From positions 224,001 through 288,000 of the forward strand of contig CAVUDW010000003.1 in NCBI GenBank assembly GCA_963740355.1: a stretch of DNA of 64,000 nt. The letters run 5' to 3'. The position numbers and the translations under genes are program-made. Of the stretch, positions 1 to 64,000 are shown piece after piece. The first letter of the stretch is position 1. Each line of letters opens with the position of its first letter. The notes beneath the pieces were generated by a model. That model saw only the letters and a list, made by a program, of their open reading frames with translations. It made no database searches and had not been told where the DNA came from. Source of the stretch: an uncultured Gemmatimonadaceae bacterium. Its GTDB lineage: Bacteria > Gemmatimonadota > Gemmatimonadetes > Gemmatimonadales > Gemmatimonadaceae.

Positions 1-1
1 C

Positions 2-1999
2 ACTTTCCTCAAGCGCGTCTCGCCCGAGCGACTTCAGGCCTGTGCCGACACCCCGGCATTCCGCGCGCAGTATGACGAGGCGATGCACTGGGTTCGGACC
101 GAGTCGCAAACCGACAACACCTGGTTTGCGAAGACGTATCCGGAGCTGACGCAGTCGAAGATCGCGTACTTCTGCGCTGAGTTCGGCCTGCACTCATCGG
201 TCCCGATCTACTCCGGCGGCCTCGGCGTGCTGGCGGGCGATCACTGCAAGACGGCGTCGGACCTCGGCCTTCCACTGGTCGGCATCGGCTTGCTGTACCG
301 GAACGGCTACTTCGACCAGCGCATCAATGTCGATGGCTGGCAGGAGAACATGGATGACACCTTCGACCTCGCCAGCACACCGATCACGCCAGTCCTGAAC
401 GCCGATGGCACCGACCTCACGGTCTCGGTGCAGGTGGCAGGCCATGAAGTGCTCGTGCGCGCGTGGCGCCTGATGGTGGGCCGCGTGCCACTGTTGCTGC
501 TCGACACCGACTTGCCGGCCAACCGTCCGGAAGATCGTGAGCTGCTGAGCCGTCTCTACGCCGGCGGTGTGGACCTGCGCCTGCGCCAGGAATGGCTGCT
601 CGGCGTTGGTGGCGTGCGCATCCTGCGCGCGCTCAAGATGGAGCCGGATGTGTGGCATGCGAACGAAGGGCACGCCAGCTTCATGTTCATCGAGCGCCTG
701 CGCGAACTGCGCGAGAAGGGCGTCGAGATGGCGGAAGCGATCACGAAGGTGCGTCGCGCCTCGGTGTTCACGACGCACACACCAGTGCCGGCAGGTCACG
801 ATGTGTTCCAGCGCACCGCTGTCGAGGCGGTGCTCGGCCCGGTGTGGAAGGAGCTCGGTGTGGACGCCGATACCTTTGCGAACTACGGCTTCCATCCGCA
901 TTACGGGAAGGACCAGTTCCACATGACTGCATGCGCGGTGCGCTTCGCCTCGAAGGTCACGGGTGTGGCCAAGATGCACGGCGAAGTCTCGCGTGAGCTG
1001 CTGCACCCGATGTGGCCCAACCGTGCGGTGAATCAGGTGCCGGTCGGTCACGTCACCAACGGCGTGCACCTGGCCACCTGGATGGCCAACCCGATCATGA
1101 GCACGCTCGACCGGCATCTCGGTCGCGATTGGGGCTTCACGCTCGACAATCCCGATACGTGGAACCGCATCATGAAGGTGCCGGATGCCGACCTCTGGTC
1201 AGCGCATCAGGAACTGAAGGATGTGCTGGTCGACCGCATCATCGAGAAGGCCCGTCGCAGCTTTGCGCGTGGGCACAAGGAAGCGACGCAGACGGTCGGA
1301 TCAGGGGTGCTGCTCGATCGCACGAGCCTGATGATCGGCTTCGCGCGTCGCTTTGCGACCTACAAGCGTGCGGATCTCCTGTTCCACGATCCGGAGCGCC
1401 TCCGCAAGATCCTCACGAACCCGAATGCACCGGTGCAGCTGGTGTTCGCGGGCAAGGCCCATCCGGCCGACGTGCCGGGCAAGACCGTCTTGCAGCGTGT
1501 GTATCAGTTCACACGGGATCCGCGCTTCGAAGGCCGCGTGGCGTTCATCGAAGACTACGACATGCATATCGCCCATCTGTTGGTACAGGGCGTGGACATG
1601 TGGATGAACCTCCCGCGTCCACCGCTCGAAGCCTCGGGCACCAGCGGCATGAAGGCGGCGCTGAACGGCGTGCCCCAGCTTTCCACCATCGATGGCTGGT
1701 GGGCGGAAGGGTACGACGGCACGAACGGTTGGGCCGTCACGGCACCGAAGAACGGTGACGAGGACGCAGCGGCAGCGAACAACGTGTATGAATTGCTGGA
1801 ACGTGAAGTCGTGCCGCGCTACTACGATCGTCCGATGCGCGATGCGGTGCCCACCAAGTGGCTCGCCACGATGAAGCACAGCATCCGTCAGGCCGGCCGA
1901 TTCTTCACCGGCGCCCGCATGGTGCAGCAGTACACGCGGGAGTACTACGCGCCGGCGATCATCGGCGGCGACTTCCCTGATGATCCGCCGACGGCGTGA
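2..1999 (+). CDS. glgP: Alpha-glucan (glycogen/maltodextrin) phosphorylase, 5'-truncated by window edge
   Basis: Frame is open from position 2 into the 83..1999 ORF. Motifs: AYFCAEFG, YSGGLGVLAGDH, HANEGH, GFARRFATYKR and the PLP-lysine motif EASGTSGMKAALNG. Confidence 0.95.
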   Translation, partial: TFLKRVSPERLQACADTPAFRAQYDEAMHWVRTESQTDNTWFAKTYPELTQSKIAYFCAEFGLHSSVPIYSGGLGVLAGDHCKTASDLGLPLVGIGLLYRNGYFDQRINVDGWQENMDDTFDLASTPITPVLNADGTDLTVSVQVAGHEVLVRAWRLMVGRVPLLLLDTDLPANRPEDRELLSRLYAGGVDLRLRQEWLLGVGGVRILRALKMEPDVWHANEGHASFMFIERLRELREKGVEMAEAITKVRRASVFTTHTPVPAGHDVFQRTAVEAVLGPVWKELGVDADTFANYGFHPHYGKDQFHMTACAVRFASKVTGVAKMHGEVSRELLHPMWPNRAVNQVPVGHVTNGVHLATWMANPIMSTLDRHLGRDWGFTLDNPDTWNRIMKVPDADLWSAHQELKDVLVDRIIEKARRSFARGHKEATQTVGSGVLLDRTSLMIGFARRFATYKRADLLFHDPERLRKILTNPNAPVQLVFAGKAHPADVPGKTVLQRVYQFTRDPRFEGRVAFIEDYDMHIAHLLVQGVDMWMNLPRPPLEASGTSGMKAALNGVPQLSTIDGWWAEGYDGTNGWAVTAPKNGDEDAAAANNVYELLEREVVPRYYDRPMRDAVPTKWLATMKHSIRQAGRFFTGARMVQQYTREYYAPAIIGGDFPDDPPTA

Positions 2000-3279
2000 G
2001 ATCGGTCGTCATTCACGCGCACTGCTACCAACCACCGCGCGAGGACCCGTTCACGGGCCTCGTGCCGGTGGAGCGGTCGGCGGCCCCGTTCCATGACTGG
2101 AACGCGCGCATCACTGATGAGTCGTACCTCCCACTCGCCAACGCACGCGACCTGACGGCGCGTGCGCGCATCAACCTGTTCGAGTGGATCAGCTTCAACG
2201 TCGGTCCCACGCTGGCTGTGTGGCTGGAACGTGAGGCACCGGCGGTGCTGGATGCGATGCGCCTTGGCGACGCGCGCTCCGTCGAGCGACTCGGGCACGG
2301 CAACGCCATTGCGAGCGCCTACAATCATGTCATCCTCCCGCTCGCGTCGCCGCATGAACGCAAGCGGGAAATCTTCTGGGGCCTGCACGACTTCCGTGTG
2401 CGATTCGGTCGTGAGTCGCGCGGTTTCTGGTGTCCGGAAACCGCGATCGACGAAGACACGGCGCAGGCGCTGGCGGAGGCCGGTGTGCAGTTCGCCATCG
2501 TCGCACCGTACCAGATCCGCGACGGTGGGCACGACGGTCAACCACGCGTCTGGCGCGGCGCCAAGGGGCATTCCCTGCACCTCACGCCGTACCATGGTGA
2601 GCTGAGTGGCTCGATCGGCTTCGGTGACATGGCGCAGAATGGCGAAAAGCTCGCACATGCCCTCGCGCACATCGCCGAAGAACGTGGCATCGCCAGCATT
2701 GCGACCGACGGCGAAACCTTCGGCCACCACAAGCGGCACGGCGAGATGGCGCTGGCCGAGGCGATCGGTGCGCTGCGCCGCAACCAGAAGGCCACGGTCA
2801 CGAACTTCGCTGCGATCATCAATGCGCAGGAGAAGTGGCACGACTGCCAGTTGCTGTCGCCCAGTTCCTGGAGCTGTGCGCATGGCATCGAGCGGTGGCG
2901 CTCCAACTGCGGCTGTGGCGCGACACACGAAACCGGTCGCGCGCAGGAGTGGCGTGGTCCGCTTCGCGCGGCGTTGCGCTGGCTGGCGGAGGCGCTCGAC
3001 ACCGCTGACGGTGATGATCCGGAGCTGACGCCCCAGCGGAAGGCGCGCTATGGCATGTTCACCAGTTGCGGCTGGTTCTTCGATCGTTTCGAAGGGCATG
3101 AGCCGCGCTTGTTGATGCGCATGGCCGCCTTCGCCATCGCGGGGCGGAAGGACGCTGAGGAGCTCGAGGCCGGACTGGTGGCGCGCCTGATCCATGCCCA
3201 CGCCAATGATCGCTCGCTCGGCAATGGTGCCGATATCTGGTATCGCGACTTTCATCACCTGATCGCCGCGACGAAGTAG
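1996..3279 (+). CDS. Glycoside hydrolase family 57 / DUF3536-type protein
   Basis: N-terminal HAHCYQPPRE, plus FWCPETA, ATDGETFGHH, SWSCAHGIERW and MFTSCGWFFD. GTG start overlaps the glgP stop. Confidence 0.8.
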   Translation: MRSVVIHAHCYQPPREDPFTGLVPVERSAAPFHDWNARITDESYLPLANARDLTARARINLFEWISFNVGPTLAVWLEREAPAVLDAMRLGDARSVERLGHGNAIASAYNHVILPLASPHERKREIFWGLHDFRVRFGRESRGFWCPETAIDEDTAQALAEAGVQFAIVAPYQIRDGGHDGQPRVWRGAKGHSLHLTPYHGELSGSIGFGDMAQNGEKLAHALAHIAEERGIASIATDGETFGHHKRHGEMALAEAIGALRRNQKATVTNFAAIINAQEKWHDCQLLSPSSWSCAHGIERWRSNCGCGATHETGRAQEWRGPLRAALRWLAEALDTADGDDPELTPQRKARYGMFTSCGWFFDRFEGHEPRLLMRMAAFAIAGRKDAEELEAGLVARLIHAHANDRSLGNGADIWYRDFHHLIAATK

Positions 3280-3469
3280 CGAGAGACAAGCGCTGTCCTG
3301 TCCGTTGGCCGGGCCGACAGCTGAGTGTGCCAGCACGATCGTGAACGCCCGCACCTGCCGAGAGAAAATGGTCAGTGCGGGCGTTCTTGTTGTTGTGCGC
3401 GCTTGATGGACGGTGGATCAGGCGGTACTCAATAGCGCACGGCTGAAAAGCGCGCGCTGTTTCTGAAGG

Positions 3470-5725
3470 GTGGCCCTGACGGAGCGAGTCATGCTGATCT
3501 ATCCCCTGGTGCTCGACGCAGAGCAGCATGCGGGTGAAGTGCTGGACGTGCTCGCCACTCGCGACACAGAATCGTCGGCCGCCATGGTGGCCGTCCGCAA
3601 ACGTGATCGACTGCGCGTAGTGTGGTATCTGCTCCCGGCACGGGAGATTCGCACCGATTGCGAGGCCGCCGCGGCAAACGCCACGCTCGACAGTGCCTGC
3701 GATTTCGCACGGAACTACTACCGCGACGTTGCTGAGGTCTGCGACGTTCGGACACTGCCGCGTCCTTCGCTTGAAGCGCATGGATGGCTAATCGCAATGT
3801 CCGGCGGTCGTCTCGTCGGTGCAGTGCCTCCAGCATTCATGGCGGCGCCACCACCCCCGGAAGCGCCACAGGCGCCCGCGCCGGCTCCCGCTCCCGCTCC
3901 TGCTCCCGCCCCAGCGGCAGGCATGCCGCCGGCGGTGATCCTGCCCTACCCCTACATCGAGCCCGAGCCGGCGGCAGTGACACCCGCGCGCCCGAAACGC
4001 AGTGCAGCACACCGCGGACAGCGTGCGAAACCACCGACAGGCGCAGAGCAGCCGCAGGCCGCGGGGGCGGCGCCGGAAGAAGGCGTTGGCCGCGGTATCG
4101 AGGAGTCCGCCGGCACTCCGCCGGATGACGTCCTGCTGGCGCTGCCGCGCGTCGAGTCGCGCGAGCGGTATCTCCCGGGTGAGTCCGGCCTCGAACTGAC
4201 GATCGGGCTCAAAGCACCCGTCACGGCCACCGACCCGGGTGTCATGACCTTCGTGTCACCACACGCGGCGACCAGCATCGACATCGACGTCATGGTGGAG
4301 GCGCCGGACTTCACCTGCGCACAGGGTTGGAAACACACACTGACAGTCGACAAGTCTGCACCCTACGTGGCATCGCTGCAGTTGGTCCTCGTGAACGCAA
4401 CACCCGAGGATCATGCGCCCCGCATGGCCACCGTTCGCGTGCACTTCTCGTACAAGGGCCAACCCGCCGGCATGGCGGTGCGATTGGTAGCACTCGGCGA
4501 GGCAACGCTGGAGGAAGCAGAAGCGATCGCGCAGCCGACAGCTGCACCGCTGCAACTCGAAGCCAGCAAGACGCCGCTCGACCTCGTCATCCGGATTTCA
4601 CGGCGCGATCAGAGTGAGACCGCGCGCGAGTTGATCTGGACGCTGGTCGATTGTGCGCATCCGATCGCGTTGCCGGACGCCCCGCTGACGCAGAAAGTCG
4701 GCGATCGCGACACCGCTGCATCGTTCGCCGCCAAGGTCACGAGCCAGGTCGGTGGCGCCGACGGCACGGTGACGATCGACAACATCATGCGCAGCATCGG
4801 GACGCTGATCCGCCGCGCGATGCCGCCACAGGTGCTCCAGGCACTCACGGACGTGGCGAAAGCCGTCGGTCCGACGCGTCTTCCCTGGGTGTTGTTGCTG
4901 ACCGATGAGTGCAACGTGCCGTGGGAGTTGGCGCTGCTCGACGCGCCACCCGACGCCACGCGGGCACCATATCTCGGCGCGCAGTTCGCCGTCTCGCGAT
5001 GGATTCATGGCGAAACCGACATTCCGGTGCCACCGCCCGCCGTCCTCGAGGTCAGCAACCTCGCCGTCGTGCTGGGCAACTACGATGCGTCGAGCCTGGC
5101 GGCGCTGCCGCACGCGAAGGAGGAATCGACCGAACTCGCCGCGGAATCGGCGGCCGCCCCGTCGCGGTTTCCTCGCGTCACGAGCGTCGATGCCAGCGCA
5201 GACAGTCTGGTCGACCTGTTGAATGGTGCGCTGCCGTCCAACGGTGGGCCGATCGCGCCGGAACTGGTGCACTTCGCCTGCCATGGCGAGGTGCTGGGCA
5301 GCGGCGTCTCGAAGCGATCGGTCCTCTACCTCAGTGACGGTTCGCCGATGTCGGAGCTGCTCTTCGTGTCGTCGGCGCTGGGCAGGAAGACGAAGTCATT
5401 CCTCTTCATGAACGCCTGCCAGGTGGGTGTCGGCGGCGATGAGCTGGGCCAGTATGCCGGGTTCCCCGGCATGGCCATCGGTGCCGGATTCAGTGGCTTC
5501 GTCGGACCGCTGTGGAGCGTGAACGACCTGATCGCGAAGTCGATCGCGCTCGATTTCTACCGCAAGGCGTTCGGCAGCGATGGCGCATCACCGAGGGCGG
5601 TGGCCGAGGTCCTGGCCGACATGCGCTCGACGTATGCCAACGAGCCTGACCCGAAGAAGCGACAGGCCACATGGCTCGCGTACGTGCACTACGGACACCC
5701 GCACTTCACTCTTTCTCACGCGTGA
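3470..5725 (+). CDS. CHAT-domain (caspase-like, clan CD) protease with N-terminal domain, Pro/Ala linker and beta-rich middle domain
   Basis: C-terminal CHAT motifs VPWELA, LPHAKEE, VHFACHG (His), FMNACQ (Cys), FVGPLWSVND and WLAYVHYGHP. Start is uncertain (GTG 3470 or ATG 3491). Confidence 0.85.
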   Translation: MALTERVMLIYPLVLDAEQHAGEVLDVLATRDTESSAAMVAVRKRDRLRVVWYLLPAREIRTDCEAAAANATLDSACDFARNYYRDVAEVCDVRTLPRPSLEAHGWLIAMSGGRLVGAVPPAFMAAPPPPEAPQAPAPAPAPAPAPAPAAGMPPAVILPYPYIEPEPAAVTPARPKRSAAHRGQRAKPPTGAEQPQAAGAAPEEGVGRGIEESAGTPPDDVLLALPRVESRERYLPGESGLELTIGLKAPVTATDPGVMTFVSPHAATSIDIDVMVEAPDFTCAQGWKHTLTVDKSAPYVASLQLVLVNATPEDHAPRMATVRVHFSYKGQPAGMAVRLVALGEATLEEAEAIAQPTAAPLQLEASKTPLDLVIRISRRDQSETARELIWTLVDCAHPIALPDAPLTQKVGDRDTAASFAAKVTSQVGGADGTVTIDNIMRSIGTLIRRAMPPQVLQALTDVAKAVGPTRLPWVLLLTDECNVPWELALLDAPPDATRAPYLGAQFAVSRWIHGETDIPVPPPAVLEVSNLAVVLGNYDASSLAALPHAKEESTELAAESAAAPSRFPRVTSVDASADSLVDLLNGALPSNGGPIAPELVHFACHGEVLGSGVSKRSVLYLSDGSPMSELLFVSSALGRKTKSFLFMNACQVGVGGDELGQYAGFPGMAIGAGFSGFVGPLWSVNDLIAKSIALDFYRKAFGSDGASPRAVAEVLADMRSTYANEPDPKKRQATWLAYVHYGHPHFTLSHA
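3874..3917 (+). repeat. Degenerate hexamer tandem repeat encoding the (AP)n linker of the CHAT protein
   Basis: gcgcccgcgccggctcccgctcccgctcctgctcccgccccagcg translates to APAPAPAPAPAPAPA. Confidence 0.8.
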
Positions 5726-5743
5726 ACTCCTTCGGAGACGGCA

Positions 5744-7291
5744 ATGCCTGACTTCGTGCTCGATGGTAGCGGTGCCAAGGTCGATATCGGTCAGGGGTAT
5801 GCGATTCGCGCTCCCGGCATGACCGCCACGGGTCGGACCAGCGAAGGGCCGCGTCGACCCGGCACACGATCCCCAGAAGCGCAGGAGATGCCTGCGCTGG
5901 ATGCGGCGCTGGCATCGGCGAATGTGACGGAGATCAAGCAGGTCGAGCTGAATGATGTCCGGGTGCAGCCGGCCGGCGGCGCGACCCGCGCCTCGCGCGC
6001 GCCGAATGGCGACGATGCGCTGGAACTCGACGTGCCGGTCACGAACCCGGATCAAGGGTGCATCGTGCTCAGCGTCGTCGATGGCGCCCTCACCTGGCAT
6101 GTGCCACTGAACGATGACAACTCGGTGCAGACACCGACGACGCGTGGCGGCGGCACGGGGGCGAAGTATCGGTTCCGCATTCCGAACACGCCGCCACCAA
6201 AACCCGCGCCGGGGACTGGTGGCAAGCGCGGCATCATTGGCGCCATCGGCAAGAAGTTGCTGAAGGTGCTCGTCTACCCAATCACCGACCCCATCCTCGG
6301 CCCGATCGGTGAGCACTTCACGCGCAAGTGGGAGGAGAAGAGCCGCCCGTATGGCGTGCGGACCTTCACGCCGGAGAACTTCCAGACGCCAGCCGCCGGC
6401 GCATTCACCAGCGACGACTGGCAACGCATGGCCGGTGGTCGCGCGCTGATGTTCGTTCACGGCACCTTCAGCACGGCGCACGGTGGCTTCATGCAACTGC
6501 CAAAGGCCACCTTGCAGGAACTGAGCGAGCACTATGGCGGCCGTGTGTTCGCCTACAATCATTTTTCGCTCAGTGCGGACCCGCAGGCCAACGCCAGGGA
6601 GTTCATCAAGCGCATGCGCGAGGCCGGCGTGACACTCGATGTCGATATCATCTGCCACAGCCGCGGGGGCCTCGTGTCGCGTGCGCTCGCGGAGCGTGCC
6701 GCTGGCAGTGACCAGACGGACGACGAGTTTCGTGTCGGCGCAATCGTCTTCGTGGGAACACCCAACGCCGGCACCCTGCTCGCGCAGCCGGATCACATGA
6801 TGAGCATGATCGACCGCTACACCACGGCGCTGAACGTGATTCCGACGGGCCCGGTGACGGAGATTCTCGAGGCGATCGTCACCACGGTGAAGATCGTGGC
6901 ACACGCGACCATGAAGGCGCTCGACGGACTGATGTCGATGAATCCCGACGGTGGATACCTGAAGACCGTCAACCGGCCGAGTGCAATCGGGACTCGTTAC
7001 TACGCCATCGCCGCCAACTTCGAGCCGAATACGCCAGAGACGGCGCCGCTGAAGACCGTGATCAAGCAGAAAGTCGGCGATGCAATCGTGGATCGCATCT
7101 TCAAGGAGCAGCCGAACGACCTGGTGGTGCCGACGAACGGCGTGTTCACGGCTGGCGGTCCGCATTTCCCGCTGGAGGAGACTGCGCGGCTGGTCTTCCC
7201 TTCCGAGCGCGCCATCTGGCATTCCGCGTACTTCGAGCAGCCAGAGACGGCTGCGAAGTTGAAGGAATGGCTGATGACGCCCGTGGCCTGA
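5744..7291 (+). CDS. Alpha/beta-hydrolase (lipase/esterase fold) with an N-terminal extension of about 200 aa
   Basis: FVHGTFS oxyanion motif, nucleophile elbow ICHSRGG, GTPNAGT, NDLVVP (Asp) and WHSAYF (His). GGAG RBS lies in the 18-bp gap after the CHAT gene. Confidence 0.85.
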   Translation: MPDFVLDGSGAKVDIGQGYAIRAPGMTATGRTSEGPRRPGTRSPEAQEMPALDAALASANVTEIKQVELNDVRVQPAGGATRASRAPNGDDALELDVPVTNPDQGCIVLSVVDGALTWHVPLNDDNSVQTPTTRGGGTGAKYRFRIPNTPPPKPAPGTGGKRGIIGAIGKKLLKVLVYPITDPILGPIGEHFTRKWEEKSRPYGVRTFTPENFQTPAAGAFTSDDWQRMAGGRALMFVHGTFSTAHGGFMQLPKATLQELSEHYGGRVFAYNHFSLSADPQANAREFIKRMREAGVTLDVDIICHSRGGLVSRALAERAAGSDQTDDEFRVGAIVFVGTPNAGTLLAQPDHMMSMIDRYTTALNVIPTGPVTEILEAIVTTVKIVAHATMKALDGLMSMNPDGGYLKTVNRPSAIGTRYYAIAANFEPNTPETAPLKTVIKQKVGDAIVDRIFKEQPNDLVVPTNGVFTAGGPHFPLEETARLVFPSERAIWHSAYFEQPETAAKLKEWLMTPVA

Positions 7292-7309
7292 ACGGCGCTC
7301 CGCCGGGAG

Positions 7310-7816
7310 TCAGTCGCTCAGCAGTGCTGGGGTGCTCGCCTTGGTGAACAACACCGTACGGCGAGCGCCCTGATTCTCGACCTGCACGACGTTCACCTGA
7401 TCGGTGTGTGACTCCGTCATCATCTGGTTGCGCAGCCACGCGCCTTTCAGTCCTCGCGGCATCGTCGCACGAACACACACCCACACGAGGTCTTCAGCGC
7501 GCCGGGTGCCACACGGTTGCAACTGGATGAGCACACCACCGGCATCGCGGATGGCAAACTGCGCGCGCACATAGCGCAGCAGGTCAGCCTCCGACATCGC
7601 CGCACCAGATGGCAAGGGCTTGCCAGCGCTCTTCGCCACTGACGCCGCGAGATCATCAGCAAAGGCCCGGATCATGAGCGTGACGGTCTGGCCATCTGCG
7701 GTGACCTGCGTCATGGTGGTGTGAATCGCGTGCGCCTGCGCGACACTCGACAGCAGGACGAGCAGCGCAGCGGCACGCCGCGCGATGCGCGAGACGGTTG
7801 TCAGTCGGTGAGTCAT
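7310..7816 (-). CDS. Secreted DUF6702-like protein
   Basis: Signal peptide ending AQA followed by HAIHTTMT. Contains IRAFADDL and DQVNVV motifs. Confidence 0.6.
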   Translation of the reverse strand: MTHRLTTVSRIARRAAALLVLLSSVAQAHAIHTTMTQVTADGQTVTLMIRAFADDLAASVAKSAGKPLPSGAAMSEADLLRYVRAQFAIRDAGGVLIQLQPCGTRRAEDLVWVCVRATMPRGLKGAWLRNQMMTESHTDQVNVVQVENQGARRTVLFTKASTPALLSD

Positions 7817-7832
7817 GTCGGCGGCTTGTGCG

Positions 7833-9065
7833 TCAATCAGCGAGTGGAGTCTGCGGTGTGCTCACGCCGATGATGCGTGCATGGCGGGTGAGCAGCGGAT
7901 CTGGTGTGCCGAGTCGAAGCGCGGCGCGCATCGCCGCCTGTGCATCGGCATGTCGGCCGGATTTTTCCAGCGCCCAGGCGACGATGTCGTAGCCGTAGAC
8001 ATCCTTGCGAGCCCGAAGCTCTTCCTGCGCGCGCTCGAGCACTGTATCGACTTGCAGGCCGTGGTCGAGGAGGTAGAGGCTCCAGGCACGGTGATACGCA
8101 CCCGGCTGGAGACTCACCGCCACTTCGAGGGTGTGGAAATACTCGGCGGCTTTCGCGTGGTGGCCGAGAGCCTCTTCGGCATCACCAACCAGTCCCAGCG
8201 TGGCAGGGTCGAGCTGGCTCGCGATCGCCTTCTCACCCCACTCGACGACGTCGTGCCAGTCCTGTCGCGACGCCGCGAGGCGCGCCATTGCGGCGAGTAG
8301 TCGCGGATCCTCCGGTTCGATGCGCAGTCCGGCCTCGAATGCCGCTTCCGCCGCGTTGAGTCGGCCCGCGCGCAGTTCGAGGTCACCGACGCGCATCTCG
8401 AACCAGGCCTGCGTTTCGCTGGCCACATCGCGCCGCGAAAGGGCGTCGTCCCGCGCCGTCGTCAACAATGCGCGCGCTTCCGGCACATGGTTGTTCAGCT
8501 CCAGCCACCGTGCGAGACGCGCGGCGATGGTGAGCGTACTGCGAGCTTTCCAGACCGACCGGAAGAGCGTATCGGCAGCGCGATCGTCGCCCAGTTCCAT
8601 CGCAACTTCGGCCAGTGTCGCACGATACTCGGGCGTCTCCGGATCGTAGCGGACCAGGTTCTCCGCCACGACGCGCGCTTCGTTGAAGCGATGTTGCGCA
8701 AGCAGGATGGAGACGAGCGTCGACGAGGCCGCGGCATTCTTGTTCGTGCGCTTGGCGATCGAGCGACGGGCGAAGTCTTCTGCGGTGACGTAGTCCTCCC
8801 AGCCCCCACCCTCTCGCGCGCGCTGCAGGTGGAGCGCGGCGAGCTGGCCGGTGACGATCGCGCTGGTGGGATCCGCATCCAGCGCCTGATGCCAGACGCG
8901 GATCTGTACATCGCGGTTCGCCCGTTCGGAAAATCCTTGCACGCGCGGCGTCGCGGCCGGGGTGGCGGCCCGCGACTCCCGCGCGCTGCGGGCGAGCACC
9001 AAACCGCCGACCGTGACGATCACCGCCGCGGCGCTGATCAGGCGCATCGCCCGCATCGTATTCAT
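7833..9065 (-). CDS. Tetratricopeptide-repeat protein with N-terminal signal/anchor
   Basis: Repeated TPR-like helices (LLAQHRFNEA, AFEAGLRIEP, AWALEKSGRHADA). ATGA overlap with the upstream gene. Confidence 0.8.
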   Translation of the reverse strand: MNTMRAMRLISAAAVIVTVGGLVLARSARESRAATPAATPRVQGFSERANRDVQIRVWHQALDADPTSAIVTGQLAALHLQRAREGGGWEDYVTAEDFARRSIAKRTNKNAAASSTLVSILLAQHRFNEARVVAENLVRYDPETPEYRATLAEVAMELGDDRAADTLFRSVWKARSTLTIAARLARWLELNNHVPEARALLTTARDDALSRRDVASETQAWFEMRVGDLELRAGRLNAAEAAFEAGLRIEPEDPRLLAAMARLAASRQDWHDVVEWGEKAIASQLDPATLGLVGDAEEALGHHAKAAEYFHTLEVAVSLQPGAYHRAWSLYLLDHGLQVDTVLERAQEELRARKDVYGYDIVAWALEKSGRHADAQAAMRAALRLGTPDPLLTRHARIIGVSTPQTPLAD

Positions 9066-9619
9066 CGTGCGGCTTCGAGGTACGGGAACGTGGTCGGATA
9101 CGTGCGGACGCTGGTACTGATGTTGTCGGACGTCAGCCCGGTGACGACCGTCGCGTTCGCATCGAGCAGCTTGCCGAAGATGGCAGTCAGGCCTGCATCG
9201 ACGACGTCATCCTGGATCTTGCGGCCGCCGTATCCACCAGCGAGTGCCCAGCTGAGCCAGCCGGCGGTGTTGCCGGCGCGGTTCGGGTAGACCATCAACA
9301 TGTCGGGCACGAGCACGGCCGCGAGGGTGTTGGCGATCGTCGGGCCGCGATTGAAGGCGTTGGTGAATGCCTTGATCTTGTCGCCGAAGCCGTTTGCGAC
9401 GTCGGTGGCAGGGGCCGTGCTGTTGTGCAGGCCGTGGTCGCGCTTCATGAAGAAGACTTCGCTGACCAGCGGATTGCCGAGTCGCTCGACCTGGTTGTAG
9501 GTGCGGGTGACGTCAGGCGAGGTGGAGCCGCCACCGTTGTTGTCGTCCGAGCAGCCGGCGACGAGCAGAGGCAGGGCAAGCGCAGCACAGAGTGTGCGCG
9601 TACGGAACGTGGAACGCAT
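9062..9619 (-). CDS. DUF4331-family lipoprotein (C-terminal-half type)
   Basis: Lipobox LVAGC. Motifs QVERLGNPLV, GRKIQDDVVD and FPYL. Start reassigned to ATG 9619. Confidence 0.7.
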   Translation of the reverse strand: MRSTFRTRTLCAALALPLLVAGCSDDNNGGGSTSPDVTRTYNQVERLGNPLVSEVFFMKRDHGLHNSTAPATDVANGFGDKIKAFTNAFNRGPTIANTLAAVLVPDMLMVYPNRAGNTAGWLSWALAGGYGGRKIQDDVVDAGLTAIFGKLLDANATVVTGLTSDNISTSVRTYPTTFPYLEAAR

Positions 9620-9663
9620 CGACAGATCCCGGAAGAGTGGTGTGATCGAATGAAGGCGGCGCA

Positions 9664-10386
9664 TCAGCGGCTGATCGTGCCCCACACGCCGAACTTCGCG
9701 TCGGCGGCGGTGCTGGACAGGAGCGCGGACTTCGGGAGCTCGATGGCGATCGCCAGCGTGTTGAACGGGCGCAGGAAGTCGACGCCAGGGGTGCGGAATG
9801 ACGTTGCGGCCGCACCATTCTGTGTCGCCAGCGGGCCGGTCGATGGGCGACGATCGGGGATGATGTTGAAGAACTGCTCGAGGTCGATCACGAACGGATC
9901 CGCCTTGAGACCAGCGAATGCCTGAATGCCTGCGGCGTCACCGCTGGCGCTGCCGACAGTGCCGGTGACGACGGTGCCGGAGGTAACGAGCATGGTCTTG
10001 GTGCCGGTCATCGTCGGCGCGACGGGACCGCGCACGGTGTACTTCTGTGCGGCGCCGACACCGTTGTCGAAGGTCACCTGAAAGACGAGATCCTCGACCG
10101 CGTCGCCGGTGTTGTCGACCTTCAGCTGGTACAGAAGGTTGGGATCGAACGAGGCGCTCTGCCCGGCAATGGGGCTCGAGGTGGTGAGCACCAGGGCAAT
10201 GCGCGAGTCGCTCGATCCCGGGAAGGCGTAGACATCGTTGATGTCCATGCGCGGGCTGAGCTCGACTTCAGGGGTATCCTGATGGTCTGAAGCGTAGACG
10301 CGCTGTCCGATTACGAGCGCTGCGGCACCGAGGGCAACCAGTGCCGTCGTGCGCAACGGGCGTCGCGAAAAGGAAGGAAGATTCAT
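9664..10386 (-). CDS. DUF4331-family secreted protein (N-terminal-half type)
   Basis: Signal peptide then ASDHQDTP, DINDVYAF, FDPNLLYQLKVDNTGD, FAGLKADPF and GVWGTISR. Confidence 0.75.
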   Translation of the reverse strand: MNLPSFSRRPLRTTALVALGAAALVIGQRVYASDHQDTPEVELSPRMDINDVYAFPGSSDSRIALVLTTSSPIAGQSASFDPNLLYQLKVDNTGDAVEDLVFQVTFDNGVGAAQKYTVRGPVAPTMTGTKTMLVTSGTVVTGTVGSASGDAAGIQAFAGLKADPFVIDLEQFFNIIPDRRPSTGPLATQNGAAATSFRTPGVDFLRPFNTLAIAIELPKSALLSSTAADAKFGVWGTISR

Positions 10387-10480
10387 GTGTGGCGGCCGTG
10401 AGCGGGTGAGCGGCAGGTAGTTCACCGGTGACCTGTGAGAGGTCACACAGAGCCGGTCAGGATGGACCGGTTGCTCGAGC

Positions 10481-10506
10481 TACGACACGGACCGCCAATC
10501 GGATCT
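10481..10506 (-). promoter_or_regulatory. Putative ECF sigma promoter of the DUF4331 operon
   Basis: Minus strand reads AGATCC-N16-CGTA, about 95 nt upstream of the start at 10386. Confidence 0.45.
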
Positions 10507-10561
10507 TTCCGCCAGAACATCGCTCTTCGCCGGGAGAGCCCCCTCCGCGGCGTGCAGTCCG

Positions 10562-11410
10562 TCAGGCCGGCCTGAACATCTGCCGCTGTGCGCCGAGGTG
10601 GGCCACGCGAAGGTCGACGACGTCGCCGGCGACGAGGAAGGTTGGCGGCGTCATCGCCATGCCGACACCCGGTGGTGTGCCGGTGGCGATCAGATCACCG
10701 GCCTCGAGCGTCATGAACTGCGAGAGGTAGTGTACGAGAAAGTACGGATCGAACACCATGTTGGCGGTCGTCCCGGTCTGCCGGCGAACGCCATTCACAT
10801 CCAGCTCGAGTGACAGCGCGTTGACGTCCGGGATTTCGTCGGGCGTCGCCATCCACGGTCCGGTCGGGGCGAACGTGTCGCACGACTTGCCTTTCGTCCA
10901 CTGCCCGCCGCGTTCCACCTGGAACTCGCGCTCGGACACATCATGCACGATGCAATAGCCGGCGATGTGCGATGCAGCATCGGCGACCGTGTCGAGGTAC
11001 CGCGCATCGCGGCCAATCACGATCCCGAGTTCCACTTCCCAGTCGGTCTTTTGGGACAGGCGCGGAATGAGCACGTCGTCGTACGGGCCCACGACGGTGT
11101 TGGTGCCCTTGAGAAAGACGATCGGCTCCCTCGGCACCTTGGCGCCGACTTCAGCGGCATGATCGGTGTAGTTCAACCCGATGCACACCACCTTGCCCGG
11201 TCGGGGCACACACGCCGCCCATCGCGCATCTGCCGGGACATCCGTGAACGCCACGCCCGATGCGAGCGCCTCGCGCAATTGCGTGAGGCCGCCAGACCGG
11301 AAGAACGCGGGCGTCCAGTCACTGAAGTGTGCCGAGCAGTCCTTGCGCACGCCATTCACGAGAATGCCAGGACGTTCGGCGCCGACAGCCCCCCATCGGA
11401 TCAGTTGCAT
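10562..11410 (-). CDS. Fumarylacetoacetate hydrolase family protein
   Basis: KVVCIGLNY, DWEVELG, HDVSER, GKSCDTFAPTGP and GDLIATGTPPGVG. Confidence 0.92.
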   Translation of the reverse strand: MQLIRWGAVGAERPGILVNGVRKDCSAHFSDWTPAFFRSGGLTQLREALASGVAFTDVPADARWAACVPRPGKVVCIGLNYTDHAAEVGAKVPREPIVFLKGTNTVVGPYDDVLIPRLSQKTDWEVELGIVIGRDARYLDTVADAASHIAGYCIVHDVSEREFQVERGGQWTKGKSCDTFAPTGPWMATPDEIPDVNALSLELDVNGVRRQTGTTANMVFDPYFLVHYLSQFMTLEAGDLIATGTPPGVGMAMTPPTFLVAGDVVDLRVAHLGAQRQMFRPA

Positions 11411-11459
11411 CAGTGTGACCTGGCGGAATGAAGGAACCTGCGGACAGTATTGAGAACGG

Positions 11460-11912
11460 TCATTTCTTCTTGCGCGGCGCGGATTCGTGGGCCGCGATCA
11501 TCCGCTCCACCGGCGTCGATGCGACGATGTCACCGATCACGTCCAGTGGAAGATCCTCGAGCTTCTTGAATCGGATGCAGCACTTCCCCATGTCGAGCTT
11601 CTTGCCAGCCGCCTTGAAGCCGGCGACAAGACGGTCGTGCAGCCTCTTGTCGCCGTAGACGTTCATCATGTAGATGGCGTAGTTGTTCTTCTGCGCGGCA
11701 AGCCCAATGTATGACAGCGGCTGCTTGTTATACGTGATCGGGTACCGGCTGAGCGGAACCTCGTACGAGAGCATGCCCCAGTTCATCGTTTCGACATAGC
11801 CGTCAGGCAGCCGCCGGTTCACCAGATCGCGAACCGCAGCGATCACCGCCCGACGCTCTGGTGGGAGGCTGGCGAGGTAGGCCGTCGGTGTGGTTTCCTT
11901 GCTCGAGACCAT
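11460..11912 (-). CDS. DUF1801 (YdhG-like) protein, copy 2
   Basis: AYLASLPPERR, NWGMLSYEVPL, LAAQKNNYAIY and KLDMGKCCIRF. Likely start is ATG 11912, with a GGAG RBS. Confidence 0.8.
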   Translation of the reverse strand: MVSSKETTPTAYLASLPPERRAVIAAVRDLVNRRLPDGYVETMNWGMLSYEVPLSRYPITYNKQPLSYIGLAAQKNNYAIYMMNVYGDKRLHDRLVAGFKAAGKKLDMGKCCIRFKKLEDLPLDVIGDIVASTPVERMIAAHESAPRKKK

Positions 11913-11947
11913 CGGTGCTCCACCGTCAGGGTGAACGAGCGTGCAAG

Positions 11948-12397
11948 TCAGGCCTTCTCGCGTGAGGCTTCGTAGATCTCGATGCGCTTCTCCACGGGCG
12001 TCGACGCCACCATGTCCGCCACGACATCCAGCGGCAGCTCCTCGAGGGTCTTGAAGCGCAGGCATCCCTTCCCCATGTCGAGCTTCTTTCCCGCCGCCTT
12101 GTACGCTGCGGCGAGGCGCGCCATCAGCGTCTTGTCACTCGAGACACTGGTGAGGTAGAGTGCGTAGTTGTTCTTTTGCGCCGCAAGCGCCATGTACATC
12201 AGGGGCTGCTTGTTGTACGTATCGGGGTAGCGCGCGAGGGGAATTTCATAGGCCAGCATGCCCCAGTTCATCGTCTCGACATACCCTTTCGGCAAGTGCT
12301 TCTTCACCACGGTGCGCACTGCAGACACGACCTTGCGCCGTTCCGGTGGAAGGCTGGCCAGATACGCTGCGGGCGTGACTTCCTTGCTTGTTGCCAT
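11948..12397 (-). CDS. DUF1801 (YdhG-like) protein, copy 1
   Basis: Same motifs as the neighbouring copy (KLDMGKGCLRF). GGAG RBS. Confidence 0.8.
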   Translation of the reverse strand: MATSKEVTPAAYLASLPPERRKVVSAVRTVVKKHLPKGYVETMNWGMLAYEIPLARYPDTYNKQPLMYMALAAQKNNYALYLTSVSSDKTLMARLAAAYKAAGKKLDMGKGCLRFKTLEELPLDVVADMVASTPVEKRIEIYEASREKA

Positions 12398-12469
12398 GTG
12401 CGCTCCATTGCCTGATCAGTGCGACCCGTGCTCGGACCGAGCGGCGATCCGATCAACACAATCGGCGAC

Positions 12470-13180
12470 GTGACAGCGCTGATCAAGTACCTCGGCAACC
12501 TTGGGTACGGATCTCGCCGTGAGGTGGAGGCGATGGTGAAGGCGCGGCGCGTGACACGCGCCGACGGCACGGTACTGCGCGACGAGGATCGCTGGACACA
12601 CGACGACCTCCGCCTGGATGGCGCCGGCCTCGATCCGGCCCCGGGATCGGTCCTGCTGCTGCACAAGCCGGTCGGCTACGTCTGCTCCACCAGTGACGTG
12701 CCGCCGTTGGTGTACGAGCTCCTGCCAGAACGCTTTCTACGCCGCAGGCCGGTGATCGCCACCGTGGGCCGTCTCGACCGCGACACGAGCGGCCTGCTGC
12801 TGCTGACCGATGACGGCGCCCTGAACCATCGGCTTACGTCGCCGAAGTCACACCTGCCGAAGACGTACCGCGCCACCCTCGCCGATCCCGTGCGCGGCGA
12901 TGAGGCGGTGCTTTTCGCCAGTGGCACGTTGCAGCTGAGCGGCGAGGACACCCCGCTCGCACCGGCGCAACTGGTGATCCTCGATCCGCAGACAGTGGAG
13001 CTCACACTTACCGAAGGGCGCTATCATCAGGCCCGGCGCATGTTCGCGGCCGTTGGCAATTTTGTCGTCACCTTGCACCGCACCCGATTCGGCTCGCTGT
13101 CACTCGACGACCTGTCATCCGGTGCCTGGCGCACGCTGTCGGACGCGGAGCGAATCCAGCTCGACGTGCGTCAGCGCTGA
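12470..13180 (+). CDS. RsuA-family rRNA pseudouridine synthase
   Basis: S4-like N-terminus (GSRREVE), LHKPVGYV, catalytic GRLDRDTSGLLLLT and EGRYHQ. Probable GTG start at 12470. Confidence 0.9.
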   Translation: MTALIKYLGNLGYGSRREVEAMVKARRVTRADGTVLRDEDRWTHDDLRLDGAGLDPAPGSVLLLHKPVGYVCSTSDVPPLVYELLPERFLRRRPVIATVGRLDRDTSGLLLLTDDGALNHRLTSPKSHLPKTYRATLADPVRGDEAVLFASGTLQLSGEDTPLAPAQLVILDPQTVELTLTEGRYHQARRMFAAVGNFVVTLHRTRFGSLSLDDLSSGAWRTLSDAERIQLDVRQR

Positions 13181-14382
13181 CGAGTCGCGCCGAGCACCTT
13201 GAAGCGCGGTCCGTCGTGCAGCATCGTGAGGTTGCCGAAGGTATCGTGCACGATCTTTTCGTACGGCAGCGTGCGATTCGCCACCAGCGCGACTCGACCT
13301 CCCGGCTTGAGCACGCGCCACGCGTCGAGAATGAACTGCGTCGGAACATCGAGGTCCGTCATCTTGCCGACGTGGAATGGCGGATTGCACACCACCAGAT
13401 CAAAGCGCTCGTCGAGCACTGCGGACGCGACATCACTGGTCAGTGCACGGCAGTTGGTATACGCCCCCAGCGCCAACGCACGCTCGACGCACCGAATGGC
13501 CTCGGAATCGACATCGACGAGGGTCACCGTGCCGGTATCGACGAGGTGTGATGCGAGCAGGCCGAGGGCTCCGCTTCCGCACCCGAGATCGAGCACATCG
13601 TCAGCGCTGCGCACCTCCATCACATCAGCGAGAATGGATGTGGCTTCATCGAGATGCTCCCAGGAGAACACGCCCGGCCGACTGTAGAGATGCAGAGGGG
13701 TCTCGCGCAGCGTGACATCCAATTCGCGGAAACTGTCGTGCGCCAGGTACGGGTTCTGGAACGGCGTAGCGTCCACCGGCGTGGCACCACGCTTGACCGC
13801 CATCACCGCGCGGTGCCCGCTGTCGTTGCCGAGGACCGTAGCATTCCCGAACAGCTCCTTGAGCAACGAGGCAGCAGATTTCACGCCTTCACCGGTGGCG
13901 CCGGCGATGCAGCACTGGCCCCCTATCCGCAGGATCCGGAAGGCGTCGGATAGCAGCTGCAAGAGCGCGATCTTCTCCGTCGGGATCCGGATCACGACCA
14001 CATCCGCGACCACCGATGGCTCGAGCGGCGCCGCGCCATGGCCGGCCAGCACGAGAGCATTCGTCACGCCATTGGCAGCGATCGTCCGCCGCGCCGCCTC
14101 GACGGCTACCAGGCTGCGGTCGGTGAGGTACACCTGCTTCGCGCCACGGCCGAGTGCGGCCACGACACCGAACAACCCACTGCCGCACTGCATCTGCACC
14201 ACGATCGCACCGGGCGAGACGACCACGCGCTCGGCAAGGAGTGTGGCGGCGGTATCATCCCGCCCATGCGCCAACAGGCCCGGCTTGGTCGCGACGGCGT
14301 ACGCATGGCCGGCGACGGTGACGGTACGCTGACGCCAGGTGTGGTAGTCGAGCGGACGAGCTGGGACGAAGCGATCGGCCAT
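13171..14382 (-). CDS. Class I SAM methyltransferase, RsmC/MTS-like with duplicated domain
   Basis: SRPGVFSWEHLDEAT, VLDLGCGSG and NPPFH. Degenerate N-terminal MTase domain (MQCGSG). Start is uncertain (14382 or 14454). Confidence 0.8.
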   Translation of the reverse strand: MADRFVPARPLDYHTWRQRTVTVAGHAYAVATKPGLLAHGRDDTAATLLAERVVVSPGAIVVQMQCGSGLFGVVAALGRGAKQVYLTDRSLVAVEAARRTIAANGVTNALVLAGHGAAPLEPSVVADVVVIRIPTEKIALLQLLSDAFRILRIGGQCCIAGATGEGVKSAASLLKELFGNATVLGNDSGHRAVMAVKRGATPVDATPFQNPYLAHDSFRELDVTLRETPLHLYSRPGVFSWEHLDEATSILADVMEVRSADDVLDLGCGSGALGLLASHLVDTGTVTLVDVDSEAIRCVERALALGAYTNCRALTSDVASAVLDERFDLVVCNPPFHVGKMTDLDVPTQFILDAWRVLKPGGRVALVANRTLPYEKIVHDTFGNLTMLHDGPRFKVLGATRQR

Positions 14383-14543
14383 CTTTTGTCGAAAGGAAGC
14401 AAACTCTGCCGCAAACTGTCGGGGCGGCTGGAGCCGGAAGGATAAGTCGTCCATTGATCCACCGTTGGGGACACGGGCACTGCGAGCGTTGCCCGCCGTC
14501 ATCCCCACAGGCAGCTTCAGGCACGGCCCTTTCCCTTCACTCG

Positions 14544-15650
14544 ATGCTTCCACTCCCCTCCGGAAGCCCGGCACGATACCTGAGCGGCGTGTATGCGGCG
14601 CTGCTGGTGGCGTTCACACCATCGCTCCACGCACAGGAAGTGCGCGGTTTGGCGCGATTTGACGCACGCGGCGACGCCGTCTGGGGTGCGAATGTCACGC
14701 TGATCGACTCGCTCGGTCGACAGGCTGGGACCGCGCGCACGAATCGACGCGGCGAATTCTCTGTGCGGGCGCCGCTGCCCGGGACGTATTGGCTCGAGCT
14801 GTCGGCACGCACCGTGGGCCGAACGTCATCACCGGTGTTCGTGCTCGACAGCGGTGCCACGTTGAATTACGAGCACGTCTTCCGCCAAAGCCTGTCGGCG
14901 ACCGCGCGTGGCGAGAACGTGACGGCGCAGACTGTCCTGCAGGGCCCGTTCCGTGACAGTAGCTCGGGCAAGGTGTACCGCGCCGTGGGCCGCAGGAAGA
15001 GCCCACAGGTGCAGGTCACGGTCCTCGACGCTCGCAACGAGTCCCCCATCGCCAACGCGGAACTGGCCCTGGTGGCGATCGACTCGCGCCTCGAGCAGGT
15101 GGTTGGCGCGGCGACGATGGCGGACGGCACGGCTGGCTTCCGCGACCTGCAGCCTACGTGGTACCGGGTGGTCGGTCGCCGGATCGGCTTCGAGCCTGGA
15201 GGCACGATCTCGTTCCCGATTCTCGGCGAGAACGACAGCGTCTCGGTCGTGCTGCGACTCAACACCGTGACCGTGCTGGACGAGGTGAAGGTGATGGAGC
15301 AGCGCATTACGGCCTTCGGGTTCAACCTCAACCTGATGAACCGCTTCTACCTCGGCGGTGAGCAGCTCCGCGAGCGCAATCCCTCGGCGCGCAACATCGA
15401 CGAGTTGATCTATTCGCTGCGCATCCCGGGCCTGAGCGTGAAGACCGGCGAAATGGAGTCCATCGTCACCTATCGCGGGCAACGTGTGCGCGTCTTCATC
15501 CTCGACGGCAGTCGCACCAACGGCGAACTGCCACTGCTCGAGCCGGGCTCGGTGGAATCGCTGATGTTCGTGCCGCCCAATGAAGCAGGCGCCGTCTTTG
15601 GGCCGGATGCGAGCGGCGGGGTGTTGATCCTGAATACCCGCCGGAGATAA
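14544..15650 (+). CDS. Secreted protein with two carboxypeptidase-regulatory-like domains and a C-terminal plug-like segment
   Basis: Signal peptide (SLHA|QE), two beta-sandwich repeats (GANVTL..TNRRGEF and IANAEL..RRIGFEP), and C-terminal VESLMFV..AGAVFG..GGVLILNTR. Confidence 0.6.
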   Translation: MLPLPSGSPARYLSGVYAALLVAFTPSLHAQEVRGLARFDARGDAVWGANVTLIDSLGRQAGTARTNRRGEFSVRAPLPGTYWLELSARTVGRTSSPVFVLDSGATLNYEHVFRQSLSATARGENVTAQTVLQGPFRDSSSGKVYRAVGRRKSPQVQVTVLDARNESPIANAELALVAIDSRLEQVVGAATMADGTAGFRDLQPTWYRVVGRRIGFEPGGTISFPILGENDSVSVVLRLNTVTVLDEVKVMEQRITAFGFNLNLMNRFYLGGEQLRERNPSARNIDELIYSLRIPGLSVKTGEMESIVTYRGQRVRVFILDGSRTNGELPLLEPGSVESLMFVPPNEAGAVFGPDASGGVLILNTRRR

Positions 15651-15790
15651 CGCAGGCGGCGCGTTGTGGTGTCGCAGATTTCGTTAGCGCGTCACAATAA
15701 ACACATCGCGCAGCCTCGGCACGCAGGACGCATCAAAAACGACATACGCGTCTGCGATTTCCCTGCGTAGTACATCACGAATCGGGCATG

Positions 15791-15818
15791 TTCAGCTTCA
15801 CGCGAAACCGGTCGATAC
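15791..15818 (+). promoter_or_regulatory. Sigma28 (FliA)-like promoter of MCP1
   Basis: TTCAG-N15-GTCGATAC, 70 nt upstream of the MCP start. Confidence 0.55.
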
Positions 15819-15887
15819 AAGCAAGTACGGCTTGTCGCCCCCACCCTCCGCGACTGCAAGCCATACATCCTTACTCAAGAAACCGTT

Positions 15888-17679
15888 GTGACTGACACAC
15901 AGCATACGATGCTGCAGCGCGGGCGCGCCGATGTGGATCGCGCCCTCGGCCTCCTGCTCCTTGCACACTTCCCCGTGGCACTGGCGCTGGCGTTCTGGCA
16001 TGGCACATGGGCGGTAGCGCTATTGATTGCCGCCCCCGTGTCACTCGGTGTTTTCTGGCGGACCCGAACCAGTGCAGGTGCGCCATCGACGCGCTATGCA
16101 GTGGCGGCGGCCTTCATGACCTATTCGGCCATCTTCATTCACCAATCGAATGGGATGATCGAGCTCCACTTCCACATCTTCGTCTGCCTTGCCTTCCTGC
16201 TGACCTATCGCGACTGGCATGTGCCTGTGATCGGCGCTGCGGTCATCGCGGTGCATCACGTGTTGTTCATGTTCATCCAGAATGCCGGCGTCAAAGCCTA
16301 TGCCTTCCCGATCGGGCATCACACGGAATTCGGCCTGGTGGCATTGCACGCTGGCTTCGTGGTGCTTGAAACCGCGAGTCCTGGTGTGGATGAGCCTGAA
16401 GCTGGCGCAGGAAGTGAGCGAAGCCGATGGCCTGCAGGCCGTGGCACGGCAACTGGCACGTGGCAACCTCGATGTGGAGGTCGCTGGCGGCGAGATGGCA
16501 GCTGCGTATCGCCAGGTCATCATCGCCGTACGGTCACTGGTGAGTGAAGCCACCGCCGTCTCCGATGCCACGCAGCGGAATGACTTCAGCCGCCGCGGCA
16601 ACACCGCGCTCTTCGAAGGTTCGTTTCGGAGCGTGATCGAGGGGCTGAACGCCTCGATGGATGCGGTGCACGCCTCGCAGCAGACCGCGGAGACGCAGCG
16701 CGATGATGTGTTGTCCTTCCTTGCCGCGCTGCAGACAGCTGTGGGCAGCGTTGGCGACCGCGACATGACGGCGCGACTGGCCGGCACGTTCTCGGGCGAC
16801 CAGGCGGAGGCGCAGAACACATTCAACGCGGCGATCGAACGTCTCGAAATCACACTGGCGGATGCCTCGACGCTTTCCACCAAGTGTCGCGACGCCAGCG
16901 CCACCATTTCCGAGGGCAGCGGGCGCCTCGCACGCGGCGCATCGGATCAGGCGGCCGCCGTGGAAGAATCGTCGGCGTCGCTGCAGGAACTGAGCGCCAT
17001 GACCAAGTCCACCTCCGAGCACGCCCGCGAGGCGCGCTCGCTGGCGGACACCACCCGCACCGCAGCCTCCAACAGTGTGCAGGCGATGGAAGCGTTGAGC
17101 GTGGCGATGGAGAAGATCAAGCGCAGCGCCGATGAGACAGCCAAGATCGTGCGCACGATCGACGAGATCGCGTTCCAGACCAACCTGCTGGCCCTGAATG
17201 CTGCCGTGGAAGCAGCACGAGCGGGCGACGCTGGTCGCGGGTTTGCCGTGGTGGCAGACGAGGTGCGCAGCCTCGCGCTGCGCAGTGCTGAAGCCGCGCG
17301 GACGACCTCTGAGCTGATCGCCGACTCCGTCACACATGCCGCCACCGGTGCGCGCCTGTCTGGCGACGTCTCGGCGCGGCTGGCCGACATCGACACACAC
17401 GTGCACAAGGTGCGCGACGTCATCAACGAAATCGCATCGGCGAACGAGCAGCAGGCCGAAGGCGTGGAGCAGATCACGACAGCCATCGAGCAGGTCGGAC
17501 GGATCACCATCGAGACCTCGGCCAACGCCGAGCAGTCGCAGGAGATTGCGGGCTCCCTCTCGGCCGAGGCCGAGCGCATGGCGCTGTTGCTGGCGGACTT
17601 CAAGGTTCGCACGACGAGCGGCGCCTCGAAGGCTCGCCCGCCGGTGCGCAACAAGCGCGTTCTGTCACTCGCAGGCTGA
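15888..17679 (+). pseudogene. Methyl-accepting chemotaxis protein with multipass His-rich membrane domain; +1 frameshift near 16377 (probably an assembly error)
   Basis: ORF 15888 encodes the TM domain. ORF 16282..17679 encodes the HAMP and signalling domains ([20 protein letters not shown]). Removing one base in accgcgAgtcctg joins them as ...VLETAVLVWMS... Confidence 0.8.
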
Positions 17680-17694
17680 CGCATGATCGAATGA

Positions 17695-17737
17695 CGCCGC
17701 ACACGCCGTGAATGACGGTGTGTGCGGCGCTTTCGTT
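17695..17737 (+). terminator. Intrinsic terminator after MCP1
   Basis: cgccgcacacgccgt-gaatg-acggtgtgtgcggcg stem followed by ctttcgtt. Confidence 0.65.
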
Positions 17738-17802
17738 CGCCAGGGTGAGTCGCGCGGCCAACGCATGTGGATTTCCTCATACGCGCCAACACACGGGGCG
17801 GC

Positions 17803-17830
17803 TCAAGCGATAGGACCCGAGGTCCGAAAC
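17803..17830 (+). promoter_or_regulatory. Sigma28-like promoter of MCP2
   Basis: TCAAG-N15-TCCGAAAC, 68 nt upstream of the start. Confidence 0.5.
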
Positions 17831-17897
17831 TCGTTCCATGTAGGGCAACGCTGGACGCGTCTGTCCGGCCGTCGCCTCCCCCTGAATCCCCGAACCG

Positions 17898-19985
17898 ATG
17901 CTGTCCTCCATGTCGTTGCGTGCCCGCATGTTTGCGGTGGCGCTGCTCGGTGCCGTCGGCACCGTCGTCGTTGGATCGGTCGGGTATCTCGGCCTCAATC
18001 GCAGCCTGACTGCGACCCAGGACCTGTCCACCGCAGCCGTGATGCAGCGCGACCAGATGCAGGCCGACATGATGCATGACGCCATCAGGTCCGATGTCTA
18101 CTCGGCGCTGCTGGCAAGCAACACGGCAGACTCGGTACGCGCGAACGCCGCAGTCGCCGACCTCTCGGAGCACACCAAGGAATTCCGCACGGCGATCGCA
18201 ACGATCGACAAGACGACGCGAAGCGTGAAACTCCGGGCCAAGATCAAGGAGATGACGCCCGACATGGACGCCTATCTGGCAGGCGCCGGCAAGATCATCG
18301 GTGATGCGTCGTCAGGCTCGTTCTCTTCGCGCTCCGAGATCGCGGCGTTCGAGGCGCAGTTCAAGGCCCTCGAAGGGCAGATGGAAGCGTTCGGGAACAT
18401 CATCGGCAGCGAAGCAAGCACGGCATCGGCATCCGCGACAGCGCTCTTCCGCACGGCGAAGGTCGTCATGGTGTGCGTCTCGCTGCTCATCATCGTCGTG
18501 TCGCTGTTCGCGTCGATACGAACGGAGCAACGCATCAGTCGCGGCCTGAAGGCCGTGGGTGACCGGGCCGCGCAGCTCCGCAGCGCCTGCATCACGGACC
18601 TCAACACCGCCATCCTCGCCATGGCGCGCGGCGACCTGACGGCGTCCGTGCAAGCCACGACGCAGCAACTGGCTGTGACATCGACGGACGAGCTGGGCGA
18701 GCTGACCACCAACGTGAACCAGATCATCGCGATGTCGCAGTCCACGATCGTCGCGTTCAATGCCGCACGCGACAGCGTACAGCGGCTGGTCGCCGAGACG
18801 CATGGATTGACCCTCGCGGCGCAGACGGGCGACCTCGCCAAGCGCGCCGATGCGACGGGTTTCGAGGGAAGCTTCCGCGACGTGGTGCTCGGTGTGAACC
18901 AGACCCTCGACTCGGTGATCGCCCCCGTCAACGAAGCGACCACGCAGCTCGAGCGGCTCGCCGAGCGCGACCTCACCGCGCGCGTCACCGGGACGTTCCA
19001 CGGCGATCATGCCAAGATCCAGCACGCCTTCAACACCGCGCTCGAAAATCTCGCCGGCGCGATGACTGCCGTATCGGAGACGGCGGAAGGCGTGGCAACC
19101 AGCGCGGCGCAGATCGACGCTGGAAGCCAGTCGCTGGCGCAGTCGGCAAGCGACCAGGCGGCATCATTGCAGGAAATCTCGGCCAGCGCCCGCGAGCTGT
19201 CCGCCATGACCAAGCGAAATGCGGAGAGCGCCTCCGAAGGACGCACGTTGTCCGAAGGCGCACAACGGAGCACGGCGGAAGGGGTGACCGAGGCCCAGCG
19301 TCTCGCTGAAGCGATTGGTCGCATCAAGACCAGCTCGGAGGCCACCGCTCGCATCGTCAAGACCATCGATGAAATCGCATTCCAGACGAACCTGCTGGCG
19401 TTGAACGCCGCCGTCGAGGCCGCCCGTGCCGGCGACAGCGGACGCGGATTTGCCGTGGTTGCCGAGGAGGTGCGCAGTCTGGCACTGCGGTCGGCCGAGG
19501 CCGCGCGCACCACCTCGGAGTTGATCGAGGAGTCGGTGCGGAGCACCGAGCAGGGTGTGGCGATCAACGCTCGTGTGATCACGCAGCTCGGTGATATCGA
19601 GACGCGCGTCAGCCGCGTGGGCCAGGTCGTGACGGAGATTGCGGCCGCCAGCGACGAGCAGTCGAAGGGTGTGCAGCTGATCGACGGGGCGCTGGAAGAC
19701 ATGGCCCGCCGGACGCAGGAAGTCGCGGCGAATGCGGACCAGAGCAAGGGCGCCTCCGATGCTTTGCAAGAGCGGAGCGCGGAGATGCGTGAGCTGGTGA
19801 CCGGCTTCGAGCTTGGGCAGGGCGGCTCGAACATGAAGGCGGAACCGGCGTCGCGAGCGAGCGTTGGGCGAGGCCGCCCGCGTCGTAGTGCCTCGGCACG
19901 GTCGATCGCGTACGTCGCGTCCAGCAGCGTCGATCGGCCAGCGCCGGTCGAAGCCGAAGAATGGCAGGGTGCTGACCAGTTCTGA
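17898..19985 (+). CDS. Methyl-accepting chemotaxis protein (TM, four-helix ligand-binding domain, TM, multiple HAMP, signalling domain)
   Basis: Two TM helices, [13 protein letters not shown] ligand-binding motif and the hairpin tip [20 protein letters not shown]. Confidence 0.92.
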
Positions 19986-20006
19986 CTGGTTCAGCACCCC
20001 GCAGCG

Positions 20007-20885
20007 TCAGTCTTCGCCGTTGAGCAACGGGAAGAGTTCCGCGACCTGAGCCGCTAGCGACTCGGCGACGGTGTCGACATCCGCAGCGGTCAGACCGAGC
20101 TTCGTCAGCACTGCCTCGTCAATACTCTCACCTTCGACGGTTCGGGAGTAGCCGACACCGATCCGTGCGGCAAGATGGTCTGCGACGAACACGACGGCCG
20201 TCGTGGCGCAGAAGCCGGTGGGTACTTCGAGCGGACGATGATGGTATCCGGTGACACGCTGCAGCGACGCCGGAAATCGCCAGGCAACACAGAGCGCCTC
20301 GCCAAACGCCTCGTGCGTCGCACCCAGCGCCTCCTGTTCGGCGGCACGGAATGCAAGCAATGGATCAGCGGCCACCGCCGCGATCGCCTCGCTGAAGCCC
20401 TCGCGGCACGACTGCAACTCGATAATGATGCCGATGTCGTGCATCAGCCCGGCGAGGAAGACATCGCTCGGATCCACACCTGCGACTCGTGACGCGAGCT
20501 GTCGCGCAGCGGTGGCCACTGCGATCGAGTGCTTCCAGACATCGCGCGCGTCAAAACCACCCGGCAAGGCGCCAGCGCGGAACATTCGGGTCAGGCTCGC
20601 AGCGATGGCGATACTGCGCACAGCACCAAAACCCAGCAGGCCAATCGCCGTGCTGATCGATGACACCTCTCGACGGACGCCATAATACGCGGAGTTCACG
20701 ATCTTCAGCACGCGAGCACTGAGCGTCGGGTCCTGCGACAGCACCCTCACCAGGTCGTCGCCCGTAGCGTTGGGATTCTCCGCGACACGAACCACTTCCA
20801 GCGCGATGTCCGGGAAGGTCGCCAACTGGCCCGCACGTGCGATTGCCGATGCAATCACGTCTGCCGAAGCGAGCGACTCAGACAT
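20007..20885 (-). CDS. HDOD-domain protein
   Basis: DPTLSARVLKIVNSAYYG, VWKHSIAVA, LAGLMHDIG and WRFP..HH. Confidence 0.9.
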   Translation of the reverse strand: MSESLASADVIASAIARAGQLATFPDIALEVVRVAENPNATGDDLVRVLSQDPTLSARVLKIVNSAYYGVRREVSSISTAIGLLGFGAVRSIAIAASLTRMFRAGALPGGFDARDVWKHSIAVATAARQLASRVAGVDPSDVFLAGLMHDIGIIIELQSCREGFSEAIAAVAADPLLAFRAAEQEALGATHEAFGEALCVAWRFPASLQRVTGYHHRPLEVPTGFCATTAVVFVADHLAARIGVGYSRTVEGESIDEAVLTKLGLTAADVDTVAESLAAQVAELFPLLNGED

Positions 20886-22638
20886 GGGCTGCCTGCGCGA
20901 CCTGGTCGGCAAGGAATTGCACCAGCGCCGCCGCTGGCATGGGTCGAGCCATCAGGTAGCCCTGCCCGAAGGCGCAGCCGAGTGCCTGAAGCAGCACCAG
21001 CTGTTCCTCCGTCTCGATGCCCTCCGCCACGACCTTCAACCCGAGGTTGTCGGCCAGGGTGACGACAGCATGGAGCAGCGCCGCGAAGTCACGACCGTTG
21101 CCGGCGTTCACGACGAAGCTGCGATCGACCTTCAACACGTCGAGAGGAAATTCCTGCAGGCAGGACAGCGACGAGTAGCCGGTCCCGAAGTCGTCCATGG
21201 CAAGACGAACGCCTTGCGCACGCAACTCGGCCAGCAGGCCCAGTGAGACCCCGCGATGCTGCATGATCTGCGACTCAGTCACCTCGAGCTGGAGCTGCTC
21301 CGGGCGCATGCCGACTTCCTGCAGGACAGCCATCGTCCGTTTGACGAGGCAACTGTCCACCAGCTGCAGTCGTGAGAGGTTAACGCTCACGTAGCGCGGG
21401 GCCGCGGCACCGAGCGTCTGCTGCCAGTGCATGAACGTCGCGCAGGCATCACGAAAGAGCTGGTCGCTGAGCGGCACGATGAGGCCGGTCTCTTCAGCGA
21501 TCGGGATGAACGTCACCGGGGAGATGGCGCCACGAGTCGGGTGCATCCACCGCGCCAGCGCCTCGACGCCACAAACCGCCCGATCCTCGAGGGAAACGAT
21601 CGGCTGGTAGACGAGGGAGAGCTGCGATGTGCCGATCGCATCGCGAAGCGCATTCTCGATCTCGATCCGTTCACGGACGGCGTCGCGCATGTCCGGCGTG
21701 AACGCCACGTGGCGTCCCTTCCCTTGCGCCTTGGCTTCGTACATCGCGATGTCCGCATCGCGAAGCATGTCCTCGGCGGTCTCGTACCCGTCGTTGCTGT
21801 AGACGATGCCGATGCTGGCGGTCGAACGCACTGTGTGCTCTCCGAGCTGGTACGGCGCACTCAGCGCGCCAAGCAGCCGGTCGGCAATCGTGAGCGCAAT
21901 CGTGCTGCTGGTCACTCCGTCCAGCACCACCACGAATTCGTCGCCGCCGAGTCGCGCGACGGTGTTGCCGAGCGCCTCGCGTGCGGTGGAGTCGCTGGAG
22001 CGCAGGTTGTTGCGCAGCCGGCTGGCGATGCCCTGCAGCAGCATGTCACCGACATCGTGGCCCAAACTGTCGTTGACCAGCTTGAAGCGGTCAAAATCCA
22101 GGAACAACAGGGTAAATCCGGCCCGAGTGTCCACCTTGGCACGGGCCAGCGCGTGCGCGACGCGGTCCAGCAGCAGCGCCCGATTCGTGAGCCCAGTCAG
22201 CTTGTCGATGCGGGCCGCATTCGTGAGTTCGCCCAGCATCCGCTGTCGTTCCAGGACCGACCCAACCCGCGCGCGCAATTCAGCAGCCGTGAATGGCTTC
22301 CGGATATAGTCGATGGCCCCAGCGGCAAAGCAGGCGCTGAGTGTCTTGTTACTCTCGCTCCCCGTTTCCATGATCACGGGCAACGCGGCCAGTGCGGGAT
22401 CCGCCTTGAGCCATTGCAGCACCTCCAGTCCACTCGCGCCCGGCATCTCGTTGTCGAGCAGGATCAGGTCCGGCGCCTCCGCCTTCACCAGGGCAAGGCC
22501 GGCATCACCACCGGTGGCCCACGAAATCCGCACACCGAGCGGCTTCAGCATCACACTCACCAGCGCGTGGATCGCAGGATCGTCATCGATCAGCACGACG
22601 TGCGATTCCGTCATGGGAGCAACTTCAGCCGCGTTCAT
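20878..22638 (-). CDS. Response regulator diguanylate cyclase/phosphodiesterase (REC-GGDEF-EAL)
   Basis: REC (LIDDD, LLDNEMP, KPF), RLGGDEF, VEALARW, DDFGTGYSSL and AEGIE. Confidence 0.93.
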   Translation of the reverse strand: MNAAEVAPMTESHVVLIDDDPAIHALVSVMLKPLGVRISWATGGDAGLALVKAEAPDLILLDNEMPGASGLEVLQWLKADPALAALPVIMETGSESNKTLSACFAAGAIDYIRKPFTAAELRARVGSVLERQRMLGELTNAARIDKLTGLTNRALLLDRVAHALARAKVDTRAGFTLLFLDFDRFKLVNDSLGHDVGDMLLQGIASRLRNNLRSSDSTAREALGNTVARLGGDEFVVVLDGVTSSTIALTIADRLLGALSAPYQLGEHTVRSTASIGIVYSNDGYETAEDMLRDADIAMYEAKAQGKGRHVAFTPDMRDAVRERIEIENALRDAIGTSQLSLVYQPIVSLEDRAVCGVEALARWMHPTRGAISPVTFIPIAEETGLIVPLSDQLFRDACATFMHWQQTLGAAAPRYVSVNLSRLQLVDSCLVKRTMAVLQEVGMRPEQLQLEVTESQIMQHRGVSLGLLAELRAQGVRLAMDDFGTGYSSLSCLQEFPLDVLKVDRSFVVNAGNGRDFAALLHAVVTLADNLGLKVVAEGIETEEQLVLLQALGCAFGQGYLMARPMPAAALVQFLADQVAQAAHV

Positions 22639-25600
22639 GCGTGCAACCTCTCAGGCGTGACGGTTCCACTATTCAACTCACAGGTCAACGCGTTACCGCC
22701 GCGAAGTGCAGCGCGGCAGCGTGTCACCAAAGCATCGACCGCCACGTCGCATTCCTTCTGCGTGCCTCCGGCGGAGGCAAATCGCTCGACGGTCCGCGCT
22801 GCCTCGCTGATCGGCATGTACCCGTACCCACCTGCCGCGCCCTTCAACTGATGCGCCAGCGAGGCCAATGGCGCTCGCTGTGCCGGTGCTCGATGCGCCT
22901 CGAGCGCCTCGATTCGCTCGGGAAGCATCCCCAGAAACTGCTGAATCAACTCCGCCATGTCGGGATCATCGGCCATGTCACTCAGCAGCACATCAGGCGC
23001 TGCCGCTGGTGCGGGCGCCGGAGTGCCTTGCATCGCAGGGTTGCGCGGCGGAGCGCCCACTGTGTCGGCAGGGCTTGCCGGCGACACGATCCACTTCGCG
23101 CAGGTGGCGATGAGCCGCTCGCGATCGATCGGCTTGCTGGCATAGTCGTCGCAGCCCGCGTTGAGGCACTTGTCGCGATCCTCCGCCATGGCGTGTGCCG
23201 TGAGTGCCACGATGCCTAGCGATGACCCGCGCTTCCGCAGCGCCCGTGCCAACGAGTAGCCGTCCATCACGGGCATCTGCATGTCCGTCACGAGCAGGTT
23301 GTACGGCCGATTTTCGCGGTTGGCGGCGTCGATCATGTCGAGGGCGACGCGCCCGTTGACCGCGACATCGACCTCGGCGCCGGCCCGGCTCAGGTGATGG
23401 GTGATCAACCGTCGATTGTCGTCGCCGTCCTCTGCGAGGAGGATGCGGCCGGTCAGGCGAGGGGCAGGTATTCCTGCGTCGTGACCGTCAGGCGCTGTAC
23501 GCACACTCGCGCAGTCTTCGAGGTCGGAGACGAGGCGAGAGCCGGGCACGGCAACCAGGGGAAGTTCGACCACGAAGCAGGAGCCCTTGCCCGGTGCCGT
23601 GCGCTCGAGCTGCACGGTGCCCGACATCAGCCCGGCGAGGCGCCGACAGATCGTGAGGCCCAGGCCGGTGCCGCCATACTTGCGCGTCACCGATGCGTCA
23701 GCCTGCGTGAACGCCTGAAACAGGGTGCGGGCCTGCGCCGGCGTCATGCCTGTGCCGGTATCCTCGACCTCGATCCGGAGCACGGGTCCGTCCCGGTGCT
23801 CAACATACGTCTCGGAGACTCGCACATCGACGCGGCCCACCTCGGTGAACTTGACGGCGTTGCCGACGAGATTCATCAGGATCTGCCGGAGGCGCGTCGG
23901 ATCACACCGGATGTGCTCAGGCAGTGGCGTGGCGATGGTCGTTTGCAGACTCACGTTCTTCGCACTCGCCCGTGCCTGCATCATGGCATCGACGTCGAAG
24001 AGCAGTTGCGGAAGGTCGAGATCCGTCTCTTCGATGACCAGCCGGCCCGCCTCGATTTTCGAGAGGTCGAGGATGTCGTTGATCACGACCAACAGATGCT
24101 CACCTGCGCGCCGGATCGTGTCCACCGACCCGAGGCTGCCGGCGGCGAGGCCACTATCGGCAATTTCGTCGCGAAGGAGGTCAGCGTAACCCAGAATCGC
24201 CGTCAATGGCGTCCGGATCTCATGGCTCATGTTGGCGAGGAATTCACTCTTGGTGTGGCTCGCCATCGCGGCCTGCGCCGCCATGTCATTGGCGCGCACC
24301 GTCTCGTCCTCGAGAAAGCGATTCGTCTCGAGCAGCATCGCACTCGCCGCTTCGGCCTCGGCGCGTGCGACGCGCAAGGCTTCCTCGCGCTCGACTTCCG
24401 CGGTGACGTCGGTTGCGGTGCCGAACAGGCCCACGATCGTGCCATTGGCGTCGCGCCGTGCCCTGCCATCGCCTCGGACATATCGCACGCCATTGTGTGC
24501 ATTTCGGGTACGCAGCACGATGGAATACGGTGTACCGTCACGTGCGGCCTGCTCGACGGCGGCGCTCAGGCGGGCTTCGTCCTCGTCGGTGTAGGCACTC
24601 ACGGCGGTGCGGTAATCAGGTGGCCCCTCCCGCTCATCCCGCCCGAAGAGAACGTAGATCTGCTTCGACCACTCGACCGCGCCCGTCGCAAGATCCAGCG
24701 ACCAACTCCCGGTGCGCGCCAGCACCTGCGCTTCCTCGAGCATCAAGGTCGTACGGAGCAGCGCGTCGTCCGAGGCGCGCTGCGCCGACACGTCGAAGCG
24801 GATCGAGACGTACTTCTCCACCGCGCCGTCGCTTCCGCGATAGGGAACGATGGTGCTGTCCACCCAGTACAGCGTGCCGTCCTTGCGCCGGTTGCAGACT
24901 TCACCGCGCCAGGGCTTACCGCTCGAGATGGTGCTCCAGACATCGCTCCAGAACGGCCTTGGATGAGTGCCCGAATTCAGCATCCGATGATCCTGACCCA
25001 GCAGTTCCTCGCGAGTGAAGCCACTGATGCGACAGAAGGCCGTGTTCGCGTCGGTGATGCGACCACTGCGGTCGGCGACGGAGATGATGGAGTGTTCATC
25101 AAGCGCGTCCCGCAACGCCGCCACTTCGCGCAGCGCGCACTCGGCCTGTTCGCGTGCCCGCACCAGCTCACATTCAGCTGCCTTGATTGCGTGAATGTCC
25201 TGGATCGACCCCGCGAGCCGCACGGCACGTCCTGCAGCATCACGCTCCGCGAGACACCGGGAACGAAACCAGCGGTAGCCACCGTCCTGGAGTCGCAGGC
25301 GAAACTCGACGTTGTACGGCGCGCCGTGCTCGACGAGCGCTGCCAGGGCTGCCTGTGTGGCGAGACGATCGTCCTCGTGCAGTCGCTCGAAGAACACTGC
25401 GCGCGTCACCGGCGGGCGAGCTTCGCCCTTGGCATAGCCAAGCAACTCCCAACCGCGTGGTGAGAGCCAGAAGTCGTCGGCCGCGATGCGCCACGTCCAG
25501 AGCCCGTCACTGGTTCCCGCAACGGCCGCCTCGAATTGGTGCTGCTGTTCGAGCAAGGCCGTGACATCACCGAAGCTTGCGACCACCGACGTCACGGCAC

Positions 25601-26192
25601 CGGCAGCATCCACGATCGGCTCCGTCGAGACGCTGATCCATCGACGCGATCCATCGGGGAGTTGCACGCCGTGCACGAAGTCACGCAATGACTCACCGGT
25701 ACGCAACGTGTACATCGCGGGGGTATCGATTCCGGCTAGTGGTGTGCCGTCACGCTGGATGTTGCCCCAGCTCGGGTCGATCGCGACGCGACCGCGGATC
25801 TGATCAGCGCTCAGTCCGAGGATCCGCTCCGCCGCGCGGTTGCATTCGAGGATCTCGCCGCCAGGCAGGATGAAGACGATCCCTTCCGAAACCGTCTCGA
25901 AGATCGTCGTCAGGCGGCCACTCGCCGTCTGCTCGACTTCAGCGTGCGCCAGCACCATGTCGTGCAGGCGCTTCACCAGACGGACCACCGGCTCGACGAC
26001 CGAACCGGTGGCGATGAACAACAGGCCGAGCACTGCCCACGGCAGCTGTGGATGGACGCCATGCAGGCCGAAGGCGCCGACCGCGGCGACCGCCAGCAGC
26101 CCACACAGCAGCGCAGTCCGGACGCGCCGATGCGGGCTGCCTACGACGGAGGCTGCGGTGCTGCGGGAGTCCGTGTGCAGTTGCTGCGCCAC
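22635..26192 (-). CDS. Hybrid sensor histidine kinase (four PAS, HisKA, HATPase, REC, HPt)
   Basis: Four PAS/PAC repeats, FLANMSHEIRTPL, NLVGNAVKFT, GGTGLGL, REC (TDMQMP) and HPt (AHQLKGAAGGYG). Confidence 0.93.
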   Translation of the reverse strand: MAQQLHTDSRSTAASVVGSPHRRVRTALLCGLLAVAAVGAFGLHGVHPQLPWAVLGLLFIATGSVVEPVVRLVKRLHDMVLAHAEVEQTASGRLTTIFETVSEGIVFILPGGEILECNRAAERILGLSADQIRGRVAIDPSWGNIQRDGTPLAGIDTPAMYTLRTGESLRDFVHGVQLPDGSRRWISVSTEPIVDAAGAVTSVVASFGDVTALLEQQHQFEAAVAGTSDGLWTWRIAADDFWLSPRGWELLGYAKGEARPPVTRAVFFERLHEDDRLATQAALAALVEHGAPYNVEFRLRLQDGGYRWFRSRCLAERDAAGRAVRLAGSIQDIHAIKAAECELVRAREQAECALREVAALRDALDEHSIISVADRSGRITDANTAFCRISGFTREELLGQDHRMLNSGTHPRPFWSDVWSTISSGKPWRGEVCNRRKDGTLYWVDSTIVPYRGSDGAVEKYVSIRFDVSAQRASDDALLRTTLMLEEAQVLARTGSWSLDLATGAVEWSKQIYVLFGRDEREGPPDYRTAVSAYTDEDEARLSAAVEQAARDGTPYSIVLRTRNAHNGVRYVRGDGRARRDANGTIVGLFGTATDVTAEVEREEALRVARAEAEAASAMLLETNRFLEDETVRANDMAAQAAMASHTKSEFLANMSHEIRTPLTAILGYADLLRDEIADSGLAAGSLGSVDTIRRAGEHLLVVINDILDLSKIEAGRLVIEETDLDLPQLLFDVDAMMQARASAKNVSLQTTIATPLPEHIRCDPTRLRQILMNLVGNAVKFTEVGRVDVRVSETYVEHRDGPVLRIEVEDTGTGMTPAQARTLFQAFTQADASVTRKYGGTGLGLTICRRLAGLMSGTVQLERTAPGKGSCFVVELPLVAVPGSRLVSDLEDCASVRTAPDGHDAGIPAPRLTGRILLAEDGDDNRRLITHHLSRAGAEVDVAVNGRVALDMIDAANRENRPYNLLVTDMQMPVMDGYSLARALRKRGSSLGIVALTAHAMAEDRDKCLNAGCDDYASKPIDRERLIATCAKWIVSPASPADTVGAPPRNPAMQGTPAPAPAAAPDVLLSDMADDPDMAELIQQFLGMLPERIEALEAHRAPAQRAPLASLAHQLKGAAGGYGYMPISEAARTVERFASAGGTQKECDVAVDALVTRCRAALRGGNALTCELNSGTVTPERLHA

Positions 26193-26199
26193 ACTGCGG

Positions 26200-28341
26200 T
26201 CAGAACGAGTTCAGGACGTCATCGCCCGGGCCATCATCATCATCGAATGGAATCATTGCTGATGCGGCGGATGCAGCGGTGCTGGCGCGTGCGGCCTGCG
26301 CCGACGATTCAACGGCGGCCCGAGGTGTCGGCCTGGCGGCAGCACGAGGCGGTCGGCCGGAGCCGATCGACACGCGTGAAGCCGGTTCGCGACGGCGAGG
26401 TACCTCTTCCTCGGCTTCGTAGCGCGAGCCTTCGCCGACGTTGAACTGCGCCGCGAGGTCGTGCATTTCGCGCGCTTGCGCTGACAGCTCCGCGGCGGCA
26501 CTGGCTGATTCCTCGGCGTTGGCGGCCGTGCGCTGCGTGAGGCCACCAATCTGTCCCATCGACTCGGTGACTTCCGCCAGTTCCTTCTCCTGCGAGACCG
26601 CACCTTCGGCAATCTCGTTCATGATCGCGGCAGCACCCTGCACGCCGGTCCGGATCTCTTCGAGGCGGCGCTTCACGCTTTCGTTCAGCTTCACACCCGT
26701 CTCGGCCTTCGCCACCGACTCCTCGATCAGCGTTGCCGTGTTGCGCGACGCCTCCGAGGCACGGATGGCCAGGCTGCGCACTTCGTCGGCCACCACGGCG
26801 AAGCCCTTGCCAGCGTCACCAGCACGCGCTGCTTCCACTGCGGCATTCAGTGCCAGCAGGTTCGTCTGGAACGCGATCTCGTCGATGGTCTTCACGATCT
26901 TGGCCGTTGCATCGGCTGACCGCTTGATCTCGTCCACGGCCTGTGCCAGGGCCACCATGCGCTCCACGCCCTGCTCGGTCGAGGTGTTGGCGCGCTCCAT
27001 GGCGCTGCGGGCCTCGCGGGCATTGGCAGCGTTGGCCTTCGTGCGCTCGTCCACCACCTTGATGCGATTCGTGACCTGGTCGATGGCGCCGGCCTGGTCG
27101 GACGCGCCACTGGCCAGCTCCTGACTGCCGTCGCCGATCTCGCTGGCGGCCGAGTTCACCTGTTCGATCGCCATCGTCAGCGATGAGAAGACCTCAGCGA
27201 TGTTCTCGAGCGCCGTGTTGAGCGAATCCTTGATGGCCGCGTGTTCGCCGCGGTAGGCACCCGTCACACGTGCCGAAAGATCGCGATTGGCGACACGCTC
27301 CAGCACATCACGCGCCTCGGTGATCGGCTCCACCACCGCATCGAGCATGGCATTCGTGCCGTTGATCAACTCGAAGTACGCGCCCTGAAATTGCCCGGCG
27401 TTTCCGCGCTTTGCGAGATCGCCATGCTTCGCTGCATCGATCACCGTGTTGGCTTCACCGACGATGCCCCGCAGCGTCTCCGTCGCGCGATTGATGCTGC
27501 GTGACAGGACGTCATGCTCGGAGCGAACTTCGACGGTGCTCGAGAGGTCACCGGATGCGAGGCGGTCGGCAGCCTTGGAGATGCCGGAGATGTATTCCAC
27601 CATCCCCTGGAAGGCGGTGCCGAGCGTACCGATCTCGTCGCGGCTGTTGACCACGATCTGCTGCTCGATCTGGCCGCGCGCGATCTCGGTGGCGGCATTG
27701 GAGAGCGACTGCACGGCACCGATCACACTGCGCAGGGTGGCAGTGGCGATCACGCCGAGTGCGATCAAGGACAGCAGCAGGACGCCGGCCGTGACCTGCA
27801 GGACGGTGTTCTGCAGCTTCCCGGCATTCCCATACGCGGTGGCGATGGCCGCCTGCTGCGCCTTCGTCTGCGCCGTGAGCTTCTTCGAGAGGTCGGCGTA
27901 TTGCGACCGCATCCCTTGCATCGTGCCCATCAGGTCGTCCACCGACCCGCTGATCATCTTGATGCTCCCCGATCGCGCCTGCGTGAAGTAGGTCGCAAAA
28001 TCGGCCTTGATGGACTTCAGCGCGGCGGCGTCGACTGCAGGATTGAGGGCCAGCGAATCAGCCAGTGTGTTGAACGCGACCGTCAGCGTATCGGCGGCGA
28101 TCACCGACACCGTGTCGCTCGCGGCGACGGCATCGCGGAGAGCGCGCTGATAAGAGTCGAGGCGTGTCTCGAGTCGGCGGCTCGCATCGAGTGCGGGCGA
28201 GGCCTGTGTCTCGAGTACGACCAGCTCAGACTGCGCACGGCGCCCGAGAATGATGGTCGTGGCGAGCGTGGCAACGAAGCCGACTGTCGCAACCAGCGGC
28301 AGTGCGATGATCTTCGATCGGAGAGTCAGGGACTGGAACAT
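26200..28341 (-). CDS. Methyl-accepting chemotaxis protein (multiple HAMP)
   Basis: Two TMs, HAMP repeats and [20 protein letters not shown]. Start reassigned to ATG 28341. Confidence 0.92.
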
Positions 28342-28411
28342 GATTCGCGTCAGGGAGTGGCCGACATGAAGCACAGCCACGGACGGTGGGCCCGTGGATG
28401 CTCGGCTTGTG

Positions 28412-28439
28412 GTATCGGCCTCGAATGTCCCCCCCTGAA
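28412..28439 (-). promoter_or_regulatory. Sigma28-like promoter of the MCP3/kinase/GGDEF-EAL/HDOD operon
   Basis: Minus strand reads TTCAG-N15-GCCGATAC, 70 nt upstream of the start. Confidence 0.65.
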
Positions 28440-28469
28440 GTGGCCACCACGCCATATTTGAACGCACTC

Positions 28470-29102
28470 ATGACCGCCCCCCTTCGATATCCCGTCCCTG
28501 ACGCGCCGTGCAGGGCGGAAGTGATCATCGACCGCAGCCGATTCATTTGTACGCTCTCACGAGCGGCAACGGCTGAGGATGCGCAGGCAATGATCCGGTC
28601 GATGAACGCCGAGTTTCCGGACGCGACACACAACTGCTGGGCCTACGTGATTGGGGCGCCCGGCAGCACCGCGCGGATCGGCATGAGTGATGACGGCGAG
28701 CCCCACGGCACGGCGGGGCGCCCCATGCTGACGGTCCTCCTGCACTCGGGCATTGGAGAGATCGTCGCGGTGGTGACACGCTACTACGGCGGCACAAAAC
28801 TCGGCACCGGCGGTCTCGTGCGCGCCTACTCGGCCGCCGTGCAGGCAGCACTCGAGGCACTCACCACGATTGAACGGGTCGAGTACGCGGAAGTCTCGGT
28901 GGTCTTCGGCTATGATCGCATTTCCGCCGTCCTCCATCTGCTGCCGACCTACGAAGCGGTCGTCACGACCGAAGCATTCACGGAATCGGTGACGATGTCC
29001 CTTCGTGTGCCGCGGCAACACGAGACCGCCCTCAGAGCCGCGCTTGGCAACGCAACGCAGGGTCAGGCCGTTTTCCCCGACGTCACGCATGCGGGCGATT
29101 GA
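28470..29102 (+). CDS. yigZ: YigZ/IMPACT family protein
   Basis: SRFI, ATHNCWAY, SDDGEPHGTAGRPML and TRYYGGTKLGTGGLVRAY. Confidence 0.92.
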   Translation: MTAPLRYPVPDAPCRAEVIIDRSRFICTLSRAATAEDAQAMIRSMNAEFPDATHNCWAYVIGAPGSTARIGMSDDGEPHGTAGRPMLTVLLHSGIGEIVAVVTRYYGGTKLGTGGLVRAYSAAVQAALEALTTIERVEYAEVSVVFGYDRISAVLHLLPTYEAVVTTEAFTESVTMSLRVPRQHETALRAALGNATQGQAVFPDVTHAGD

Positions 29103-29163
29103 ATCCCCAGGCGTGATGTCGGACGCGCGAGTTCCATTCCCTCATCATTGGTCTGTCCACGTC

Positions 29164-31335
29164 ATGGTCCGTCGCGTCCTTGTTGCCGCCATCCTCGCGT
29201 CCCTCGTCCCGGCTCGCTCGTCGGCCCAACCCGCGCGAACGCCGTTGACGATCGAACGTTTCGTTTCGTCGCCGTCGCTGACCGGGGTGACGCCAGTCAA
29301 TCCGCTCTGGTCGCCGAATTCACAGCGCCTCGCGTTCCTGTGGAACGATGCCGGCGTTGGAGCGCGGACGCTGTTCCTGGTCGATCGGGCAGGCGGAGCT
29401 CCAACGCGACTGCTGCCGGCGAGCAACGTGGCGCCAGTCAGCGACTTTACGTGGAGTCCTTCCGGCGATGCGATCTATTTCCTGCAGGCCGGCGACATCT
29501 GGCGCGTGGCAAACTCCGGCGGAGCGGCGGAACGTCTCACGACCGATGGCGGTGAGAAGTCGGATTTGGCGGTATCACCGAATGCTGCGACGATCTCGTT
29601 CCTTCGAGACGGTGAGCTCTGGTTGATGCCTCTGGCATCGAGGGCCCCGGTTCGCGCGACCTCCGTGTCCGCGCCACCCATCGGGACGGTGCCGCTGGGA
29701 AACTACTTCCGCAACGATGCCGAGATCGGGAGCGCGACGTGGGGTGGTGATGCGCCTGCCTACAGCTGGTCGCCAGACTCACGCGCGATCGCGGTGCATT
29801 TCGTCGACCGTCGCGGTGTACCGACCCTGCGCATCCCGTACTACCTCGGCGACTCGACCAGCCTGAACACCGTGCGACGCAGTGCACCGGGTACGGCCAA
29901 CGAGGTACGCAAGGTCGGGGTGCTGGACGTGGAAACGCGAGCGCTGCGTTTCGTCGAGCTGCCGGACTCCAGCGCCACACGGATCGTCAACTTTGCCTGG
30001 TCTCCAACGGGTGTGCTGCTCATCGACCGGGAGAGCGACGACGCAATCGATCGTGGACTGTATCTCGTCTCGCCGGGCACCGTCACGCCGCGGCGTATCT
30101 GGCACGATCACCGTGAGTCACGCATCTACAATGACGTGGCGTCTGCGTGGAGCGGTGATGGAATCCGCATCCTGCTGACCGGCGATCTCAGCGATCGGTA
30201 CCGCCTCTACCTGCTGACCGCCGGCGACACCACGCCACAAGCGCTGACGCCGGCGGAATTCGACGTCGCTGGCGCGGGGATCGCGAATGCGGCGACCCGC
30301 TCGATCACCTATGTCAGTGCGGAGCCACTACCATCGGAGCGACATGTGTGGCGGATGGACGCGAACGGGGCACATTGTCGTCGACTGACGACGCGCCCGG
30401 GGACGCACACACCGTTCGTGTCGCCAGATGGGCGGACGGTTGCGCTGCTGTCGTCCGACGACGTCACGCCAACGGAGCTCTACCTGCTCGACACGCGGCC
30501 CGGTGCTGCCGAGCGGCGCGTCACGCGGAGTCAGGCCACGGATTTTGGAACGACACCGTGGATACGCGGCACCTACGTCACGTTCCGCAGCCGAACCGAC
30601 ACGCCGCCCCTGCACGCCAGGATCCTCTACCCGCCGAATCTCGACTCGACGAAGAAATACCCCGTCCTCTTCGGCCCGGTGTACTCCAACACCGTACGCA
30701 ACCGATGGGAGGGCCGCTACGCAGTCCTGCAGCAGTACCTGGCGCTGGAGAAAGGCTACATCGTCGTGCAGGTCGACGTCCGGGGAAGCACCGGCTATGG
30801 CCGTGATTTCCGAGAGAAATTCCTGATGGACTGGGGTGGCCAGGATCTGGAAGATCTCGAGAGTGCCGTGGACTACATGAAATCCCTGCCCTTCGTCGAC
30901 GGATCGCGATTCGGCATCTGGGGCAGCAGTTACGGCGGCACGCTCACGGTGTACTCGCTGCTGCGAAAGCCCGGCCTCTTCGCGGCTGGCGTGGCCGGCG
31001 CGCCAGCCACCGATCCGAAGTTCTTCGGCAGCGACGACGTCGCCATCGCGCGGCGCCCGCAAACGCACCCGCAGTCATTCACGCGCGGTGCGCTGCAGTA
31101 TGCGGGCAACCTTCGCGACCACCTGCTGATCATTCACGGGATGGAGGACGACGTCGTGCCGTTCGCCACCAGCGTCGCCCTCGCGGAGGAATTCATGCGA
31201 CTTGGAAAGTCCTTCGACTTCGCGTTTGCGCCCTCCGCGACGCACGGATGGACGCAGCGCCCGTATTACGCCACCTACCTCATGCACCGCCTGGTGGATC
31301 ATTTCGACCGATACCTTGGTCCGGGGCCGAGGTAG
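29164..31335 (+). CDS. S9B dipeptidyl-peptidase IV-like serine peptidase, secreted
   Basis: Signal peptide, beta-propeller WSP repeats, DVRGSTGYG, GSSYGG (Ser), HGMEDDVV (Asp) and ATHG (His). Confidence 0.9.
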   Translation: MVRRVLVAAILASLVPARSSAQPARTPLTIERFVSSPSLTGVTPVNPLWSPNSQRLAFLWNDAGVGARTLFLVDRAGGAPTRLLPASNVAPVSDFTWSPSGDAIYFLQAGDIWRVANSGGAAERLTTDGGEKSDLAVSPNAATISFLRDGELWLMPLASRAPVRATSVSAPPIGTVPLGNYFRNDAEIGSATWGGDAPAYSWSPDSRAIAVHFVDRRGVPTLRIPYYLGDSTSLNTVRRSAPGTANEVRKVGVLDVETRALRFVELPDSSATRIVNFAWSPTGVLLIDRESDDAIDRGLYLVSPGTVTPRRIWHDHRESRIYNDVASAWSGDGIRILLTGDLSDRYRLYLLTAGDTTPQALTPAEFDVAGAGIANAATRSITYVSAEPLPSERHVWRMDANGAHCRRLTTRPGTHTPFVSPDGRTVALLSSDDVTPTELYLLDTRPGAAERRVTRSQATDFGTTPWIRGTYVTFRSRTDTPPLHARILYPPNLDSTKKYPVLFGPVYSNTVRNRWEGRYAVLQQYLALEKGYIVVQVDVRGSTGYGRDFREKFLMDWGGQDLEDLESAVDYMKSLPFVDGSRFGIWGSSYGGTLTVYSLLRKPGLFAAGVAGAPATDPKFFGSDDVAIARRPQTHPQSFTRGALQYAGNLRDHLLIIHGMEDDVVPFATSVALAEEFMRLGKSFDFAFAPSATHGWTQRPYYATYLMHRLVDHFDRYLGPGPR

Positions 31336-32437
31336 GTACGCACGAGAGCAGTCGCTCGACCACGCCGTCACCGAATGCAGACGTTGAACAGGCTGGCTGG
31401 CCGGGGGCCGCGCAGTCTGCCGTACGCAGACCACCCGCAATCGCATCGAACACCGCGGCCTCGATCGCCGCTGAATCGTCTTCGAGGCCCAGCGAATGAC
31501 GCAGCATGAGGGCAACGGAGAGGATCGCACCGGCAGGATTCGCGATGCCCTTCCCGGCAATGTCCGGCGCCGAGCCATGAATCGGCTCGTACAGTCCGCG
31601 GCGCAAGCCGTTCGTGCTCGCGTTGCCCAGCGAGGCGGAAGGCAAGACGCCGATGGACCCAGCCAGCACCGCCGCTTCATCGGTCAGGATGTCACCGAAG
31701 AGATTTTCCGTCACCACGACATCGAAGCGTGACGGATTGGTGATCAGGTGCATCGCGAAGGAGTCCACGAGTGCGTGTTCGAGCACGACATCGGGGAACT
31801 CGTCGCGCAGGACACGCGTGGTCACCTCGCGCCACAACCGCGACGTCGCCAGCACATTGGACTTGTCCACCGAGAGCAGCTTGCCGCGCCGCGACCGCGC
31901 GATGGCCGCCGCCATTCGCACCACCCGCTCCACCTCCTCGGCCGTGTAGACACAGAGGTCTGACGCGCGGGTCGAGGCGCCCGCAGCATTGCGCTCGTGG
32001 GTCTTCTCGCCGAAGTAGAGTCCACCGGTCAGCTCCCGCACAAAAAGGATATCTACATCCTTTAACAACTCCGGCTTCAGTGGCGCCGCCGAGGCCAGTG
32101 CGGGGTGCACCGCCACCGGCCGAAGGTTGGCATACACGCCAAGCAGGGCGCGCAGCCCCAGCAGTCCCTGCTCCGGGCGCACGGTGGCCGCTGGGTCACT
32201 CCACTTCGGGCCACCAACGGCGCCGAGCAGCACGGCATCGGACTGCGTCACGCAGTCGCGAGTCGCGGCCGGCAGTGGATCGCCCGTCTCATCGATCGCA
32301 ATCCCACCAATCAGCGCCTCGCGAAACTCGAACTGATGGTCGCCGCGCTCCGCCACGCACTGCAGCACGCGTACTGCTTGCGCCGTGACTTCGGTGCCCA
32401 CCCCGTCGCCGGCAAGGACGGCAATCACTGCGCGCAT
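31280..32437 (-). CDS. leuB: 3-isopropylmalate dehydrogenase
   Basis: GDGVGTEV, GAVGGPKW, RELTGGLYFG, ENLFGDILTD and EPIHGSAPDIAG. Confidence 0.96.
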   Translation of the reverse strand: MRAVIAVLAGDGVGTEVTAQAVRVLQCVAERGDHQFEFREALIGGIAIDETGDPLPAATRDCVTQSDAVLLGAVGGPKWSDPAATVRPEQGLLGLRALLGVYANLRPVAVHPALASAAPLKPELLKDVDILFVRELTGGLYFGEKTHERNAAGASTRASDLCVYTAEEVERVVRMAAAIARSRRGKLLSVDKSNVLATSRLWREVTTRVLRDEFPDVVLEHALVDSFAMHLITNPSRFDVVVTENLFGDILTDEAAVLAGSIGVLPSASLGNASTNGLRRGLYEPIHGSAPDIAGKGIANPAGAILSVALMLRHSLGLEDDSAAIEAAVFDAIAGGLRTADCAAPGQPACSTSAFGDGVVERLLSCVPTSAPDQGIGRNDPPGGA

Positions 32438-33018
32438 GCAGCCTCCCAGGCCTGAATCGCCGGCAGCTCGGCCAGCAATGCGCCCAGCTCGTCCAGCCCA
32501 TCGATCAGGCATCGCTTGCTGAAGCCATCGATCGCGAACGCGACCTGCGTGCCATCCGGAAGCGTCACCGATTGGCGAGGCAGGTCGACGGTGATGGCAG
32601 CTGTGGGATCGTCGCGGAGTGCCGCATGCGTCGCCCCCAGAACCTCGTCAGTCAGCGCAATCGTCAACACACCATTCTTGTGCGCATTGGAGCGGAAGAT
32701 GTCGGCGAACGAGGAGGCGATCACGGCGCGGAAGCCCCAGTCATTGAGCGCCCACGGCGCATGTTCTCGACTGGAGCCACAGCCGAAGTTGCGTCCACCG
32801 ACGAGAATCTGCGCTCCAGCGGAGGTTGCCGCATTGAGCTCGAATTCCGGCCTCGGGCTCCCATCGGATTCATAGCGCCAGTCTGCGAACAGGTGGCGAC
32901 CGAGCCCGCTGCGTGTGGTGGTGGTGAGGAACCGGGCCGGAATGATCTGGTCGGTATCGATATCATCACGCGCAACCAGGACAGCGTGCGACGACAGTGG
33001 TGTCCAGGGCTGGCTCAC
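32425..33018 (-). CDS. leuD: 3-isopropylmalate dehydratase small subunit
   Basis: [28 protein letters not shown] and SFADIF. GTG start overlaps the leuC stop. Confidence 0.96.
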
Positions 33019-34418
33019 AGGAGACTCCGGGGGTCGGCGACGACGCCTGCGACTGCCGATGCCGCCGCAGTGAGGGGCGAGGCGAGCAGGGTGCGAGCCC
33101 CCTTCCCCTGTCGGCCCTCGAAGTTGCGATTGCTGGTGCTGACGGCGTACTGCCCACTGGCCACCGTGTCGCCGTTCATCGCGATACACATCGAACACCC
33201 GCTCTCGCGCCACTCGGCACCGGCGGCGCGGAAGATGTCCGCCAGGCCTTCGCGTTCCGCATCACGCTTCACCCGCTGTGATCCGGGGACCACCAGCATG
33301 CGCGTGTTGGCCGCTACGTGACGCCCTTTCATCACGCCAGCCGCGGCGCGCAGGTCCTCCATCCGTCCATTGGTGCAGCTGCCGACGAAGACCACGTCAA
33401 CCGGCTGGCCGAGCAGGCTCTGGCCCGGCCGCAGGCCCATGTACGCGTACGCGCGCTCATTGGCTGAATCCGGGATCACAGACGATGACGGCACGAAACC
33501 ATCAACCGGAATCGCCATGCCGGGATTTGTCCCCCAGGTGATCATCGGGGCGATCTCGGAGGCGTCGAGTACCACACTCCGGTCGAAGGTTGCCCCTTCG
33601 TCGGTTGCCAACTCGAACCAGCGCCCCATCGCGTCGCGCCACGCATCGCCGGCCGGGGCCTGAGCACGACCCGCAAGCCACGCAAAGGTCGTCATGTCGG
33701 GAGCGATCATGCCTGCCCGCGCACCGGCCTCGATGCTCATGTTGCACACCGTCATGCGCCCTTCCATGTCGAGGGCACGAATCGCCTCGCCACGATACTC
33801 GATCACATGCCCGGTACCGCCACCGACGCCGATCTTCGCGATCACCGCCAGGATCAGGTCCTTGGCCGAGACGCCCGGGCCCAACCTGCCGTCAACGCGA
33901 ACCTCCATCGTCTTCGGTCGCGACTGCAGCAGGCATTGCGTCGCGAGCACATGACCGACCTCGCTGGTACCGATGCCAAACGCCAGTGCGCCGAATGCAC
34001 CGTGCGTGCTGGTGTGGCTGTCACCGCAGACGATGGTCATGCCCGGCTGCGTGCGTCCCAATTCGGGGCCGATCACGTGCACGATGCCGCGCCGATCGTC
34101 GCCAAGGCCATACAGCGGGATGTCATGTTCCGCGCAATTCGCTGCCAGTGCGTCGAGTTGCTTGCTGGCCGCCGGATCGATCACGGTCAACCGCCCGCCG
34201 GTGGCGATGGTGGGCGTCGAGTGGTCCATCGTCGCGATGGTGCGATCGGGGCGACGGACCTTCAATCCCCGTTCGCGAAGCACGGTGAAAGCCTGTGGTG
34301 ATGTCACCTCGTGCACCAGGTGAAGATCGATGTAGAGCACCGATGGCGCATCACCTGCCCCCTCGCGAACGACGTGCGCCTCCCAGACCTTCTCGAACAG
34401 CGTCCGCGGCTTGCTCAT
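33015..34418 (-). CDS. leuC: 3-isopropylmalate dehydratase large subunit
   Basis: [38 protein letters not shown] and [12 protein letters not shown]. Confidence 0.97.
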
Positions 34419-36019
34419 GCCGCCACCGCCGACATCAGCCTGGCGCGCGTGCGGAGCAGTCCATTGACGGCCGCGACATAGGCTTCAGCGGTGGCCACGA
34501 TGATGTCGGTGTGCACACCGAACCCGCTGGCCGTGACCTTCGGGCCGTCGTCGGGGATCGGGCTCTCCGACTCATCGCTCGGGACCGTCCGCTCGCGCAG
34601 GCGGATCGAGACACCACCAACCGCATTGATCCCTTCCGCAGCCGCATCGACCGCGAATTCGATCAACTCACCCACATCGCCGACGCATTCGTTGATCGCG
34701 CGACAGACTGCATCGACCGGCCCATCGCCCTGTGCCGCTGCCACCAACTCACGGTCGTCCGGCCCACGCAGCTTGACGGTTGCGGTGGGAATGGCATGGG
34801 TGCCGCAGGAGACCTGCACCAGTTCGAGCCGGTATGTCGACGTGCCGCGGTGGGTCTCGCCGGCGACAATCACTTCCAGCTCTCGATCATCCACGACCTT
34901 CTTGCGATCGGCAACCTCCTTGAATCGCGCGAACACCGCATCACACTCGGCATCCTGCAGCACATGACCGAGCGTTGCGAGGTGTGCGCGCAGGGCGGCG
35001 CGTCCGGAGTGCTTGCCGAGGACCAGTCGCCCGCCCTCGAGACCGACGTGCTCGGCGTGCATGATCTCGTACGTGTCGCGGTTCTTCAGCATGCCATCCT
35101 GATGAATGCCCGCCTCGTGCGCGAAGGCGTTAGCGCCGACGATCGCCTTGTTCGGCGGAACACGCACGCCGGTACAGCGCGAGACCAGCCGTGATGCGCG
35201 GCCGATCTCCTCCGTGCGCAATGCGGTGTCGGCGCCATAACGGCCGCGACGCGTACGCAATGCCATCACCACTTCCTCGAGCGCCGCGTTGCCGGCGCGC
35301 TCTCCCAGGCCGTTGATCGTGCACTCGATCTGCCGTGCGCCAGCCTGCACACCGGCGAGCGAGTTGGCCACGGCAAGGCCGAGGTCATCGTGGCAATGCG
35401 TCGAAATCGTGATGTCACTGCGGTCGCCGACCACTTCGGTGCGAATACCACTGATGAGCGCGAAATATTCGTCCGGCGTGGAGTAGCCGACGGTATCCGG
35501 GATGTTGAGCGTGGTGGCGCCGGCGTCGATCGCGGCGCGCAGCACCTCGTGCAGGAACACGACGTCACTGCGGGATGCGTCCTCTGGAGAAAACTCGACG
35601 TCCTCGACGAAGCTGCGCGCGTAGGCCACCATCTCCGACACTCGTGTCAACACCTGCTCACGCGTCATCTGCAGCTTGAACTGCAGATGCACGTCCGAGG
35701 TGGCGAGGAAGGTGTGAATGCGTCGGCGTGGCGCGGTGGCGAGTGCCGTCGCTGCTGCCTCGATATCCTTGCGTGTGGCTCGAGCCAGCCCGCAGATGAT
35801 CGGCGACTCCGGCCACTCCTTCGCATCCTCACAAATCGCGCGAACCGCATCCCAGTCGCCCGGTGAGGCGGCCGGGAAGCCCGCCTCGATCACATCCACG
35901 CCAAGCCGCGCCAGCTGCCGAGCGACCTGACGTTTTTCCTCGACCGTCATGGAGCAGCCCGGTGCCTGCTCGCCATCGCGCAGCGTGGTGTCGAAAATTC
36001 GTACGATGTCGTCGTTCAT
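34415..36019 (-). CDS. leuA: 2-isopropylmalate synthase
   Basis: [33 protein letters not shown] and a C-terminal regulatory domain (GDGPVDA). Confidence 0.96.
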
Positions 36020-37083
36020 ACCGCTCCCGTGGCGTCAGCCGTCGCGACCGCGGGCGTACGTTCGACGGCACCGACATCGGGCCGCACGACCTTCGCATGA
36101 AGGAACGGCATCAGTTCGCGCAGGCGCACGCCAACCTGCTCGATCGGATGCTCGGTATCGGCGCGACGAGCGGCGGTGAAGTTCGGGCGCCCGGCTTCGT
36201 TCTCCGCCACCCACGCCCGAGCGAAGGTGCCATCGCGGATTTCATCGAGAATCTTCTTCATCTCGGCCTTCGTCTGCGCCGTGACGATGCGCGGACCGGC
36301 GGTGTAGTCACCGTATTCTGCCGTGTCGGAGACGGAGTACCGCATGTAATTCAGGCCGCCCTGGTACATGAGGTCCACGATCAGCTTCAGCTCGTGCAGG
36401 CACTCGAAGTACGCCATCTCGGGCTGATATCCCGCTTCGGTGAGTGTCTCGAAGCCGGCCTTCACCAGTGCCGACACGCCACCACAGAGCACCGCCTGTT
36501 CGCCGAACAGGTCCGTCTCGGTCTCCTCGGCGAACGACGTCTCGATCACGCCGGCACGGGTGCAGCCGATGGCGCGGGCGTAGGCGAGTGCATCCTCACG
36601 CGCATGACCGGATGCGTCGATGTGCACCGCAATCAGGCCCGGCACGCCACCACCATCCTGATACAGCTCGCGCACGCGGTGCCCGGGGGACTTCGGTGCG
36701 ATCAGCGCGACATCGACGCCAGCCGGTGGATGAATCAGCTGGAAGTGGATATTGAAGCCATGCGCGAACAGCAAGGTCTTGCCCGGCGTCATGGTCGGCG
36801 CGATGTCGCGTTCGTAGATCGACTTCTGTTCCGTGTCTGGCGCCAGGATCATGATCAGCTGCGCCTCGGCCGCGGCATCGGCGACCGTACGCACACGGAG
36901 ACCCGCCGCCTCCGCAGCCGCCCAACTCTTCGATCCCCTGCGCAGGCCTACGCGCACGTCGCAGCCACTTTCCTTCAGGTTCAATGCATGCGCATGGCCC
37001 TGGCTGCCATAGCCGATGATGGCGATCGGTCGGCCCTGCAGGCGCGTGGCATCGGCATCATGATCGTAGTAGACGCGGGTCAC
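36016..37083 (-). CDS. ilvC: Ketol-acid reductoisomerase
   Basis: [37 protein letters not shown] and SDTAEYG. Confidence 0.97.
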
Positions 37084-37631
37084 GCTGCAGCCTCCTCATC
37101 GGCTGGGGCGCCGTCGGCCTGTGCGCGGTAGTGCGCAGGGGCCTCGAGCTTCTTCGGGGTGCGACCGCGCATCATCGCGAGGCGACCCGTGCGCATCAGC
37201 TCAGCCAGACCTTCGGGACGGATCATCGCGATGAATTCCTCGACGCGCTCCGGCGTGTCGGTGATCTGCACGATCAGCTCCTCCTCGCTCAGGTCGAGCA
37301 CCCGAGCGCCGTACGCGCCCACGACATCCACCAGTTCGCCGAGCCGCGTCGGCGAGGACACGATCTTCGCCAGCGCCGTCTCGCGCTGCACGGCGCGCTC
37401 GTTGGTGACATCGGTGACACCGATGACCTCGACGAGGCGATCGAGCTGCGTGACCACCTGACTGGCGTCCGTGGCATCGACGACGAGCGTCATGCGGCTG
37501 ATGCCCGGCACTTCACTCCGCCCGACGGCGAGCGACGCGATGTTGAAGCCGCGTCGACGCAGCAAGGTCACGGTGCGATGCAGAACGCCGGCGCGGTCCT
37601 GCAGGAGTGCGATCAGGGTATGCTGTGCCAT
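37080..37631 (-). CDS. ilvN: Acetolactate synthase small (regulatory) subunit
   Basis: ACT domain with [23 protein letters not shown] and RTG. Confidence 0.93.
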
Positions 37632-37636
37632 CGGGG

Positions 37637-39568
37637 TCAGACCTGGGTGGTGGTGGAGGGAACGGCAGATACGGCGGCGGTTGGTGCGAGCGGCTTGGCG
37701 GTGGCCTGGGCCTTCGTGCGTGCGGATGTGGAAGCGCGAGCGGGAACAGCTGTCGCGGCGGGTGCCGCGGCGGTGACGGTTGGTGCGGACATCATCATGT
37801 CGCCGATCGCACGACCGGCCGGCACGATCGGGAAGACGTTGGCTTCACGCTCGACACGGAAGTCGATCACGACGCAGCCATTGTGCTTCCACGCTGCGGT
37901 GACCGCTGCGACGGCATCGTCAGCGTGTTCGACGCGAATGCCGGTGAGGCCATGTGCCTCCGCGAGCTTGGCGAAGTCGGGCCCCGTGAGCGGCGTGCCG
38001 CTGTAGCGCTTGCCCTCGAAGAGTTGCTGCCACTGACGAACCATGCCGAGGTAGCCGTTGTTGACGACGGCCACCTTGAGGTTCGTGAGGCCTTCCTGCG
38101 CGATGGTCGCCAATTCGCAGTTCGTCATCTGGAAACCGCCGTCGCCGACCACGACCCAGACGGTCTTCTCCGGGTCAGCGATGGCCGCACCCATGGCGGC
38201 GGGCAGCGAGAATCCCATCGTGCCGGCGCCCCCGCTGGTGATGTGGGTGCGGGGACGGCTCCAGTCGATCAATTGTGCGGCCCACATCTGGTGCTGGCCA
38301 ACGTCCGTCACGACGCGCCAATCGCTGCGATCACGAAACACCGCATTGAGTGCGTCGAAGACGTCATGCGGCATCAACGGCGCCGTGCGCTCACGTCGCG
38401 TGTACCCTTGGCGCGGGAGGTGCTCGTCGCGCATCGCGATGATCTCGTGCATCCACGCCTGCCGCGCGATGGTGCGGCCGGATGACAGCGCGACGGCAAT
38501 CGAGCGCAGGGCGGGCTTGCAGTCGGCCACGATGGCGACATCCGTGCGCACCAGCTTCCCGATCTCGGCTGCATCGATGTCGATGTGGATGATCCTGGCA
38601 TTGGGTGCGAAGGTGCTCGCCTTCCCTGTCACGCGATCATCGAACCGACTGCCCACATTGAGCAGCACATCGCAGGCCTGGATGGCGCGGTTGACGTGCA
38701 CCCAGCCATGCATTCCGGGCATGCCCAACGCGAGCGGGTGATCGTGCGGCATCGCGCCCAGTCCATGCAGCGTGGTGATGACCGGGATGCCGGTCTGCTC
38801 GGCCAGCGCACGCAGTTCACGTGTGGCACCGGATTGAATCACGCCATTGCCGGCCAGGATCACGGGGCGTTCGGCCGCTTGCAGCAGTTGCGCTGCGGCT
38901 CGGATCGCGCGCTGATCGACGTCATCGCGGGGCGCGGTAGGCCGATAGCCTGGCAGGTCCATCGGTTCGTCCCAATCAGGGACGAATCGTGCCAATTGCG
39001 CATCCTTCGTGATGTCGATCAGCACTGGGCCGGGCCGGCCGGTGCGCGCGATGTGGAACGCCTCGCGAAAGACGCGCGGCAGTTCGGTGGCATCCCGCAC
39101 GAGGAAGTTGTGCTTGGTGATGGGGACGGTGATGCCGGTGATGTCGGTTTCCTGGAAGGCATCAGTACCGAGCAGCGTACTCGGGACCTGGCCCGTGATC
39201 GCGACCAGCGGAGTGCCGTCCATCCACGCATCCGCGATCGGTGTCACGAGGTTGGTGGCGCCCGGCCCGCTGGTTCCGATGCAGACGCCCACCTGTCCGG
39301 TGGCGCGGGCGTACCCCTCGGCGGCGTGACCAGCGCCCTGTTCATGGCGGCAGAGCACATGTCGCAGCTTGGCTCGGTATTCCCACATCGCGTGGTAGAA
39401 CGGCATGATGCAGCCGCCGGGGATCCCGAACATGACCGAGACATTTTCGCGGATGAGCGCTTCGCACATCACCTGCGCGCCGGTGCGCGACGTCGACGGG
39501 ATCTCCCGGGTCGACGAGGCGGCCAGCGTGGGCTTTCGGTTGGTGATGCTGCTCGTGCTGTTGGGCAT
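37637..39568 (-). CDS. ilvB: Acetolactate synthase large subunit (biosynthetic)
   Basis: RHEQGAGHAAEGYAR, TSGPGATN, DVGQHQMW and the TPP motif GDGGFQM..NNGYLGMVRQWQ. Confidence 0.96.
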   Translation of the reverse strand: MPNSTSSITNRKPTLAASSTREIPSTSRTGAQVMCEALIRENVSVMFGIPGGCIMPFYHAMWEYRAKLRHVLCRHEQGAGHAAEGYARATGQVGVCIGTSGPGATNLVTPIADAWMDGTPLVAITGQVPSTLLGTDAFQETDITGITVPITKHNFLVRDATELPRVFREAFHIARTGRPGPVLIDITKDAQLARFVPDWDEPMDLPGYRPTAPRDDVDQRAIRAAAQLLQAAERPVILAGNGVIQSGATRELRALAEQTGIPVITTLHGLGAMPHDHPLALGMPGMHGWVHVNRAIQACDVLLNVGSRFDDRVTGKASTFAPNARIIHIDIDAAEIGKLVRTDVAIVADCKPALRSIAVALSSGRTIARQAWMHEIIAMRDEHLPRQGYTRRERTAPLMPHDVFDALNAVFRDRSDWRVVTDVGQHQMWAAQLIDWSRPRTHITSGGAGTMGFSLPAAMGAAIADPEKTVWVVVGDGGFQMTNCELATIAQEGLTNLKVAVVNNGYLGMVRQWQQLFEGKRYSGTPLTGPDFAKLAEAHGLTGIRVEHADDAVAAVTAAWKHNGCVVIDFRVEREANVFPIVPAGRAIGDMMMSAPTVTAAAPAATAVPARASTSARTKAQATAKPLAPTAAVSAVPSTTTQV

Positions 39569-39580
39569 GTAGGGGCTCGG

Positions 39581-39618
39581 AAAACGAGAAGGCCCCCTCC
39601 GCGAGCGGAGGGAGCCTT
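39581..39618 (-). terminator. Attenuator terminator upstream of ilvB
   Basis: Minus strand reads AAGGCTCCCTCCGC-TC-GCGGAGGGGGCCTT followed by CTCGTTTT. Confidence 0.75.
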
Positions 39619-39676
39619 GTGTGATCCTGCCCAAGGTCGCCCCTCCGATGATCTCGGGAGGGGCGTCGGTTCGCGG

Positions 39677-39808
39677 TTACATCGCGATCCTCAAGCCCTG
39701 CTCCCGTCCGCTAAGAAGTACGCGTACGACGAGAATCGCTGCGAGCGGAAGGCTCGCAACGAGGCTAATAAGGCTGAGGAGTCGGGACTGCTTTGGCGAA
39801 GCGAGCAT
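39677..39808 (-). CDS. Putative ilv-leu leader (attenuator) peptide, 43 aa
   Basis: MLASPKQSRLLSLISLVASLPLAAILVVRVLLSGREQGLRIAM has 18 of 43 residues L/I/V. It lies directly before two hairpins and ilvB. Confidence 0.65.
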   Translation of the reverse strand: MLASPKQSRLLSLISLVASLPLAAILVVRVLLSGREQGLRIAM

Positions 39809-39905
39809 TACTGGGGCGAAAATGGACGGTGTCCCGGGGCCGAGCAGCATCCCGAAACCACTGCCTGCAACGAAGCGCGTCGCACGTTCTGTGCGGCCGC
39901 TCTTT

Positions 39906-41616
39906 TCAAGCATCGGCGTAGCAGTGCGTTTCCGCAAGCCCCCCCGGGTGCACCACCGCCCCATAGCGGGCTGGGCTGACCGTCTGCGCATACCGCCAAA
40001 TGGCCCCGGACTGGAAGTCGTGCTGCCGCGGTACCCACGCTGCTTTCCGCTCCGCCAGTTCGGCATCCGTCAATCGCACTGCGAGCGTCCCAGAGTCAGC
40101 ATCGATGTCGATGATGTCTCCGTCGCGCAGCAACCCGATGGGTCCGCCGATGGCCGCTTCCGGCCCGACGTGCCCGATGCACAACCCACGCGTGGCACCA
40201 CTGAAGCGACCGTCGGTGATGAGCGCCACCTGATCGCCCATGCCCTGTCCGTAGATCGCTGAGGTCGTGGACAACATCTCGCGCATCCCAGGACCACCGC
40301 GTGGGCCCTCATAACGAATCACCAGCACATCACCGGCGGCGTAGCGCTTCTCCATCACCGCGGCCATCGCCTCCTCTTCCGACTCGAAGACACGCGCCGG
40401 TCCGCTGAAGACACGCGTGTGAAGGCCCAGCCACCTTCACCACCGCACCGTCGGGCGCGAGGTTGCCGCGCATGCCGACCAGACCGCCGGTGGGCGAAAT
40501 GGCGTTGATCACCGGACGCACGACATCCTGATTCGCTGGCACCACCGTCGTGGCGAGATCTTCCGCAATCGTCTTGCCAGTCACCGTGATGCAGTCACCG
40601 TGAATGAAGCCACCATCCAGCAGCGCCTTCAGCACCACCGACGCGCCGCCGATGTCGTGCACATCCTTCGCCAGGTACCGGCCGCCAGGCTTGAGGTCCG
40701 CGATCAACGGCGTGCGCGCAAACACCTCGGCCACGTCGAAGAGGTCGAACGAGATTCCGGCTTCATGGGCAATGGCTGGCAGGTGCAGCGTGGCGTTGGT
40801 GGAGCCACCTGTTGCTGCGACGACGGCCGCTGCATTCTCGAGCGCCTTGCGGGTGACGATGTCGCGCGGCCGAGGCCCATGTTGCATCAGCCGCATCACC
40901 GCCGCACCACAGGCCTCGGCGTAGCTGTCGCGTGACTCCCACGCCGCTGGCGGGCTAGCTGATCCGGGCAGAGCGAGACCAATTGCTTCCGAGACGTACG
41001 CCATGCTGTTGGCGGTGTACTGCCCACCACAGGAACCGGCACCAGGGCAAGCGACCTTCTCGAGCGCGGTCAATTCTTCGAGCGACATCTTGCCGGCGGC
41101 ATGCTTGCCGACGCCTTCGAAGACATCGAGCACCGTCACATCGCGATCGTGGAAGCGTCCGGGCAGGATCGAGCCGCCGTAGAGGAACACTGACGGTACA
41201 TTGAGCCGCAGCATCGCCATCATCAAACCGGGCAGTGTCTTGTCGCAGCCGGCAATACCGACGAGGCCATCGTAGCAGTGTCCACGCACGGTGAGCTCGA
41301 CGGAATCCGCGATGGTCTCGCGGCTGACGAGCGACGACTTCATCCCGGCATGCCCCATGGCGATGCCGTCGGTGACGGTGATGGTCGTGAACTCCCTCGG
41401 CGTCCCACCGGCGGCGGCCACACCTCGCTTCGCGGCTTCGGCCTGCCGCTTGAGCGCGATGTTGCACGGCGCAGCCTCATTCCAGCTCGACACGACGCCG
41501 ACGATCGGCTGCTGAATCTCCGCCTCGCTCAGCCCCATCGCGTAGTAGAAGGCCCGATGCGGCGCCCGCTCAGGCCCGACGGTCGCGTGACGACTGGGAA
41601 GCTTCGACTTGTCCAT
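39906..41616 (-). pseudogene. ilvD: Dihydroxy-acid dehydratase with +1 frameshift near 40427 (probably an assembly error)
   Basis: N-part has PCN, TDGIAMGH, GCDKT, GSCGGQYTANSM and GGSTN. C-part has [13 protein letters not shown] and TDGRFSG. Removing one G from gctGGGcctt restores [22 protein letters not shown]. Confidence 0.9.
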
Positions 41617-41802
41617 GGCGGTATCGGTTCAGGCGAGGGAAGTGATCGGCCCCCTGATCCTCGCCCCCCCCACCCTCCAGCGCAACCCTCACCCCGCGCG
41701 CGCCATCCTTCGCGCACGCGTTTGCCGATCAAGCTCGCCGCATTCGACGCGAAGTTGCGAGATCCAACGCCAGTCGAGTGCTGCGTGTGCGTTCCGCACC
41801 CA

Positions 41803-42009
41803 CGGTCCACACTCCCTCACGCGGAGTCGCGGAGGACGCGGAGCCGCGGGGAACTGCATTGAGGGCTTCTGCTGATGCGAGATCGTGCGACAGCGCAGAA
41901 CACCGCGACAGCGATCGACAAATGCAAACCTTGAGTGAGCTCTCAGCTGCCGTTGCTCTTCTCCGCGGCTCCGCGTCCCCCGCGGCTCCGCGTGAGGCAG
42001 TGTGGACCG
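41803..42009. repeat. Intergenic element with 51-bp imperfect inverted arms built from CGCGGAG-type units
   Basis: 41803-41853 matches the reverse complement of 41959-42009 at 47/51 positions, around a 105-bp spacer. Confidence 0.85.
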
Positions 42010-42086
42010 AAAGGCGAAAGCGTAGCGTCGCCAGGCATTTGACCACAACGCGCCGCCTACACAGCAACTGCGATCGCCATCCTGAC

Positions 42087-43460
42087 CTAGTTCCCGCCGA
42101 TGGTGACGGAGGCGGGGTCGAGGGTGCCGGTGTAGTAGGACATCAGCGACTGCTGGAAGATCAGGGTGTAGCGGGCGTTCACGAGGGCGCTGGCGGCGGA
42201 GACCTGGGCGGCGCGGGAGACGGAGACTTCCGTCAGGGTGGCCGCGCCAACGCGGTAGCGTTCCTGGACGGCGGACAGTGCGAGGTCGGCGGACCGCTGC
42301 TGCGCGCGCGCTGCGATCAGCTGGTCGACTGCCGATTGGTAGTCGAGGAAGGCGCGACGGACCTCGAGCGCGACCGTCTGACGCTGGCGATCGTTGACCA
42401 GGCGCGCATTCGACAAGCTGATCGACGCCTGTTGCGTTGCGACTTTCGACGCGCCGCGATCGAAGAGCGGGACCGACAACGACAGTCCCAGTGACCCGCC
42501 CTTGCGCTGGTTCAGCTGATCCGAAAAGCTCGCGTCGGTGAGGCTCGTGTACGCCGTGTTGTATCCCGCACTGAGCGAAATGCTCGGCCAGCGAGTGGAG
42601 CTCGACGTCTTCAGTGCTTCGTTGGCGGCGTCCACGCGCAGCTTGGCGGCCGTCAGGTCGGAGCGATCGGTGAACGCGCCCGCCATCAGGCCGTCCAGTG
42701 TCAGCGGGACCGCCGTGCGCGTCGAGTCCACCGCGGGTGCCGCGAAGTCGTACGTCTGCATCGGGTCCAGCTGCAGCGTCTGGATCAGGTCAACCTTTGC
42801 CAGTTCCACGGCGCGACGCGCACTGACGACGCCAGACTGCGCCGTGGCCACCGCCGCTTCCTGCTGGTACTGGTCCGCGATCGAGTTCCGACCGGCCTTC
42901 ACGAACAGCAGCACCTGCTGCAGCTGCTGTTGCTGCGCGATCAGGTTGCCCTCCTGCACGCCCTGCTGCTCCTGCAGCGTGACCAGCGAAAGGAAGTTCG
43001 ATGCCACCGTGAACACCACCGTCTGTCGCGCGCGCGCGAGGTCACTGGCACTGGCACTTTCACTGAAACGCGCCTGCTTCAGCAACGACAGATTCTGGAA
43101 GCCGTTGAAGAGCGTGACGCCAGAGGTGACTCCGGCGTTGAGCGTCTGCGACGTCTGGTTCACCAGACTGCCTGCCGTCTGGTTGAAGCTCTGTCCGATG
43201 TTGCCGGAGGTGCTCGTATTGAGCGCCAGGTTCGGCAGGAACTGGTTGCGCTGCTGCTGCACCGTGACGGCCGTCAGCGCCTTGGCGTTCTCCGCCTGCT
43301 TCAACGTGATGTTCTGCTGCAATGCGATCTTGACGGCGTCGCCGAAGGTAATTCGCTTCGGCACCGGCGCTGTCGCCTGCGCGCCGGCGACTGCAGGCAG
43401 CTGCAGCGCGGCTGCGACGGCCAGCAGCCGCAGGGTGTGCGTGATTGTTCTCGTGTTCAC
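42087..43460 (-). CDS. TolC-family outer membrane efflux protein
   Basis: Signal peptide, AVKIALQQN, two OEP repeats (FLPNLAL, WPSISL, LSVPLFDRG) and ERYRVG. Confidence 0.88.
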   Translation of the reverse strand: MNTRTITHTLRLLAVAAALQLPAVAGAQATAPVPKRITFGDAVKIALQQNITLKQAENAKALTAVTVQQQRNQFLPNLALNTSTSGNIGQSFNQTAGSLVNQTSQTLNAGVTSGVTLFNGFQNLSLLKQARFSESASASDLARARQTVVFTVASNFLSLVTLQEQQGVQEGNLIAQQQQLQQVLLFVKAGRNSIADQYQQEAAVATAQSGVVSARRAVELAKVDLIQTLQLDPMQTYDFAAPAVDSTRTAVPLTLDGLMAGAFTDRSDLTAAKLRVDAANEALKTSSSTRWPSISLSAGYNTAYTSLTDASFSDQLNQRKGGSLGLSLSVPLFDRGASKVATQQASISLSNARLVNDRQRQTVALEVRRAFLDYQSAVDQLIAARAQQRSADLALSAVQERYRVGAATLTEVSVSRAAQVSAASALVNARYTLIFQQSLMSYYTGTLDPASVTIGGN

Positions 43461-43503
43461 GGTATGGACTCCAGGTTGACCAGGACGTGCTGTCGCGCGC
43501 GGA

Positions 43504-44724
43504 TCACTCGTAGCGCAGCGCCTGAATGGGATTCATCGAAGCCGCCTTGCGGGCCGGGTAGTAGCCAAAGAAGACACCGACTGCCGCCGAGAAACCGACC
43601 GCGATCACCACGGCCGACCAGGGCGTCGCGGTGGCCCAGCCAGTGAACTTGCCGAGGATCGCGGCGCCGCCGAGTCCCACCAGCAGGCCGATCACGCCGC
43701 CAAGCACGCTCATCACGATGCTCTCGATCAGGAACTGCGTCAGCACATCCGATCCGCGCGCGCCAATCGCCATGCGAATGCCGATCTCGCGGGTGCGCTC
43801 GGTGACCGACACCAGCATGATGTTCATGATCCCGATGCCACCGACGATCAGCGAGATCGACGCGATGGCCGCCAGCAGTCCAGTCATCACGCTGGTGGTG
43901 CTGGTTGCTGCGGCGGCGATGGCCGTCTGGTCTCGCACGGTGAAGTCGTCGGGCACGTTGCCACCGTTGAGCTGGTGTGCATCGCGCATGATCTGCTTCA
44001 CCTCCTCGATCGCCGCTGGAATCACCTGTGTCGAGGTCGTGCTGCCGAGGATCTGCGCGAGGAAGCTGAAGCCGCTGAGCCGATCCTGCGCGGTGGTGTA
44101 CGGCACCAGCACCACGTCGTCCTGGTCGCTTCCGGACGCAGTCTGCCCCTTCGAGGCCAGCACACCGACCACGGTGAAGGGAGAGCGCCCCAACTGCACC
44201 GAGGCGCCGACGGCATTGCCATCGGGGAAGAGATTGGTCGCCACGGTGCTGCCGAGCACCACCACCTTCTTCTTCGAGCGCACGTCGTCGTCGGAGAAGA
44301 GTTCACCGCTGGTCACGCTCCAGTTGCGGATCGTGAGGTATTCGGTGGAGACACCGTTCACACCCGTGCGCCAGTTCCCTGCCCCGCCGATCACCTGCGT
44401 GCGCGTCACGATCACGGGCGACACCGCGTTGAGCAGCGTGGAGTTGGCCTTGATCTTGTCCGCGTCGGCGATGGTCAGGCGATTGAACGTGCCGGCACCC
44501 TGACTGGCGCCGCCCTGCGCCGTGCTTCCGGCCGTGATGACGATCATGTTCGTACCAAGATTGCCGATCTGCTTCTCGATCTGCGACTGCGCGCCGTTGC
44601 CGATGGCGACCATCACGATCACGGCGCCGACACCGATCACGATGCCGAGCATCGTGAGCATGGTGCGCAGCTTGTTCTTCACGATGCTCTGCGTTGCGAC
44701 CTTGAACAGGGTGGCCTTCTTCAT
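43504..44724 (-). CDS. MacB-like ABC transporter permease
   Basis: RTMLTMLGIVIGV, VGGIGIMNIMLVSVTERTREIGIRMAIGA and YPARKAA..PIQALRYE. Confidence 0.93.
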   Translation of the reverse strand: MKKATLFKVATQSIVKNKLRTMLTMLGIVIGVGAVIVMVAIGNGAQSQIEKQIGNLGTNMIVITAGSTAQGGASQGAGTFNRLTIADADKIKANSTLLNAVSPVIVTRTQVIGGAGNWRTGVNGVSTEYLTIRNWSVTSGELFSDDDVRSKKKVVVLGSTVATNLFPDGNAVGASVQLGRSPFTVVGVLASKGQTASGSDQDDVVLVPYTTAQDRLSGFSFLAQILGSTTSTQVIPAAIEEVKQIMRDAHQLNGGNVPDDFTVRDQTAIAAAATSTTSVMTGLLAAIASISLIVGGIGIMNIMLVSVTERTREIGIRMAIGARGSDVLTQFLIESIVMSVLGGVIGLLVGLGGAAILGKFTGWATATPWSAVVIAVGFSAAVGVFFGYYPARKAASMNPIQALRYE

Positions 44725-45506
44725 GCGATCCCCGCCGGTTCAGTGACTGCCTGCAACGCCGCCAGGTCCGCCGCCGCATTGTGGCGATCGGTGACTGGCG
44801 TGTCCCGGATGATCCGGCCATCGCGCATTTCGACGATCCGCTTCGCGTATTGCGCCACATCCATCTCGTGAGTCACGATGATGATCGTGATGCCCTGCGC
44901 ATTCAGCTCCTGGAAGAGCGCCATCACATCGACCGTGGTCTGGCTGTCGAGGTTACCCGTCGGCTCGTCGGCAAGGAGCAACGTCGGTTGCGTCACGATG
45001 GCCCGCGCAATCGCCACGCGCTGCTGTTGACCTCCTGACAGTTCACTCGGCTCATGATCGAGGCGCGAACCAAGGCCGACGCGGGTCAACGCGGCGGCGG
45101 CCAGCGCGCGGGTGTCCTTCCACCGCGACGCACGATCGTAGAGCAACGGCAGCTCGACATTGTCGAGCGCCGTCGTGCGCGCCAGCAGGTTGAACCCCTG
45201 AAAGACGAACCCCAGCTTCTGGTTGCGCAGGTCGGCCAGCTGATCGCGGCTCATGCCGTTCACCGGGACGCCGTCCAGCACATACGAACCTTCTGACGGC
45301 GTGTCGAGGCAGCCGACGATGTTCATCATCGTCGACTTGCCCGATCCCGACGCACCGATGATCGCGATCATTTCTCCCGGCTGCACGGTGAGATCGACGC
45401 CGCGCATGGCGAGCACCTCGTTGGTGCCCATCACGTAGCGCTTCACGACCTTCGACAGCTGGATGACCGGACCGCCCGGCGCGGGCCGCGGCGACGAGGA
45501 AGCCAT
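44721..45506 (-). CDS. ABC transporter ATP-binding protein (MacB/LolD type)
   Basis: [29 protein letters not shown] and VTHE. Confidence 0.95.
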
Positions 45507-46828
45507 TAGAAGCCTCCCGGTCCGCGTGGACCGCCCTGACGCTGCGTCTGCTGGAACGGGTTGGCCGCTGCCGCGCCGGCCGCACCTGCGGCACCGGTCG
45601 ACGCACCGACCACCACCTTCATCCCTTCCACCAGTTCCCGCCCGCTGACCTGCGTCTTCTGACCGTCGCTGATGCCGGTCCGCACGCGAATACGTGCCAG
45701 GTGACCGAGCGAATCCATCACCCAGAGCACACCGACGGAATCCGAGGGTGGGCGACGCGGCCGCGGTGCCGCGTTACCGAACGGGGGACCGTTGCCACCC
45801 GACACCGCGGGGGCTGCACCAGGGGTTGCCCCCGGTGGGGTGCCAGCGGCGCCAGGTTCACCCGGACGTCGGGTGGGCGTCAGCAGCGTGCTGTCCTTCC
45901 CCAGCATCTCGGCCGTGGGCGTGAAGCGCAGCGCCGAATTGGCGACCGCGAGCACGTTCTCGGCCTTGCTGGTGAGGAACTTGACGGTGGCGGTCATGCC
46001 TGGCAGCAGCTTGCCGTCGGTGTTCGCCACGGCGAGCACCACTGTGTAGTTCACGACGTTGTCCGTCACTGCCGACAACAGGCGCTTCTGCTTGACTGTG
46101 GCGGGAAAGGTGCGCGTCGGGAATGCAGCCACCGTGAAGGTCGCGGTCTGTCCAACGGCGATCTTGCCGATGTCGCTTTCGTCGACGGACGCGAGGATCT
46201 GCATCTCGGTCAGGCTTTCAGCGATGCGGAAGATTTCCGGCGTCGAGAGACTGGCAGCCACCGTCTGTCCCAGCTCCACGGCGCGCGACACGATCACGCC
46301 GTCGATCGGTGAATGAATCGAGGTGTAGGCGAGATTCTGTCGCGTGCGATCGAGGCTGATCTGCGCCGACTTCACATTCGACTGCGCAAGCCGGTAGGTG
46401 ACCTGGATCGTGGTGAACTCGGTCGCTGTGATGACCTGCGCGTCGTACAGCGTCTTGTTGCGATCGAACTCCGCTTTCGCTTGTGCCAGCTGGGCTTCGG
46501 CGCGATCGAGCGCGGCCTGCGATTCAGCAACCGCTTGCTGCTGCAAGGTCGGATCGATCCGAGCCAGCAGCTGGCCTTTCTTCACCTTGTCGTTGAAATC
46601 GACGTAGAGCGCAGAAACCTGCCCCGAGACCTGCGTGCCAACTTGCACCGTGCGCACGGCGCTCAGCGCACCCGTGGCCGACACGGTCGACTCGAGACTG
46701 GTGCGCTCGAGAGCAGCCGTACGGAATGACGGGGTGCTGCTCGCCTCGGACCGCTTCTGGTACCAGTAGTAGCCCGCACCAGCGACGGCGACCAGCGCTA
46801 CGGCCAGGCCCACGCGCGTCTTGTTCAT
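45506..46828 (-). CDS. MacA-like periplasmic adaptor (membrane fusion protein)
   Basis: N-terminal TM, VGTQVSGQV, VKKGQLLARID, IHSPIDG, VDESDIG and LLPGMTA. Confidence 0.92.
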   Translation of the reverse strand: MNKTRVGLAVALVAVAGAGYYWYQKRSEASSTPSFRTAALERTSLESTVSATGALSAVRTVQVGTQVSGQVSALYVDFNDKVKKGQLLARIDPTLQQQAVAESQAALDRAEAQLAQAKAEFDRNKTLYDAQVITATEFTTIQVTYRLAQSNVKSAQISLDRTRQNLAYTSIHSPIDGVIVSRAVELGQTVAASLSTPEIFRIAESLTEMQILASVDESDIGKIAVGQTATFTVAAFPTRTFPATVKQKRLLSAVTDNVVNYTVVLAVANTDGKLLPGMTATVKFLTSKAENVLAVANSALRFTPTAEMLGKDSTLLTPTRRPGEPGAAGTPPGATPGAAPAVSGGNGPPFGNAAPRPRRPPSDSVGVLWVMDSLGHLARIRVRTGISDGQKTQVSGRELVEGMKVVVGASTGAAGAAGAAAANPFQQTQRQGGPRGPGGF

Positions 46829-47058
46829 GGATTTGTGTGCTCGTGTTGCAGGGGCGTGTTGCAACGCCGCACGGATGCCATCGCGCGGCGTCGTCACAGC
46901 CATCAGGATGCGGTCACAGGGTGTGACGCGCGGCGGTGATGTACATGACTCTCTGTCAGTACCTACACGGCGCCCTGCGGGAGCGTTGGGTGCCTGGGGT
47001 CACGTTCGGGGTCACGCGCGCCATCGCCAGCTCGGTTGCCCGCGCACGGGCCAGCGAG

Positions 47059-48528
47059 CTACCGGGGGCTGTTGGCGTAGGGATAGCCCTTGGCCAACAG
47101 GGCTGTCAGGGTCCGATCGTGGCCGTAGATGTCGTCGTAGAAGAGCACCTCGCCGTCCTCGCGTGCCACCGTGGTGGCGTACACGATGTGAACCGGCACC
47201 GGGCGCGACAGGTTCACCTGATGAGGCGTCGTCTCACGCATCGCGGTCTCGATTGCCGTCGAGTCCCATGCGGGCTGGTCACGGAGCAGGAAACGCGCGA
47301 GCCGCGCCGGTTCGGCAAGCCTGATGCAGCCATGGCTCGCGTCGCGACGCACCCGCGCAAAGATCTGCTGCGCAGGTGTGTCGTGCATGTAGACATTGAA
47401 GTCATTCGGGAAGATGAACTTCACGCGACCGAGCGCGTTGTCCGCACCGGGCCGTTGTCGAATGCGCGCCTGTCCTGCAGCCGCAGCCGACACCGCGCTG
47501 GCAGAGGTGCCCAGCACCCGTCCGCTGTTGCTCACGACCTCATAATGATTTCGTGCGAGGTATCGGCTATCGCGTCGCGCCTTGGGGATGATTTCCTTCC
47601 GCATGATGCTCGGCGGAATATCCCAATACGGCGCAAAGATCAGGTAGCGCATCGCACCACTGAACACCGGGGTCCGATGGTTGTATGCCCGGCCGACCAC
47701 CACATCCATGCTGATCAGGTCCGACTCGCGATCCGTCGTGGCGGTGAACGCATGCAGCCGAAAGGCGGGGATGTTGACGATGATCGGCGGTGGATCGCCG
47801 ATGCTGTGCGGCAACCAGCGCCACCGCTCCAGTGTGAGCACCATACGGGCAATCCGGGACGCCGAGTCGCGTGCCGCCTTGGTCAACGTACCGCCGCCAA
47901 CCTCAACGCGAACGGACGAATCACCCACCGCGGACCGATACCGCGCCAACGCGTCCTTCAGCAAGTGATAGTGCAGGAAGGGAGGCTCAGCCTGATCGAA
48001 CTGCAGCGATGGATTCGCCGAACGCGCCATTGTACGAACTGCTGCAATCACATCGTACACTTCCCTTGGGAAGCCGAGGCTCGCATGCGCCGCCTTGGCC
48101 GACACACGACCGAACCGCAACGAGCGGAGCGCTCGGATTGCGGCCGTACTGAGCATCAGGTCGAACTCCGCTTGCGCCTGCGGCGTCGCAAGCGCACTCG
48201 ATGCCAACTGATTCAGTCGCACCACGTCGTAATCGGACGGGCGCAGGCCTCGTGCCTCGATCATCGACAATTGCTGGATGACCAGCCTGGCTGGTGCCGT
48301 TGCGGTGCCTCCGTCGCTCCAGACGGGCTCGCCCGCGGGCACCGCGTACACGGCACGCAAGTCAGCCGCGACGTCGGTGAGGAGCGGCCATCGCTGCACC
48401 TTGTGCCGACCGGTCGCGACGGTGGAAAGAACGATCTGGTTGATTGGCCCTGGCGGAACAGTCGTCGCAGGGATTTGTGCGTCAAGCGTCGTCCGAGGGC
48501 ACTGGCAACCGAATGCCAGCAGGACCAC
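47059..48528 (-). CDS. L,D-transpeptidase (YcbB/YkuD family)
   Basis: LERWRWLP, VNIPAF, RQRPGADNALGRVKFIFPN, YMHDTP, SHGCIR (catalytic Cys) and DIYGHD. Confidence 0.92.
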   Translation of the reverse strand: MVLLAFGCQCPRTTLDAQIPATTVPPGPINQIVLSTVATGRHKVQRWPLLTDVAADLRAVYAVPAGEPVWSDGGTATAPARLVIQQLSMIEARGLRPSDYDVVRLNQLASSALATPQAQAEFDLMLSTAAIRALRSLRFGRVSAKAAHASLGFPREVYDVIAAVRTMARSANPSLQFDQAEPPFLHYHLLKDALARYRSAVGDSSVRVEVGGGTLTKAARDSASRIARMVLTLERWRWLPHSIGDPPPIIVNIPAFRLHAFTATTDRESDLISMDVVVGRAYNHRTPVFSGAMRYLIFAPYWDIPPSIMRKEIIPKARRDSRYLARNHYEVVSNSGRVLGTSASAVSAAAAGQARIRQRPGADNALGRVKFIFPNDFNVYMHDTPAQQIFARVRRDASHGCIRLAEPARLARFLLRDQPAWDSTAIETAMRETTPHQVNLSRPVPVHIVYATTVAREDGEVLFYDDIYGHDRTLTALLAKGYPYANSPR

Positions 48529-48545
48529 ACCAAAAAATCGCCGTA

Positions 48546-51470
48546 TCAGGGGTTCCTCACGTCACGTGGCTGAATGTCGTGCGGCCGGGGGGCATGTGGC
48601 GAAACGTCGCGTGGTTCCGGTGCAGGTTCCAGGGCGGCGTCCAGCACGACATCGACCGCTCCGCCCACGACAGGGGGCCGGAATGCACCACGCTCCCACG
48701 GCAAGCGAAATCCTGCAGCCCGCAGTTCTGGCATGGTGATGTAGCGCACACGAGTAATTGTATTGCTTGCGACCTGCAAAATGCGGAATCCCTGGAAGTT
48801 CGGACCAGGAACATCGGCATTCGTGTCCTTGTCCGCGCGTGTATTACTCCCCGGTCCGAGCGCCGCGGTCTGCACCACCACCGGCGCGTGTGCGCGCCAC
48901 CATTCTGCCGGCGTTGACGCGCTGGCCAGCGGCGAGGCATAGGGTGGCACGTTGAACGTGGAGAGGTCCTTCCAGACTGCACCAGGGCGATTGTCGGTGA
49001 TCTGGTGCACGGCGCCGGTCACCGGTGCCCCCGCTTCGACTGGCACGAGGTATCGACGCGCTGCGTCCTTGACCCACCACTTGTCGCCGGCCAGGCGCAT
49101 CGGGTAGTAGCTGGGGGGATTCTCTAGATAGTGATCGGTGTAAAACTCCACCTTGGAGGCCTGTGCATTCCATCGCAGGCGATAGTCGAATCGGCGATGC
49201 CCGTGTCCGCTGAGGACGAGGGTCACCGGCCGGGCGCCTGACGCACCGGCAAACAGCTTGACCAGCTCCTCCTGCTGGCCAATCGCAATGCCGTAGTCGA
49301 GCAGGTCTTCCACCGTGCCGATGTGGAAATACGGGGTGCCGTTGCGCGGCCAGGAGGCGTGCGCGGTGAGCGCGGTCGGCAGCGGCAGGCCGTTGGGAGC
49401 GACGACGCCGGCCGGCGCGACGCGACGCAGAAAAGCCGTCACCTGCTTCACGTCAGCGACGCCATGCATCGTCTCGCGAAAGTGTGCCAGCATCTCGTTG
49501 TTCATCGGGTTCAGCGGCGGCGCGTGCATGCCGACGACGACGAACCCGGCCGCACCCGCCTGCCCGATCGCCCGTTGCAGCAGCGCCAGCTCACCTGTGT
49601 CGATCCCCACCGAGTCTGGACTTCCCGCCATGAAGTTCTCCGAGCTCTCCGTGCCGAAACCGAGCTTCGTGATCAAGCCATCAGTCACCGACGTCGTGAT
49701 GTCCTTGTCATGCCGGGTATCGAGCATCACCACACGATTGATGCCGAATGGCACCGTGTACGAGCGACGTCGGTTCAGCCGTCGGAAGTAGTAGTGGGTG
49801 CCATCTCGCATCGCCGGATCCACCAGCACGCTCTTCGCGGCCACCTCCGGCTTGAGCACGGGGATGTAGTACGACGGGTCGTTGCGCCGACGGAGGCCGA
49901 TCAGCCGCTGCGCTTCCGGGGCGGTGACGTTCAGGCCCTGATACTGACGTTGCGTGTCCTGCAGGCCAAGCGAGAGGGCGGCGATCGGATCGACCAGCGG
50001 AATGAGACCGAGCCCCGGGATGGCGTCGATGATGTTTCCCACGCCGTCGAACAGGTCCTCGAGCGCATCGCCGATGAACGGGATCTCGCCGAGGATCGAG
50101 CCGGTCGAGATCTTCACCTTGAACAGCAACGGATACGGGTTGGCGCGATAGTCGTGATTACCGAGTGAGGTGAACACCGGCACCCGCAACGCTTCACTCG
50201 GCGGAGACTCCCTGTCCGGTGAAGGCGCCTGCCCGCGCACGAGGTTCTCGAAGAGCCGGAAGTTTCCTGGCCCGTGTGGATGATCACCCACCTCGCGGAC
50301 GTAGTCGACCAGATCACCGGTGGCGAGGATCGCATCCAGCAAGCCAGCCGAGTGCAAGTGATTGGCGTATCGGATGAAGTCACGAAACGCGTCGTTCCAG
50401 TTGTTGAGCAACGCGATGTTGTCCTCGGCAACACCCGCGGCGCGCAGCGTCTTCCGATACGACTCGATCCGTCGACTGATGTGCAGGTCGGTAATGTGCG
50501 CGAGGTTGAATGTCGCCCAGTCGGAGCGCGCGTACACGCAGTGGGGCGAGATCACGATCGGGGCACGCCCGGGGCTGCGCAATGCCAGTGAATAGAGCGT
50601 CCGGCGGACGAGTGGCGAACCCGCATCGGCTACGACGCCGCCAGCGACCTCGAGGCCGGTGACGACGCGCGCGAGAACACCACCACCATCCATGGGATGC
50701 GGCGCGTGTGCCGTGAAGTCGAGGAGCCGCTCCGTTCCCGATCCCAGCGCACGCGCCGATGGCGCCAGCTCGACCGTCGCCTGTGATGGCGCGCCAGCGA
50801 TCGGCACGAGCACGAGTCGATCGCGCCAGAGATCGGCGGCCAGCGTCGGATGTGAATCGAGCGCCGCAATCGCACCCGAGAAGCGCACCCACTGCGTGAA
50901 GACTGGCTGCTGCGGATCGACGAGCTGTGGGCAGCCCAGCTGTGGCGCGATCAACACGCCGATGAGCACTGCGTCACTCCCATCGGCGTGCCAGAGCACA
51001 CCACGCTCGAACCAGGCGGCACTGCCACCGCTCAGTCGTGTCACATCCAGCATCGGAGCGCCGAGCGCGCCGAGCACACCACCAAGGGAGCGCCATGCAT
51101 TGAAGAGGGGGCCGAACAGCCGGACACCACCCGTTCCCGGCACCCACGCAATCGTTCCCCACTCGAAATTCGAGACGGGATATTCGCCGTCGTCGCTGGC
51201 GTGTTCATCACTGGTGGGATACCCAAGTTCCCGCACACCGGTCGCGGGATTCGCACCAGGCCCACCGCCGTTCAGGTACCGCGTGAGGATCCCGCCATGC
51301 ACCTCGAATGCACCGGTGTTTGCATGCCAGTAGATGTTGCCGCGCGCATATCGTCGCACGAATCCGCCGGAGCCTGAAGCGGTCAGCGGGGCGAGCGCAT
51401 TCCCGAGATCGAGGCCACGATTGCGCAGTGCGTGATAGTGCCCATCAACTGCCTGAGCCGGCGTTGGCAT
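48546..51470 (-). CDS. LGFP-repeat / calcineurin-like metallophosphoesterase fusion
   Basis: N-terminal LGFP-like repeats (FEVHGGILTRY..LGYPTSDE, LGAPMLD..FERG). Metallophosphoesterase motifs TDLH, TGDLVD, LGNHD, MHAPP and SGHGH. Start reassigned to ATG 51470, with a GGGGGA RBS. Confidence 0.75.
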   Translation of the reverse strand: MPTPAQAVDGHYHALRNRGLDLGNALAPLTASGSGGFVRRYARGNIYWHANTGAFEVHGGILTRYLNGGGPGANPATGVRELGYPTSDEHASDDGEYPVSNFEWGTIAWVPGTGGVRLFGPLFNAWRSLGGVLGALGAPMLDVTRLSGGSAAWFERGVLWHADGSDAVLIGVLIAPQLGCPQLVDPQQPVFTQWVRFSGAIAALDSHPTLAADLWRDRLVLVPIAGAPSQATVELAPSARALGSGTERLLDFTAHAPHPMDGGGVLARVVTGLEVAGGVVADAGSPLVRRTLYSLALRSPGRAPIVISPHCVYARSDWATFNLAHITDLHISRRIESYRKTLRAAGVAEDNIALLNNWNDAFRDFIRYANHLHSAGLLDAILATGDLVDYVREVGDHPHGPGNFRLFENLVRGQAPSPDRESPPSEALRVPVFTSLGNHDYRANPYPLLFKVKISTGSILGEIPFIGDALEDLFDGVGNIIDAIPGLGLIPLVDPIAALSLGLQDTQRQYQGLNVTAPEAQRLIGLRRRNDPSYYIPVLKPEVAAKSVLVDPAMRDGTHYYFRRLNRRRSYTVPFGINRVVMLDTRHDKDITTSVTDGLITKLGFGTESSENFMAGSPDSVGIDTGELALLQRAIGQAGAAGFVVVGMHAPPLNPMNNEMLAHFRETMHGVADVKQVTAFLRRVAPAGVVAPNGLPLPTALTAHASWPRNGTPYFHIGTVEDLLDYGIAIGQQEELVKLFAGASGARPVTLVLSGHGHRRFDYRLRWNAQASKVEFYTDHYLENPPSYYPMRLAGDKWWVKDAARRYLVPVEAGAPVTGAVHQITDNRPGAVWKDLSTFNVPPYASPLASASTPAEWWRAHAPVVVQTAALGPGSNTRADKDTNADVPGPNFQGFRILQVASNTITRVRYITMPELRAAGFRLPWERGAFRPPVVGGAVDVVLDAALEPAPEPRDVSPHAPRPHDIQPRDVRNP

Positions 51471-51584
51471 CGGATCCCCCCGGCGGTGACCGCCGTGTCT
51501 CGGAGCGTCGCGCGAAGAAATTGCAGCGTGTGCCAGTTCAACGCCGGCCACAGTGCAATTCTCTCGCGTGCGCTGCTACACGCA

Positions 51585-51617
51585 ACAACGCCGACGCTGT
51601 CAGGGCGTCGGCGTTGT
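51585..51617. terminator. Perfect 13-bp hairpin, possible terminator of the upstream minus-strand gene
   Basis: acaacgccgacgc-tgtcagg-gcgtcggcgttgt. No clear U tract. Confidence 0.4.
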
Positions 51618-51699
51618 CGCACGGCAGTTCGCGAGATGCGATGCACCGCGCCTTGCGGTCACCAGACTCGACGGGCGCACACGACGCATCGGCGTCACG

Positions 51700-52218
51700 T
51701 CAAAACGCACGCCCGATCGAGATCCGCGCGGTCGGCAGCGTCAAACTTGCACCGCTGACTTCGGTTCCCAGTGCGATCAGCCGTCGCGCACCAGTACCCA
51801 GCGTCACGGCAAATCGCTTGCGCGGTCCGAGCAACCACTGGTAGTCGAGGGCAAAGCCGATCGACGCTGCGGTCCCGGATTCATTCGGCTCGGTGTCACG
51901 CGTCCCGATCTGCGTCAGTCCCGCAGTGACGCCGACGCCAAAACCCTCGAGCGCCTTCTCCTGCGGATAGTACCGGTACTTGACCTCACCCGAGAGGTAC
52001 GAGAAGAGCTCCGGCCGGTAGAGTGCTCCGCTCACCCCCCACGAGCTACTCGGCGAAATCTTGCGTTCATACTCGGCCCCGAAGACGCCGAAGACGAGGC
52101 TGATCGGCGAGATGCTGACCACCTGCGAAACCGGCTTCACATCCTGGGCGGCGGCAAGTGATGGCAGGGCCACACCAAGCGCTGCGACAAGGAACGAGCG
52201 GCGTGCACGAGCGAGCAT
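51700..52218 (-). CDS. Small outer-membrane beta-barrel protein (DUF3575-like)
   Basis: Signal peptide (AAA|Q), GAEYER, KYRYYP, alternating beta strands and C-terminal SIGRAF. Confidence 0.6.
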   Translation of the reverse strand: MLARARRSFLVAALGVALPSLAAAQDVKPVSQVVSISPISLVFGVFGAEYERKISPSSSWGVSGALYRPELFSYLSGEVKYRYYPQEKALEGFGVGVTAGLTQIGTRDTEPNESGTAASIGFALDYQWLLGPRKRFAVTLGTGARRLIALGTEVSGASLTLPTARISIGRAF

Positions 52219-52362
52219 GATTGTGTCTCTGGAGTGTCGCTGGAAGGCAGTCTCGAGTGAACGAACCACCCGGGATGTAACTGGGGCATCCACGCTGTCA
52301 AGCGAGGCACACGCAAGTCGCGATGATTGCGCGATGGAGACTCTCCACGCATGGTTCCGGGC

Positions 52363-53044
52363 ATGAAGACCATCCTCCCGCATCGTGCGATCGTTGCTGC
52401 GCTGGCCATCGCCAGCGCCATTCCATGCTCAGTGCTTTCAGCGCAAGCCGCTGCACCGCCCCGGGCGCGGCCGGCGGGATGGACGGTGCGTCCGGACGGC
52501 GGTGGCATGGATCACGGTGATGCCACGCGTGTCGACCTGCTCGAGATGAAGCCCGGCTTTCACGTCACGACTGGGTCCGGCAGCGATCCTGTTCGACAGC
52601 ACACAGCGTGCGAGCGGTGACTGGCGCATCGAGGCCACGATCCATCTCTTCAATCCGGGCGCGCGCGCGGAAGGCTTCGGGGTGTTCTTCGGCGGCCGTG
52701 ACCTCAATGGTGCCACCCCGCATTACAGCTATGCGCTGGTGCGACGTGATGGCAAGGCGATGCTCAAGGTGCGCGACGGTGCATCGACGCGCACCGTGCG
52801 CGATTGGGCCGCTAACGGTGCCATCCCGGTGTGGAAGGACGCTGCAGCCGCCGGCGCCAGCGTGCGCTATCCGCTGGTTGTGGAAGCGCGCGGTGATCGG
52901 GTCTCGATGTGGATTGGTGCCACGCAGATCCTCGACGCTGCTCGCACCGAGCTACCCACCGATGGCATCGTGGGGCTGCGCGTGAATCACTCGCTCAACC
53001 TGCACGTGGAGAGCCTTCGGGTCGCCGCGCTCCCGAAGCGATAG
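52363..53044 (+). pseudogene. Secreted beta-sandwich hypothetical protein with +1 frameshift near 52574
   Basis: The signal-peptide ORF joins ORF 52682..53044 if one G is removed from actGGGtccg, giving HVTTGPAAILFD. C-terminal DGIVGLRVNH. Confidence 0.6.
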
Positions 53045-53063
53045 TCCGAGGCGCTCTCGGCCC

Positions 53064-54618
53064 TCAATCGCTCGAAGCGGCCAATGAGGCATTCACCGGA
53101 AAGTGCAGCGGCAGGCTGACGACGAACTGGCTTCCGGTTCCGATGCCCTCGCTTCGCGCCTCGACGGTGCCGCCATGCGCCAGCACCAACTCGTGCACCA
53201 CATTCAGCCCGATACCCAGGCCGACACCGTTGAAGCCCACGGCCTGATGGTCCTGGAAGAACAGGTCGAAGACGCCATGCAGCGCGAGCGGGAGCGATTC
53301 CGATCCCAGAGTCGGTCACGGAGATGACGGCGTGCGTCGGCGTGGTAGAAAGCTCGAGGCTGAGATCGCCGCCGTCAGGCGTGTACTTCGATGCGTTGTC
53401 GAGCAGGTTGGTCACGACCTGCACCAGCCGCACGCTGTCTCCCTCGATCACGATCGGTAACGTCGGCAACGTGAGCGAGAACTTCTGCAAGCGCAGGTCC
53501 ATTGCAGGGCGGCAGGCGTCGACCGCGAAGGCGATGACACTACCGAGTTGGACGGCTTCGCGCTCGAGGCGCAGCTTGCCGGTGTGCGCACGCGAAACAT
53601 CCAGCAAATCGTCGATCAGCCGCGCCATGTGGACTACCTGGCGTTCGATGATGCCCTGCAGGCGCGGCAGGATGGAGTCGTTGGAACCAACGCGTTCCAG
53701 CAGCGCAGAAACATTCCGCATCGGAGCGAGCGGACTGCGGAGCTCGTGTGCCAGCATGGCCATGAATTCCGTCTGTCGACGTTGTGCGTCCTCCACGATG
53801 GCCTGCGTGTCGCGTGCCCGTAGGACGGTGAGCACCAGTTCCTGGTTCGCTTCGCGCAGTTCATCGTTGCGCCGCTGCTGTTCCGCAATCACCTCGTCGT
53901 AGCGGATGACTGGCCGCTGCAGGACGGCCACGGTGTCGGGGGCCAGCACCAGTTCGCCGGCCACCTCGTCGCCGTGAAACGCATACGTGCCCACTCCCCT
54001 GTGTCGGGCGCGGTACATGGCGGCATCCGCCTGCGCAATCAGCACGTCGATCTCGGATCCGTCATCGGGGAAGATGCTGATGCCGATGCTGGCGCCCAGG
54101 CGAACGACGTGCTCGTTGATCAGGAATGGTGCACCGAGCGTCAGGCCGATCTGCTCGCCGATGCGGGCCAGCCCGGCGCGTTCACTGACGTCGGTGATGA
54201 GGAGCACGAACTCGTCCCCTCCATACCGGCAAACGGTATCCGCAGCGCGTACCGAGGCCGTCAGGCACTCGGCTGCACGGTGCAACGCCGCATCGCCAAT
54301 CGTGTGACCAAGCGTATCGTTGATCTGCTTGAAGTTGTTGAGATCGACGAACATCACTGCCAGCCGCGAATTGTGACGGCGGGCGGCTGCAGCGGCCTGC
54401 GTGAAGCGATCCCGCATCAGCGTCCGGTTCGGGAGCGACGTGAGTGCGTCGAGATCGGCCAGACGCGCGACATCCTGCAGCTTGCGTGCCGAGGCTTCAC
54501 TGTCGAGCTGCGCCCGGACCGCCGCCAGCACCAACTGCTCGTTGACGTCACGCATCTTCGCGAACATCCGGGACATCCGGCTGTTCGCCTCGTCATGGCC
54601 TTCCGGCGTCGCCTTCAT
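53064..54618 (-). pseudogene. Diguanylate cyclase / histidine kinase fusion (GGDEF-HisKA-HATPase) with +1 frameshift near 53291
   Basis: DALTSLPNR, RYGGDEF, LAHELRSPL, NLLDNASKY and DSGIGI. Removing one C restores ALHGVFDLFFQ..GLGIGL..HGG..GSQFVVSLP, with the stop at 53064-53066. Confidence 0.8.
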
Positions 54619-54651
54619 GACGGCACGACGGGAGTTACCTGTTCGGCACGG

Positions 54652-56139
54652 TCATCCACTGGCCGGGCCGGAAACGTCGCGTGCCGGAGCGGTGCCTGGC
54701 TTCCGGGTAGGACGCCCACCGAGCAGGCCTTCCTGATCCGGGAGCATCTGGCCGATCACGATGCCTGAGTCATCGATCGTGAACTCGCGCAATTCATCGG
54801 AGTGCCGGCTGCCCCGCACCTTGACCACCGCCATGACGCGTCGCAGTCGGCTATCGACCTCGATGTAGCGTTGCACGATGATCGCATCGGTCATGAAGGC
54901 CGTGCCGTACGGACTGAATCGCAGGTCCGAGTACCGATCCTCGAGCTCGGACGTCAGCAGCACCGTCACGCCCTCGGCTGCGAGGGCCGCCACGAGGCGC
55001 GAGAGCGACTCGCGGAAGTCATCGCGGAATGTCGGCGCCAACGCCAGCTCGAATCCGGAGAGCGAATCGATCACGACGCGCTTCGCACCCAGCCGTCGAA
55101 TCTCCTCGATCAGCCGCAGCAGGATCTCATCGATCGACAGGTCGCGGGCGCCGGAGTCCACGACCGCCACGCGTCCGGCGGCCACCAGCTCGGCCAGCGC
55201 GTGATTGCTGCTCTGCCTCGGGTGCTGCTCGAAGATGGCGACGACGCCATTCTCGCCTCGCCGCGCCCCTTCGTTGAGGAATGCCGTCGCGAGAATGCTC
55301 TTTCCGGAGCCCGACGGCCCTGCGACCAGCAGAGAGAAACCCTGCGGCAGTCCGCCGCCGAGCATCTCATCCAGTTGTGGCACACCCATCGCAACGCGGA
55401 TGTCAGCAGCATCCGCCGCGCCGGTACTCGGCCTGGCGTATCCTGCTGACGCGAAGATCGTGATGCCCGTCTCCGTGATCCGGAACGTGTGCAGCCCGGG
55501 CAGCGTGGCCTGCCCACGCATCTTCATGATCTCGAGCTTGCGGACCATCGAGTTGCGCTCGACGCTCTGGCGCATCCAGATGATGCCATCAGCGACGGTG
55601 AACACCGGGTTCGAATCCGTCTCGCTGAAGTATTCGCCGATCAGGAAGGTCGTCGCCTGCCAGCTGGTCATCTGCACGCCCAGCTGCTGCACGAAGCCCT
55701 GCAACTTGGTGAGCGGGTTCCCCTCTGCTTCGCCCGCCATGATCACGGAGCGAAACGAATCGACGAACACCAATCCCGGCCCCGCCGCCTGCACCTCGGA
55801 CACGATGCGCTGCAGGACGCGATCGAGGTCGCCACCGATCGCATCTTCCGACAGGTTGATGAACCGGATCGACTTGTTGATTGCGTCGTTGTCGAAGAAG
55901 GCGAACTGCTGCTGGTAGCGCAGCATCTTCAGCGCCGGCTCGCCGAGCACCGTGAAGTAGAGCGCAGGGCGGTCCGGGGACGCGAGCGCGAACATGATCT
56001 GGTGCGCGAGCGTCGTCTTGCCGGACCCTGGTGGGCCGGCGATCAGGTTGAACGAGAACTCGGGCAATCCTCCGCCGAGCACTGTATCAAAACCCGGCAC
56101 CCCGGTGACGAGACGGGTGATCGTGGCTCGGGTTGTCAT
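54652..56139 (-). CDS. KaiC-like double-domain RecA-superfamily ATPase
   Basis: Two ATPase repeats: TGVPGFDTVLGGG / GPPGSGKT / VDS / KMRG and GVPQLDEMLGGG / GPSGSGKS / IDS / KVRGS. Confidence 0.9.
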   Translation of the reverse strand: MTTRATITRLVTGVPGFDTVLGGGLPEFSFNLIAGPPGSGKTTLAHQIMFALASPDRPALYFTVLGEPALKMLRYQQQFAFFDNDAINKSIRFINLSEDAIGGDLDRVLQRIVSEVQAAGPGLVFVDSFRSVIMAGEAEGNPLTKLQGFVQQLGVQMTSWQATTFLIGEYFSETDSNPVFTVADGIIWMRQSVERNSMVRKLEIMKMRGQATLPGLHTFRITETGITIFASAGYARPSTGAADAADIRVAMGVPQLDEMLGGGLPQGFSLLVAGPSGSGKSILATAFLNEGARRGENGVVAIFEQHPRQSSNHALAELVAAGRVAVVDSGARDLSIDEILLRLIEEIRRLGAKRVVIDSLSGFELALAPTFRDDFRESLSRLVAALAAEGVTVLLTSELEDRYSDLRFSPYGTAFMTDAIIVQRYIEVDSRLRRVMAVVKVRGSRHSDELREFTIDDSGIVIGQMLPDQEGLLGGRPTRKPGTAPARDVSGPASG

Positions 56140-56564
56140 GCGTTCGTGTCCTGTGCGGCAGGGCCGCGCTGTGGGATATCCCAGACGTTGCGCAGCAGTC
56201 GCGCAGTCAGGCCGGCTCCAACCATGCTGGTCAGCAGTCCGTCGAAGACCTCGAGCAGGGTGTGCCCGCCCGCGAGTGCCTCATCGGCCACCTGCGCGGC
56301 GACGGTGGCGCGCAGTGCTGACAGATTCATCGCGGTTTGCACACCGTCCGGGCCACCGCCGAGCCACGGGTGCGTCTTGCTGGCCAGAAAGAGGCTGCGA
56401 CCATGGAGGGCGGCAATGCCGCGAGTCCCAATGATCGGAGTCAGCTCGCGCTCGATTTCCGTCCAGATGGCGACGACGGTATCGGCCACCTGCGTGGAGC
56501 CTGCGCCGGTATCGGCGCGGCGGACAAAGGCCATCGCTATCTGACAACCCTGATGGCTATCCAT
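56136..56564 (-). CDS. Small helical hypothetical protein translationally coupled to the KaiC-like ATPase
   Basis: 142-aa ORF with ATGA overlap onto the ATPase start. Pseudo-repeated helices ELTPIIGTRG and LLTSMVGAGL. Confidence 0.7.
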   Translation of the reverse strand: MDSHQGCQIAMAFVRRADTGAGSTQVADTVVAIWTEIERELTPIIGTRGIAALHGRSLFLASKTHPWLGGGPDGVQTAMNLSALRATVAAQVADEALAGGHTLLEVFDGLLTSMVGAGLTARLLRNVWDIPQRGPAAQDTNA

Positions 56565-56700
56565 TGTCTCGCAAAGCGAAAGCGTGCCGCGGAACGATCC
56601 AGATGATCAGCCTCCGTGTCGAGCACGCATTTCCAATGTATCACGCGGCGCCACTCTGATGTGGTGCGCGGAGAAGTGTGAATTCCTGCATTGGCGGCCA

Positions 56701-56730
56701 CTCATCTGGGCCTTGGGCCTCCCAGATGAG
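56701..56730. terminator. Hairpin downstream of the RND operon
   Basis: ctcatctggg..cccagatgag 10-bp perfect stem, about 20 nt after the DUF2892 stop. Confidence 0.4.
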
Positions 56731-56751
56731 CTCGCCAGCCACCGCCCGCTC

Positions 56752-56973
56752 CTAGCCTTCTGAGCTTCGCCCACCAGACCGCTCACAGCCGAACAGGCGG
56801 CCGGCGCCAAGCATTCGCTCCAAGGGGCAGAACCCCGTGAGGCTCGACTGCAACAAGTTGAAGCCGACGAACGCCGTGAAGAGATACCAGCCGGCATTCA
56901 CCCAGTAGCCAAGGGCCACTGAGACGAGGATGAACACGCCGGCAAACCGGCGGATGACGAGATCGGGACACAT
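56752..56973 (-). CDS. DUF2892/YgaP-family small membrane protein
   Basis: IRRFAG, two TMs and FVGFNLLQSSLTGFCPL. Confidence 0.85.
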   Translation of the reverse strand: MCPDLVIRRFAGVFILVSVALGYWVNAGWYLFTAFVGFNLLQSSLTGFCPLERMLGAGRLFGCERSGGRSSEG

Positions 56974-56980
56974 ATGAACC

Positions 56981-60141
<3,161 letters not shown>

Positions 60142-60145
<4 letters not shown>

Positions 60146-61212
60146 GCGCCCGGCGCAGCCGACGCTGCGGCTGCAGGAATGACGATCGACTCACCAGCAC
60201 GAACCCCACTCGTGACTTCGATCAAGGCGCCGCGCGTCGCACCGAGTCGGATCCAGCGACGCTCGTCGCGCTCTGCACCGCGCACGATCACGCCCGTGAG
60301 ATCGCCATCGCGAACGATGGCTGCCATCGGCACGAGCACTGCGTGGCCTTCGCCGAGTGGCAGTGACAACGTCGCAGCGCTGCCGGCGCGAAAGAGGCGC
60401 TCGCGATTGGGGACCGTGGCGTTGATCGTGAACAAGTTGCCAGAGCCGCTGGGAACGACACCTTCGACGATCGCGGTGGTCGCCACGCCATCGATGTGCG
60501 CCTCGAGCCGCTGCCCGCGTCGGATCGAACGCACGGCGTCGCCAGCAGCACTGACGACGATTCGCAGCGTAGAGACATCCTGCACGATCAGCAGTGGAGC
60601 GCCGGGCGCGGCGAAGCTACCCGGATCGGCCATCCGCGCAGTCACGATGCCTGCAAAGGGGGCACGCACGGTCGCGTAACTGCTGATTGCCGCAACTTCT
60701 CCGGCCGCGGCGCGTGCGGCGCGTACCCCAGCATCCGCGCGCGCGAGTCCGGTTTGTGCGGCGTCGAACTGCGCACGAGTTGCGGCGCTATCGGCGTACA
60801 ACGCCCGCATGCGCGAGGCTTGCGTTGCGGCCTCGGCCTGCATCGCTTCTGCATCCGTGATCGAGGCGGCGACCTGCGAGGCCTTGGCCGAGAGATCTCG
60901 TGCGTCGATCTGCAGCAGCACCTGTCCCTGCCGGACGACATCGCCCTCGTGCACTGCTACCGCCGTCACGGTGCCCATCAGCTTCGTGCTGATGGTGGCC
61001 TGCATCTGTGGCTCCGCGACCCCGGATGCTTCCAGCGTGCTCGCGATGACCGTATCGGCGAGCCGCAGCACCTGTCCAGGCGAACGCGCCGCCATGGCCG
61101 CTGGCGCGGCGTTCGTCTGCTCGGCACTGCCGCTGCACGCCGCCAGCGTCACTGCAGTGATCATCGCAACGGCGCCGCGTGTCATGGCATGGCGCATGGC
61201 TTGGGAATTCAT
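60142..61212 (-). CDS. RND periplasmic adaptor lipoprotein
   Basis: Lipobox LAAC, VHEGDVVRQGQVLLQID, VRAPFAG and VLVPMAAI. Confidence 0.9.
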
Positions 61213-61287
61213 ATCGATCAGTCCTGTCGTCGAGAGACGCAAATCAGCAGAAGAAGCGGAGGCGATGAAGGGAGGCATGAGTCAGCG

Positions 61288-62727
61288 CTACTGGTCGAGG
61301 GTGCGCAGTTCGGACGGGTCAGCACCAATGGCCTGACGGTGCGCCACGAGCGCGTCGATCAGCGCATATCGGGCGGAGAGCTGCGCCAGCGCCTTGCCTG
61401 TGGCTGCGGATTCCGCGCCGAGCAATTCCGCGATTGTCGCAAGGCCGCCAGCATACCGCTTCTGCACCAGCCGGTAGGCTTCGCCGCTCTGCGCGGCCGC
61501 CAACGTGGCGAGATCGAGCCGTTGCAACGCCAGCGCCACTGCGCGTCGCGTCGTTGCGCCTTCGAGGACGCTCTGCGCGGCCAGCGCGTCGTGCCCTGCG
61601 CTTGCAGCACGTGTCCGGGCCGCCGCAGCATCGATGTCGGCCCGCTCACTTCCGCCGCCAAACACCGACCAGCTGGCCATCACGCCGAGGGTCCAGTTCG
61701 GGCGCCCGCCGAAGAGGGTCGTCGGGGCAAACCAGTCGTACCGGCCAAAGCTGTTGACGCGTGGCAGCATGGTGCTGACGGCACGCGACCGATCAGCGAC
61801 GGAAGCAGTCAGGCCATCACGTGCGGCACGCACATCGGCCCGGATCGCCGCCGGTCCGGCACCGGCGCGCTGCGCACTCGTGTCGAGGGCAGCAATCGTT
61901 CGGAGGAGATCGTCTGGCGGCAGCGAGTCGGTCACGACCGGCACGCTGCCCTGCGAGCGACCCAGCAGCAGTGCGAGTTGCTCACGGGCCGACTGCGCCT
62001 CGTTGTTCGCGGCCAGGAGTTGGGACGCGACGTCGAGTGCTCGCACATTCGCCTGCAATGCGTCGGCCTTGGTGACCAGCCCCTGTTGCACCATCGCCTG
62101 CACCTGGCGCACCGCCGCGTCGGCGGCACGCTGCGCCTCGGTCAGCATGTGCACTTGCGCGCCGGCGAGGACGGAGCCGTACCAGGCACGGATGACGGAG
62201 GCGCGAACCCCGATGGCCGTCCACTCCCCGCTCGCGGCGCTGGAGGCAGCCGCTGCCTGTGCCGCTCGACGACCGGCCCAGGCATCGGCGTTGATGATCG
62301 GAAGTTCGACCACCACGCCACCCTGCACGTTGGTGATCGGGCGCGGATCGTTGAGGCGTGACGGGTCGAACGCGGCGGGCGTGACCAGTCGCTGCCGGAG
62401 CAGCGTCCCGAAGGCGCCGATGGGATCGGTCGTGCGCACCGCGCCGGCTTCGACGCGAACGGACGGCAGCACGCCCTTCAGCGGCAGTCCGGCGCGGGCA
62501 CGCGCCTCTCCGGCCGTCGCCGCCGCCACGCGGTTGGTGAACGCATGGCGATCGGCTTCCTGTAGCGCGGCGGCCAGCGACAACGTGGGCGCGGGTGCCG
62601 GTCCCGCCGCGGCCTGTGCATGCAACGTGGTGGGGAGGGCGCCGGTGGCAGTGCCGGCTGCGAGGACGACGGTCCAGACCGCGGACCGTCGCCTCGCCCA
62701 CCCACCCAGAAATGATTCTGTAGTCAT
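61288..62727 (-). CDS. TolC-family outer membrane protein
   Basis: Signal peptide, LSLAAAL, VLPSV and MLPRV repeats, QGLVTKAD and RYAGGLATIAELL. Confidence 0.88.
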   Translation of the reverse strand: MTTESFLGGWARRRSAVWTVVLAAGTATGALPTTLHAQAAAGPAPAPTLSLAAALQEADRHAFTNRVAAATAGEARARAGLPLKGVLPSVRVEAGAVRTTDPIGAFGTLLRQRLVTPAAFDPSRLNDPRPITNVQGGVVVELPIINADAWAGRRAAQAAAASSAASGEWTAIGVRASVIRAWYGSVLAGAQVHMLTEAQRAADAAVRQVQAMVQQGLVTKADALQANVRALDVASQLLAANNEAQSAREQLALLLGRSQGSVPVVTDSLPPDDLLRTIAALDTSAQRAGAGPAAIRADVRAARDGLTASVADRSRAVSTMLPRVNSFGRYDWFAPTTLFGGRPNWTLGVMASWSVFGGGSERADIDAAAARTRAASAGHDALAAQSVLEGATTRRAVALALQRLDLATLAAAQSGEAYRLVQKRYAGGLATIAELLGAESAATGKALAQLSARYALIDALVAHRQAIGADPSELRTLDQ

Positions 62728-62765
62728 ATCGGTATATAACTATGCGGTAGACTAAGGTGCGTCAA
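62721..62765 (-). promoter_or_regulatory. AT-rich operator-like inverted repeat plus a sigma70-like -35 box at the tolC start
   Basis: TAGTCATAT-cggt-ATATAACTA (8/9 inverted repeat, 62721-62742). TTGACG on the minus strand at 62765-62760. Confidence 0.55.
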
Positions 62766-62808
62766 GCACCTGCTGTCGATGAGGTGCTTCGAGCCTCGCT
62801 TGGGCAGT

Positions 62809-63015
62809 TCAGCTGGGGCGTACCGGGCAGGTCCGGAAGCCGAACAGCGAGTACACGGGACAGCTTCCGAGCGCGCCGGTCACCAGTGGGATGATGCCGA
62901 GGTAGGCCCACGGGGAGCGAAAGCCAATGAAGGCCTGTGAGAGGATGCCGAGGCCGAGCGCGATCCGCAGTGCGCGATCGATCGAGCCTTCGTTCTTCTC
63001 CAGAAGAGCGGACAT
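62809..63015 (-). CDS. DUF2892/YgaP-family small membrane protein
   Basis: KNEGSIDRALRIALG, GIIPLVTG..CPVYSLFGFRTC. Confidence 0.88.
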   Translation of the reverse strand: MSALLEKNEGSIDRALRIALGLGILSQAFIGFRSPWAYLGIIPLVTGALGSCPVYSLFGFRTCPVRPS

Positions 63016-63142
63016 GGTGACGTGAGCGAAAGGTGGAGTCGTCCTGGTGCAGAAATCCGCACCTGGCACTGAGGTTCAGCGCCACCCCGTCACAGAACGC
63101 CATCGGCGCGCGGTCCGCAGTCCTCGTTTGCCTGACAGCCCG

Positions 63143-64000
63143 TCAGCCCTTCGTGCCGACTGCTCCACTCTCGCCGGCGTCGGCGCCGGGTGGTACGAGC
63201 ACGTCGAGGGATTGCGGGCGAATCTGGTATCGCAGCGGCAGTGCCATCGCGACCACCTCACCGTCGACCGCCACCACGACCTTCGAGGGGTTTCCCGCAC
63301 CAGCGAGCTCCACGTCCGCCTCCGATGCGAGCGCCATCGCGAGGGCGCCTGATTCGTGGGCCGTCCCTGCGAGAATGCGCCAGATCAGGCGAAGCAGTTG
63401 CCACTGACCTTCCGCCCGCACCACATACAGGCCGAGCTGCCCTTCGCGCAGTGAATCGCGGGACGAGGCGTCGAAGCCGGCCATGCGGTATTCGTTGTTG
63501 CCGATGAAGATCAGCGGCGACATGCGAACGACCTTCTGCCCATCCACCGTCAGCGCCAGGCGCAGTGGTCGCGCCGTGCGGGTCACGCGCGCCGTGGCCC
63601 ACGCTGCCACCAGCCACTTCTCGATCCCGCGAGCCTTGTAGCGCTCCCGCAACTGGACGATGCGGGGATAGATGCCCACGCTCGAATTATTGAGGAAGAG
63701 GCGGCCGTTGACCTCTCCCACGTCGATGCGCGTGGTGTGTCCGGCCACCAGCACCGCGGCCGCCTCCTCGATCGGCAGCGGAATGCCGAGGTCGCGGGCG
63801 AAATGATTCAGCGTGCCGAGCGGGAGTACACCGAGTCGAATGCCCCGACCGTGAATCGCATTCGCAACGCTATTGACCGTCCCGTCGCCGCCCCCCGCCA
63901 CCACCGTGTCGACATCGCGCGAAATCGCATCAGCCAGCGCGCGGTCGACCTCCTCCCCGGACACCGCCAGCGTGATCTTCGCGTCGATCCCAGCGCGCTC
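63143..64000 (-). CDS. Diacylglycerol kinase-family lipid kinase, 5'-truncated by window edge
   Basis: AGGGDGTVN, LPLGTLNHFARDLG, FLNNSSVG and VDGE. Frame is open to the window end. Confidence 0.9.
   Translation of the reverse strand, partial: ERAGIDAKITLAVSGEEVDRALADAISRDVDTVVAGGGDGTVNSVANAIHGRGIRLGVLPLGTLNHFARDLGIPLPIEEAAAVLVAGHTTRIDVGEVNGRLFLNNSSVGIYPRIVQLRERYKARGIEKWLVAAWATARVTRTARPLRLALTVDGQKVVRMSPLIFIGNNEYRMAGFDASSRDSLREGQLGLYVVRAEGQWQLLRLIWRILAGTAHESGALAMALASEADVELAGAGNPSKVVVAVDGEVVAMALPLRYQIRPQSLDVLVPPGADAGESGAVGTKG

Follow-up and report, generated by a model that had tools for sequence, protein, structure and literature searches.

Two genes on the forward strand lie close together in the 64-kb stretch of DNA analysed here (the window). 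The first (3470..5725, +) encodes, when read from GTG 3470, a CHAT protease of the caspase superfamily with 751 residues, and the second (5744..7291, +) has an ATG start and encodes a lipase-like serine hydrolase of 515 residues that is a candidate zymogen effector; both assignments draw on the ORF list, the translations, Pfam, AF2 models and Foldseek. Because GGAG at 3481–3484 precedes an in-frame ATG at 3491 of the protease gene, this ATG, which gives 744 residues, is the likelier start. The TGA stop codon of the protease gene (5723–5725) is separated from the hydrolase ATG by an 18-bp spacer (5726..5743, +) with GGAG at 5734–5737, implying co-transcription and coupled translation of the pair, and the spacer contains no terminator-like site. 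GC3 of the two ORFs (0.77 and 0.80 for protease and hydrolase, respectively) is typical of coding frames in the window. No transmembrane-like segment was found in either protein, the highest Kyte-Doolittle 19-residue means being 1.36 (protease) and 1.24 (hydrolase). The first-pass annotation of this locus had reported the two ORFs, the spacer and five motifs, and all were found in place in the ORF list, translations and sequence: HFACHG (residues 601–606) and FMNACQ (646–651) in the protease, and CHSRGG (304–309), NDLVVP (458–463) and WHSAYF (492–497) in the hydrolase.

The CHAT domain of the protease (residues 471–751; 4880..5722, +) was recognized by Pfam (residues 474–742, E 1.1e-15) and by Foldseek, in which the best matches of the AF2 model (pLDDT 84.1, pTM 0.83) were Csx29/TPR-CHAT, separase, DdvA and gingipain R. 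The catalytic dyad, His605 (5282–5284) and Cys650 (5417–5419), is invariant in 56/56 CHAT partners, as are H601, G606 and N648. Based on AF2 secondary structure, the CHAT domain is preceded by a β-sandwich (residues 215–345), a small mixed domain (346–415) and a helical region (416–470), together spanning 4112..4879 (+). Domain HMMs found these three parts together with CHAT, as a constant body, in 54/62 partner ORFs; most of the remaining eight visibly end at a contig end. The N-terminal part consists of a TCAD7-like alpha+beta domain (residues 8–125; 3491..3844, +) and a disordered Pro/Ala-rich linker (residues 126–214; 3845..4111, +) with an (AP)n run at about 3866–3916 and pLDDT <50 over residues 140–212. 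The Pfam TCAD7 match (22.3 bits, E 1.5e-4) lies slightly below the 24-bit cut-off; in two Variovorax partners, L031 and L030, TCAD7 is found at 4e-19 and 2e-19, respectively, and a purpose-built HMM of the N-terminal domain matches the window protease ORF at 6.9e-27. Of the 54 partner ORFs with a complete constant body, 39 also have this domain and the other 15, some of them 5'-truncated, have the constant body alone; in some full-length partners, the domain HMMs indicate that TCAD7 is replaced. Identity to five close relatives is 31–40% in the N-terminal domain vs 74–83% in the CHAT domain, and the linker is 28–42% identical to close relatives. The TCAD7-like domain, as the variable and fast-diverging part of the protease, is a candidate sensor or regulatory domain. 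The first-pass annotation had placed a trigger at the N-terminal or middle domains of the protease, and an action on the N-terminal part, the fastest to diverge, is plausible.

In the hydrolase, Pfam recognized DUF7362 (residues 27–168, E 2.6e-7) and DUF7379 (residues 235–410, E 3.4e-55). The best structural matches of its AF2 model (pLDDT 82.7, pTM 0.87) are bacterial true lipases of families I.1, I.2 and I.5 (e.g. Burkholderia cepacia and Geobacillus T1), led by 6cl4 (5.8e-9) and followed by 1cvl, 1ys1 and 1ex9, at 13–16% identity and a TM-score on target of ~0.5; the nearest PDB sequence match is the "putative lipase" 7x2p (E 2.5e-6 over ~115 residues). The window protein shares a Ser-Asp-His triad and a helical lid with true lipases. 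It differs from these secreted enzymes, none of which is known to us to have a protease partner, in showing no transmembrane-like segment by the Kyte-Doolittle measure and in the coupling of its gene to that of a protease. A β-rich N-domain that is a candidate pro-domain (residues 1–134, assigned to DUF7362 and modelled as strands; 5744..6145, +) ends at Arg134 (6143–6145), which Gly135 follows. The middle segment (residues 135–162; 6146..6229, +) comprises a short conserved strand and then a variable Pro/Ala-rich linker to Arg162 (6227–6229). Segment 163–232 and the alpha/beta-hydrolase core with its helical lid (residues 233–515) complete the protein (6230..7288, +). Ser306 (6659–6661), Asp459 (7118–7120) and His493 (7220–7222) are invariant in 61/61 hydrolases, so that the motif residues quoted in the first-pass annotation are the conserved ones in both proteins; Ser306 is also kept in 121/121 near-length homologues, 120/120 longer fusions and 13/13 fusions from the sampled loci. 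Segment 163–232 is the most conserved part of the hydrolase in close relatives (81–86% identity vs 77–80% for the core). Both enzymes are intact.

Pairing of the two enzymes across bacteria

A scan of a genome contig collection covering 185,579 species returned 416 relatives of the hydrolase, from which 80 loci were kept. A P0001-like CHAT ORF lies directly upstream on the same strand in 61 of these and is fused to the hydrolase in one (L009), giving 62/80, and the gap between the partner genes in related loci is mostly 1–40 bp. In ten more loci, the hydrolase is fused to a Peptidase_C14 caspase, located N-terminally in L043, L049, L050, L054, L055, L062, L069, L079 and L077 and C-terminally in L060. 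Altogether, a caspase-superfamily protease is adjacent or fused to the hydrolase in 72/80 loci. The 13 locus fusions all keep the hydrolase N-domain, linker and core together. Among the 120 longer relatives listed, 115 carry PF00656 or PF12770, and the hydrolase is C-terminal in 80 of the 120 and N-terminal in 23, with the other 17 arranged differently; an exception, P0247, is a fusion to a thermolysin-type peptidase, and the theme of protease plus hydrolase therefore still holds. The first-pass annotation had staked its reading on homologues co-occurring or fusing, and they do. Pairwise distances of proteases and hydrolases are correlated (Mantel r = 0.90 for 40 pairs, a value reached in 0/2000 permutations; r = 0.89 after leaving out the close clade). 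Thus, across phyla, the two enzymes are linked as adjacent genes or as fusions of either order, and they co-diverge.

Candidate cleavage sites and a working model

The first-pass annotation had envisaged that the protease releases the hydrolase from an N-terminal extension. Such an extension is present as a conserved domain followed by a flexible linker, in which Arg162-Gly/Ser is invariant and Arg134-Gly nearly so. The AF2 model has low confidence here (pLDDT 57–61 over residues 151–170), and the linker before R162 varies from 11 to 20 residues among 61 hydrolases; R162 is its sole invariant residue (61/61), with G in 40, S in 19 and A in two at position 163. R162 is also kept in 120/121 near-length homologues (one gap), 102/120 longer fusions (17 gaps, one K) and 13/13 locus fusions, and this one Lys is the sole substitute for Arg among the sequences aligned at this position. 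R134 is present in 59/61 and G135 in 52/61 hydrolases. The Arg sites are thus conserved within what is predicted to be a flexible region, and we predict the main cut between Arg162 and Gly163. R134 is kept in 118/121 near-length homologues but in just 51/120 longer fusions and, therefore, a double cut would not be general. Against cleavage, the invariant Arg-Gly could instead be structural; also, because the protease lies C-terminal to the hydrolase in 23/120 fusions, a cut at R162 would not release the core from the protease in these.

Based on the pairing and conservation data, on the structure models and on analogy, we suggest with moderate confidence that the pair is a self-contained two-gene module in which a protease activates a hydrolase effector in defence or another conflict response. 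The first gene would supply a cytoplasmic CHAT protease with His605/Cys650 carried by the constant body, and the TCAD7 domain and disordered linker would probably hold the protease off until a signal arrives. The second gene would supply a latent lipase-like hydrolase (Ser306/Asp459/His493), its β-rich N-domain tethered by the flexible linker. The activated protease would most likely cut this linker after Arg162 (Arg-Gly/Ser), with a second cut after Arg134 (Arg-Gly) probable in this clade; the two cuts would remove ~28 residues and leave the N-domain detached or unlatched. The hydrolase would thereby be switched on and, acting on a lipid or ester substrate, may kill or arrest the cell.

A comparable pair has been described in a bioRxiv preprint (Evans et al. 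2025; PMC12642450), in which Lysobacter capsici AZ78 LcCaspase cuts the LcHydrolase zymogen at Arg73 and Arg117, two Arg-Gly sites, to give toxic fragments. By that description, the two pairs share the gene order protease then hydrolase, a caspase-superfamily protease with an intact Cys, conserved pairing and variable regions on the protease, and the two hydrolases share an alpha/beta fold that is lipase-like by remote homology and two conserved Arg-Gly sites. However, LcHydrolase as described has 296 residues and is cut inside its fold, while the window hydrolase has 515 residues, an extra DUF7362 N-domain and candidate sites (Arg134/Arg162) before the fold; for this reason, the analogy may not carry over. 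Moreover, the protease domain of LcCaspase is described as N-terminal (catalytic Cys129), whereas the CHAT-clade domain of the window protein is C-terminal, behind TCAD7 and the β-sandwich.

Genomic context and alternative functions

As the first-pass annotation had described, the pair sits between upstream glycogen genes in the same orientation (glycogen phosphorylase and a GH57 member) and an unrelated convergent set (DUF6702/TPR/DUF4331, downstream). A Pfam scan of 41 of the 42 called ORFs of the window (ORF 11948–12397 was left out) found no cas, gasdermin or CD-NTase-type family. Two GGDEF diguanylate cyclases lie elsewhere in the window. No NTPase or other recognised sensor was seen in the window, and the pair had no match in PADLOC or NCBIfam. 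The surroundings in the window are housekeeping genes with no recognisable defence island, and of 18 related loci with 66 neighbouring ORFs in all, L012 and L024 alone have neighbours that look conflict-related. The core proposal, that the CHAT protease acts on the hydrolase as its effector, agrees with all that was tested here, including the pairing, the conserved residues and the linker Arg sites; the absence of a recognisable defence island and of a PADLOC match tells against the defence part of the reading.

These same observations suit a housekeeping or developmental module, in which regulated proteolysis activates an enzyme that remodels lipids or esters in stress, starvation or differentiation with no killing and no link to phages. 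Metabolic or transport genes surround the pair in the window and in most related loci, and five close relatives share the glycogen-gene flank and six the downstream TPR gene (clusters 13 and 7); because these flanks are kept, the pair looks more stably inherited than part of a shuffling island. Also, for the alpha/beta-hydrolase module, the account in PMC12642450 describes fragment toxicity but no phage-defence assay. Nevertheless, we consider such a role rather unlikely, because the hydrolase relatives are sparse and patchy (the 416 come from many phyla at similar identity), the protease N-domain diverges fast, and 24/80 loci have a second CHAT gene, some fused to SIR2, STAND-type ATPase or TPR modules, with nSTAND1 and caspase-nSTAND1-WD40 neighbours in L024 and L043. 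Patchiness, fast divergence and such neighbours are typical of the conflict systems described by Kaur et al. 2020 (eLife; PMC7159879).

Less probable still is that the relationship is reversed or joint, i.e. that the hydrolase is not a substrate but a cofactor, scaffold or sensor controlling the protease, or that the two enzymes share a third target while the protease kills through cleavage of host or invader proteins. Fusions in both orders (80 vs 23 of 120) suit a stable complex equally well, the hydrolase N-domain is not a disposable part, being conserved in close relatives (76–81% identity), and PMC12642450 describes a caspase-like protease that guards E. coli from phages without a dedicated effector. 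However, the invariance of the hydrolase triad implies that catalysis by the hydrolase itself is important, Arg162-Gly/Ser resembles a cleavage site in being invariant within a linker that is flexible and otherwise variable, and the one caspase/hydrolase pair studied experimentally runs, by the account in PMC12642450, from protease to hydrolase. That two unrelated enzymes merely share an operon is highly improbable given a caspase-family partner, adjacent or fused, in 72/80 loci from many phyla, 115/120 caspase-family fusions among the longer relatives listed and co-divergence at r = 0.90.

Relation to known systems

Among known structures, the protease model is closest to Csx29 (8eey_B, E 4.2e-11), at 12–16% identity. 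Csx29 cleaves Csx30 in the type III-E CRISPR Craspase, and the window pair is predicted to follow this logic, with a CHAT protease cutting its neighbour. Unlike Craspase, it has no gRAMP/Cas7-11, CRISPR array or Csx30, and TCAD7 and the β-sandwich replace the TPR part.

In the systems treated by Kaur et al. 2020, caspase domains are described as always having a neighbouring alpha/beta-hydrolase gene, so that the pairing was predicted there. By that account, the VMAP (MoxR-vWA) ternary and GAP1-N1 systems resemble the window pair in having a caspase-superfamily peptidase with an obligatory alpha/beta-hydrolase neighbour gene, and TCAD7 ("ternary complex associated domain 7") occurs on the window protease family. 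Unlike these systems, the window pair stands alone: MoxR, vWA and VMAP-C genes were found neither in the window (Pfam) nor as recurrent neighbours in the 80 loci. Because Kaur et al. 2020 and Evans et al. 2025 had already described the pairing, the novelty implied by the first-pass annotation was too high. We conclude that the novelty of the module is modest: its design was predicted in 2020 and a comparable pair was demonstrated in 2025.

The gene pair and its surroundings

The gene for the CHAT protease (3470..5725, +; 751 aa, GC3 0.77) is followed on the same strand by that for the lipase-like hydrolase (5744..7291, +; 515 aa, GC3 0.80). The likelier start of the protease gene is the ATG at 3491, which has a GGAG six bases 5' of it; the spacer ahead of the hydrolase gene also contains GGAG. 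The first-pass annotation had placed a CHAT His/Cys dyad in the first product and a Ser-Asp-His triad in the second, with 18 bp between the two genes; all the motifs it quoted were found in the two translations, and the distance is borne out by the sequence. It had also located the pair between glycogen genes and a convergent operon, which matches the Pfam-scanned flanks, with a glycogen phosphorylase gene and a GH57 gene upstream and a convergent DUF6702/TPR/DUF4331 set downstream. The Pfam scan covered 41 of the 42 called ORFs in the window (all except the ORF at 11948-12397), and a search with our own HMM found no second CHAT gene in the window. Neither protein had a match in PADLOC or NCBIfam. 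In a scan of 3100-7900 no site resembled a promoter, and a single terminator-like site fell within the hydrolase gene; shuffled sequences give more, and the outcome is uninformative.

The remaining genes of the window are housekeeping in character and include chemoreceptors, c-di-GMP enzymes, an ilv/leu operon and efflux pumps. At 9062-10446 (-), two overlapping ORFs of 207 and 260 aa match a single DUF4331 profile at positions 250-420 and 125-236 of 421 and look like one gene interrupted by a frameshift, which would make it a pseudogene or reflect a sequencing error. At 39906-41616 (-), ilvD (dihydroxy-acid dehydratase) is split into two ORFs that overlap at 40330-40367, one covering the N domain and C-domain profile positions 1-45 and the other C-domain positions 57-191; this second apparent frameshift in the window hints at assembly errors. 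The stretch 52987-56564 (-) holds, one after another, genes for a KaiC-like double ATPase, a 142-aa ORF without an assigned family and a GGDEF-HisKA-HATPase hybrid, and a 621-aa ORF at 60496-62361 (+) has a coding-like GC3 of 0.73 and no Pfam match at E <= 1e-5.

Domain architecture and candidate cleavage sites

The Pfam CHAT domain (PF12770) spans aa 474-742 of the protease (E 1.1e-15, 58.3 bits versus a gathering cut-off of 24). At the N-terminus, TCAD7 (aa 13-76) scored 22.3 bits, below its 24-bit cut-off; the same domain reached 69-70 bits in the homologous partners at loci L031 and L030, and our own TCAD7 HMM matched the window protease at 6.9e-27. Based on the sub-cut-off Pfam match and our own HMM, the ternary-complex-associated domain (TCAD7), a feature of the VMAP ternary systems, is present on the protease. 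In the AF2 model (pLDDT 84.1, pTM 0.83), an alpha+beta N-domain (aa 10-120) is followed by a disordered Pro/Ala-rich linker (aa 140-212, pLDDT <50), a beta-sandwich (aa 219-342), a small mixed domain, a helical region (aa 416-466) and the CHAT domain (aa 470-751). The disordered linker includes an (Ala-Pro)n run at window 3866-3916, and its length and sequence vary even between close relatives. The best PDB structure matches of the model were to Csx29/TPR-CHAT (E 4.2e-11), with further matches to separases, the CHAT anti-sigma factor DdvA, gingipain R and SAVED-CHAT; identity was 11-17% across all best matches.

The hydrolase consists of an N-domain assigned to DUF7362 (PF24062; aa 27-168, 31.4 bits versus a cut-off of 27.6) and a core assigned to DUF7379 (PF24096; aa 235-410, E 3.4e-55, 187.4 bits versus a cut-off of 33). 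Both Pfam names denote domains of unknown function only, and we found no literature naming either of them. In the AF2 model (pLDDT 82.7, pTM 0.87), the N-domain is beta-rich, a stretch at about aa 131-170 is of low confidence, and the alpha/beta core carries a helical lid. The best structure matches of this model were to bacterial true lipases (6cl4, 1cvl, 1ys1, 1ex9 and Geobacillus T1; E down to 5.8e-9); with these triacylglycerol lipases the modelled hydrolase shares lid, fold and triad, although identity is only 13-16%. Searching the PDB by sequence gave distant matches only, to DdvA (8rot, 4.4e-8) for the protease and to 7x2p (2.5e-6) for the hydrolase, and no solved structure of a close relative of either protein. 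ESM Atlas searches returned only sub-0.9 matches to unnamed clusters for TCAD7 (aa 8-125) and nothing usable for the hydrolase N-domain. No transmembrane-like segment was found in the protease or the hydrolase.

The catalytic residues of both proteins are conserved. Among the ORFs related to the window protease (P0001) that lie beside or are fused to hydrolase relatives (hereafter partners), the CHAT dyad H605 and C650 is invariant in 56 of 56, and the hydrolase triad S306, D459 and H493 is invariant in 61 of 61 hydrolases. Ser306 is also kept in 121/121 near-length homologues, 120/120 of the listed longer relatives and 13/13 fusions at the related loci. The protease body, made up of beta-sandwich, middle domain, helical region and CHAT domain, is present in 54 of the 62 partner ORFs; of the remaining eight, most visibly run into a contig end. 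TCAD7 accompanies the body in 39 of these 54 partners, and in the 15 without it only the body is seen, some of these being 5'-truncated ORFs and others having long unassigned N-termini. When compared with five close Gemmatimonadaceae relatives, the protease is 31-40% identical in TCAD7, 28-42% in the linker, 51-73% in the middle domains and 74-83% in the CHAT domain, while the hydrolase is 76-86% identical outside a short middle segment. Because TCAD7 is unevenly distributed and N-terminal identity is low, we regard the N-terminus as the fast-changing, exchangeable part of the protease. To judge from the sequences compared, such changeability is the pattern expected of a sensing or regulatory domain; alternatively, relaxed constraint may have caused the fast change.

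The hydrolase linker is Pro/Ala-rich and modelled with low confidence, and the distance from P147 to R162 ranges from 11 to 20 residues among homologues. Within this linker Arg162 is invariant (61/61 hydrolases), with Gly as the next residue in 40, Ser in 19 and Ala in two. It is likewise found in 120/121 near-length homologues (one gap), in 13/13 locus fusions and in 102 of the 120 longer fusions listed, of which 17 are unaligned at this position and one has Lys. Directly after Arg162 comes the most conserved stretch of the hydrolase (aa 163-232), which starts Gly-Ile-Ile-Gly. The second Arg-Gly of the hydrolase is less widely kept: R134 is present in 59/61 and G135 in 52/61 hydrolases, and R134 is found in 118/121 near-length homologues but in only 51 of the 120 longer fusions listed, being absent from 69. 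Both candidate Arg sites precede the alpha/beta fold.

Pairing and fusion across genomes

The first-pass annotation had proposed a survey for conserved pairing or fusion of CHAT and hydrolase genes. In a scan of one genome per species, we found 416 hydrolase relatives and kept 80 loci, in which ORF calls were mechanical and several start codons over-extended. In 62 of these loci the hydrolase is adjacent or fused to a P0001-like CHAT protein: in 61 a protease ORF of the window type lies directly upstream on the same strand, usually 1-40 bp away, and in one (L009) the two are fused. In a further 10 the hydrolase is fused to a Peptidase_C14 caspase, nine times as a single protein of ~1,170 aa with the caspase N-terminal and the whole hydrolase C-terminal and once (L060) in the reversed order with the caspase C-terminal. 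Among the rest, six loci (L016, L025, L056, L057, L073 and L075) are cut at the contig start, four of them with another CHAT gene just downstream; L042 has a 467-aa N-terminal extension without an assigned domain and a WD40 protein upstream; and L072 was assigned to none of these arrangements. The loci come from Gemmatimonadota, Acidobacteriota, several classes of Pseudomonadota, Desulfobacterota-type lineages, Rhodothermales, Actinomycetota, Chloroflexia, Planctomycetota and Eisenbacteria.

Longer relatives tell the same story: 121 proteins of more than 902 aa match the hydrolase, and a caspase or CHAT domain is present in 115 of the 120 listed. The survey thus upheld the proposed pairing (72/80 loci and 115/120 listed longer relatives). 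The hydrolase is at the C-terminal end in 80 of these 120 proteins, at the N-terminal end in 23 and differently arranged in 17. At the related loci, N-domain, linker and core were kept together in 13/13 fusions examined. A profile search of 1.84 billion representatives returned 4,467 cluster representatives as relatives at E <= 0.001, of which 1,547 reached E <= 1e-30; among the best 150 of the 4,467 matches, all are long forms and ~28 are fusions of at least 900 aa. Pairwise distances of protease body and hydrolase are correlated (Mantel r = 0.90 for 40 pairs, reached by 0/2000 permutations; r = 0.89 without the close clade), and because both proteins track organismal relatedness, this correlation shows inheritance as a unit and nothing beyond. 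Protease and hydrolase are coupled, and, as far as sequence comparison can tell, the pairing is real and old.

Other combinations were also observed. P0247 (1279 aa) has DUF7362-DUF7379 fused to a thermolysin-type peptidase (PF02868, PF01447) and no caspase; here the protease class appears to have been swapped and the theme of protease plus hydrolase kept. Eleven relatives (P0243, P0245, P0252, P0254, P0257, P0259, P0260, P0264-P0266 and P0269) are giants of about 1,800-2,050 aa that combine CHAT, a DUF7379 or LCAT-like hydrolase and a TPR-S 'sensor' repeat. In these remote single-chain versions the alignment extends over the hydrolase core alone, and no position corresponding to Arg162 can be assigned. 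Ser/Thr protein kinase-TPR proteins (about 950-1,150 aa) are repeatedly found beside caspase-hydrolase fusions (cluster 12, 6 loci; among them L050, L055, L069 (upstream), L054 and L059).

Known systems and a protease-gated reading

The pair is an instance of the pairing described by Kaur et al. 2020 (PMC7159879), who, in their account of VMAP ternary systems, report an alpha/beta-hydrolase in a gene neighbouring the caspase domain wherever the latter is found and conclude that the two operate together. In the relevant part of a 2021 paper by the same authors, the alpha/beta-hydrolase is described as an effector that hydrolyses membrane lipids. The Pfam name TCAD7 points to this body of work; the word TCAD7 was not found in the main text or two supplement files of PMC7159879, nor was the word 'hydrolase' in these two files. 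In the passages of Evans et al. (bioRxiv, 14 Nov 2025, PMC12642450) that deal with this module, the alpha/beta-hydrolase is among the most abundant protease-effector modules, and Lysobacter capsici LcCaspase cuts the 296-aa LcHydrolase at Arg73 and Arg117; the Arg-Gly motif of LcHydrolase is given there as conserved in 161 homologues, and the protein as being without a known substrate. Keyword searches gave no further literature on this CHAT/hydrolase pairing among the matches listed.

By analogy with the caspase/hydrolase-zymogen module of Evans et al., the window pair may work in the same manner. Compared by description (length, cut sites and domains), LcHydrolase (WP_060410396.1) has two Arg-Gly cleavage motifs within its fold, and the window hydrolase has candidate sites at R162-G/S/A and R134-G135 ahead of the fold, the latter lost in 69 of the 120 longer fusions listed. 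In contrast to LcCaspase, the window protease is of the CHAT clade with the protease domain C-terminal, and it carries TCAD7 instead of the NTPase or repeat sensor of the case tested by Evans et al. The window hydrolase has an added N-terminal domain, a candidate pro-domain, instead of an internal inhibitory insert.

We suggest that a protease-gated effector is the most economical reading of the pair, and we infer its direction of action, cleavage site, toxicity, substrate, trigger and immune role as follows. The CHAT protease would be kept off through its own variable N-terminal part until some signal activates it; it would then cleave the linker of the hydrolase following Arg162 and, in this protein, probably following Arg134 as well. 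The cut would remove or unlatch the hydrolase N-domain, and the freed lipase-like hydrolase would be switched on and harm the cell. Three observations count against parts of this scheme. LcHydrolase is much smaller than the window hydrolase (296 vs 515 aa) and is cut within its fold, whereas the candidate cuts considered here lie in an inter-domain linker; R134 is not general, which counts against a double cut as a general rule; and in the 23 of 120 listed fusions with an N-terminal hydrolase, cutting at Arg162 would not separate the core from the protease.

A role of the protease-gated pair in biological conflict would be consistent with its sparse, patchy distribution across phyla, the fast-evolving protease N-terminus, the second, distinct CHAT gene in 24/80 loci and the STAND NTPases in L024 and L043. 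Against it, the pair lies outside any recognisable defence island, to judge from PADLOC, the window ORFs and a neighbour scan around related loci that covered 66 of 165 selected ORFs. Moreover, five close relatives share the glycogen-gene flank, and six have the same TPR gene downstream. The second CHAT family, which is absent from the window, was seen near the pair in L010, L018, L022, L024, L027, L029, L033, L050, L054, L065 and others, often fused to AAA_16 (STAND-like ATPase), SIR2_2, TPR, OmpA or Big_2, and could act as an upstream sensor protease or as part of a protease cascade. Directly 3' of the CHAT-AAA_16 gene in L010 and L027 are ORFs of 1,870 aa (L010:11824-17436) and 1,959 aa (L027:10878-16757) with no Pfam match except a peptidoglycan-binding domain in L010.

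We also considered a more elaborate version, an NTPase-free, self-sensing caspase switch. Here the hypervariable TCAD7 on the protease itself would recognise an invader or stress signal, and the cut at Arg162, beyond removing an inhibitor, would expose a glycine-rich, hydrophobic and amphipathic new N-terminus of the hydrolase (aa 163-232) that takes the lipase to the membrane. Killing would then depend on an enzyme whose membrane anchor is unmasked by proteolysis, as an enzymatic parallel to gasdermin-type activation, and the second CHAT gene of 24/80 loci would act upstream in a two-step protease cascade. That all these parts hold jointly strikes us as improbable.

Membership in a VMAP/MoxR-vWA ternary system was rejected because MoxR and vWA genes are absent: no MoxR, vWA or VMAP family was found in the 41 scanned window ORFs, and a VMAP-MoxR-vWA cluster was not recurrent in the 80 loci, L014 alone having DUF58 and VWA genes upstream. 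Similarly, a secreted lipase was rejected because the hydrolase has no hydrophobic leader and its gene is coupled to that of the protease. The pair was likewise classed as neither a type III-E CRISPR Craspase nor a bacterial gasdermin system: no cas family was found in the 41 Pfam-scanned window ORFs, the protease is without TPR, and the only co-oriented gene adjoining it is that of the hydrolase.

Protease-gated death effectors are increasingly seen as a common principle of bacterial immunity, with a parallel in the caspase-driven death of animal cells. Because the pairing was already known (Kaur et al. 2020; Evans et al. 2025), what is new is this variant of the architecture; the value of the pair comes from its precise testable predictions (cuts following Arg162 and Arg134) and from how large the family is, rather than from any new principle. 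The hydrolase family is large, spans many phyla and is little characterised, its Pfam names denoting unknown function. If confirmed, the protease-gated reading would mean that hydrolase zymogens of this kind come in more than one architecture, and would direct attention to the signal recognised by TCAD7 and the target destroyed by the hydrolase.
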